This document shows, one piece after another, positions 1 to 64,000 of a DNA stretch of 64,000 nucleotides (position 1 is its first letter; each line of letters opens with the position of its first letter). The DNA is taken from assembly GCA_004431415.1 (NCBI GenBank), contig QPMI01000584.1:47106-111105 (forward strand), in the 5' to 3' direction. Position numbers and translations under genes: made by a program. Under the pieces are notes generated by a model. The model made no database searches. It was not told the DNA's origin and worked only from the letters and a program-made list of their open reading frames with translations. This DNA comes from Cyanophora paradoxa CCMP329. Lineage: Eukaryota; Plantae; Glaucophyta.

Positions 1-1409
1 GGTAGCGTTTTTACCCACTTTTCGGTTTGGTTCTCAGTCCCTCATTGAGAATCACCTTGTGAAACAGATGGGGAAAATGTTTGGTCGCCAATTTCGTAAT
101 ATCTTTCGGTCGCCAGGATAATAGCTGTTCATCCCAATACATGACAGTGCCGATGCTCTCGATGTGATGCAGCCTCGCATTTAAATATCGCAGATGGACT
201 TCAAAGCTATCGACCATAGGTGGAATGGGGGCAGTCTTGTAGTCAATATCGTCGGAATCCTCAGGCTGAAACGAATATTTCTTGGGGAATAGCTTATTAT
301 AACTGTCGCTGTTATCCTTTTTCAGCCAGTAAACAATCGAACCGAATGTGACTCGCTTCCCTTCCACCATTTTCTTGCCTTTGCAAAGGCTCATGAACTT
401 CTCATGACAGTCATCATATTCATATTTTTCGCTCTACTTGTTGCTTGCGAGGGATATTGTTGTCTTCGCAAGTATTGATTATAGCAATACCTACGTCGAT
501 CCATGTCTTATATTCATTAGCTCGCTCGCCACTGAGGCTCATAATGACTTCTTGCAACAGTTCAAACGAAACCTTATTATCTTTGAGATCCTCCAACACC
601 TCCTCCTTCTTCTTCACAGGTTCTTTACAGGGCTTGTCCTTAACAGACTTGGGCGCCACCGTTTGCTTAGGTTCCTCAGGCTTTGTAGCTTCCTTTGGTT
701 TATCGACCGCAAAGGCTGACATGGTGTCTACTTCCACCCACTTAGTGGGGCGATCGAAACATTGCACCAGGAAAAAACCATCGTGCATGCCTTCTTTCTC
801 GCAATCAATAAACTTAGTGAACACCACATTCTTATCGACATCGTGCTTTGATTTGCTTTGAGCGTCCAAAGCTTCGCCTTTGCAGCAACGGAGGCAGATC
901 AGGTTTTGAGTTGTTCCATAAACGCCACTATCGAATTCGACATTTTTGATGAGACCCATCGCTTTAAAAAGCTTTGGAATGTCTTCGTGGCGGCAGACCA
1001 GATCGGTAAATACGAAATGCCCGGAAATCTTGAACTTAGTGACATTCTCTTTGATTAAATGAACCCGGCGATGGCGAACAGCAACCGCAATTGTAGATCC
1101 CGACAGGGTTTGCAATTTCTTGCGCATTTCCCTGATGATCTCTTCGGCTTCCTTATAGTTGTCGGCTACATCAGGTTTCAGATCAACGAACTTGTCCAGA
1201 TCCAGATAAACACGAGTCACTTGATCAGGTTGTATGCATTCCGCCCATGTAGGATAGGTCATATTGTCCCGTTTCTTTGAGTTATTGATGCGCTCAATAA
1301 TTTCATCATCGGTTAACTCAACCAAATTAGACGTATTGCGAGAACCAGTCAGACATTTCAGAAAGGTGCCCTTGACATTAGAGAATGCGAATTTCGTGAT
1401 AGCGTCCAT
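1..1409 (-). CDS. AEP (PrimPol-like) primase with PriCT-2 domain, probably continuing into a helicase beyond the window; frame broken at ~430 and probably at ~40
   Basis: AEP motifs RVYLDLD, KISGHFVF and FDSGVY. PriCT-2 starts as ANEYKTWIDVGIAI in ORF 420-1409 and resumes in the +1 frame as SEKYEYDDCHEKFMSL...TFGSIVYWLKKDN (ORF 11-394). Adding one base to the run at 39-41 gives an open frame GTENQTEKWVKTL to the window edge. Confidence 0.85.
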
Positions 1410-1419
1410 CTTCTCTGTT

Positions 1420-1444
1420 TTACTCTAAGCGGAGAAAATATTTT
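1420..1444 (-). promoter_or_regulatory. Conserved viral upstream motif, copy 1
   Basis: AAAATATTTTCTCCGCTTAGAGTAA, 24/25 identical to 1861-1885, just upstream of the primase ATG. Confidence 0.65.
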
Positions 1445-1555
1445 TCAGGTTGTTCATTTTTTGCGCATTATCCTTAAATCCCTTTACAGTTTTTTCCCGA
1501 TGATAAAATCGATTAGCATCGGGGCAATCGATAGTATGGTAAGGAGCTTCCCGAT

Positions 1556-1849
1556 TTACATCGGAAAGCCGCACGAAAAATAAGGAATGCGCTCAGCGGC
1601 AATCGAGAGTTTGCGTTTTCTAATACTTACGGGGCGCCCCCGCTTTCCCATATGGCTTCCCTCCTCGGCTTTGCGACGATAATACGATTCCAAAGCCATC
1701 TTCTTCTTGAATTCGCGATATTCGGGATCCTCGTTATACCGATTCCGCATTTTGATGATTTCACGGATCCGATAATTAAGTCCGTCGCCTTTCTTCATGT
1801 CCTCAGTGACAAGCTTTGCCTCAATATTTACAGCAGCGATGGTGGTCAT
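1556..1849 (-). CDS. Small basic viral protein with AT-hook-like KRGRP motif, putative DNA-binding
   Basis: 97-aa ATG ORF, co-oriented with neighbours and preceded by the same 25-nt upstream motif as the primase gene. Confidence 0.7.
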   Translation of the reverse strand: MTTIAAVNIEAKLVTEDMKKGDGLNYRIREIIKMRNRYNEDPEYREFKKKMALESYYRRKAEEGSHMGKRGRPVSIRKRKLSIAAERIPYFSCGFPM

Positions 1850-1860
1850 CTTTTCGTTCC

Positions 1861-1885
1861 TTACTATAAGCGGAGAAAATATTTT
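1861..1885 (-). promoter_or_regulatory. Conserved viral upstream motif, copy 2
   Basis: AAAATATTTTCTCCGCTTATAGTAA just upstream of ATG 1849. Confidence 0.65.
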
Positions 1886-1899
1886 ATCAGTCGTATTTC

Positions 1900-2040
1900 C
1901 TATTTCTTCTTTAAATCATTTTCTGAGCTGTCATTTTTTGTGATCGAAGCGAGTTCTTCTCTACGTTTTTTAATAGCGACTTCCAATGCGTATTGCGCGC
2001 GTTTCCTGTATAGGATCGCGTAGAGATCGGGGTCGGGCAT
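1900..2040 (-). CDS. 46-aa viral hypothetical protein (not in ORF track)
   Basis: MPDPDLYAILYRKRAQYALEVAIKKRREELASITKNDSSENDLKKK*. Fills the gap between co-oriented genes, and a variant of the upstream motif (TATTTTCGCGTTA) precedes it. Confidence 0.55.
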   Translation of the reverse strand: MPDPDLYAILYRKRAQYALEVAIKKRREELASITKNDSSENDLKKK

Positions 2041-2067
2041 TCGATACTATTTAACGCGAAAATAGTT

Positions 2068-2415
2068 TCAGCGATCGTATTCGCCCAAATAAAGCGGATT
2101 TATTGGCGGATACGGGGAATCAACGCGAAAATGACCTTCCACGGAATTAGGGCACGAGCGGCGTCTTATATAGGATACTTGCACGTCTTCTATTGCTGTC
2201 TGTGGGACTATATTGGAGTTCGCAGGCACAGGCGAGGGCGATTGAGATCGGGGACGATCGTGATTATCACTGTGGTTGGAATATACAGATGATCGCCTAC
2301 CTCCATTATCCTCGTCCGAAATGTCAAACTCTACGGTTGTGTCGCAGCATCCGGACTTACAGTGAGATATGAAATGCAGGTGAAACATCTCAATGCATTG
2401 TGTGATGAAATTCAT
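2068..2415 (-). CDS. Small viral protein with CKSGCC cysteine cluster and disordered tail
   Basis: ATG at 2415 (MNFITQ...HCKSGCCDT) preferred over the track's non-ATG start; co-oriented with the block. Confidence 0.55.
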   Translation of the reverse strand: MNFITQCIEMFHLHFISHCKSGCCDTTVEFDISDEDNGGRRSSVYSNHSDNHDRPRSQSPSPVPANSNIVPQTAIEDVQVSYIRRRSCPNSVEGHFRVDSPYPPINPLYLGEYDR

Positions 2416-2615
2416 CGACCCTAATATTGCACAACGTATTAAATATTGGAGAAAAGAAAAGGGAATGAGGGTGTTACTTGCTCGCCTGTTCCCATACGAA
2501 TTAGTCGACCTTATAATGGTGTTTGTGGAGCCGACCTGTCCCTTTTGCAAGGGAATTCATATTAAGACCCGCTCTAAATACGGGCGGATTCATTTATGTT
2601 TGAACGACTTGCACA

Positions 2616-3287
2616 TTAGAAGCGACGACGCCCACCGAACATAGATGACAGATTGGCACCCGGCTGTGCATGCACACCCGATGGGTTAACGAAACCGCCC
2701 GGCTTTGGTGCATTTTCAGCTATGACTGTCTCTTTTCTTTCGACTGTCTGAACATCGGGAACAGTTGCCCGCTTCTTTTCCATTTCCACGCGAACAGCTT
2801 GTTTAATCAGCTTGCGCTGTTTGTATTCCTTAGTGAAATCATCAAAGGCTCGCACAGTAGTGTCGTATGTAGCTAAACGCGCTTCCAGTGCCCTAAACTT
2901 CTCCTCTAATTCCTGACCGACTTTCTCGCCCTTGGTCACATAGACAGATGCCCGCTTTTTAGGGGCTTCCATCGATGCAGGTAAAGCGGCTGTTGCTTCG
3001 GCTTTTACCACCTTATTATCGGTTAGCTTTTCGCCTGTGAGCTGTGATTCGGCGAGGGATTGATCCGCCAGCTTTCTATCAGTGGAATCGACCGGCTCCC
3101 GCTTAGCATCCACCTTTTGAGCACGCTCTGAAACCTTTGTATTCGGGTCAATCAGATCGAAATCTATTTGGTCAGAAGCGGCAGCACCGCCAGTGCGACC
3201 GGCATCCTCCGCAGGATTAATCTTGCCAGCGACAACAGCGCTTTGATCTTCCATTTGGATAGCTTTCCGCGAGTTCTTGGGTGGCAT
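2616..3287 (-). CDS. Viral hypothetical protein, charged coiled-coil; candidate core/structural protein
   Basis: 223-aa ATG ORF next to the ATPase, with upstream motif variant AATAAATTTCTCGCATAA; C-terminus SMFGGRRRF. Confidence 0.75.
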   Translation of the reverse strand: MPPKNSRKAIQMEDQSAVVAGKINPAEDAGRTGGAAASDQIDFDLIDPNTKVSERAQKVDAKREPVDSTDRKLADQSLAESQLTGEKLTDNKVVKAEATAALPASMEAPKKRASVYVTKGEKVGQELEEKFRALEARLATYDTTVRAFDDFTKEYKQRKLIKQAVRVEMEKKRATVPDVQTVERKETVIAENAPKPGGFVNPSGVHAQPGANLSSMFGGRRRF

Positions 3288-3310
3288 TTATCATTATGCG
3301 AGAAATTTAT

Positions 3311-4234
3311 TCAAAATTTACCCAATTTCTTTGCAAATTTTGGGCGGCGCTTTTCTTGGTATGCCAGCAATAGATTGGGGTCTTTAAGTAGGTCGGCTTC
3401 GATTATTCTTTTGGTGGATCGCTTTAAGGTGGCGACGTTTCCACTCACAGGTTTCGTTATATCGGTGGTTTGGGGTTGGTCGCCATTTACCTCTGTGGAG
3501 CTCTGTTTTACCGGCTGTTTACCAGCGGGCTTTATCTCTTCCACCGCTTTTTTAAAGAACCGCTTGAATTTATATTCGTCAGGCACCGGATCAGCCTTGC
3601 CCACAGAGAATTCCAGGCTATATTTCGAGTTGTCAATGCAGATAACCTGATAGCTGTGACTGTATTCGTTCATCACCTTCTCAAACCAATGCTTTTCGTA
3701 TGGATTAAACTCGTCCTCAGCACTCTCCATCTCTTTTCTGTTGGGCAGCGAGAATAGAAAGATATATTCGGAGTTAACCCTAAGTGTCGGCGAAATCTTA
3801 GTGAGTTTTTGTGACAGAATCCACACAGATATGAATAAATGGCGCCCCGACGTGAATAGCTGATTTAATATAGGTTCACCTCTTCCTGACATCGAAAGAC
3901 TTGGATTGTCAATGAAATCATCGAGTATGATTAACAGGTTACCGACTTTCTCCTTTTTCTTGATTCGCTCCTTGCGTTTCTGTATTATATTGTCGATCAG
4001 CTTATGATCGAAATCCTCATACAAATACGATGTGACATTGTCATATTGATGGTTCCAGATCGTGGAAGCGAATATCATCACCGAATCTATCTTGTCCTCG
4101 TTGTGGTAAAGCAGGTATTTTAAGAATACTGACTTACCTACTCCCGTTTTTCCGACAGCAAGTAAACGGCAAGGGAATGAAAGACTTGCCGGGTCGAATT
4201 CCGCAAGATCTTCTATACTCACGTTTCCAGTCAT
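3311..4234 (-). CDS. A32-like (FtsK-HerA) DNA packaging ATPase
   Basis: Walker A GKTGVGKS, Walker B LLIILDD, arginine-finger motif LFTSGRH followed by ILSQ and LRVNSEYIFLF. Confidence 0.96.
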   Translation of the reverse strand: MTGNVSIEDLAEFDPASLSFPCRLLAVGKTGVGKSVFLKYLLYHNEDKIDSVMIFASTIWNHQYDNVTSYLYEDFDHKLIDNIIQKRKERIKKKEKVGNLLIILDDFIDNPSLSMSGRGEPILNQLFTSGRHLFISVWILSQKLTKISPTLRVNSEYIFLFSLPNRKEMESAEDEFNPYEKHWFEKVMNEYSHSYQVICIDNSKYSLEFSVGKADPVPDEYKFKRFFKKAVEEIKPAGKQPVKQSSTEVNGDQPQTTDITKPVSGNVATLKRSTKRIIEADLLKDPNLLLAYQEKRRPKFAKKLGKF

Positions 4235-4286
4235 ATTTGCTTTCCCTTATAAGAAACAAAATAAAAATTACGAAACGCGACAGTCC

Positions 4287-5735
4287 TCATGCCGTCACTC
4301 TAGACAATCCATTGGCATTCATTACAAGAATATTGTGGCAGTAAGCCGAGATCTGAACACCGACCTTTGTCCAGGTGGCGAGGGGTGTGCCATTGGGTGT
4401 GAGGAGCAGGAAACTTGAAGCTGATTGTGTTAGATCGACATAGCCAGTCGCCTTCTCACCTTTGAGCGCCGCTTTACCATCGAGGGCAAAGCAGAAGCCA
4501 GTGTAAATGGGGCGCTTGTTGCTATCGATCCAGTTAGTCATCTTGAATTTATCGGCGAGCTCCATAGCCGCGGATTGCAGCGGGACACCAGTGTTGGAAT
4601 ATAGGTAATTGTTGTTATTTAGAACTTGCATCACGACATTATCATCGAAGGCAAGGGTGCGGACAGTAGAGTGCCCTCCGAAATTGTTGCCGAGTGCATT
4701 TTCGTCGCGAATCTTGACAACAAGTGCGTAAACAAGTCCAGAAATTTGAGATAGTGACAGGCGGAGACCGGAGCCGAGAGCTTGACCGGTATAATCCGCA
4801 AACTGAATATCAGTGTATGGGATGGCGATGCCAGAGGTCTTAACACGAGTAATGATTTCGCCCATCGTTTCCTCATCGATGTTAACAGCATCCATAATAA
4901 GACGAGGGGTCGTCATTTCCAGATTCGCAAGAGCAGGTGTAGGTGTGAGAGCCGCACTATCGAAAATCGCAGTGGCACCCGAGTGAGCTAAGGTCTTAAT
5001 ATTTCCGAAAGCAGCCGCTTGAGCAAGCGTTGTCTCGCCATCAGTAGAATTGGTCGCAGTAATTGCAGCGGCGTTATTCTGAGCGTAAACGCCAGGAACC
5101 GCCGCAGTTTCGAGAAGCGCAGGGGTTTGGAAATATACTTCGACCGCGATTTCGGATGGGAGCGCACCGATGGGCACGCCAGCATCGAGGAAACTCGGAA
5201 TTCGCATGGTAAAAATGCCGCCAGCTTGGTTGCCGCCCTCTACCTTCGGTCCGAGATGCAGCCCATGCTTGCGCTTCTTTTGGTCGAATTCAGCCGGAGT
5301 GTTAGCCAGGAAAGCGTAATCTACCAGTCGCTCAGCCGGAATAATTTGCTCATACGACCCGTATTTAATGCTGACTCGCTGAACAAACGAGCCAGGAAGC
5401 CCGCGGACGAATCCAGTATTGAATAGATCAGCCGAGCAGTCAGCAGAGGTCTTGGCGATGGCAGTCAGCGCCTTTGCCGTAGGGATGGTAACTTGGAGGC
5501 TAATACCATTGCACCAATTGTAGCGAGGGAGGTAGAAGACCACACGAGTGGTAGCACCAGTAGAGGAGAACAGATTGCCGGGATCCGCAATTGGAAGCAC
5601 CTCCACACGAGAAGGCTTGAATTGTTTGTCCACACCCACAATAAATCCGCGATCCAAAAGCATGCTCTTGTAATCCTCCGGGGTTTCGAGGACGGATTTG
5701 AGCGTGAGGCGGCTAAGCGAGGTCGTGGGATCCAT
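4287..5735 (-). CDS. Double jelly-roll major capsid protein with NCLDV-like motifs
   Basis: 482 aa, beta-rich, between ATPase and penton. FYLPR..ISLQVTIP, VQRVSIKYG, IYTGFCFALD..ATGYVDL and ISAYCHNILVMNANG parallel NCLDV MCP motifs. Confidence 0.85.
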   Translation of the reverse strand: MDPTTSLSRLTLKSVLETPEDYKSMLLDRGFIVGVDKQFKPSRVEVLPIADPGNLFSSTGATTRVVFYLPRYNWCNGISLQVTIPTAKALTAIAKTSADCSADLFNTGFVRGLPGSFVQRVSIKYGSYEQIIPAERLVDYAFLANTPAEFDQKKRKHGLHLGPKVEGGNQAGGIFTMRIPSFLDAGVPIGALPSEIAVEVYFQTPALLETAAVPGVYAQNNAAAITATNSTDGETTLAQAAAFGNIKTLAHSGATAIFDSAALTPTPALANLEMTTPRLIMDAVNIDEETMGEIITRVKTSGIAIPYTDIQFADYTGQALGSGLRLSLSQISGLVYALVVKIRDENALGNNFGGHSTVRTLAFDDNVVMQVLNNNNYLYSNTGVPLQSAAMELADKFKMTNWIDSNKRPIYTGFCFALDGKAALKGEKATGYVDLTQSASSFLLLTPNGTPLATWTKVGVQISAYCHNILVMNANGLSRVTA

Positions 5736-5768
5736 ATTTCGTTTTTATCTTCCGCTGAGAAATTTATT

Positions 5769-7055
5769 TTAGAAGAACGGATTATTTTTTACAGCCACCC
5801 CGCTCAACGCATTCGTTAAATTGCCGCAATGCGGGTAGTCCTCATATAGCATTTTCGCGAATCCCTTATTAACAATGCGCTGTAAATCGTCGTCGGGCTC
5901 ATCCACTCCCATAGTGAGTTCCAAAATGAATGTGTGCTCGCAGCTTCCGAGGAAATACCTATAACCGCTCTCCGTGAGAATTTGAACGGTTAAACTATCA
6001 AAGGAGAGGCGGGTGTTAAAGTATTTCGTGAAAGCATCCGCCCCATAATTAATTAGCTCAGCATCAGCATAGGCTGTGCCTTTCGAAATCGGGATCTTAG
6101 CGAGGAATCCATTAGTAGCCTCGGTGCATGTCGTAAAAAGCGAGCAGTCCGGCTCTGTGATCTTTAAAACTATTGCATTATCCGGTGTATAATCAGGGGC
6201 AGTGCCTCCGGCTATGCCTAAGACCAGAGCCGTCGAATTATAATTGCGGAATGCATCACCAGCTGAGTAAACGACACCGCTCCCAGCGAAGGCTGTGTAG
6301 CCCGATCCGTTGTATTGATCTATCATTATATTCTCTCTGATCGATGTAAACCCGAGAAGAGTCATCGTGCGATAGGCGAGCACCTTTCTTTCATTCGCAG
6401 TAGACCCAGTGGCATTACTCGGACCATATTTAGTGAAAGCTATGTAGACATAATCACTCGAATAAAAGCATATGGCATTTAATGTGCTCTCAAAACGACA
6501 TCTCACCACCGGGTAAAAGGTTCCTCCTGTCGATGCGTAGCTTGGATTAATTTTTGTGTCGATCATATCCTTGATGTAGTTGCCAGTTCCATTTTTCGTT
6601 AAGATGTTATCGATTGCAGTTGCAAGGTCGGTTCCAGTCGAGTATGTGCCCGGAGGGATCGTAATTGCTACGTCTCTGTATCGGGTATATCTTCTGAAAG
6701 TGTTTAGGTAATCAGGCGGTATATAGTTGCCTTGGTCGCCAGCATCTATGGCTTTGTAAGCGTCATATATTGCAGTTGCCTGTGAATCTCTGATTTCCTG
6801 AGTGGCACCATTCAGCTGACCGCTCGAAAATCGGTAAGGAAATGATATGAAAATCGTATTAGCATCATCGGCTTTCGTTTCCCCGATCTCAGTATAGAAT
6901 TGAGGGCTTGGAACCGTGGGAATCGTGTTGGAAAATTCGATCTGTCGCACAGCGATGCTCTTCACATTGTGGTATTGCTTTGGAAGGGTCACCTTATAGG
7001 AATGAGCCGAGCCCTCTGATCGATCACGGCTACTGATGCTGAGATACTCGCGCAT
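5769..7055 (-). CDS. Minor capsid (penton-like) protein 1
   Basis: Likely start ATG 7055. N-terminal ISSRDR..YKVTLPKQYHNVKSIAVRQIEFSNT and C-terminal DSLTVQIL..EHTFILEL are typical single-jelly-roll penton motifs. Confidence 0.85.
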   Translation of the reverse strand: MREYLSISSRDRSEGSAHSYKVTLPKQYHNVKSIAVRQIEFSNTIPTVPSPQFYTEIGETKADDANTIFISFPYRFSSGQLNGATQEIRDSQATAIYDAYKAIDAGDQGNYIPPDYLNTFRRYTRYRDVAITIPPGTYSTGTDLATAIDNILTKNGTGNYIKDMIDTKINPSYASTGGTFYPVVRCRFESTLNAICFYSSDYVYIAFTKYGPSNATGSTANERKVLAYRTMTLLGFTSIRENIMIDQYNGSGYTAFAGSGVVYSAGDAFRNYNSTALVLGIAGGTAPDYTPDNAIVLKITEPDCSLFTTCTEATNGFLAKIPISKGTAYADAELINYGADAFTKYFNTRLSFDSLTVQILTESGYRYFLGSCEHTFILELTMGVDEPDDDLQRIVNKGFAKMLYEDYPHCGNLTNALSGVAVKNNPFF

Positions 7056-7082
7056 TTTATTCTTTATTAATAGGAAATAAAA
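7056..7082. promoter_or_regulatory. 27-bp near-palindromic AT-rich spacer between divergent ATGs (candidate bidirectional promoter)
   Basis: TTTATTCTTTATTAATAGGAAATAAAA is centred on TATTAATA. Called viral genes to the left are on the - strand and those to the right on the + strand. Confidence 0.6.
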
Positions 7083-8057
7083 ATGATTCGGAAGCCAGTT
7101 AACGATTTCTATAATGGCAAGTTTACGAGGGTCAATGTTAATATCGATTCTATTGAGCGCAGTGCAGGGCACCCGGGAGAATATACAGTAAAGCTTTCTC
7201 AGCGACTTCTGAACGTAAAAGGGGTGCGCATTGCGAGCGCCGAGCTCCCAAACACGATTTATGCTGTCACCGATAATTCCAGAGGCGTGACCATACAGGG
7301 AATGACTAACAGCATCACCTTTTCCCCTTTCCCTGACATAGGAAACTACACCCCAGCGATTTGGGGATATGGTAATAAGAACTTAGGCTATTCGGGCGGT
7401 TTTGTCGATGTAAACCCTCTCACAAGCGAAAGCGTCACAGTCTACTACAAGTGGCTCTATAATCCAGCGACAATGAAAATTACTTTTTATTCGAGCATTC
7501 CCCTCACACTGAGCTGTGCACATGACGACTTCGCAAGGTTCCATGGAATGATCAAAGGGGATATTTATCAAACAATTCCAGTTGGTGAGGGTTCAGAGCA
7601 TCTCACGGTAGACTATTTACCCCTCACACCCAGCAATCCAAAATACTCATTTCTACAAGCCTATGAGGGCAAAACAAAATACCCCGCCGGAATATCTGTG
7701 CTTCCATTCCCTCTCGAACATGCAGTGACCTTCCCGAATGCAATCAATTTAAATCCGACCCCCTATGTTTACCTACAAATTAAAGAGTTTACGCCCTTTT
7801 ACGACAGGTATATGGTGGCAGCAAAGACAGATGAGGGCGGAAATGCAAACCTCGCTAAGGTTCCACTAACCAGCCCCTTGGGATCGTTTGTTTACTACCT
7901 GACATTCCGCAGAATCGATACTGTGGAGTTCTTTAATTCCCACGATCAGGCTTATGATATAGACACCCTCACAATTAAATGGCTCGATGCCTACAATAAT
8001 GTAGTCGACTTTAATGGCGTTAATCACAGCTTTATATTAGAGGTGCTATCGGGTTAA
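7083..8057 (+). CDS. Minor capsid (penton-like) protein 2
   Basis: VNIDSIER..YTVKLSQRLLNVKGVRIASAELPNT, PYVYLQI, LAKVPL and IDTLTIKWLDAYNNVVDFNGVNHSFILEV. Confidence 0.9.
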   Translation: MIRKPVNDFYNGKFTRVNVNIDSIERSAGHPGEYTVKLSQRLLNVKGVRIASAELPNTIYAVTDNSRGVTIQGMTNSITFSPFPDIGNYTPAIWGYGNKNLGYSGGFVDVNPLTSESVTVYYKWLYNPATMKITFYSSIPLTLSCAHDDFARFHGMIKGDIYQTIPVGEGSEHLTVDYLPLTPSNPKYSFLQAYEGKTKYPAGISVLPFPLEHAVTFPNAINLNPTPYVYLQIKEFTPFYDRYMVAAKTDEGGNANLAKVPLTSPLGSFVYYLTFRRIDTVEFFNSHDQAYDIDTLTIKWLDAYNNVVDFNGVNHSFILEVLSG

Positions 8058-8075
8058 AATAATCTTATATTACAA

Positions 8076-11000
8076 ATGAGTATCACGAATCTCCCCTTTA
8101 TCACTCGGGAAACCTTGTATTTGGATGACGGTTTCGAGCTCAGCAGTAACATTACCGCTTCCAATGTGACCATATCTTCGAACCTTGTGGTAAAAGACTT
8201 TCTATTAAATCAGAGCAACCTTCAATATATTGATATCACCAGCAATCTCCCTTTTACCTATGGCACTGATAACTCAGCCCTCGTTATCTATCATGGGGGC
8301 TCGCCTGTTGCATTCTTTGGCAGCAATTTCCCCACAGTGCGAACCTTTCAGCACGAAATCAATAAAGCCCGCCCCATCCCACTGACAGCTGTCGTCGAAT
8401 GGGATCCTGTTGAATATTCGCAGAGCATCACAAGCAATATCACCCTCACTCGACCGCATTTAATTGATGTCATGGGGGTCGACCTTGTAAAGGAGTTTTA
8501 TAGCGAGCGATTCACAAGAAACGAGCGAGATGTAGCCCAGGATCTCGAAATTTCGGGTTTATCAATTGCTACCGCAGCAAACACGGCAGGGCTCGCTGTT
8601 TTAACAGGTGCAATCACCATCACTGATGCGATCATGTATTTATCCCGCGATTTGGTGCCTTTGCTCGATCATCAATTTAATCTCGGGCAATCTAACACTG
8701 ATGCTGTTAAGAAATGGCTGAATGTGTATGCCTATGATGGGTGGTTTGATGACTTGCACACGACCAATTTTTATAGCACGACCTCAAAAACAAGTAACAT
8801 AATCTTGCCTTTCAATCACTCAGTCCGACCCAGTGATTTACCCACTGATGAGAGAGCTCTGATCAGCTATAACGACTTTAACAGCAATCTTTCCCGCTCA
8901 GTTTCGCGAACTGAGACCTACACTGTCGAGGGATACCCTCAGCAGCTCGCAAATGGGGTCTATGTCGCTTATGTAGGCAAACCTACATATACATTCACTT
9001 GGGATCAGTTGGGTGTCACAGGTTTCGAGACGACTATACCCACTGTTTCATTGGTGGATCACACTACTTATTATAATCCTATCACTAACAATAATGAATC
9101 GAATAAAGCATTTATTCAAAATGTCACCTCCACAGGGTTTCAGGTTTCGTTTGTCATTAACGAGACATACAATTTACTTATCATCCGAAACAACTTATTG
9201 ACTTCCGAAGCTACTATTAGTTTCACTCTTAACATCAATTATATCACCCCTGAATTCGATAGCAAACCCAGAGTAAAGGTTTACCGAGATTTACAAGGTA
9301 GCAATATCGTGCCCTTCTCACAGAGTTTCGATCTTGGCGCGAACTCTTTAAGGTGGAACACAGTTTATTCTTTGAGTGCAAACACCTGTAATATTGTAGT
9401 CGCAGGTTCATCGGCTACTATTGGAGATCTGACCGCCCCTTTTAAAAAGGAGTATCTTAAAGAACTGTATATTACAAAGTCTGATTTACCAGATGCTATT
9501 TCGTTGGTGCTCTCCCCGACTCCCAGCATCTCATACCACAATGTGAAAGACACAAGTAATGTAGTGCGGAGTGGAAGCAAAGTATTCCAGGCATCCGAGA
9601 TATCAGCAACAACATATAGATATCTTGCAGGGGTTCCAGCGAATTTTAATTTCACATTTGAGACACCATTTGTTTCCCCTCCTACTATTGAAATAACAGA
9701 CACGAATTTGTATGTGGTCAATGATGGGTCAGCTACATCACTTCAAAATGCACCAGCCGGCTACTCCCCATTTGTTGCAACTAACATAACAACCACCGGC
9801 TTCACACTTGTCGGAAATGCAACAGTGACATATGCTCTGTCAGGGTATCCTGTTGGGTTGTATTTTTCGAAATTTAATCTCTCTGTTATCCCAGCAGTGT
9901 CCCTTGCTCCTCCCTTTACTATCAGTTGGAAGGCAACAGGAACTATTCCGCGATTTGACCCGAAGATCGATTAAAAATAAGGTATCCTCTCGATGTGACC
10001 GACCTCCATACTACGAGGATCAATGGGCAGAATTTCGTGTTTAATGGAACCAATGCGACTTTGATCGATAATAGAGTCACAAATAATTACTTTTTCGATT
10101 CTCGATATATTAATACTTGCAACATTGTCATACAGAAAACGTTTGAGGATCGCAGTAAGACCTTAACAGTGACCTTGCCCACTCACTCGAATGTCTCAGA
10201 TGGATTTTACTATTATCTGTTAAATCGCTATTACACCTCTTATATTCCATATCCTTCTGAGACTGTCAACATGAGCTATCCCAGAGTCACCCTAACATCG
10301 ACCAATGCTGACTTCTTTGGATCCACAGACTTCATGAGAGACTTCTTTTATTTTACATCCTCCACAGATGGTCTCTTAGTTTATTACTCTTACAAATATG
10401 AGTCAATTGCTACCCAAATCGAAAGCCACCCAAACACTGATGTGATCACAGCAGGCGATAAGAAATATATAAAAACCGCTTCCCCATGGGTGTGCACTGT
10501 CCGGCTTGATGACAGATACACTCCTAACCTAAATAACATTGGATTGCACTCGACATGCAATATTTATGTGCAAGGTGCGATTTCGGCTACCAAATATTTT
10601 GAGGGTGGAAATTGTGATACAGGACATAGGTTGCTATCGCGAAATGGACTCTTTGAGTCATTCAGTGGGACGGCTCTACCGCCCTTTATCAGGGACACAG
10701 TCTATGACACTACGTGCAATATTTGGGTGTGTCGATCTGTGAGCAATCCACCTGTGACACAGGAATTATACAAGTATCTCGCAGATACCTATGGTGCAAT
10801 CTCAGGATCCTCCACAGGAAATCCAGCGACGGCTCCCATCGTGTTTGCAAATGCATACACAGCGCCGACCTCATTAGCAGGGTCGACAGAGCCGCCACCA
10901 AATGATCCAAATCCGAACCAGCCTAACCCAGATCCCGATTCACAAGATCCCCCTACAACTAATCCAGATCCAAACACACCACCTAATAATCCCACGAATC

Positions 11001-11404
11001 CTACAAATCCAGTCGGGGCACCGGGAACTAATCCAGGAACGTTAGTGCTTATGATTCTCTTGCCGATTCTCGGTGCTCTTGGGCTTGTGCTTGCATACAA
11101 ATTTCGAGCTCTTTGTTGTGCTTGCTTAGATAGAACCATTGCAGGTGCAGGAAATAAATACTCAACGCCTGAACTGAATGTGACCCAAACAGCCGAAGGA
11201 GATGTGGGGTTAGAGGTGAGATCGGCAGATGGAAACGCTCTTAGTGTTGTAAGGACTGACCGACCACCAGCAAGTAGGGCAGCACCCAAAAAATCACGAG
11301 CACAAGAATTGGCAGAGCAAACGATGAATAATGACAGAGACTTTATGGCGGAAATGGCACAGCGAGAAGGGAGAATATATGAACATATTCCAAATGTAAT
11401 GTAA
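8076..11404 (+). CDS. Fibre-like protein (~1109 aa) with lectin/gp53-like modules, Pro/Asn stalk and C-terminal transmembrane anchor; one frameshift at 9959-9961
   Basis: Fibre repeats LVP..QFNLG..KKWLNVY and IVP..FDLG..RWNTVY; FETPFVSPP...FTISWKATG module. One added C joins ORFs 8076-9974 and 9995-11404 (RFDPEDRLKIRYPLDVTDL). TM segment LVLMILLPILGALGLVLAY. Confidence 0.75.
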
Positions 11405-11442
11405 CAACCTTAATTTTTGTAGTATGCCTTAATAGAGAAATA

Positions 11443-14400
11443 ATGACGGAACCCATAGTAGAAACGACAGTAAAGAATGCTGTATTGGATAATAAATTTT
11501 ATATAACCCACGCCAATATACCCAGTGAATCCAATGACCTAATTGTTGATCTAAAAGGTTATGTGATGGGAGCTATGGCTTCTAACCTATGGAATGACAT
11601 TTTTGGTTACGAGTTTGGTCACATATATGACATAGCAAATGGGATAGGCTATGTGGATGCAATGGCAGGAACAGCCTTTCGAAATCTAAATTGCAACTGT
11701 GTGGGAGGGTGGATGTTTCAGATCTGTTCAAATGTCGATCCTACTATTGATCCCGCCACGATTACTTTTGATTGCAATCTGTATGCCCCCAAAACCATTT
11801 TTTCTATCACTTGCAATCTCGTTAATTCGGATGTGCCCATAGTAGCACCTGTAATAGGTGCATCAAATATGTATATCCAAAGAAATCCGGTCGTGCATAC
11901 AGGAGCTGAATTTATATTGGGCGACAACACCCCAATCAGTCGAATCGAACTACCCAATTCTCACAAGCATTTGTGGGAACATATCACCAATGCCCCATTA
12001 ACCTATCCACCCAGTTCTCACGAGCATTTGTGGGAGCATATCACCAATCGACCATTAACCTTCCCACCTGATCCACACACTCATGATTACTTGTCTCTCA
12101 AAGGTGGTGTTATTTCATCTAATCTTACAATTGCATCAAACCTTACAGTTACAAGTAATATTTATAGCAGTAACATTTATGCAAGTAACATTTACAGCAG
12201 TAACCTATGGGCAAGTAATATTAATGGAAGTAATGTAATAGTCGATTATCTCACTGTGAAGATTGAAGCAAACCTACCAAATCACCCGACATCGAATGTT
12301 GTTTTAGATTGGTTAGCAAAGCAAAAACACACAAAAGCAGATATTACAGATTTCGCCCATAAGCATTTATGGGAAGATATCACAAATCCCCATCGACCTT
12401 CCCACCGGGAAAACACACTCATGATTATTCAGAGATTACCAATAGTAACCACAGGCACCCATGGGAGGAAATAGATGAGCAGCCAGTTTTTGCGCAATTG
12501 AATGCAATCGGAAATGTTTTTAATGGGGTCACACTTTACCAATCGATTAATACACCTGAAAGGCTATTTTTGAATGATCATTATGTTAGTCTGAATGGGT
12601 CGTTTACAGGTGAAACAGGCACACCGATGGTGGGAACTCTTGCTGTAAGATTACCCAGGGATCCAATCGTAAACGGAGTGTATAGTGGCGATTTCAATGT
12701 AGGAGTAAATGATACTTTCCCCAGTATCTATGTTACGAATTATCACCCAGGAGAAATAGGACAAGAAGCGGATTTTTCAGCAGCAATTCAAGTAAATGTA
12801 ACGGATCAAAGCGCATATGATGGAGCAAGACCTAAGATTGTGTTCACAAGGGAGAAAGTTGTAAACTATCTTCCTGTTGTGGGACAACCCACAGATGATC
12901 ACGGAAAATGCGAGATTGCATGGATTAAAACAACAACAGGTGGCGCCTTAGAAGTCAATCAGAGAATGGCGGCGAAAAACTTACACAATACAACCCTTTC
13001 AGGTGTGGTAACAGATGATTACCTCCAAAGCAAAAACTATGTAGATGATACAGAACTTGCAGCAATTCTTGAAGATTATGTTACAGATACCGAATTAACG
13101 TCGGCTCTTGGGAATTATCTACCTCTTACAGGTGGGACTCTTACAGGTGATGTGCACGCCCCGAATTTCTTTGTCGACACTCCACATGATCAAACATTTC
13201 CTGTTGTCCACCTTGGTGCTGAATATGTATTAGATCCAAACACTCCAATAAGTCGACTCGAATTACCCAATGTTCACAAGCATTTTTGGGAGCATATTGT
13301 TAATCCCCCATCGACCTATCCACCTGATTCACACGATCATGATTATTTACCACTAACAGGTGGAACTGTGGCAGGTGATGTGCATGCTTCTAATTTCTTT
13401 GTTACTACTCCGAATGATCAAACATTTCCTGTTGTCCACCTTGGTGCTGAATATGTATTAGATCCAAACACCCCAATCAGCCGCCTCGAATTACCCACGA
13501 ATTTCACCTTTAATCTCGTGGATGAGTTCCCTAACAGTCAAAGTCTCATGTATTTCACCTCTGAAAATCGCCTTTCGGGTGCATTCTCACCAATTGAGCT
13601 GTCTATACCAAAGCAAAAGGTGAGCTACAAGGAGCTTACAGATGTGCCGACGGGATTCAGTGGGAAGTGGAGTGATATCATTCAGAAGCCGACTTGGAGT
13701 AGTGTAGCATACACAGGAAATTACTATGATCTTGTAAATCCTCCCGATTTCACAAGCTATATACCTCGTTGGATTGATCAAGGTGTAATTATATCAGAAT
13801 CTACACTTCCTTTCAATGGGACATGGGATAGGTTATTTACTAAGCCGAATTTGCATGCTGTTGCCACAAGTGGAAATTATGATGATCTGATAAACACACC
13901 AAACCTACATGCTGTGGCTACAAGTGGAAATTATGATGATCTGATAAACACACCAAACCTACATGCTGTGGCTACAAGTGGAAATTATGATGATCTGATA
14001 AACACACCAAACCTACATGCTGTGGCTACAAGTGGAAATTATGATGATCTGATAAACACACCTACTTCGCCACCTACTCACAATCACAGCATCGAGTTGC
14101 TCACGAATTTCGGTAGCTATGTAAATGCAAATGCATATGTGCAACAGGGGACAGCGGATGTAGTTATACCTAATCAAGTTTATACAGTAGGGCAAGTGTT
14201 TACAGCATCAGGAACCGTTACGTTTTCTACCCATATTATAGTGATCCAATAGTTAATGCTACTCTCGAAAACAGTATTATTTTAACGAGTGTCGATTTCA
14301 CCAATAGCATATATATCTCCGCTGAATTTGTGAGTGGGAACCGTGTTGGTTTCAAAAATAAATTCACCTGGATTGCTATATTTACTTGTTATTCGGCGAT

Positions 14401-14491
14401 CAATTATACGAATGTGCCACAAAACGAAAGAACGCTTAAACTCCATTGGATTGCTGTCGGACCTCTCCAAAACAATAATATTCTCACGTAA
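11443..14491 (+). CDS. Long tail-fibre-like protein (~1016 aa); two single-C frameshifts at 12388-12391 and 14230-14232
   Basis: HxHxWExI..P repeats, YLPLTGG motifs, SNIYx pentapeptides and VATSGNYDDL repeats. Restored frames complete the repeat (HLWEDITNPPSTFPP) and a C-terminal module VTFSTPYYSDPIV...LHWIAVGP, with stop at 14489-14491. Confidence 0.8.
13845..14060 (+). repeat. Coding tandem repeat, 4 x 54 bp (PNLHAVATSGNYDDLINT)
   Basis: Units start at 13845, 13899, 13953 and 14007; the last three are identical. Confidence 0.95.
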
Positions 14492-14511
14492 TAATAAAGA
14501 ACAATCAAAAG

Positions 14512-15423
14512 ATGTCGACTGTGTTCACGCCTGTGTTTTCCTTATCAGCCAGTGCTGTCCATAACGTGCAACACACTGTATATGATCTAAACGAGTCATT
14601 CCCTTCGACTGAGACAGCGAAAACCGATTCTTTTAATGAAAACACGATACTCAGAGTCAAAGAACTCAGAGCCGACAAGGCCGGTGGAATCGTTAAAGCT
14701 ACTGAACTGATCGTATCGAATCGACCCGCAATATCTTCGGGGCTGGTCACCAAAGATAATCTATATGAAGGTCAAGCGGATTATAAAACAGCTTTCGATC
14801 CGGCTGATAGGAAATCAGCGGCTTTTCAAGTTTACAGTGGCGGGGCATGGATCGGGACTGGACTGAGTGTGAATGGGAATGCGACAGTAAGTGGGACAGG
14901 CTCATTTACTGGATTACTCACAGCAAATGGTGGTGTTAGTGGAACCACTGGGACTTTCTCAGGGCTCCTTACAGCGAATGGAGGGGTTACTGGAACCACT
15001 GGGACATTCAGTGGTAGTGTTAAAATGAACAGTCACCCAATGATGGGAAGGCGTGGAACCACAGCGCTTGGATCAGGGAGCACATTTATTAAATTTAACA
15101 GTTATACAACTGGTTTTACAAGGCTTGGGACATCAACGTTTGCTGATGGGCGTTTCACATGTCAGACAAAAGGAGTATACATTGTTCTGGGTTCTTCTTT
15201 ATCAGCAAATATTTCGAGTGGCTTAGCACAGCTTGAAATAAAAATAAATAGCTCTACGGTGAGCCAATTTAGATATAACATAAATCCCGCTGGTAACTGG
15301 ATTGGTATGGAGACAGGAGGAGTAGTAGAACTTTCTCCGGGAGATTATGTAGAGCTCTGGATTCAGAATGCGTGGCAAGATGGTTGCGGGCTTTATATAG
15401 CTATGGTAACTGCCACTGATTAA
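14512..15423 (+). CDS. Short fibre with C-terminal C1q/TNF-like head
   Basis: GTFSGLLTANGGV shaft repeats; head FIKFN...GRFTCQTKGVYIV...VELSPGDYVELW. Confidence 0.8.
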   Translation: MSTVFTPVFSLSASAVHNVQHTVYDLNESFPSTETAKTDSFNENTILRVKELRADKAGGIVKATELIVSNRPAISSGLVTKDNLYEGQADYKTAFDPADRKSAAFQVYSGGAWIGTGLSVNGNATVSGTGSFTGLLTANGGVSGTTGTFSGLLTANGGVTGTTGTFSGSVKMNSHPMMGRRGTTALGSGSTFIKFNSYTTGFTRLGTSTFADGRFTCQTKGVYIVLGSSLSANISSGLAQLEIKINSSTVSQFRYNINPAGNWIGMETGGVVELSPGDYVELWIQNAWQDGCGLYIAMVTATD

Positions 15424-15445
15424 TTTTGTTTCCTTAGAATAAAGA

Positions 15446-15709
15446 ATGTCGAACGTATATGAAGTGATTTTATCGAATACAGAAAAGTTGGCAATGGAAT
15501 ATATTGCGTTCTCCCCTGCTGAATGGATTACAAATGTAGTGAAAAGTCGTGCAATGTCGGCAATGGATGACATTGTAGCCCAAGAGGTTCAATCGTGTAT
15601 TGCCGCTGGAATTCCGATTCCACTCACAAAGGAGGCGATTGTAGAGCAAGCGTTTAATCGGGGGACTGTTCGAAAGGCAAGCGAAATTCCTGTGAGTGCT
15701 CCTATGTAA
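15446..15709 (+). CDS. Small protein resembling phage fibre-associated (assembly chaperone-like) proteins
   Basis: 87 aa directly after the C1q fibre. Pattern LSNTEKLAMEYIA.SP.EWI.N....RA..A.D.IV...IP...EAIV..A recalled from marine phage proteins; not searched. Confidence 0.65.
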   Translation: MSNVYEVILSNTEKLAMEYIAFSPAEWITNVVKSRAMSAMDDIVAQEVQSCIAAGIPIPLTKEAIVEQAFNRGTVRKASEIPVSAPM

Positions 15710-15869
15710 AGAGAGATGGGTTTATTGTTATTTTTCATAGATCATGCATAAGAAAGGCATGTATCTTGCATAGTGGGCGGGGCGCACTTATCCCCTTCGT
15801 ATCCACTTAGTATCCACTTCATATCCACTTTGTGTTCACTAAATTATATCGCACTGATTCAGTTTGCAT

Positions 15870-16893
15870 TTTGCCCCCACCCTACACCCCACCCTATACT
15901 ACAATCTCGTTATTTCTATACATATTTACTATCTAATTTAATAGAGTTTATACATTGAAATAAGTGAGGTGTATCGATAAGTAATACAGGGTGGGGAGGG
16001 TGGGTTGGGTGGGGTCTTTTTTGCCCAAAAATATTTGACCCCCAAAAATTTAAGGGATTCAAAAAAATGCCCCACCTCACCCCACTTACCCCACCCTATC
16101 GAAGTCCGCACGATATCATAGTAGGCTACATCGGGATTGCGATCATATCACAGTGTATACAGTGAGGGTGGTGCCCCACTTTCTCACCCCACCCTATCGA
16201 TTCGCGATTCAGGGATCGCGAAATATACAGCACATGATACTTGTTTTTCTTAGTGATCGCGCCGTTCTAATACGATCTGAATATATCATATCTCGTCGGT
16301 ATCACGTCGGTTCAATATCGTAATTATTAAATGGTTGGCTGATACCACTTTCACACCCCACCCTCACACCCCACCGGTATTAATTTAACATACATAATCT
16401 CTATACTTTATACATTAATTACATTGAAATCAATCATAAATATAATAAAAGATACAGGGTGGGGTAAGTGGGGTTGGGTGGGGTCTTTTTTGACCAAGAA
16501 TTTTTGAGGGGAATTATTTTAGGGAATTCAAAAAAATGCCCCACCTCACCCCACCCGCCCCACCCTATCGAAGTTATCGAAGTCCGATAAGTATCAAACC
16601 GGAAGTAAAAATAACACATCATGATTTTATGTGTGCCATCTTAGATTGGACTACCATACCGATACCACTCACACCCCACCCTCACACCCCACCCAGTATT
16701 AATTTAACATACTCAATCATACATATTTATATTTAAATTACATTGAAATCAATCATAGATAAAGAGAATAATACAGGGTGGGGTAAGTGGGGTTGGGTGG
16801 GGTCTTTTTTGACCAAGAATTTTTGGGAGTGAAACATTTTAGGGAATTCAAAAAAATGCCCCACCTCACCCCACCCGCCCCACCCTATCGAAG
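15870..16893. repeat. Three direct-repeat units, each containing an imperfect G-tract/C-tract inverted repeat (subterminal viral repeats)
   Basis: Cores at 15984-16104, 16452-16573 and 16771-16893. Units 16341-16573 and 16661-16893 are near-identical with 320-bp spacing. Confidence 0.9.
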
Positions 16894-17148
16894 CTACGTA
16901 GGTGATACACATGACTATATGAGGCGCGTCCCAAGCAGCACATTGTAGTTGTTTTAGATACACATCGCGCATCGTAAACACATATCGGCTATATCGCGAT
17001 TACATATTATATATACATATTTTACAAAGATTCCACGATACTTATATTATTTTTATTGATTCATTTACGAACTACCGATAGAATACATATCACATATCGA
17101 TATACACTATGATAAAAATGCTAATATCTTTATATAACTTATAGTAAC

Positions 17149-17219
17149 ACACATATAAAAACAAATATTATTATCCTGAGCGGAACGCGAGGGATAATAA
17201 TATTTGTTTTTATATGTGT
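17149..17219. repeat. Perfect 28-bp inverted repeat with 15-nt loop at the virus/host junction
   Basis: ACACATATAAAAACAAATATTATTATCC (17149-17176), loop TGAGCGGAACGCGAG, exact reverse complement at 17192-17219. Confidence 0.95.
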
Positions 17220-17251
17220 CCAGCGGGGGTGTTTAAGGTTCAAGGACGCAC

Positions 17252-20200
17252 CGGTGATGAAAGATGACGCCATCTTCTTGACCGCGTCGAAAATCGCCGC
17301 CATGTACGCCTTATTAACGCGCGCGCAGAGGCCCGTCAGTATGGCCTGGAGCTGCCAAAAGTCGCTACATGTACATGCGACAGCTGACCAGCCGCGCAAA
17401 CGCAAAGGCGTCGAAGAGTGGCGCGTATCGGTTGATGAAGTCCCTCAGGTCGAGCTCCGTCTGCGGCGATCGTTAGGCATGCGTACTACGGTACAGAAAA
17501 ATGACAGAAACCTATTTAACTGCACACCTGCTCCCAGTAGCCGCGCTTGGGGTTCTTTAACGCAGTCCAGAAGCGACGCCAGAAACCCGGTTGCGAACTC
17601 ACGGGAGCGCCGGTGGCCGGTCTATTTATAAAATTTAATTATCAGCGCTGCGCCGGCTTCGAGACACTCATCGAAAAACAAGCGCAGACCCGTGTACGCC
17701 GGGGTCCGTTCCGATGCTGATGACGTGCACGAGTGCGCCAGCATCGTCTTCTGATGTCTGCCTCGCGGCGGGCTTCCGTTCCTTGGGAACAGGCCTAGGG
17801 CTGTAGTCCGTATACTGTACACGATCGCGAACAAGTAGCGCAATTTCAGCACTGGTCAAAGGGCCCGAGCTCGAGGGCTTTGTCCGCCACGCGTACGGAC
17901 CTGGAACACGACGATTCGGCCGCCTATGTGTGTGATGGTTTTGAACGTCGCGACGAGCAGAAAGGTCCCCGGCATCAGGATCTTTGCACGCGCGTACGCG
18001 TCATTGTTTGCCCGTGTCAATAAGATAGGTGCACGGGGCAGGTGCAGGGGGGACTGACCAGCATGATGACGGCCACGGGGCGCCCCCACGCAGGGCCGGC
18101 GTCGCCAGCGCCGAGCACCCGCGCCGCGTGAAGGATCATGCCGGGCGACGCGATCATCACCAGGCACAGCTCCAGAAACGGGAAGCGCTGCGCCACCGAA
18201 TTAGGGGACGACAAGTGATCACAATTTGCAATGAACTCGCGGCGCACGAAGAGGCCCGGGAGGCGGCCGTCGGACCACTTCTTAAGAACTGAACGACAGA
18301 GCGCGCTCGCCAGCCAGCGAAGGATCCACACGAAGATAAAGAGAATTGCTGTCCAGAAGATGACCGTACTGAATTCGTCCGCGTACTTCTGCGCCGCCGT
18401 CCTGCGCCGAGGCCACGATTACAAATTAAACTCACAGGAGAGCATCGATAGAGGGTCGACATCGAGCTGACCGACTTGACGACTTCTGCACCCAAGGGGC
18501 GTCCGTCGGCTTCATCATCGCCCAGCCTGCGGTACATGTTTTCATTAGTGCACCTGCTGTGACCATTGCGAATGCGCTGCATCTGGTTCGGGCGAGCGGT
18601 ACCGAGGGCGTCGCCCATTGCCGACTGGGCCTCTGAAGTAGATTCGCCTCCGACGTACGTCGTTGATGCAAGGAAGCTCACGTGCTGCGCGTCAACAACG
18701 AGCGATGCAATGAGATCGCACTCTCGAGGTGCAGAATAAAATGAAATCAAAGCGGCTCATATGCATGCATATGATGAGATATCGATATTAAAGAATTCGA
18801 GTAAGGAAAGAGCCTCACCCCGATGATGCCCTACGCGACGAGCACAGACGCGCGCACAAGAGCAGGCCTAGGTCAGAGTCGTGTGTGAAACAATATGGCC
18901 GATCGCAAGAGTCGCGGACCACGATGCCGGCCCCCTTCGCCTCCAGCTTCTCAAGCTTCGAAGGCGGGACGTACTCGAGCTCCTCCTCGTCGTCGGCCGC
19001 GTCCGGCTGGAGCTGGCCCGGCCGCGGCTTCAGGTCCGAATTGCGCTCGGCGATCAAAAGAGGCGCCGCCTTCTTGGGATCCCGGCCCGCGTTGAACGAG
19101 TCTGGTTCGACGATGTCATGATCAGCAGAACGACGTGCGCTGACAATGCGTCCGGGTTCGGCTGCAGCGAAGATGTTTACCTCGCACGTCGTCGGTTAAT
19201 TGTAGATTCACGACCGTTACATGGACGACTCCCGCGCGGGCTGCCAGCTCCGTGTCTTCGGCGCTCTTTCCGGCGGTGGAGGTTCGACCGCGAGCGCTTC
19301 TCGCTGGCGGAACATTGGTGGCAGAACCGGCGGCGGATGATTGCGAATGGACGCTCGAGCGTCGGCGCGGGGGGACACCCGACGCGCTCGTGAGGGATCC
19401 GGAGCGGCGTCGCGTAGTACTAGTCCGGCGCGAGCCATGGCCATCGGGAGGCAAGTACGCTGTCGCCGACAGCGCCGCCGCACCTGACGCCATCCCCGCC
19501 GCTGCTGCACCAGCGCCGAAGCGGCGGCGGCGGTCCCCGATACGGCAACTGCCCCGCCCGTTTCCGATGCGGCCTTGGCTGTAGCTACGGCGGCGGCGCC
19601 AATATCGACGGAGTCTTGCGACTGCACGCTCGAGCGGCGGCGACCGTGCGGCGGGACGCCGGACGCGCTTGCGAGGGAGCTCCGCCTCCGGCGCCGCGAG
19701 CCGTCCGGCAGAGCGTACGTCACCGCCGAGAGCGCCGCAGCGCCGGCCGCCATCCCTGACACCGCCGACCCGAACCCCGGCCCTGCCGCCGGCCCCGCAC
19801 TTGCAGAGGCGTCGGCGCCGGCGTCGCCAAATCCGATGCTCGGGGCCAGGCTGTCCGATCGCTCCCGCCTTTCCCTTCGCGCGTCCTCGCCCTCGGCATC
19901 CGCTGCCTCGTCGAACGCCTCCCGCTCTTCTTCTTCGGGGGCTTCTTCCTCCTCGTCCCCGGGCGCATCTTCTTCCTCTTCCCCGGGCGCCTCTTCTGCC
20001 TCTTGTCCGGCCTCTTCTTCTTCCTCTTCCCCGGGCGCCTCCTGCGCCCGCAATATTGAGAACCACGAAAACGAATCAAACTTTGAAAAGAAACGTATTC
20101 AATCGAGATTCCTCACCGCATCTTCGCCACCAACATCGTCGCCCTCTCCCTCGCCGCCGCCGTCCCCTTCGCCGCCGCCGTCCCCCTCCCCGCCACCGCC

Positions 20201-23200
20201 ATCTCCGCCCATGTCCCCGCCCGCATCTGCGCCTGCATTTGTAGTTGCAGGAGCTCGAGAGTCATTCTCTTGCATGCCCTCGGAACGTCACTGCGCGGCT
20301 TGGACATTTAGAGCATTCGCACCGGCCGATGCATCTGGAGGATTGGCGGCGGCGGACCCGGCGGCAAATGCCGCCGCTGCTGTCATTGCTGCCCCGACCG
20401 CTTTGCCGACAGCCGCAGCGCTGTTGTCTTCTGCTCCACAAAATCAGCGGTTGCCAAGGTGGAACAGTTAGAAAAAGGCGCCAGCTGTCTTGTACCTGTA
20501 GCAACTGGCGGCTCCACCACGACGGCCGGCGGGGCATCGGGGCTGAGCGTGATCGAGAAGCGGAGGACCGTCTCGACGTTGAACGTGTCGTACACGGAGA
20601 GCGCGAACGAGTAGGCGCCGAAGGCGAGAGCATAGGGGAACGTGACGGAAGCGTCGAAGGCGCTCTGCTTCGACTCCGAGGCGGCGAGCTCAGCGGAGAG
20701 ATTCACGGGGCCGGCGAGCTGCGTCCACCGCTTTCGAAGAAGCGGCGCGTTGCTGGACACAAGAACGACGAGCGTCGAGGTCGTGTTCAGGTAGGTGACT
20801 TTCGCGATATACGGAAGCGCCTGTCCAGTCTCTGCAAGGGGCCCGGGGCGGTCAAGCGATTCACTTGCGAACCGGGCGATCGGTCGTGCGAAACAAGCGG
20901 CGCACCAGCCGTCGGCTCGTCCTCCAGCGCGCTGACCGCGAGGACGGGCGCGCCGCCGAAGACAGAGCTGATCAGCGCCCTCGCCTCTGGCTTCTGCAAG
21001 CCAGCAACGATCGCCCGCAGCTCCGCGTCCGTCTGCGAGTACTGCGGCCAGGGGAGGCGCAGCAACCTGAAGCGGATGAGGACGCTCCCGCGGGAGACGG
21101 AGAGGTCGTAGATCTGGCTCCTCTGAAAGGTGCTGTTGCAAGCTCTGACGAGGACTTCCTGCAGGTCTACGAGGGAGCCGTTCATGTACTTGGCCTCGAA
21201 TGCATCGTAGTCCATACTCAGCTTGATCGAGATTGTTGTATCTGGAACGATAATCAATTTACGATCAGCACACTTTTGCATTTATGATTCTGGTGAGTGT
21301 GCGTCTGATGTAGCGCGCATGCGCACTCAGCGGAGGGGCGACCATGAAGTTGGAGCGGGCGACGGATGCGAAGCCCCGGGAGTCCGTCACAGTCAGCGCG
21401 ACGTCGTAGAGACCCAGCCTCGGCCGGAGCAAGAAGATCGAGCAGTTCGCCGCCCGCAGCAAGCCGGTAGAGTCCGCTTCGGAAAGCTCCAGTGGCGTTT
21501 GCGGCGCAGACCTCAGCGACTGCGTGCGTGGGTCTCGATTTCAGGGAAAATACACAAGACGTTTGCCACATGTACAGTGCAAATAAACGCAATAAACGGT
21601 ATCGGTGCACGCGCACCACCGCCCACGAGCAGTTAGCAACTGAGTCATTCGCCCAAACAACGGGCGAGATCGAGAACGTCGCCTGTGAGCTGGACGACAT
21701 GCCGACGAGCCTCTGGGATCCAGAGCTCCGGGACCCGTCGAGGAGGAGGCTCACGATCGGCAGGGTGAGGGCGCCCGACGTCGACACGACGGAGACCGGC
21801 GGTCGGAAGGAGCGGGCTGCGTAATAAAGTGAGCTAGATTTCAAAACAACTGCATGAATGACAACGACTAACCTGTCTTCACCGTTATGTTGACCGAGGT
21901 CCAGGGCACGAGCGTGTTGGCCGGGCAGCCGCAGAATCGGAAGATGGGAATAGCGACATCGACAATGCCGTCCGGGAGGCCGAGGAGCTCGTCGATGTTG
22001 ACGGACAGCCGCGCGGTGATGTTGAACCAGAACCGCGTCAGCGCCGGGTTGCCCATCGCGAAGCTGGGGTCGAGGAGGGGAGAAAGGGGAGACACATCGA
22101 AAATGACGGCCGCGGACTCGTTTGCAGTAAATCCCGCAAGCGGCTTCACAACGGGCTTGCTGAGCATTTTAAAAAGCATCTCAACCTCGCTCGCATTTAT
22201 CTGCCGCGATGGTCAGGAATATCTACTGCACCGAGGCAGTGCCGAAAAACATACCTTGACGGCTGACGTAAACACGCAAGTTGCCGGCACCAAAAGATAC
22301 ATTGTGGTCGGACTGCACACCATAGAAGCCCTGATTTGAATACGCAATTGCAATTAGCTAGAATAACCAGATGCACACTTGGAGGCATACCCCTCTTCCG
22401 GCCGTATCTGTGGAAGCACATTGAATGTCCGAGCGACGACTACAGAAGCCGAACCTAGCGACGTCGATACTTGCGGGATGATGCCCGTTGAGGCCTGAAT
22501 CAGCAAAATACTTGCACTGCTGGTTGTGGATACCGTGCTGCTCAAAACAAACCGAACGGAGAAAGGGAGCGCTGAAGCGCGGCTTGGCCAGTCCGCCGGC
22601 GTAAAAACTGCCCTCACAGCGCCCGAACCAGTACTAGTGCCGAGAAGACTAAATGCTGTCGATTGAACCTCCAGTGGGTCCCCGTTGCCTGTGCGCGAGA
22701 AGAAGGTGCAATTCGTCTGCTCTCCCTCGAGCAGAGTGAACGAGACGCATTCGATGAAAGACTGCGGTGGAGCGAGTTGGGCCACTGCGGCGCGGAGACT
22801 CTCTCAGACGCCTCAAAAAAACGCGGGCAAGTCAAAAGTCAAACGGGATCCTTCAAACGGGAATCTTACGTGGCGACAGGTTCCAGATGGTCATAATCCC
22901 AGACGCCGCTCCCGAAATGACGAAAGAGCTGTTTGCCGAAGCGCTTGTATACAGTGCGACCGACCACAGGGGATCTGAGAGCGTAGAGATCGGCCGAGCC
23001 TGTGCCACCTCTGACTGGTTCGAGCTGTGCCAGAAACGAACCCGCCCCGTCTCGCCTGCGCTCACAAGGTCGTCAGTATTTTCGATGCAAGGCAACCGCA
23101 TCACGACTGGAAATATGAATTGAAGCTGTTGCGCACCGCTTGTGACAAAGAGCGACCCATCCTTCGAAGCGGCGACCGAGTACACTGCCCCTTCGGAATC

Positions 23201-23917
23201 TGACAGCTGCAGCTTGTTGACAGCTCCGAGCTGAGCGCCGGTGTCTTTCGACCAGACCCGAATCCGCTGAGCGTCCGCATTGTTTGCGACACTGACGAGC
23301 ATTGCAGAGCGCGTTATGAACGCGATGCCGTAGACCCAGTCCGTGTGGCCCCTCAGCACGCGGAGAACGGATCCTGTGGAGACGGACCACAAAACAACAG
23401 TGCGGTCCGCAGAAGCCGTAGCGAATATGTCGCTTGTAGAGAATGCCGCCGACAAAACTACATTGGTGTGGTTGAAAAGCGAACGCAGCTTCGATCCATT
23501 TGAGAGGGACCAGAGAAACACCTCCGCGGACATCGTCCCTGTCACCGCCAACGCGCCATCGGGCGAGATAGCGGCCGCCCGGACTTCGCTACCTTGCGTG
23601 TGGTTAAGCATCAGTTGGACTGAGCTGTCGCTGATGCGCCAGAGGCGAGCGACCGAGTCGGGACCCGCTGCGAGCACGGCCGATGCGTTGGGGTTGAAGC
23701 ACACAGTGAACACGCGTACGGAGCCCTTCGAATTCGCGCCACTGCTGAGTGAGCGCAAGAGTGTGCCGCCCGTCGCATTAACGCTCCAAAGTCGCACGGT
23801 GCCGTCATCCCCTGCCGAGGCCAGCAGGCGTCCTGTGCCGTCGAGCGCCAAGGAGAGCACCCGCCCTGTGTGCCCCGGCAGTGTTGCCGGGGGCGCGTAC
23901 TCCGGCTCCGATGCCAC
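17252..23917 (-). CDS. Multi-exon host gene: WD40 propeller + PKD/Ig-like and SEA-like modules + acidic low-complexity region + multi-TM C-terminal region; start uncertain, 3' part missing at the virus junction
   Basis: WD40 repeats at 22853-23917 (GHT..V..LA..LASAGDDGTVRLW); PKD-like LDGSRS, GLYDVALTVTDSRG and WTQLAGP; SVSRGSVLIRF; hydrophobic exons near 20400, 18700, 18100 and 17280. Confidence 0.7.
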
Positions 23918-25569
23918 TGCAGCTGCAGCATGTTAACTATTCGATGGCGGCGCAAATCATCACATGGTCAGAATTCGAAATGCTGTTAACGCACCGATCG
24001 CGAGTACCAGAAAGGTGCAAGTGATTGTCAAGATCGATATGCAGATATCGCGATTAATATTGGCTATGTGCACATAATTGATTCTACGGCCGCGGCGATA
24101 TAATCGATACCGATGGCATCGATCCAGATGACCGCTGGCGTCTCTGCATAAGCGGAATGAGGTGTCCAGAGACGAATTCGAACTCTGCACGTGAGCACCA
24201 TCGATATCAAATTTCGAATCCAGAAGGTTAAGCTTAAGTTCATATCATACTATAGCTAGTAGGAGCGTGCGGCCAGCTCAGAGGCTGCAGAGTTAACGTT
24301 AAGTTAGAGGAGCTTTTAAATTTAATGATCGCGCGCGTAGGGAATCTATAGCGCATACTTCTTTAGATCGTTACTATATTCTACTCCAGCCTCGATATCT
24401 CGATCCGATGATCGGCGCGCGGTCGGCCGCTGTTGGACCAAGCAAACGCCGCGCGGCTGCGCACATGCATGCACACCGGTACCGTCATCGCGATGAACTC
24501 GCCGACTGTGAAGCTTGTTCAAGCGAAAGTGTTGACTCTGGTTGCTAACCGCTTAATAAACGCGTCCACGTTGGCTGGCCATGGATGTGTGCGAGAGGAA
24601 GTACACGGGACAATTGCAAGCTGATCATGACCACCTATCTGACGCATGTGGCCGCGGATCGGATGTGGCCGATGCTATAGGTAGCACGTGCATGTATACG
24701 TACATGTACACGAACAAACCCTGCGATGCGCAATGCATATGTACATGCGCCGCGGCGCAATGCAGCTGCAGTTGCTGCAATTTGCAAGCAGGATATTAAT
24801 GCTACTAGTGTGTGCCAGTGTGCCACGCTCTACATCTATGTCCACTCAGTATACGTAGCGGAGAACTGGCGAGCAGATCCAGACTCTGGAGCCGGAGCTT
24901 CTCTAGGGGACTCTTCGGGAGTGGAGCTAATCGGATCATTGGACATTTGGGCCCCAAAGAGCATGCGCAGCTGCCGCAGTGCGCCGCAGCCTGCACATAC
25001 CCCTGGTACTGTAGAACTGGTTTATGTACTGTAATTCGGGTAATATTTAAGACCCCAAAATAATTAGTAATCCCGGGGTTTGGTCGGTTTAGTAGGCTGA
25101 AAATAATTAAGAGTTGGCCGCGCGGACCGCTTTAGTAGCGGCGCCGGCCTTTAGAAGGGGGTGGGCGCGGCGCGCGCTAGGGGTCTAGATCTGTTGGAGC
25201 GTCCGAGCGCCCCTCGCACTTCAGCTAGCTTCTCCCGCGCTGCAACTACGGCTGCGCTACGTACCCCCCAGCACCTCCGAGGCTCAGGTTTAGTATACGA
25301 TAAAACTTTAGTAGTCGGGCCTTCAAACTTTGGTACTATAAAGATCCAGTATACTAAATATTTCCCGACTTACAGTAGTACAGGAAAATATTTAGTAGTT
25401 CGCCAAAACTGTACCGTAGTACATGTCACTTTAGCAAGGGTAAAATCTTTAGTAGGTCGGTCAGACTCGGTCTTCGCAGGGCTTTTGTATGGTGGAGAAG
25501 GGACTAGTACGTACGGAGTCTACGGACTACCCCTAAGAAATCTCGGCTTTAGAGGCAGTAGTACTAGTA

Positions 25570-25813
25570 CTGTAAACGTAGGAATCTTCGAAAGCGTCTT
25601 TATTTCGTCTATATTCGTCAGACCTGCTCTTTGACGAATATTTGATGTTCTTGGACTGAACTTGTGTATGGAGATGGGTACTAACGGCTGACCCGTCTAT
25701 GGCGGAGTTGTGAGGCTGACGAAAATATGATGCTAGCGCTGTCGAAACATATTTCGTCACGATTTTCGGGTTTTGTCGAAATTAAGTCTCGACGAAAATT
25801 TCTACGTTTGCAG
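25570..25813. mobile_element. Tc1/mariner-type MITE
   Basis: Imperfect TIRs CTGTAAACGTAGGAAT / ATTTCTACGTTTGCAG flanked by TA on both sides. Confidence 0.7.
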
Positions 25814-25999
25814 TAGTAGATTACTAGTACCCAGGTAGTAGCGGACTCACAGTCTCACTGAGTCAAACAGTCGACGTCTCACAGGCTGTCATGAATCTCT
25901 CTATAGCTACCGGTAGCTCTGTCAGTCTGTCACAGTGTGTCAGAGTGCTGAGTAAAATTAAACGGTACCGGTACTACTGGTCCGGTAGTGAGACTGCAA

Positions 26000-26209
26000 C
26001 TGTAAAACGAGAAATGTCCCGCGTCACTTTATTTCGGCAAAACCCGAAAATTGCGCCGAAATTGTGGTTCATCCGCATCATATTTTCGGCGGCACAGCCA
26101 GTCCGCCTAGGCGGCGGGTACATTGACTCCGCTCCTGCCATACAACTGCACAATTCTGGCAAAGCGCCGAATACATATTAAGTTCTGCCGGACAATTCTC
26201 GTTTTACAG
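26000..26209. mobile_element. Related Tc1/mariner-type MITE
   Basis: TIRs CTGTAAAACGAGAAATGTCC / GGACAATTCTCGTTTTACAG (1 mismatch), TA on the right; shares AAAACCCGAAAAT with the previous element in opposite orientation. Confidence 0.65.
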
Positions 26210-26347
26210 TACCGGCGTCCGGCCCCGTGACTCCCCTGGGCCGTGAGTCGGAGCCGTGACCCCCGTCTGCCGAGTCCCGGAGTCCGGCCCGGCCCCAGTC
26301 CCGACTCCCGAGCCTCGGAGTCCCGACTCTTGACGTCGATTCCCGAG

Positions 26348-26882
26348 TAGGGTTGCAAAATTGCCACTTACGAGTCAAAAGTTACGACTTACGGGACTTA
26401 CGTGTACGTACATGTAAGTCCGTAAGTGTAAGTCCGACTTACGACTTACGTGCCCCGAGATGGGACTTACGGCCGTAAGTCGTAAGTCCCCCCTGGGGAT
26501 ACTCCCTGCGAGCAGCAAAAAGACCGTAGATTCGAGTTAAAATCGATCTAAATCGATTAGATTTGCACGTCTTACATATTAAGACGTGCTTTAAGGCCTC
26601 TGAACGGGGCGAGAAGGCCCCTGAACGGGCCTCCGGTGGTCATGGTGTCTACCTGGGATGGCACTTTTACTGCTTAAACAAGCCCCTCTACCTCCCAAAC
26701 ACATAGGAAAAGACTAAAGACAATCTATCTCGCAGATTGAGAAGTGTTTTCTGTGGGTTCTGGCCGACTTACGGCCGACTTACGGCAGACTTACGACTTA
26801 CACTTACACTTACACTTATATAATTACACTTACGGCGGGTTTTGGGGGACTTACGCCGTAAGTGGCAACCCTATAATCCCTA
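26348..26882. mobile_element. hAT-type MITE with 8-bp target site duplication
   Basis: Ends TAGGG..TTGCCACTTACG / CGTAAGTGGCAA..CCCTA; TSD TTCCCGAG at 26340-26347 and 26883-26890; many GACTTACG subterminal repeats. Confidence 0.8.
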
Positions 26883-27910
26883 TTCCCGAGCCTCGGAGTC
26901 CCGATCCGTGGTACTCCGATCCCGAGTCCCGACTCCCGAGTCGGGACTCGGGACTCGGGACTCCCGACTCCCGGCCCGGGAGTCCCGATCGCGAGTCCCG
27001 ATCGCGATCGATATCGATATATACCGTAAAACACTTTATTAATGCGCCAGATATTAATGCGTTTTTGGACCCGAGCCGCTAATATGGCTATATATATTAA
27101 ATGCGCCCGCGTTTTGAAGCTTTTTGGCTTTGTGAGGGGGGTACATAACGCAGTATCTTAGCGTTTCGATATTAATGCGCTCCCAAGTTAATGCGTTTTG
27201 CAGGCGGAAACGCATTAATTTAGCCGGCTAGCCGGAGGGGCAAGCCCCGTGGGCTAGACGAGGCCAGCGGAGGGGGGAAGGAGCTTGAATGGGGGGCCGG
27301 GGCCCGGGGGAAAAGAGCCTATCAGAGCCGCCAGCTAGCCGGAGGGGCAAGCCCCGTGGGCTAGACGAGGCCAGCGGAGGGGGGAAGGAGCTTGGGCCGG
27401 GGCCCGGGGGAAAAGAGGCTAGCTTGGCAAGCCGGCTAGCTAGCGGCTAGCGATTCGTTAGTAGCGAAGGGTTTTGGGCGGTCGAGGCAAGCCGGCTTGC
27501 TAGCGGCTCGAGCCGAATTTCGGGCTGGCTAGGCTTGGCTCGAGCCGGCCCGCGACCCCGCTAGCCGCAAGCCTAGCCTGCATGCGCCGGCGGCGCAGCT
27601 GCCCCCCCGGGCCGGCCCCGCGGCCCCAGCCGAGCGGCCCGCCGGGCCGGGCCCCGCCGGGCCGCCGCCCCCGCGAGCGGGCCCGAGACTGGCCGGCAGT
27701 GGCCGCCAGTGGCCGGCCCCGCGGCCGAGTCGATCCTGAGCTCGAGTCCGGAGTCACGCGATTCGTCGGTTAGAGCGATCGCGAGAGCCAATCATCCCAT
27801 TTGCATTTTTGTATTTTTCACCAATTTCCGCAAAAACATTTGCATAGACTTTGATGGACTGTCATGGACTGTGATGGACATCGTGAGTCGTGAGACTCGT
27901 GACTCGTGAC

Positions 27911-28391
27911 TAGGGCTGGGTTCAGTGGAGCCCCCGGGTCCACTCAGTCAGTGGACTTTTTGCGTCAAAGTCACTCAGTGACAACCAGTGAGTGGGGGGT
28001 ACGTGGGTTTTTACACGAAAAACGACCAAAAACGACCTAAATCTCGCTGAGCTTTAAGGCACTACGTGCCTTAACTGTTTCCACGGGCTTTCGATGTGTT
28101 TAGAGGTCATTTGCAACGCAGCTCGAATTGCAGTGCTTCTCGACGCTGCACACCCTTCGCGCCGCGGCCTGCGGCACTCCGACGTTAAGTACCCCCACGA
28201 CGTTCCACCTAAATTGCTAGGTGGCGGATGGGTCCTATTTTTTGGCGCCGGATACCCCCCCTATGCAGCGCTGGCTGAGGTCCGGCTCACTGGCCTCATA
28301 CATTTTTCTTTGTGCGAGTGAGCCAAAATCTCCACTGAGTCAGTGCAGTGGGACTCTCGACCCTCCACTGGTTTCACTGGACCCAGCCCTA
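27911..28391. mobile_element. hAT-type MITE with 8-bp target site duplication
   Basis: TIRs TAGGGCTGGGTTCAGTG / CACTGGACCCAGCCCTA; TSD CTCGTGAC at 27903-27910 and 28392-28399. Confidence 0.88.
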
Positions 28392-28446
28392 CTCGTGACT
28401 CGTGAGTCGTGAGTCGTGAGACTCGTGACTCGTGAGTCGTACTACT

Positions 28447-28738
28447 GTGTGGCACGAAATTACCGCGGCATAAATTACCGCGTTAGAAACTCCGGCCCGA
28501 GGGTGGCCAAAATACCGCGGCACCAAATTACCGCGTTTTAAAAAACAACGAGGCTAGCGCTTGTATGAGGCGGTTGAGGCGGTTATTCAGGGGGGTACTG
28601 TATAGGGTAACTTCAGAAGCGAATTACCGCGGTACCGTCGTACCGAATTACCGCGTTTTAAAACATTCTCGACGCGGTAATATTTATAATTGGTACTGCG
28701 GTAATATTAAGTGGGCGCGGTATTATAGTGCCACACGG
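28447..28738. mobile_element. Tc1/mariner-type MITE
   Basis: Ends CTGTGTGGCAC / GTGCCACACGG with repeated AATTACCGCG subterminal motifs. Confidence 0.55.
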
Positions 28739-28769
28739 TGCGGCACGGTATACACGCTCAGCGCGCGGA

Positions 28770-30190
28770 AGTTACCGTGTTACCGTAGTCTCTCAAAAAC
28801 AAAAATGGATTTTAATGCGGTACCAAATTAATGCGTTTCGAATTAAGCATTTTGGCTGCTGTAGGGGGTACATAACGCATTTTTGCGAAAATGACGATAT
28901 ATTGATGGCACTACCACATCAATCTATCGGGCCCTTCCGAAAGTAGACAAGTCGAGTCTACCTAAACCGAAGTTTACCAGTCTGCCTCACTACGAAGTAG
29001 AAAGTAGCAAAACAGCTGGCCATGAGCCCACCCTAAGAGAGTCCTGTCAAAATAGCTATAGACTGCGCGAGCAAGGTTTCTCGTTTTCCGATAGCCTGCC
29101 TATCCAGCGAACAGCCTACAACAGGATGCATAAGAGCACATCCCTCTAAAGGGAGTCAGGAAGCAGGAAAGGATCTGCGAAGAAACCCAACCTCAGAGTA
29201 AGGCGGCGATGAAAGAGAAAACGTAGCGTCGCGCGTGTCGCCTACTACTCCTACTTCTATATTTAGGGCGAGAGAAAGAGAAAGGAGGGCGACTGCGGGT
29301 GGCGTGCTTTGCCCCCAACTCCGCCCGCGGCGACCCACGAGGGGCCGCCGCTGGAGCGGTTTGCCAGGAGCGAGCCGCCACCGCGCGCCGGATCGGAGTC
29401 CCTCATCCTCGAGCTCCCGCCGCAGTACGTGAGGATCGATGCGCCGCCGCCGAGACCGCGCCCCAGGCCGCCGCGAGCCGCGCCGGATGTTGCAATTGCC
29501 GTCTCCGAACCGCCTGCGAGCGCCCCGGGTGCCCGCGGAGGGGAAGAGAAGCACGGGCCGCCAAGGGACAAGAACTCGGAGGCGATGCGGAGAGGAGGAA
29601 CCGCGCGCCGGGAGGGGTTGGTGACGCGAGCTGGGAGAGCGCCGGATGGCGCGACGGGCCCCCGCGCAGCGGGCGGCGGTGGGGATGGCGTCAGCTGGCG
29701 ACTAAGGCGATCCTACTCGCTTCGGCTCTGCAGCCTTCTACTCTGCTGGACGCTGTTGGATGGTGCGACCGAAGAGCAACCTGCGCGCTCGCGGGGGATC
29801 CGCCGCGCCCGGGGCGTCCTTACGCGCACGGCGCACGATCCATGGCCAGGACGAGCCCAGATCGGCGCCAGACCCGCCGGGCGTGGCTGTCGATCCTTCC
29901 CGAGATTGCGCTAGCTGGCTAAAGAAGACGAAGCTGCTACGCACTGCCCCCCGCGGGGTGCACGATCGCGAGGGCGCCGCCAAGGCGGCCCTCGCAACCC
30001 CGTACCCCCCCGAGGGAATCAGGGGGTACATAACGCACTTTTCTTAGCGTTTCGATATTAATGCGGTCCCAAATTAATGCGTTTTGCCAGCAGAAAACGC
30101 ATTAATTTGGGACCGCATTACTTAATTTGTTTTTTGAGAGACCGCATTACTTAAGTGCGCGCATTAATATTACTTAAGTGTTACACGGTA
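28770..30190. mobile_element. Non-autonomous TIR element (pogo/Tc1-like ends) with an internal 1.16-kb segment
   Basis: Ends TACCGTGT / ACACGGTA, inverted GTCTCTCAAAA and ATTAATGCG repeats; a related shorter copy starts near 27021. Confidence 0.55.
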
Positions 30191-31064
30191 CCAGTATTTG
30201 GAACCGTATCGCCGCCGATTCGCCGGCGGCCAGTGCCCTATTCGCCGGTACCGGCCGTTGATGGTCCCCGTGATCATGACTCCGATTCATGAGGGGCGCC
30301 GTCACGCCGCTGTGACTCTTGTGATCATGAGTCCCGTCACTGACTCCCATGGCCCATGGGCCATGGCCCATGGCCCGTAAGCCGGCGCCGGCGCGATCTA
30401 TTAAATATTTCCCGCCTGCTAACTTTAGTAAAGTCGAGAATTCGTAGGGGTAGCCCTGTCTCCACCATACAAAAGCCTTATATAATTACTAAAAGTTTAC
30501 CAGCTGCCTGTAAGTAGGGCTCCGGTCCGGGTCGCCTGACCCGCGGGTGGACCCGTGGGTCGCCTGACCCGCGGGTCACGGGTCGAGGTGGTGACCCGGC
30601 GGGTCGGGTCCATACAAGGACATTTTAGCAGGTACCCTCAGCAAAATGCCGCCAAAACGCGCAGCCGGGGTCTAGATCTCCCGAGCCGCCAGCGATGACG
30701 AGCCGCTGCTGCAACAACGCCTGCAACAACAACGGCTGTAAGCCCCTGTAAAAGTTAACCAGCTGCCTGTTTACCAGTTTACCAGCTGCATGCGCGCAGG
30801 TAGCCCTGCAGGCTGCAGCTGTCTCCTGTAGCCCTGTAAAGCGGCAGTTTATTCGCGAAGTACTAATTATTTTCCTGTACTCGATTAACTAGTTCTTCTA
30901 GATCGACATGTACAGTACCCTGTAACCGGTAGTTCGAAACAAATTCGCCGTGTTCAGTGTTCGTTCGTTCGGTAGGCGAGCGACGGTAGCCCCCGTGTTC
31001 ATTGTTCGAATTCAGTGAATTTCGAACATGCATATGTTCGAACTGCGAGCTCGAGCTCCTCGCT

Positions 31065-31065
<1 letters not shown>

Positions 31066-31112
<47 letters not shown>

Positions 31113-31126
31113 ACACACACACACAT

Positions 31127-31204
<78 letters not shown>
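31066..31204 (+). repeat. Poly-C tract followed by (CA)n microsatellite
   Basis: Directly visible. Confidence 0.98.
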
Positions 31205-31207
<3 letters not shown>

Positions 31208-31599
31208 CCCCCATGGCCAACGGTCCCCACCCCTCGAGCTCTCCGCGGCCGGGGCCCGCGGCCCGGACTCCCGGACTTCGGCGCGCGCGCGGAGAAACCC
31301 GGGCCTCTAGCTCGTGGCAGCCTCGTGCGGATTATTGCGTATATACAGAATGCGTATTATATTACAGAATAGAGGCAGACTAGCCTGTATTTGATGACTC
31401 AGCTGCAGGCCCGCGACACGCGCTAGAAATTAAATGAGCTGTTTCCATCATGCCACGGCGGCCATCATGCATGGGCGGTCCGACGTCGACGTGATTGTAA
31501 CGGTCACGTCAGTGGGGCCGCCCCGCGAGCGAGGGGTGCCGCTCCCGCGTCTGCGCATGCACGCCGCCCCGCCCCCGGAGTCTCGTCAAGCCAGGCCGG

Positions 31600-34460
31600 G
31601 TAACCCGTCGCCAGGAGCTCGAGGTCCACGCCAGGAGGACGGGGGCCGGGGCGGGGCGGGGCGGGGCGGGGAGGGGCGGGGCGCACGGTGAGGCGGCAGC
31701 CGCGGTCGGCGTGGTGCTCCTCCGTCGGCCTGCGGGGGTCCCGATCGCGACGCGCGGGGCGGGCGTCAGCGTCGGAGCGGGCCGGGGGGTGCGGGGGCGG
31801 GGGCGCGCCGGGGCTCGTGGTCGACGTGCACGTGCGCCCGCTCCACCTGCGCCCCGCGCCGCCCGGCGCCGCTGATGGTCAGGCGGGGCCAGGGCCGGGC
31901 TTGGGGCGCTGGCGGGGGGGCTGCAGGCGGAGGTGGAGGGACCGGGAGGGGCGCACGCCCTCCCAGTGCTCGAGCTTCAGCTGGAGCGCCGTCGCGATCT
32001 CGTGCGCCTGCGGGGCGAGGCGGGGCGGGGCGGGGCGGAGGGCTCGGGGGCGTGCGGGGCTCGTGGGCCTGCGGGGCGGGGCGGGGGCCGGGGCGGGCGG
32101 GCCTCGCGGACGGGCATCTCGGGGTCCAGCACCACAGCCACCTGCCCGGCGAGGCTGACTCAGTGAGACGGCCCAACGCCGAGCGGCGGCGGCGGGTTAT
32201 TGGGGGGGGGTCGCCTCCACGTGGTAGAAGGTCCCCTGCGGCGCCGGAAGACCGTCAGACGGCCCCCGGGGCGGGGCGGGCGGGGCGGACGACGTGGTAG
32301 GCGATGAGGGAGGAGACGTAGCGCACGCGCTCGTCGTGGGCGTACGCGATGTAGCTGCCGGGCCGGCGTGAGGCGGGGCGGTCAGCGCGGGCGAGGGCGG
32401 GGGCGGGGGACCAGAGGGCGGAGAGGAGGGCGGGGTCCGCCGAGTGGCCCGCCAGCCGCTTCACCTGCCGTGGCCCGCCCGCCTCGGCCTCGGGCGGGGC
32501 CGGCGGGGCGGGCGGGCGGGGTGGGCGGGCGGGGCGCGCGTGGCCGTGGGACATGTGCGCGTAGTCCGCCACGATCGCCGCCGAGAAGAGCAGCGCCCCT
32601 GGCCCCGCACGCGCCTAAGGCCGCGCCGGCGCGGGGCGGCGCGGGGCTGCTCGAGACGACGGGGCGGGGCGGGGCGGGGCGGACCGAGGGGGTCGACCCA
32701 CCAGTAGTAGTTGGAGCCGACGTACGCGAAGGCCGTCCCCAGCGCCTGCGCCCGCGCGGCTCGGGAAGGGATAGCTCGAGACGGGCGGGGCCGGGGCCCG
32801 GGGGCGCGCGTTGATGGCGACGTCGTTGCGGTGGCTCTTGGCGAAGGCGATGACGGAGGCGTTGTCGCTCCGCGCGCACAGCATCCACAGCACCTGCGCG
32901 CGGGGCGGGACTGGCGGGGCGGGGGCGGGGGCAGGGGAGGGGCGGAGGGCGGCTCGCGCACGAGCTTGAGGGCGATGATGGCGCCCAGGATGGAGGCCGC
33001 GATGGGGCCCAGGAAGAGCTGCCCGGGGGGCCCCCGCCCGCATCGCATCCCGGGGCGCAAGCTAAGGCCGCCGGGCGCCGGCGCCGGCACGGCACCTGCT
33101 CCTCGGGCTTGCCCTCCATCAGCTCCTTCACGCTGTACCTGCGGGCCGGGGCGGCGAGGGCCGTCCGGTCGGGGGCCGGCGGGGCGGGGGCCGGGGGCGG
33201 GCGGGGCGGACGCGACGAGGTTGAACGAGGCGGTGCCCATGATCGCCGCGAAGATGACAACCCCGATCGGCTCCTGCCGCCCCCCGCGCCCCCCGTGAGG
33301 CGGGCCCAGGGCAACGGGAAGCGAAGGGGGGAGGCTCGCCATGCGCGACTTGCCGACGGGGTACCGGTACACGTTCCGGTGGTCCACCGCGCGGTTTGTG
33401 TACCTGCCGGGGTACGTCGAACGAACGGAGGGCGCCCGGCCGTGGGGGTACGGGGAGGGCGCCAGAGGATGAGGGAGCTCAGGATGTCGAGGGCGGATTC
33501 GAGCGTGGAACCGAGGACTGGGGACGGGGCAGCGTCAGACAGCTACGGGGTACGAGGAGCATTGGCGGGGGAGGCGGCGCGCGGGGCACCCGAGAGGGAT
33601 CCCGTCTCGAACACGGCGAGGAGCTGCGGGGGCCCCGTGAGCTCTGGGGAATCTTACGTTAATATTGCTCTCGCACCTTAAAAAAAACGACGACGATGTT
33701 GGCGGTGAAGGAGATGCGAATGAGGGCGCGCGAGTGCGACGCCTGCCGCGCCTTCGGGCGGGCCGGGGCGAGTCAGAGGGCAGCGGCGGCGCGCCCGGGC
33801 AGAGAAAGCGCGGATCCGGACCTCTATGCGCGCGGGGCCCTCCCATCGGCTTTCGACGCTGGCCTGCGGCCCGCGGTCCTGGCCGGGGAGCGCCTCCGCC
33901 CCGAGCGCCGCGGTCCGCGTCCCTTCCTCGAGCCCCTCGCGCAGGTCCCGCCGCAGCTTTTCCGGTAGCCGCTCCTCTACTTCCTCGAACTGCGCGCGTC
34001 TGCTAGAAGCCGCGCGAGCGCTGCCGCGATCCGGGCGCCGGCGCGAGAAGAGAGCTAGCTGGAGCTCGAGCGCCGAATTGCGCGGCGCAACCTCGGGCGG
34101 CGCACGGATCGTATGAGGGAGTTTTGAGCGATATAGAAGCGCCGGAGGCCATCGTCACCGATGCGTTCAAGCTGCGCGCGCCCGGATCGCGGTCAGGCGT
34201 GGAGTCGAAGGGTCAAGCTCGAAGCGAGGCCGGCGCACGTCTTCGTCGCCTACAAGCTTGTCGGTGAATACATTGAGGGGCAACCGATGCGCGCGCGCCG
34301 GCTGCAGCTGCGGCTCTGCACCGGGCTTGCGCGGGGCGGGCGCGGACGCTCGCTTCACATGCGCCGCCTCCTCATCGCGTGTGTGGAGAGAGCCGTAGAG
34401 CGATTCCCACACGCCCGGATGCCGCGGCTGCGGCACCAGCGGGCTCCGCTCGTCCTCCAT
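31600..34460 (-). CDS. Cation diffusion facilitator, Mn-CDF/MTP8-11-like (multi-exon; 3' end approximate)
   Basis: Spliced peptides RRFYIAQNSLI, GSLSVLGSTLESALDILS, YRYPVGKSRMEPIGVVIFAAIMG, SHRND, WWVDPLG, AHEIATALQLKLE and VERAHVHVDHE. Confidence 0.9.
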
Positions 34461-34486
34461 TCGAGTGAGCGTACCCCCCGATTGCA

Positions 34487-36903
34487 ATGCGGCGGGCCGC
34501 CCGCGTGGCGGCCCTCGCGGCGCGGGCGGACGCGCCCGCGCCGCTGCGTCCAACCGGATCTGTGGTGCGCGAGCCGCCGTCCTACGCGGAGTTCCTCGAG
34601 GCGGTGCTGTCGCCTCGCTCGGACGCGCTCGACGAGCTGGACGAGCCCCGGGCCGCCCGGCCGGCGATGAAACTTCCTCGCCGCGGCGCCTCGAGCTCGC
34701 CCTCGGGCGCCTGGGTGCTCGCCGAGATCAACAAGTGCGTCAGCTCCATCCCGCTCCGCCGTGCCCCGCTCACCGCCGCCGCGCAGCCTGTTCCTGCAGC
34801 CGAGTCTGCAGCTGGCGAGGGGACAGGCGCAGCAGCTGTTCACGTTCGCGGGCGTCAAGTCCCTGGACGAGGACCTCATCCCGCGCGTGCGGCGGCCCTG
34901 GACCAAGGCGGCGCGGTCGATGACAGCCGCGCGGGCGGCCGCCGTCATCGAGGGCGCCGATGAGCAGGCCATGGAGATCGTTTCCGCGCAGCACACGAAC
35001 GGCCTCGACCTCCTGCGCTCCCTCGGTTGCTCGGACGCCGAGCTCCACCAGGCACGCCGCGCGCGCCGTGCCGCGCCGCGCCGCCTCATCTCACGCGCGG
35101 CAGGTGGCGCGCAAGTGCCCGGCGATCCTGCTGCTGCCGCTGGACGAGTACACGTACAAGCTGGTCAGCGTCTTGGTCGGGGCGGGGCTGGGCAAGGACG
35201 GCCTCCGCGCCATCTTCGTCGCCGACCCCCTGCTCATCCGCCGCGACCCCGAGCGCGTCAAGCGAAAGCTCGAGTTCCTCGGGCGCGCCCGGGGCCCCTC
35301 CCCCGCCCTCCCCCCCCCGCGCCCGGCCGCCCGGCCGCTGATGGTGCGCGCGGGGCGGCAGGAACGTGGGGCTGGGGACGGAGGAGATCCTGGCGCTGCT
35401 GCGGGGGGCGCCGTTCGTGCTGCACGGGCGCGCGGCGACGCTGCGCGAGAACTTCGAGCTCCTCGCCGCCGCCGGCTTCGCCCCCGAGCCCGGCGCCCCC
35501 CACTCCATCCTCAAGCTTGTGCGCCCCCGCCCGCCCAACCGCCCGCTCGAAGCGAGCGCGTCCGGCGCGCGGCTGAGGCCCGGGGCGGGGCGGCGCAGCT
35601 CCAGTCGCACCCCCGCGTCCTCACCTCCGACACCGCCCGCCTCGCCGACCGCCTCCGCTTCCTCCAGCACCTCCTCGGCCCCTCCGTGCGCCCCGTACCC
35701 CCCTAACCCTGCCGTACCCCCGACGTCGACGCCCCCCCCCCCCCCCCCCCCCCCAGCTCGTCCCGAAGGCCTCCAAGCACGTGGACCTCCTCCTCCTCGA
35801 CGTCGAGTCGTGCGCCCGCCCCCCCCCCCTCGGGGCGGCCTCGCGCGGGTTCGAACCCGCGGCTGCGCGCGGGCAGGTGCCTGAGGCCGAAGGTGGAGGC
35901 GCTCGCCGCCTTTGGCTTCGACGAGGCGGACGTGCGGCGGGCCTTCCGCGGCGCCCCGCAGCTCGCCTCCGTCGACGTCCCCCGCCACCTCCGCGAGAAG
36001 GCGCCCCGCGCCCCCGCCTCGCAGAAACGCGTACCCCCCTTACCCCACCCCCCCCTCCACCTCCCAGGAGGCGCTCCTGCACGAGCTGGCGGGCCTCTCG
36101 CGGGGGGACTGCGTTCGCGTCTTCTCCAACGCCCCCGGCACCCTCCTCCTCACCCCCCAGACCCTCCGCGCCAAGGTGCCGTACCCCCCCTTCCCGTCGA
36201 GTGCCCCCCTCAATCGAGCGTACCCCGCAGCTGGAGGCGCTGGGCGGGGAGGGCTTCACGCGGGAGCAGCTGCGCCGCGTCCTCCTCGGCTGCACCAAGA
36301 TCCTCACCCTCTGCTTCCCCTCCAACGTCCGCCCGTGGCCGCCCGCCCCGCCTTCGCCCTGCCTCCCGCGCCCCGGCGCCCACGTGCACGCGCCCCGCAG
36401 ATCCTCCCCAAGCTCCGGTGGCTGCGCAGCGTCGCCGGGGTACAGCCCGACGAGGTACGTGGGCATCGCCGCCCGCCCTCCCCCGAGGGCTCCGACCGTG
36501 GCCGTGATGGCGTGCGGGGGGCGGGCAGATCGTGGGCCGCTCGAACGTGCTGGGGATGTCGCTGGAGGGGCGGCTGGCCCCGCGGCACGGGTTCCTGCGG
36601 GCGCGGGGCCGGCTGCCGGCCCCCGGCGAGCCCCTCCTCGCCCGCCTCTGGCGCTTCGAGGACGGCGAGTGGGCCCGCCGCGTCGCCGGCGCCGAGGCGG
36701 CCGAGTTCGCCGCCTGGCGCGCCGCCGCGCCCCGCGCCGCGATGGGCCTCCCGAGGCCCGGCGGCCCCGGCGGGGCCGGCGACGCGGCCGAGGGCGCGGG
36801 CGAGGGAGAGGGAGAGGGGAGTGAGCGCTCCCTCCCCGGCGGCTGTAGATTGTATCTCGACTGTATTATACGAACTGAAGAATGTCACGCCCTCTCGAGA
36901 TAG
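34487..36903 (+). CDS. mTERF family protein (multi-exon), probably organelle-targeted
   Basis: Repeats such as VARKCPAILLL, RVKRKLEFL, LRPKVEALAAFGF, ILPKLRWL and terminal LGMSLEGRLAPRHGFL; Arg/Ala-rich N-terminus. Confidence 0.88.
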
Positions 36904-37547
36904 AGATAGGCCCAGGGACAGCGGCGAGCCGAGGGCGGGATCCCGGTCCCGTCCGACGGTCCGCCGCCGGCGTGGGCCCCGATCCGTAGGTTCAGCAGCT
37001 CTCCCACAGGTCGCGAAAAAAGTCGGTCCCTTCAACTCGGTTTGAATGGCAGGGGGAGGGGCGGGGGGAGGGGGGGCGGGGGGTGGGGAGGGGGGGGGGG
37101 GGGCAAGCTCGGAAATGGATCGAGAGGAAATCTCAGCTCGGATTCTAGATCGATTTAGCTAGAGAGGAAAAACAGAGCTCGAAGAGGAGCGGTCCCCCTC
37201 AAAACCCTGGCCCCCGGTCCCATGAACATTCGCATGTGCAGATCTAGCCTTAGTAGAACGCAATTTATTTACACAAAATTCAAGCGGCTAGCGCTGTCCT
37301 CGGGCGAGGTTCTGCCGTGGGGCGGTCCTGGCCAGGAGCTCAGCTCAGTCCTCCTCGCCGGAGCCCGCGATGTCCTGCGGCGGCCCGTCGGGCCGGGGCC
37401 GGCCGGGAGCCCGAGTCTCAGAGGCCGAGGGTGGCGCACCTCGACCCACGACTCGATTTTCTTTTCGACCTGTTCAAAATTTGAAGGGGTGAGTGAATAA
37501 ACGAACACCGATTGAATTGTTTGAAAGAAGGCGTATGCGCAGGTGCT

Positions 37548-40500
37548 CTAGTCGGCCCGGGGGCGATTCCGAACCTTCTGCTCAAACTGTACATGTGCGT
37601 GGCGGGCGTGGGTAAATTTGCGAACGGGAGGACGGGCGCGAAAATCAGACAGAAATATATTTTAATTACCTCGATGGCCTTCTGCTTGATGGTGTCTGCG
37701 GCCTCCTTGCGCTGCGGAGACATACGAATTTAAGTTTGTCGGGAGCGGTGCAGCGCCCACGACCGGGCCCCGGGCACCTTGGCGTCCGCGGCCTCCTTGG
37801 TGTCCTCCAGCTTGTGCTTCGCCGCCTCCACCGTCTCGTCCCTGCGAGCGCGCCGTCAGCCCGAGCCCGAGCTCGAGGCGCGCGGCGCAGAAAGACCGCC
37901 GCCCGCCCGCCCGCCCGCGCACCGCTTCTGCCGCGCCTTGTCGCCGAGCTCGGTGGCCCGGGCCTTCACCGCCTCGGCGGCCTCTTCGGTCTTCTCGCCC
38001 GCCCGCTTCCGCGTCTTCTTCAGGGCCTTCTGCGTCTCGCCCTTCGCCCTTCGCGCCCGCAGTCAGAGGGGCCGACTGGGCCGGGCGCGGCAGGAGCTTT
38101 TGGCGCGCTTCTCGCCGGCGTCCTGGGCGCGGTGGCCAAGCTCCTCCGCCTTGTGGGTCGTCTCCTCAACAACCCTGCGCGCCCCCGACATTAACATTGA
38201 TATATCGATATTTCTACCGCAGCCACGCAATGATAATCATGATCAAGCCAGAACGGACGGACCACTCGCGCGCCTCCTCCGCCTTCTCCCGCATGCTCTC
38301 CTGGGGCGCAAAAAGCCTTCAGCTCAGCAAGGCCACGGGCGTAATTCGAAGGGAATTGCGTCTCCTGCCGGGCCGGCTATGGGCGGGGCTCGCCTGCAGA
38401 TTCTGCGAGAAGAAAGAAATATAAGAGAAGAGACCAGGCGCGTGAGCGAGAAGAAATAGCCCCCGCAAAAGCGGGCCGAGAAGCGTAAGCGGACCTTGGC
38501 CTGCTGCTTGGCGGAGTCCATCGCCTGGGCCGCCTTGTCCTTGGCCCGCTCCGCGAACGCCTGCAAGCGAGAAGATCGGCTCCGAGTGAGCCCCCACGGA
38601 GGCGCCTTCGGGGGGAGACCTGGGCGAGTCGAAGCGCGGCGCTCACCATGCCGCGCTCGCGCGTCTCATCGACCTGCTCGCGCGCGGAGCCGGCAACCTC
38701 CGTCGCCTTCGACTTGGTCTGCTCGGCCGCTTCCTGCCGGGCGCGGGCTCATTCCGGCGCCGACCCGCTGCGCATGCGCGGCGCCGGCGCCCTGGAGCCG
38801 CGCGGGGCCCTCCCGCGCACCTCGAGGCGCTCGCCGGTCCTGTGCGCGAAGTCGGTCGCCCGCTCCTTCGCGCCCTGGCAAGCCGCGTCACGTGCGGGCT
38901 GCTGGGCCGGCGCGAATTCGAAAGGCGAGCGCGGAAACAGCGCTTGCCTCGGTCACCTCGGCGGTCTTCTCGCGCGCGCCCTGCGTCCCGCGGTGAGATA
39001 GAGAGGCACCCCGGACGGCCCCAGGCCAGCGGCAGGGCGCACCTTCACGCGCTCCTCGACCTCACTCCGGATGGTCCCCGCGGCCTCGCCCGCCTTCTTG
39101 CCCGTCTCCTGCGTCAGTGGGATCAGCAGACCGGCGCAGAACAGTGCAAGCTTAAGTTCCGAGTTCCAAAACGCTGCACTTCAGTTGAAACGCGAGTCGC
39201 TCAAGATATCTTCATCGAAATCTAGAAAGCGAAAATCCATTGCATATGCACGTATATTGCGGCACGCGAAGTACGTTTTTCGCGCCACCGGGTTCTCTAG
39301 CTGAGTTCTAGTACAAGCGGTGCGAAAATCCGCAAAAAACGTTCTAGAAGCTGAGCAGAAGTCCGCGAAAACCGTGTGGGGCAATCGGACCTCTTTCATG
39401 GCGGATGCCTTCTCTCCGGCCTCCTGGAAGCCACGCTCGGACCGCTCGCGCGCCTCCTCCGCCTTCTCCCGCACGTTCTCCTGAGACGCGCAATCCCCTT
39501 CAGCTAAGCTCTGACGGAAGAGGGGAGTTGCGTCGCCCGCCGGGCTGGGCGGGGCTCGCCTGCAGATTCTGCGACGCGGCGCCGGGCGCGTCAGCAAGAA
39601 TTTGTGGCCCCGCCAAACCGGGCCGAGAAGCTTAAGCGGACCTTGGCCTGCTGCTTGGCGGAGTCCATCGCCTTCGCGGTCTTGTCCTTGGCGCGCTCCG
39701 CGAACTCCTGCGTGCGAGGCGCGAAATCGGCTCCGGTGAGCCGCCGCGGAGGCGCCTTCGGCGGGACATCTAAATCTAGATCTGGGCGAGTCGAAGCGCG
39801 GCGCGCACCGTGCCGCGCTCGCGCGTCTCGTCGGCCTGCTCGCGCGCAGAGCCAGCGACCTCCGTCGCCTTCGACTTGGTCCGCTCGGCCGCCTCCTGCC
39901 GACCGCGGGCTCGATCCGTCCCGCTGCGCGGGGCCGGCGCCCTGAAGCCGCGCGGGTCCTCCCGCGCACCTCGAGGCGCTCGCCGGCCTTGTGCGCGAAG
40001 TCGGTCGCGCGCTCCTTCGCGCCCTGGCGAGCCCCGTCACGCTGCTGGGCCGGCGCGAATTCGGAAGGCGAGCGCGGGAACAGCGCTTGCCTCGGTCACC
40101 TCGGCGGTCTTCTCGCGCGCGCCCTGCGCATGCGTCCCCCGGTGAGAGAACGCCCCCCGACGGCCGCGGCGGCCAGCTTATAATTAGGGCGCACCTCGAC
40201 GCGCTCCTCAGCCGAGCTCCGGATGGTCCCTGCAGTCTCTCCCGCTTTCTTGCGGGTCTCCTGCATAAGTACGTATACGATCAGATTGGTATTGAATGGG
40301 CGCCAGAGCGTTTTATGGGCGAACATCTGCTTTCTCCGAGACGGTTTCGCGGAGCTCCTGTAGAATTGCGTTAATTCTACATGTGGAGAAGCGAAAGACA
40401 GCTGGCTCTGCCATGATGGTTCAAATTCAAGACCTTCGCTTTGCCTGTTGCCTTCTCACGCGCCTCCTGCGGGATATCGATCCGGAACGATCAGAGCTGC

Positions 40501-42120
40501 ATGCGCAACTGCAATGGTGTGCACAAATAAACAAATGATCGGACCTCGAACTGCTGCCTGAGCTCGCTGCCGCGAGATTCCACTTGCTCCTTGGCCTGTG
40601 TCGCCTTGTGCTTCAGTTCTTCAGCTGTTTTCTACGTTACGGAGCGGTCAGGTGCTGCTCGAGCTCGGGATGCAGACATAATTAAAATGAAGTTGCAATC
40701 GGAACCCGAGATTCAGTCACCTTGATCGGCGTCGTAGATGGCACCGCAGAAATATTCATCCGCGCCTGCGCCAGAGTAGGGTGCTGCCAGGAGACAAAAT
40801 GCGATATTTTATATTGAGCAGGCGACCAAATTCGACACTAAAAAGTCGAGGTCGATGGCCGTGGCCATGGGCTGACCTGCATCCACTCGTGGAAGTGGGT
40901 GCGGATGGCATCGACGGCTTGCTCGAACAACTTCAAGTTTTGCTGATTTCGAAGATTTAAAATTTGATCAGCCCACGTTCCTCACACAGAAATGTTGAAT
41001 AAATAATTCAGCTATAGAAACGAATTCGAAACAGTGAGGCACCTCAGCAGCCTCGAGCTCCCTTTCGCTGAAGCCGGACTCGAAGTTATCGACACGCAGC
41101 TGCGCTCCGCGACATCGAATTAGAATGGAGTCTAATTACAGAACGCCGTTCGAATTCCATAGTCCAATGCGCACCCGGGCAATCGCAGCCTCCGTCCACC
41201 CGCTTGCGTGATCGAACGCCTGCTCGGCGCGACTCAACGCCTCCAGAACGTGCTTGCCAGTGTCTGAGCGCTTCGGATTCATGAACCTTCTAAGCTGCAA
41301 AAAGCTAGCGCTGCAAAAAGCTAGCGAGGGCGAGAACGGGCTCCGCATCCGCGCGCACCACTTCCCGTCTCCTCAGCGACGAACTAGCGGAGGCTTATAA
41401 ATTAGCAAGGGGAGCAGGCGGAGCGGATCCAGCCAAGTCCTGGCGCACCTGGGCCTCGGCGAGCCTGTGCATGTGGAATTCAAGCTTCAGTGGATGCCGC
41501 ACGCAGCGCGCGCGGAATAGCTTACAAGCGCGCCGCAGTCGACCAGAGCTTGGAGAGCCCGTTCTCGACATCGATGATTTCGCGATCGGTCGTCTTCGCC
41601 TGCGCATAGATTCAGCTTGCGCGCAGGGAGAGACAGTTCACAGGCGAATCTGAGGCGCTGATCATGATCATGATCATGAGGCGCGCGGCGCACGAGCAAC
41701 TTGAGCGAAGAGCTTGCGCGCGCGAGAAGGGAGTCGACATCCGCGCCAAAAGGCGAGCGCGCGCTCTCCTCCGCATCGCCCTTGCCTTGATTGCTCAGGG
41801 CAGATATTACAACGCCTTCGCGCGCGGTCAAGCACAAGTAGAAGCGCGCGGCGCGCGCCGGCGCAATTTTGCAAGCTCAAGGGAGAACTCGCACCGAACT
41901 CGGGAGCGGGTCGTGCAGGCCCATCGGCGTGCCAGGTCCTGTGCGCGCCGACGAAGAACGAACGGGACGGGCGCGCGAGGGAGCGGCCCGGGCGCGCGAT
42001 CGGCCGGGTCGGGAGAACGGCGGCGACGCGCGGGGAGCTCGAGGCGACCTGGGGGACGACCCCCAGAACGACCGGAGCCGCCGTTGCCGCTGGAACGCAG
42101 GGGACGACGAACGATGCCAT
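37548..42120 (-). CDS. LEA group 3-like helical repeat protein with plastid-type transit peptide (multi-exon)
   Basis: N-terminus MASFVVPCVPAA...SFFVG; exons such as FAERAKDKTAKAMDSAKQQAK, AREKTAEVTE and ETRKKAGETAG; stop after FEQKVRNRPRAD. Linking the 5' exons to the repeat exons is inferred. Confidence 0.7.
38260..40270. repeat. Intragenic tandem duplication (~0.85-kb unit, ~1.15-kb offset) including introns
   Basis: ~38260-39115 aligns with ~39440-40270, e.g. GCACCTCGAGGCGCTCGCCGG and AACAGCGCTTGCCTCGGTCACCTCGGCGGTCTTCTCGCGCGCGCCCTGCG each occur twice. Confidence 0.9.
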
Positions 42121-42925
42121 TTCGGCTAAAGTGACGGCCGGGGGTACGCAGGATCCCAGAGCCCGCCAGCTGTCGGGAGGGAGAAAACTGCACTTGATTC
42201 CCCCGTCGTCCTCTAACAGGATCCCAAGCCGGTCCCACTTTAATTAATTCACATAAATTCACATAATTCCCCCGTCCTCGAGCTCTAAACAGGATCCCAG
42301 GCCGGTCCCAATTAATTCCTAGCTATAGGTCCCCGGCGCGCGGGAATTCGAAGCTTAAGGGGGAAGAGGAATTCCGGGGAGAGGGGGAGATATATATGCT
42401 CAAGCTGAGCAAAAATAATATTGCGGTCGGCCGCGGCCTTGATGACCTCGATGTGCTTTCATAAAAACCAAAATCATATTCTGCAGCTGATTAGACGTCG
42501 ATATCCGCAAGGCAGGTGATACAAAGAAAGAGTTCGAAGAAGGGAGCCTGAAGCCCTTCCGGCTCATGAATCGCAACAGACGATCAAATGAATATGCGCA
42601 TGCAGACAGATCCGGACTCGGGATGAAATTAAAGCGATATAGCGACAACAGCGCGAAACGGGAAATCTAAAAGCCTAAATCATAACATCCTGAAGCGGAC
42701 AAGCCGAGGGTAAACGCAGGCTTGCGCCCTAAATCACAAAAGTAAGCGAGCAGAGTGCAGATCTAAAAAGCAAAGCCGACCTCTGTCCGATCCCTCTAAA
42801 TTGAAAAGCGAAAGGAAGCAAGCAGACTGCAGGAAGCAAAGCCGACCACCGGGCGATCCGGATCCCTCTCAGCTAAACCAAAGCGTGCAGCCGGATCCGG
42901 GCGGGGCGAGGGGCGGGGCCCGGGT

Positions 42926-45900
42926 CTAGGAGGCGATCGCGAGCTCGGCGGCGGCGTGGCGGGCGAGGCGGGCGTCGGCGTGCGCCTCGCCCAGCGAGCA
43001 CTCGAGGGCCGCCGCCGCCCGCCCCGCCAGCTCCCCCGCCTCCCCGCCCCGCCCCAGCCCCGCCTGCGCCCGGGTCGGATCGCGCTCACGAGGCGGGGCG
43101 CGGGGGCGCGGGGGCTGGGGCGGGCCTTGGCGAGGGCGTGGTTGTAGCAGGCGGCGCCGTACATCGGGTGGCCCTCCCCGTACACCTCCCGCAGCTGCCC
43201 AACGAGGAATTTACATACGCCCGCGGAGAAGAAGTCGATCGGCTCTTGAAGCGGGGGGGGGGGGGGGGGGGGGAGGGCCGGCGGAGGGCGCCTAGTCTAG
43301 AGCGGCGCTGGGGGCGGGCGGGGGCGGGGGGCGGGGGCGGACGATGGCGCGGGAGCAGCGGAGGAGGGCGTCGGCGCGGGCGAGCCGCCCCTCGTCCAGC
43401 TCCAGCAGGCCTGCGCATGCGCCCGCCCCCAACAAAGCTCGTCACCCCGCGCGGGCCGGCTCTGCACGCTTAAGCTTGGAGCGGACCGAGGTTGGAGAGG
43501 GCGATGGCGGTGAAGGGGTGGTGCACGCCCACCGAGGCCCGAAGCGTCGCCAGCTGCCCGTCCTCGCGCGTTTGAGGCGCCGCCGCAGGCGAGGGCGGAG
43601 GCGGAGGCGGAGGGACGGCGCGCCTGCTCGCGGAAGGCGGCCCGCGCGTGCGCCAGGAGGCCTGCACGGTGGTACACCTGCGCCCCGCCCGCGGTTGTCA
43701 GCCTTGCGAGGGGCGTGAAGCTTTTGCTGGAATGGAGAGGAGCTTTGACTCGGGCCCTTTATCGCTAGAGCGAGGGCCGGGGAGCGCGCGCACGAGGGCG
43801 AGGGCGGAGGTCGTGGCCTCCACGGCGAGGTGCGAGGGCCCGAGGAGCTCCTGGAGCGCGTCCAGCGCCGCCCGCAGGCAGAGCCGCGCCTGCCGCCACC
43901 GCGGCGCGCGCGAGCCGGTCAGAGCCGGCCGCGCACGTGCCCCCGGGGCCGCCGGGCCGCCCTCGCCCGGCCGCCCGCCGGCGCACGACGGCGTCGGGGC
44001 CCGCCGGCGCACGACGGCGTCGGGGTCCGCGACGCTCGTGAGGTACACGCTATCCGTCGTTATGCGGACCCCGCTCTAGCGCCCCGCACCCCGCTCTAGC
44101 GCCCCGCCTAGCCTCACGGAAGAAAGCGAGAAGCTCAAGGCGCCGTCGAGGCACCTGGGAGAGGCCGTCGGGGTCCTCCGCGAGGGCGCCGGCGAGGCCG
44201 ACGAGGGCGGCGGCGCCGCTTAGGCGCTCCTCGGGGGCCAGCCCGATCGCCGTCACCTGCAGCGCCAGCGCCTGCGCGCGGCGCGGCGCGGCGCTCGGAG
44301 CCGGGCGGCCGCGCTTTGACCAGTTCGGGGCCGGGCGGCTGACCTGGCGGTAGACGTCGGCGGCGCGCTTGGGGTCTCCTTGCGCGCGGCAGACGGCCCC
44401 GAGATCGAGCAGCGTCGCCACCGCGCTCGCCTGCGCCGCCGCCCCCGCCCCAGCCTCTCGGCGCGCGATCGCCGCGTCGGGCGATGCGGGCCGGCTACCC
44501 GCTGGGGCCCGCGAGGCCGCCCGGGACGCTCCGCAGGTCGGAGGCGGACTCGGAGACCTTCGCGCTGCGCGCCACGGGGAAGCACTGCAAGCGCGCGCGC
44601 GCGTCAGCGGGGCCCGGGCCCCTCCGACGCGGGCGCCCGCGGGCGACCTTGAGGGCGCTCTCTGCGAGGCCGTACTCGCCGAGGTCCTGGTAGAGGCGCG
44701 AGAGGCGCTGCGCCAGCGCCGGCACCTGCCCCCCGCGCACACCCCCGCCCTCCTCCGCTGTGCATGCGCCCGCCCGCTCGAACGAGGGCCGCGGGCCCGG
44801 CGCCTGCGCCGCGCACCGGCGGTGAGGCGCTCGATGTAGGCGGCGGGGCCCTTGCCGGGCGGCATCGCGGCGTCGAGGGCGCGCCAGTAGCGCAGCAGGT
44901 CGAAGCGGCCCGTGCTGGACTCGAAGAGGGCGACGAAGGTCGGGAGCTCCAGCAGCGTGCTCTGCGGCGGGCGACCCTCGGCCGGACCCGCGGGTGGAAC
45001 GGGCGGGGCCGGGCGGGGCGCGCGTCACCTGGAGGGCGCTCCAGTCCTCGAGGCGGAAGAGCTGGTGGGGCAGCTCGGTGGCGTAGCGCAGCGGGGCCGC
45101 CGGGAGGCGCCCCGGCCCCGCCTCCTCCCCCTCGCCCCCGCCCGCCTTGCCCTCCTCCGCCTCCACGAAGTGCTCCACGATGCTGCGCCGCGGCTGGCCG
45201 CATCGGACGACCGCCGCACGAAGCGCGCGCAGCCGACGGGCGTGCACCGCTTCCGCGTGGTGGCGACGTGCCTCGGGTCGCCCATGTACCGCTCCGTCAC
45301 CGCCTGCACGCGCACGCGCGTCAGAGCTCGCGGTCGGAGAAGACGGCGAGGAGGCGGGCGGGGCGCCTGGCGGAGGAAGTCGTGGTAGAAGGTGTAGAGG
45401 CCTGCCGCGGCCCCGATACCGATGAGGGGCGAGGCCGGCACGCGGCGATGCGCGCGGAGGCGGGGCACCGGCGCGGCAGACGAGGTGGGCGGCGAGGGTG
45501 AGGAAGAGGGGCGAGAAGTCCGCGCGCGCCGCGATGCCCGCCACCGCCATCAGCTCCGCCTGCGCCCCCGCGTCGGACAAGGGCAAGGCTTGGGCGGGCG
45601 GGCCGACGCAGGCGGGGCCGGGCCTCGGAGAGGCCGGCGCGGGAGACCCAGATGGCGGACATGATCCTGGAGACCGGCTCAAACCTGCGGCGCCGGCCCT
45701 CCGGTCGGACGGGGCGGGGAGGGGTCCGGCGCCGGCGCTGCCCGGCCCGGCCCGGCGCACCCGAAGTCGCGCTCGATGCGGGCGAGGAGGAGGCCGAAGA
45801 GGCCCGGGATGTCCTGAGAAGGCTTCAGTGCCGGGGCAGGTCCGGGCGGGCTGGGGCGGACCTCGGCGGTGAGCAGGTGCCGCAGCTCGTCCTCGAAGCG

Positions 45901-48900
45901 GTCGAAGCTCCCCAGCAGCCGCACCTGCGCGCGCGTACGCCGGGCGCGCGTCGCTCCCAGAGCCCTCGCCCGAGCGCGGCGGGCCTCTGCCGGGCTTGAC
46001 CTCGTTCAGGAGGACGATGAGGAAAAGGTGCGTCGAGCACTGCGGCGCCTGCGCCGCTGTGAGCAGCGGGGGCGGGGGCGGGTCGGAGTCTGGGCGGGGC
46101 GGAGGGGCGGGCGGGCCTGGGCGACGGCGTCGAGGTGGGCGGGGGAGAGGGCCTTCCCGAAGCGCTGCATGTACGCCGCCACCACCTGCCGCCCCGGCTC
46201 GAGGGATGGCGGGGGCGAGAAGGCGGGCGGGCGGGCGGGCCTGGCGCTTCTCGTCGACGCCGAGGGGCTTGACCGCGAGGCGCGCTGCCGGGCGCTCGGC
46301 GAGGACCTGCGCGTGCTCGCGATCGCTGCGCGATCGCCGCGGGTCGGAGGGGCGGCCGACCTCGGCGACTTTGCTGTCGTCCGCGACCGAGAGCACGACG
46401 CGGACTTGGGGCGGGAACTCCGTCTGCCCGGGGCGGCCGTCAGCGCCCGCGCCGGCGGCGGCTCGGGGCGGGGCGGAGCCCGGGGCACCTGGAGCCACGC
46501 GAGGGAGGGGGCGTTGTCGTTGTCGAGCAGCTGCGCGCCGCTCAGGCGGGCGGGGGCGAGGAGAAGAGGCTTCAAGCTCCCTCACTTGGTTGAGGGCGTC
46601 GAGGACGAGGAGGACGCGGCCGCGGGCGGCAGCGATGCGGAGCCAGGACGGGAACTCGGAGACCACCTGCGCGCGCGCGTGCGCCGCGTTCAGCCGGGCC
46701 CACCCGCCCCGCCCGGAGGCCCAGCGGTAGCGCCGCGCGCGCCGTCTGCGGGTCGTTGGGGATCTCGTCGCCGATCTCGAAGGTCTTCCGGATCTCCCCC
46801 ATGACGCGCCGCTGCGCGCGTCGCTAAGAGAGGGACATGGGACGGGGATGCGGCCCGGCGCGCCAGCATGGCGATGTGGTCCGACGAGTCGCTCGTCGCC
46901 CCTGCGTGCGCGGCGTGCGCGGTCGGACAGAAGTCCGGCCGGCGAGTCCCGAGGCGGGCGGGCGCGGGCTCGACCCCACACCGATGAAGTGGAAGAAGAT
47001 CATGGCGAAGGCCTCGTCTGGGGGCCGCCTGGCGTTGTCGCGGCCCACGCGGGCCACCCAGTTCGCGAGGAGGGCGGACTTGCCGCCCCCGCTGCCGCCC
47101 CGCCCCCGTCAGCGGAGCCGGCGAGGAGCGGGGAGTCCGAGCGGAGGGGCGGGCGCGAGCGCAGGCGCGCCTGGCGCCTGAGACGACGAGGGGGAGGGCG
47201 CCGGGGTCCCGCGCGTGGCCGTCCAGCGCCGCGAAGAGCGCCTCCCCCCCGATGTACACCTGCCGCGCCCGCTCTGAGGAGGGCCGGGAGCGACGAGCGC
47301 GGACGGAGAAACAGAGAACGCGAGGGGCGCGCCTCGGAGCGGGACTCGAGGAAGGCGATGTGCTCCAGGCGGGAGCGCTACAGGGACCTCAGGCAACGCC
47401 GCCCCGCGACCACGGGGGCTACGTGGGGCGGGGGGGCGGGCACCTCGAGCCAGTCGTCGGCGCTGAGGGGCGGGAACTCGCGCCGCACCATCTCCGAGAG
47501 GTCCGCCAGCACCATCGCCGCCAGGTCCTTCCCCCACTTGAGCCCGGGCCCCTCGCCCCGGACTCTCGGAGGGGCCGGCGGCGCACCGGGGGCGCGGCGT
47601 AGGACTGGATGGGGAGGCCGGCGTCGCGAAGGTCCCGCTTGAGGGCCGCCAGCCGCGCCGCGCTCGAGCTGTTCTCCGGCTCGAACTCCTGCCGCCTGCG
47701 CCCGCCCCGGGCCGGGCCGGCGCCGTTTATTTCGAGGGCGGGGGGAGGGGGCGGGCCGGGCGCGAGGGTGCGGACTTCTCGGGCGGGAGCGAGTCGGCGT
47801 AGGCGGGGTCCCGCACGTACGTGAAGGCCGTCCCGGCGCGCTGCCCGGCCTGGCCGTCAGCCCGCGCTCCGTTGGCACTGCCCGAGCAGCCGCGGCGGAC
47901 GCACGGGCGGCTGGATGAGAAGCCCGTGCCGAATCTCTGATCACGAAGCGGCGTCAGGGTCCGGGGGCAGGCATTTCGACTCTGCCACGAGGGTGACGGG
48001 GCGCGCGCCGATCTCGGTGACGGAGCGGTCGCGGTACTTGTCGAGCCACGCGCCGCCTTCCCCCAGCGCCGCGATCGCGTTGTCGAACGTCTGCCGTCGA
48101 TTCAGATTCCGAGTGCGGTTGCGAGAACATTCGATGCTCTGATTGCCGATCATCTGACCTGCTGCAGAAGGGTGTCCGTGTGGTCCTGCTGGTGGCTCCA
48201 CCCGTACCGGTTGCCCAGCATCGCGATGAAGTACTGCGGCGGGGTTAACGTTGGAACGGGCCGCGCGCGGAGGCGTGCTCGACGAGACGGCACCGGCCGG
48301 CAGCGGTCGATCTCGGCGAGGCAGAGCTCGAGTACGTGGCCGCCACCGGACTGCTCCGAGGTCACCCCCTGCGCGTGCGCGGCACGGGCACAGGCACATC
48401 AGCAGGACGGTCGACGCGGGCGGGGCCGGGGAGCGGCGCGCTCGCGCCCGGGGCGCGCCGTGCGGAGGTCGACGAAGGTGAGGACTGTGCCGCGCGCGTC
48501 GCAGAGCTTGGCGAGCTGCGGGAGCACCTGCCACCCCGCCCCGCGCTCGCCTTGCTACGCAGGAGAAGCGCTACGACAGGAGGCGCGCCGCGCACCCGCT
48601 TGACGAGGAGCTCGCGCTCCTCAAAGAAGTCCCGGAAGGTCGAGCTGCCGCGCCCGTCAGATCCAGGCGCCCCGCAGCTTCATTCCCTTAGGGGCTCGCC
48701 TCAGGAAGATGCGGCACTCGCGCTTGTGTAGGTCGGCGAGCTGCGCGGGCGCCGCGGGGCGCCGCTCCACTGCGAGGGCGTCCTCGGCGGGGCCCACCAG
48801 CAGGGGCGCCCCCGCCTGCCCGAGCCTGCAGCGCTCGAGCTCGGCGCGCAGGAAAGGCCGCAGAGGGCGCGATGGGGGCGGGGCGGACTCGCTGGGGGCC

Positions 48901-51900
48901 TCGTTGGGCTCGGAGAGCAGCTCCGCGACGATGCCCTCCACCGACTCCGACGCGAAGCCGGCGCCCCCCGCCCCCGCCGGCCGCACCACCTGCCCGGCCC
49001 CGCACGCGCCCCGTCGGAACCGGGAGGACGGGAGGAGGGACTCTGATAAGGAGGAAGGCCGCACTTGAACCGAGGAGCCACTGATCGTCGGGCCGTAGTG
49101 ACCCTGCGCGAGTGAAACGCGCCAGTCAAAGCCGAGGAAAAATGGCGCGAGAAGACACTCGCCTTCCAGAAGGGCTTGTCCTTGCCGCCGTCCTCGAAGT
49201 AGACCTTGCGCACGCCCTGTCCTGATCATGAAGCGTGCAGGTCAGCGCCTCGAATCGGACGATGCGGGGACTTGAAGTAAGGGCGAACCGTAGCCGCGGA
49301 ACGTCGTGCCGCACCTCGTCCACGTCGACACCTCCACGCCGCCCTGCGCTCCCCGCCGCCTCGCGTGAGGAGCGCCGGCGGCGGGCGGCGGGATTCGGAG
49401 GGGCGCGCCGGAGGCTCGAACTCGTACTCGGCGACCTCGCGCCCGTCCGCCGCCAGGAGCCGCGCCCGGAAGCGGAAGTAGCCGGAGCCGCTGCGCGGCA
49501 GGTCGCGATCGGCCCAGCGGCGGAGGAGCGCGGATCCTAGCGCCCCGGGCGGGGCCTCGCCGGCGGCGGCGCACTTGTACCAGTCCTCGACGGTGATCTC
49601 GGGGGCGGTGTCGAGGAAGGCGGCGGGGAGGCCGGCGGCCACCAGGTCCACCGTCTGCGCCGCGCCCCCACGCCGCCGCCCGCCCGCCCGTCAGATCCCG
49701 ATCGCTCCTTCTTCTCATCCGAGCTCGGGCCCTCGGACCTGGGCGCGGACGTCCCATCCGAAGGAGGTCTTGAGGTGGCAGGCGGCCTTGTGCCCGCCCG
49801 CCCCCGTCGCGAACCCGTCGCCCCCGCTCTGCGCGCCCCGCCCGTGCTCGCCCCGCTGCGCGGACGCCGCTCCTGCCGCCGCCGGGGCCCCTCACCTGGA
49901 GGACCTCCCAGCCCTCCGTGTCCCGCTCCCCGCTCGGGTTCGTGAGGAGGTTCGCGCTCAGCGTGGCGTCCAGAATCCCTGCGCGCGCTTGAGGGCGCGC
50001 GGGGGCGGCGGAAATTCGCGTGGGCGGGCCCCGCGCGCACTCCGGCGGTCCATGGTGAGGGTCCGCGCGACGGGGACGCTGGCCCTCGCCAGCTCCTCGG
50101 CCCGCCTCGTCCCGGCGCGCAGGCCCCGGGCGCGCGAGGCCGCCGGCCGCAACGCCACGACGTACGCGTTCATGAAGCACCTGCCGCCGCGGGGCCCCTC
50201 GGGACGCACCCGCGCGGCGGGGCGGGGCGGGGCGGACCGGCTAGCCTCGGCGCCCGGGGCGGGGATCATGGAGCCGCCCTGGCCCTCCATGCGGATCTCC
50301 CAGCGCCCGTCCCCGCCCACGTCCAGGGGCGCAACGACGTCGTGCGCCGCCATGAAGCCCGCCTGCGCCCCGGCACCCCGGTGAGGGGCGCCCCGGCGCG
50401 CTCTGGCGACCGCGGGCCTTCGCCACGATGTCGAGCCTGTCCACGATCACTCTGCCCTGCGCGACGAGCGGCTCGGAAGGAGGCACGAGCAGGGGGGGAG
50501 GGACAGGGAGGGGTGGGAGGGGGGGGGGGGGGGGAGGGGAGGGGGAGGCGAGGGGGGTGTGTGAGGAAAGGCACCTGCACGAGAAGCCGCATGTACTCTG
50601 CGCCCACCATCGGATGCACGAGCTAAGGACGCCTCGTGAGTGCGGTGTCTGACGGAGATCAAAGTTTCGAGCCGAGTTATATAATTACTTGGGCGAATTT
50701 CATGGTGACAAAGTAGTGCCCCGGAGCCGCCTCCCCTCGGAAGCTGGTCCCGCTCAGCGTGTGCCAGTGCGTAGAAAGGGCCGTCCTGGCACGGGGAGGG
50801 TCAGTCCGGGGTACATGGAAAGATCGAGATCTAGAGTGCATGCAGAGCAAAAAATCCGTACCCGTACAGAAGCCCGTCGTCGGTGTTGCGGATGGCCTGC
50901 GGGGGTACGGGTGAATTTAGAAGGGGAGATCTAGATCTAGATGGGGGTACGCCGACCTGGTGGGGCACGGCGCCGGAGGTCCGGATCGCACCGAAGTCCG
51001 TGTGATCGTAGTTCGTCTTGTCCATGCCCTGCTCGTACCGCACGCCGCCCGTGTCCACTGGGGTACGGCGTCGACGTCGGCGCTATCTTTAGAGAGGGGT
51101 ACGCGTGCACGGCGCACCGTAGGCGGGCCCGCCGAGGTTGACCGCGCGGACGACGTCCGTGCGGTACACCATGAGCTCCAGCTGCGGACGCGGGTTCGGA
51201 TCCGGCCGGGGCGGCATCGGGAGGCGCCGCGCCGGCGCACCGCGGTGTAGGCCCAGGTGCCCCCGCCGTCGACGGAGAGGCGGAGGGCCCAGACGCCGGC
51301 CTCGGGCAGCGGGGGCACGAGGAAGGACGCCGAGACCTCGGGGCGGCCCTCCGGTCCGGAGAGAACCAGCAGCGCCGCGGGGGCCTGGACCTGCGGGGGG
51401 CACACGTCGGAAGGAAGCTCGGCGAAGCGGGGCGGGCGGGCGCGGGACCTCCGCGTCGCCGCGGGTGAGGCGGACGGCGGCGCCGCCGGGGGCGGCCGCG
51501 GCGTCCCCGGTGCCCACGAGCGCCTCGAGCCCCCGGAGGCACAGCGCGGCGCCCCACTCGCCGTCGTCGATCGAGGGCGGCACGAGCCGCATGTCGGCCT
51601 CGCCGGCGCCGCCTTCAGCCGCCGGCGCGGCAGCAGCGACGGAAACCTCGACGCCGGGGGCCGCGTGCGGGCCGAGCGCCGCCAACCACGCCGCCCGCTC
51701 CTCCGCCGAGTCGAACCCGAGGAGCGCGCCGCCGCCGCTCGGGATCGCCCGCACCCACGCGACGTAGCGGCCGCCGAGGCGCGCAGCGGGCGCCACGACC
51801 CGCAGCGACGCGCAGGACGGGGGCCGCATGGTCACGCGCGCCTCCGGGCGCCCGCCCGGCGCGCCGGCTTCGATGATCTGCAGCGAAGTGTCCTCCAGCG

Positions 51901-52486
51901 CCACGCGCGCGGGGCGCCATGGCGAGGACGACATGAAGAGGCCGCCGCTGGCGTCGCCGCTGCTCGCGCCCAGCTGCATCCAGGCGTCACGCGCATCCAT
52001 GGGGGCGTCGGTGAGCTGGGGCTCGGGTTGTGGGGCGACGCTGACGGAGCTCGATCGGCCCCCGACGCCTGTGCTGGCGCTCGGCCGAGCGGGGGGCTGC
52101 GGAACGACGTCGCGCTCGACGGCGCTCGCCTTGTCGCCAGGTGCTGGCGCTGCGTGCGCAGGCCCAGGAGCGCTAACGGGGGGCTCCGGAACGTCTCCTG
52201 GCTTCGCGGACGGCTGCGGTTTTGCTTCGGCAAGCGCTGCTGCCGGCGCCTCTTCTGCTTTGGGGTTCGAGGAAGCCGTCTGGCTCAAGCTCGGGGCAGC
52301 TGCTTGCGATTGCGCAGGAGCGGCTGATGCTTCCGCTTGTGTCTTTGCGTCGGTAGCTTGCTGTGAAGAACTTGCCCGCGCTTCGAATTCCTCTCGCGGA
52401 GCGACGACGCGGGCTGCATCAACGTGAGGAGCTTCCGAAGACTGATCGTGGGCTACCTGCGACTGCGAGCCGTGGCAGCCGCCCAT
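42926..52486 (-). CDS. Large multi-exon STAND-type protein: acylation signal, PH, FBA lectin-like domain, DUF4062, NACHT-like NTPase, TPRs (NPHP3/TEP1-like core)
   Basis: MGGCHGS; FDSAEERAAWLAAL (PH); NLLTNPSGE..GW, VDLVAAG..LD..PEITVEDWY, GGKDKPFWKGHYGP (FBA); RIFLSSTFRDF.EERELL, CLAEIDRCRP (DUF4062); GGGKSALLANW, VLLVLDALNQ (Walker A/B); YGEGHP-type TPRs. Confidence 0.8.
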
Positions 52487-52895
52487 GCCTCTCGGTTGCC
52501 GTATACGTACGCGTACGCGCTTACTTCGGCGTCACCGGTCTCGACCGACCGCGGCAGCTGGTCATGGCTGGCTGTCACAATACCAGTGACGTAGTGCTAT
52601 CGTTGTCACTGCCAGCTGCAGCCGCTTGCTCGAGCTCAGCGCAGGACCGGCGAATCGGAGGGGGGGGGGAAAGAGTTTGTGGGGGTAGATGCATTGGAAT
52701 CGAATTCGAATGATCAGGCAAGCTTTAAGGGGCCGCGCCGGCGCCGGCGCGCGCCTGTCCAAGTTTAAGAGCTCTCCCGCGCGCTGTCTACGTCTGCCTG
52801 CGGCTTCCTAGGCCTAGCTAGCGTAGCTCCGAGCTCGAGTGCCCTCGCCGCAGCAGCAGTCTCGCCTCGAGTGCATGAATTTGACTTCGCACTAT

Positions 52896-55443
52896 CTAAG
52901 CGCCGGCGGGGGCGAGGGTCTGCTTCGGATCGGGCGCGCCCTCGCAGGGCGAAGAGGGCAGCTCGGAGCCCGGGAGGCGGGTGGCGGCGCCCTCGAGCTC
53001 GGGACCAGCCGCCGCCGCCCAGCGCTTGCCCCAGCGGCCCTCCAGCTGCCCTTCCTCCCTGCGCCCCCGCTCAAGCAGGGGTATCGTCCCGCGCGGAGAG
53101 GGCGGCCGGGGGACGCGCGCACCAGTCCTGCCGCATAAGAGAGAGGAGGAGCCGCAGCGTCGCCTCGCCTGCCGGGGCGGTCGATCGCCGCGGACGCGAT
53201 GAGGGGGGAGGAGGCCGAGGGGGGTACGGCACCGTCGTGGTCCTCGGGGACGAACTTGAGGAGGCGGGTGCGGAGCTCCGGCCTGCGCGCGCGGGGGGGG
53301 CGGGCGTTCGGATCGGGCGCAGCGGCGAGCGATCTCTCGGCGCGCCTGTGGTCGAGGAGGTAGCGCCCCAGCTCCTTGAGCTTCGAGACGTGGCCCCGGG
53401 GGTACCGCACCTGCCCGCGCCTCAGGGGTACACGGCCGCGGGGGCCGCGGGGCGCCGGGGCGCGCCTCGCGGAGGACGCTCTCGAAGTAGCTGACGACGA
53501 ACCGCTCCGTCTCCGCCCAGTTGCGGGGAGACCTGCCGCCCGGCGAGGCTCGGCGCGGGGCGGGGCGGGGCGGGGCGGGGCGGGGCGGGGCGGGGGGACC
53601 GGGGTGGCCGGCGAGGCGGGCGCGGATCTCGCGGAAGAGCCAGGGGTCGCAGGCCGCCCCGCGCCCCGCCATCACCCCGTCGCACCCCGTCCCCTCCCGC
53701 ATCCGCAGCGCGTCCTGCGCCCCGCCCCGCCCCGCCCCGCCCCGTCTCAGGGCCTCGGCGCCCGACGTCAGCGGAGGCTGCGCCCGCGCGCCTCCACGCT
53801 GCTGACGTCGCCGTTCCCTGCGCGGCTCGTCGGGAGGGGCGCGGGGAGGGCTCGGGGCGACGCGCACCGACGACGGGTATGGAGAGGCGGGCCTTGGCCC
53901 GGGCTGCGGGGACGCGTCGGGCTCTCTTTCCTCGAGGCGCGGGACGGCCGCGCCGCGAGCGCACCGATGAGGCTCCAGTCGGCCTCGCCCCTGTACCCCT
54001 GGTCCCTCGTCCTCTGCGGGAGCGGGCCGGGCCGGCCGGCGTCAGCAGCGGCCGAGGCGGGCAGGAGGGGCGGTGAAAGGGCCGGACGGGGTGCAGGGTG
54101 ACGAAGGCGGCGCCGCTCGCTGCGCGGGCGGGGGCGCGGGGTTCGAACGAGCGAGCGGGCGGGCCCCGCGGAGGCGTGAGGCGGGCCCCGGGGCGGACCC
54201 TGGACGGCGTCGAGGATGTCATCGAAGAAGTACGTGTCTGCCGGCGGCGCGCGGCGCGCGGGCGTGCGGCGTCGGCGCTCGCCGCCGGAGCCGCGCGGCG
54301 GGTTGGGGGAGGAGGGCGCGCGGACCGTCGTAGCCTGCGGGGGAGGGGCCCGGGCGAGAGCGTCGGGCGGGGCGCGCGCGCGGCGGGCGGCGGGGTAGCC
54401 TGTGGGCGCACCGGAGCGCATCTTGACGGAGACGGGGACCCTCCCCCGCGCCGCGTCCACCATCGCCTGGGGCCGACGGCCGCTCGGGCCTGGGGCGCGG
54501 GGCGGGCGGGGCGGGCGGGGATCGGGCCGGGGACCTTTGCGACGGCGAAGACGTCGTCGGGGTCGCGGAGGAGGCTCGAGCCGGCCCCGCGGCCCGTCGC
54601 CCGGCTGCTGGGGCACCCGCAGTTCAGGCTGCGCGCGCGCGCGCCCCGCGCCCCCGCCCGTCAGCTCTCCTCAGCGTCGAGCCAGCGGGCGGCGGGCGGA
54701 ACTCTACGCGCGGCGCTCCGCGCTTGATCACGCCGTCGGTCATCTCCGCCATCAGCTCCTCTGCTCCGGCGCGCGCGCGCGGTCAGCGAGGCGGAGGCGC
54801 AGCGGGGGTGCCTCGCGCGCGCCGACGCTGCCCATGAGCTGGACGGCCTGCGCGGGCGAGATCAGAGGCGGCGTGCGGGCGGCGGGGGGAAGAAAGCGCG
54901 CCTCCGGGATCGGGTGCGTCTGGTGCGGCTCGTACAGCTGCACGGCCGCGCGCGGGGGCGCGTGAGCGCAGCACGGAGCGAGCGGGGCCGGGGCGTGCGC
55001 GGGGGCGGACCTTGACGAGGGCACGGACGACGGCGTTCTTTGGGACGCGGTGGAACTCGGTGCACGCCTCGTCGAAGCCGCCCAGCGCCGCCATTGCCCG
55101 TCGGAACGACACGTCCCCCAGGCCCTCCATCTGCAGGCGCTTAGCGCAGGCGGCAAGCGGGCTTCGATCCGCACGCGCGGGCTGAGCTCACGGGCGCGAG
55201 GAAGAGCGCGAAGGGGGAGCCCTCGGCGGCGGCGCGCTCGAACACAGTTGGCTGCTGCGTCGCCGGCCCGCTGCTCGAGCTGGTGGGTGGTGCAGAGCTT
55301 TCGCACCGTAGCGAGTCGTGTCTCGAGCTGCTTGGCGAGCGGCCAGCCGTGCGCGCGCGATCCACCCTAACTCTGCTGCTCAGTGGCTGCCCAGGCAGCG
55401 ATCCGCGCAGCTGGATCGCCGCAAAGGGCGCCACGTACGCCAT
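52896..55443 (-). CDS. tRNA-dihydrouridine synthase (Dus family), probably plastid-targeted (multi-exon; 3' end approximate)
   Basis: LAPMEG, AVQLMGS, LNCGCP, GAGSSLLRDP, PVSVKMRSG, GNGDV and TGCDGVMAGRGA; N-terminus MAYVAP. Confidence 0.92.
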
Positions 55444-55783
55444 CTTGCGCCGCTGAGCACTCCAGCACGCGCTAGCTGGTGTGAACCGGCGGGGCTGCTG
55501 CAAGATAGTTTGACCGCTGCTGCGCGGGACTGCGGTGCGCTGTGCACACAGTGTGGTCCGGTCAGCTGTAGCTACAGCTAGGGAGCGCCTGGTCGAATTT
55601 AACAGCCGGTCGGCAGCCAGAGCCTAAGCACTGTACCCCTAAAGCCGAATAAGAAATTCGAAGCAGGCGGCCCCGCCTGGCGCTGCCTCGCAACTCCCAA
55701 CGCACGCATTAACTCGGCGCCGCGAGCGTCGGGCGCGGGGCGAACGTGGCGCGCGAGGCGAACAGAGCGCGCGACAAGCTGCA

Positions 55784-64000
<8,217 letters not shown>

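What the first reader, a model, noticed from the sequence alone, without database searches (positions are those of the whole stretch)
1..17219. Apparently recent endogenous small DNA virus with NCLDV-like capsid, AEP primase and bacteriophage-style fibres
Seen: a complete-looking morphogenetic module (ATPase, DJR MCP, two pentons), primase-PriCT2 and three fibres, with no introns and no drift toward host GC. Known: PLVs, virophages and mriyaviruses share this module and integrate into protist genomes. Inferred: the MCP motifs look closer to Nucleocytoviricota than to classical Polinton or virophage MCPs, so this may be a poorly described lineage infecting a glaucophyte-like alga, possibly still active.
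Basis: partly seen in the sequence, partly recalled or inferred. Interest (0 to 1): 0.85.

Follow-up and report, generated by a model that had tools for sequence, protein, structure and literature searches.

The report
Giant-virus-like small provirus in glaucophyte alga
This is the right-hand 17 kb of a small DNA virus inserted at many places (roughly 20-30) in the genome of an alga, likely Cyanophora; its coat genes lean towards those of giant viruses and it ends in an invariant DNA hairpin, so it likely belongs to the recently described small relatives of giant viruses and would give them a culturable host.

Summary
Real and integrated, but less new than claimed. Window 1-17219 (GC 43.5% vs 68.5%) holds an AEP primase with PriCT-2, an A32 ATPase, a double-jelly-roll MCP, two pentons and phage-type fibre genes. 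Read contigs of 4 of 4 runs join the hairpin arm (28-29 nt only) to single-copy flank. Depth suggests about 20-30 copies of capsid core and end, but 7-12 of the primase cassette. Most frame breaks look like assembly errors. MCP and penton profiles match NCLDV proteins (E 1e-7 each) better than the few PLV controls, but the ATPase falls outside the sampled NCLDVs and no mriyavirus marker was found. The MCP family is already listed, unnamed, for Cyanophora paradoxa (Bellas 2023). NCLDV-related PLVs, terminal palindromes, replicase swapping and phage-like fibres are all in print. This scan had already noted sibling hairpin-ended and replicase-swapping viruses elsewhere in the same genome.

The parts
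11..1409 (-). AEP primase + PriCT-2, in two frames in the window (420-1409 and 11-433); runs off the window's left edge; likely the N-terminal part of a D5/C962R-type primase-helicase
   Evidence: Atlas AEP_C962R/PriCT_2 0.97; Pfam PriCT_2 E 0.004; read contigs have 27 more bases in 6-711; helicase is inference
1556..1849 (-). small basic ORF with an AT-hook-like motif (motif name recalled); shares a 25-nt upstream motif with the primase gene
   Evidence: (D19)
2068..2644 (.). two small ORFs of unknown function (2068-2415 minus, 2393-2644 plus)
   Evidence: no family
2616..3287 (-). 223-aa charged protein, unknown; possibly a core or scaffold protein (inference)
3311..4234 (-). A32-like packaging ATPase
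   Evidence: Pox_A32 E 9.7e-11; one relative, P0003, 73%; trees
4287..5735 (-). double-jelly-roll major capsid protein
5769..7055 (-). penton (minor capsid protein) 1
7083..8057 (+). penton 2, divergently transcribed from penton 1
   Evidence: DUF5901 E 5e-4
8076..11404 (+). large fibre/lectin-like protein with Pro-rich stalk and C-terminal transmembrane helix; two ORFs in the window, likely one gene of about 1,109 aa
   Evidence: H_lectin weak; extra base in reads behind 9958; frame arithmetic and hydropathy
11443..14491 (+). phage-type repeat fibre; three frames in the window, likely one gene of about 1,016 aa
   Evidence: PHROG tail hits; 46% to phiRSL1 tail fibre over 147 aa, E 1e-24
14512..15423 (+). 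C1q-domain fibre or spike
   Evidence: Pfam C1q E 0.0013
15446..15709 (+). 87-aa partner of the C1q fibre; same gene order in tailed phages
   Evidence: 46.5% to Limnohabitans phage DC33, E 1e-10; C1q gene directly upstream in 2 of 2 phage loci inspected
15860..16895 (.). three origin-like blocks: heptamer repeats facing each other across an 82-96 nt core of 75-82% AT
   Evidence: 21 heptamers in 15710-17219, 0 in 1-15709, 0.38 expected; alignment; origin function inferred
17149..17219 (+). terminal palindrome, 28-bp perfect arms and 15-nt centre; the element's right end
   Evidence: 73-nt contig at about 30x single-copy depth ending exactly at 17219
17220..19343 (.). single-copy flank joined to the hairpin arm
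   Evidence: one contig in each of 4 of 4 runs

Best explanation
It is the right part of an integrated, multi-copy, PLV-sized DNA virus whose capsid module likely belongs to the Nucleocytoviricota-related PLVs and which likely sits as a quiet but intact provirus family in a glaucophyte alga. Shown: the gene set, an exact invariant end at 17219, and several unrelated single-copy flanks on that end. Inferred working cycle: (1) An integrase in the unseen left part inserts linear genomes by their palindromic ends with little target specificity; I favour an rve/DDE enzyme (about 55%) over a tyrosine recombinase (about 40%). (2) After release, an AEP primase-helicase would load at the repeat/AT-rich blocks, and the 3' end would fold back to prime or cap synthesis, with host or helper polymerase doing most of the copying. 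(3) The A32 ATPase would package DNA into a DJR capsid with two penton types. (4) Phage-derived lectin, C1q and repeat fibres, which vary among copies, would bind cell-surface glycans. The primase cassette is present in only about 40% of the capsid-bearing copies, so replication modules are likely exchanged within the family.
Confidence: 0.62

Rival explanations
1. An ordinary PLV (Aquintoviricetes-like or unplaced Polisuviricotina) whose NCLDV likeness only reflects that NCLDV capsids dominate the reference libraries.
For: 10 of 12 non-Cyanophora EVE MCP rows read in Bellas Table S2 have an NCLDV top hit; ATPase groups with PLV-type loci on the midpoint-rooted trees; gene set (AEP, two pentons, phage fibres, no VLTF3) is PLV-like; Bulzu 2025 treats Cyanophora EVEs as PLVs.
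Against: Like-for-like control: MCP family profile E 1.3e-7 vs NCLDV but 0.28 vs the PLV-type profile, which itself scores 0.07 vs NCLDV; penton hits PBCV-1 P1 but PLV-type penton candidates only at E 0.2-3. Only one PLV clade of three sequences and two singletons served as controls.
Confidence: 0.25
2. A mriyavirus, or the end of a larger integrated giant-virus fragment.
For: NCLDV-leaning MCP and penton; C962R/D5-type AEP; mriyavirus-related regions are reported in a glaucophyte assembly (10.1101/2025.04.19.649669, passages).
Against: No VLTF3, VLTF2, RuvC or HUH family hit in any ORF of the 17 kb, although these genes lie among the capsid genes by gene number in yaravirus and PEV2 (Table 1); the MCP has no Capsid_N/Capsid_NCLDV Pfam hit, while true NCLDV MCPs score E 1e-12 to 1e-56; ATPase outside NCLDVs.
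Confidence: 0.07
3. A decayed fossil family, or an assembly chimera of free virus and host DNA.
For: The assembled ORFs carry at least five breaks; 27 bases are missing near the primase in this copy or its assembly; no laid piece spans the element, so mosaic assembly of several copies is possible.
Against: Reads carry the missing bases; near-identical copies; junction k-mers at single-copy depth with no branch in 4 of 4 runs; ratios to flank steady within about 1.6-fold across runs.
Confidence: 0.06

Closest known systems
Cyanophora paradoxa endogenous MCP clusters of Bellas et al. 2023 (PMC10120064; text parts 1-3 of 7, supplement 2 rows and parts 26, 28 read)
   Same: P0001 (41% to the window MCP; EukProt C. 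paradoxa) reads as the same 456-aa sequence as Table S2 row 106 by eye, HHpred iridovirus MCP 98.5%. Table S4 lists 366 MCP hits in two 'new' clusters (272 + 94).
   Different: By my column count the clusters (21, 29) have no group name; Cyanophora is not mentioned in the main text; no genome anatomy, ends or lineage given in what I read.
Nucleocytoviricota-related PLVs: Zoravirus/VC102, VC134, VC218, Zephyrvirus, Alpenseevirus (Bellas and Sommaruga, 10.64898/2026.06.19.733378; parts 1-3 of 5 read, supplements closed)
   Same: PLV size, NCLDV-leaning morphogenetic module, primase-helicase replicases (Zephyr), RVE or YR integrases.
   Different: No environmental MCP relative at E<=0.001 apart from one unnamed Logan protein; Zephyr has no known endogenous example or host; Cyanophora, palindromes and hairpins are not in the main text; their HMMs could not be run.
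Palindrome-ended virophages and PLV subtype 4 of Halocafeteria seosinensis (10.64898/2026.07.28.741278; passages)
   Same: Terminal palindrome at the host junction; non-pPolB replicase; hairpin-priming model.
   Different: Other host and capsid types; there TIRs, TSDs and RVE integrases are shown, here the left end is unseen.
Mriyaviricetes (Yutin et al. 2024, PMC11253617; abstract, results parts 1-2 of 3)
   Same: Small genome, NCLDV-like MCP, AEP-helicase, no polymerase seen.
   Different: No VLTF2/3, RuvC or HUH detected; integrated at many sites, whereas integration genes are reported absent from mriyaviruses.
PLV phage-like fibres (Bulzu et al. 2025, PMC12220804; passages, section 13 part 1, supplement search)
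   Same: Phage tail repeats with C-terminal H-lectin reported once in a C. paradoxa PLV.
   Different: The C1q fibre plus 87-aa partner pair, syntenic with tailed phages, is not in the section I read.

Membership tests
PLV in the broad sense (small DJR virus) | DJR MCP, penton and A32 ATPase | tested here: met
PLV in the broad sense (small DJR virus) | 15-40 kb element with integrase (rve or YR) and terminal repeats | not testable with these tools
   left part outside the window; no genome held
PLV in the broad sense (small DJR virus) | integrated at many host sites with a defined end | tested here: met
   (28-29 viral nt on junction contigs)
Nucleocytoviricota-related PLVs (Zora/Zephyr/VC134/VC218/Alpensee) | MCP profile clusters with NCLDV/mriyavirus MCPs | tested here: inconclusive
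   family profile E 1.3e-7 vs NCLDV, window alone 0.2; few PLV controls; published HMMs not available
Nucleocytoviricota-related PLVs (Zora/Zephyr/VC134/VC218/Alpensee) | ATPase in the NCLDV-related tree | tested here: inconclusive
   long separate branch outside sampled NCLDVs; no identified member of these groups in the sample
Nucleocytoviricota-related PLVs (Zora/Zephyr/VC134/VC218/Alpensee) | Mriya48 envelope gene (Zora, VC134, VC218) | not testable with these tools
   no profile on hand; a TM protein is present but unassigned
Mriyaviricetes | VLTF3, RuvC, HUH endonuclease, Mriya core genes | tested here: inconclusive
   no hit in the 17 kb seen; left part unseen
Nucleocytoviricota proper (giant virus fragment) | MCP detectable by Capsid_N/Capsid_NCLDV and ATPase inside the NCLDV clade | tested here: not met
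   no Pfam hit for window MCP, P0001 or P0002 vs strong hits for controls; trees
Polintoviricetes | pPolB + rve + adenain protease and Mavpol-type MCP | tested here: inconclusive
   replicase seen is an AEP; no Polinton reference could be fetched; protease and integrase could lie left of the window
Virophaviricetes | virophage-type MCP and penton | tested here: inconclusive

The most novel reading that the evidence does not exclude
A glaucophyte-restricted, still intact lineage of hairpin-ended small viruses that forms its own deep branch among the Nucleocytoviricota-related viruses (or is the first endogenous, host-anchored member of the host-less Zephyrvirus group), carried in tens of copies in a laboratory alga and therefore open to direct study of how the small relatives of giant viruses integrate, replicate and build virions.
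Probability: 0.3. Interest if true: 0.7.

Novelty: new member of a known kind. Interest (0 to 1): 0.45.

Why it matters
Small viruses with giant-virus-like capsid modules are candidates for living relatives of giant-virus ancestors, and most are known only from metagenomes without a host. A multi-copy, apparently intact family in a culturable early-branching alga would make their integration, hairpin-end replication and helper dependence testable. No virus isolate of glaucophytes is known to me (recalled, not searched). Each separate feature already has a precedent in print, so the gain is placement and a model system, not a new kind of element.

Tried and rejected
No whole genome held, so the left end could not be read. 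No relatives in IMG/VR for MCP, MCP profile, ATPase, primase or the 87-aa ORF or in metagenome contigs. Word-indexed protein search: none for the MCP, only P0002 for the profile. PDB sequence searches of MCP, profile, primase, ATPase and penton 2 alone gave nothing. Single-sequence fold pLDDT 32.5, not used. No RNA holder listed among 24 runs; four RNA-labelled runs held next to none of the words: no evidence on expression either way. No tRNA in the window, no Rfam hit in 1-20000. Motif scans for close ATPases and Polinton ATPases found 0. C1q ORF: no phage match by tblastn. Strand asymmetry of the hairpin is small in ViennaRNA (-27.8 vs -26.7 kcal/mol), which does not model sheared G.A pairs. 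Rejected: a mutated start codon at 9959 (the reads' extra base explains the ORF pair instead); protelomerase-type end (junction is at the palindrome's edge, not its centre; from recalled mechanism). Paper searches naming Cyanophora with capsid, polinton, mriyavirus or Polisuviricotina terms gave no description of this element; bioRxiv supplements were closed and may bear on lineage placement.
Full report
Observation. Window 1-17219 is 43.5% GC against 68.5% for the rest, and ORFs cover 96% of 1-15709. It encodes an AEP primase with PriCT-2 (Atlas 0.97), an A32 ATPase (Pfam E 9.7e-11), an MCP, two paralogous pentons whose joint profile hits PBCV-1 P1 at E 1.2e-7, and fibre genes. The MCP has no Pfam hit, but the Atlas places it with Capsid_N/Capsid_NCLDV clusters (0.98; recognition under the tool's mark). 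A poor model (pLDDT 39.6) retrieves DJR capsids first in three structure searches. The repeat fibre is 46% identical over 147 aa to a Ralstonia phage tail fibre. The C1q gene plus 87-aa ORF has the same order in 2 of 2 phage loci inspected, of 4 records hit.

The end. Inside it lie three blocks of heptamer repeats facing each other across AT-rich cores: 21 copies in 1.5 kb, 0 in the coding 15.7 kb, 0.38 expected.

Integration and copy number. Twenty of 24 listed runs hold half or more of the words of 9500-18500. In 4 of 4 runs laid, one unbranched contig runs from 17191/17192 to about 19343 at single-copy depth. It carries only 28-29 viral bases, below the tool's 31-base rule, which is what a graph contig gives where a repeat branches into unique flanks. 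In run X4 a 73-nt contig covers the whole hairpin with no difference at about 30 times flank depth and stops exactly at 17219. Beyond it the graph splits into several flanks, some on long single-copy contigs, in 2 of 2 runs (16 of 25 pieces shown). Single-contig depth over flank depth is 15-28x for the capsid core, 21-30x for the end and 7-12x for 1-1929. These are rough figures. They suggest 20-30 proviruses, of which about 40% carry this primase cassette, in line with the replicase turnover reported for polisuviruses. Whether both ends carry the hairpin is open: end depth is 1-1.4x core, not 2x, but AT-rich hairpins may sequence poorly.

Intact or decayed. The window's ORFs are broken at five or more places. 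Read contigs carry one extra base at homopolymer runs behind 1630, 9958, 12387 and 14229, and 27 extra bases in 6-711 (12 of 23 indel rows shown). By frame arithmetic 8076-11404 and 11443-14491 are then single genes of about 1,109 and 1,016 aa. How the 27 bases are distributed was not shown, so continuity of the primase gene is inferred from the split PriCT-2 domain. Reads pool all copies, so the family is likely intact; this copy cannot be judged alone. Activity is untested.

Lineage. Among 1.84 billion representatives the MCP has 2 relatives (41% and 39%): P0001 from Cyanophora paradoxa and P0002, unnamed. P0001 reads as a row of Bellas 2023 Table S2, and Table S4 lists 366 MCP hits in that species in two clusters marked new. 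So the family is catalogued, though not described in the parts I read. The host is inferred from this and from earlier scan notes on the same genome; host genes were not searched. To test the NCLDV claim I fetched 85 IMG/VR loci by an ATPase motif (a biased sample, mostly NCLDV). The three-sequence MCP profile aligns to an NCLDV MCP profile at E 1.3e-7 over 129 columns; a three-sequence PLV-type control gives 0.07, and the two small profiles give 0.28 against each other. The window MCP alone gives 0.2. NCLDV top hits are also common for other protist EVE MCPs (10 of 12 non-Cyanophora rows read). ATPase trees (62 rows after removing short, weak and identical hits; 29 hand-picked rows; 27 without the two longest branches) keep the window lineage outside the NCLDV-type group (100/100), on a long branch with no stable place among five PLV-type rows. 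Labels are mine: 12 of the 22 NCLDV-type rows have an NCLDV MCP in the locus, the rest rest on contig name, gene content or tree position; no identified mriyavirus, Polinton or virophage was in the set. No mriyavirus marker was hit. The pattern fits the Nucleocytoviricota-related PLVs of Bellas and Sommaruga 2026, whose main text does not mention Cyanophora; membership could not be tested.

Mechanism. Shown: gene set, exact end, many flanks. Inferred: insertion of linear genomes by an unseen integrase (rve favoured because palindrome-ended elements of Halocafeteria pair with RVE; against this, AEP replicases usually pair with tyrosine recombinases); replication from the repeat blocks by a primase-helicase with the fold-back 3' end as primer or cap; packaging into a DJR capsid; attachment through variable phage-derived fibres (precedent). 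Dependence on a giant virus is plausible from other PLVs but nothing here tests it.

Verdict. A genuine, recent, multi-copy provirus: a new member of a known kind, with an unresolved and possibly deep position near the giant-virus lineage. Interest 0.45. Earlier scan notes describe hairpin-ended and replicase-swapping siblings in the same genome; sequence look-ups with this MCP and this end found no look-alike window.

Noticed in passing
window 1441, 1882, 3308, 5765 (minus strand): A shared AT-rich/CTC-GC motif lies upstream of the primase, the small basic ORF, the 223-aa ORF and the MCP, and nowhere else in 1-17219 by the regex used (pattern was drawn from these sites, so no independent statistic); candidate viral promoter.
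   Followed up: partly
window about 1930: Depth step from 7-12x to 16-24x and a switch from 0 to many substitutions marks the likely border of a swappable replication cassette.
   Followed up: partly
window 8672-14954: Fibre region is the most variable among copies: many 90-99% contigs, and joints skipping 650-1,800 bases or looping back between repeats.
   Followed up: no
   Followed up: partly
window 17220-17230: A second long single-copy contig (X4 3,178 nt; X5 3,883 nt) matches arm plus about 11 flank bases with 3 differences, and about a third of ends are followed by the same first base: weak hint of target preference.
   Followed up: no
window 17220-31000: Flank is only 58% GC against 73% further on, with an apparently intronless WD40 ORF at 22853-23932 (Pfam E 1.8e-35); may be another low-GC island. 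A 198-base skip 18405-18604 appears in 4 of 4 runs at single-copy depth.
   Followed up: no
window 55600-64000: Intron-rich high-GC gene with DEAD-box/helicase and PolA-like motifs, likely DNA polymerase theta (read by eye, not searched).
   Followed up: no
L001:1433-4300 and L002:2114-3267: C1q-ended fibre followed by a homologue of the 87-aa ORF in two tailed-phage genomes; the small protein has no Pfam family and may be a C1q-fibre chaperone or cap.
   Followed up: partly
L036, L006: Two IMG/VR contigs named as giant-virus MAG pieces look like PLV-type elements (SF3 helicase beside ATPase, no NCLDV MCP hit).
   Followed up: partly
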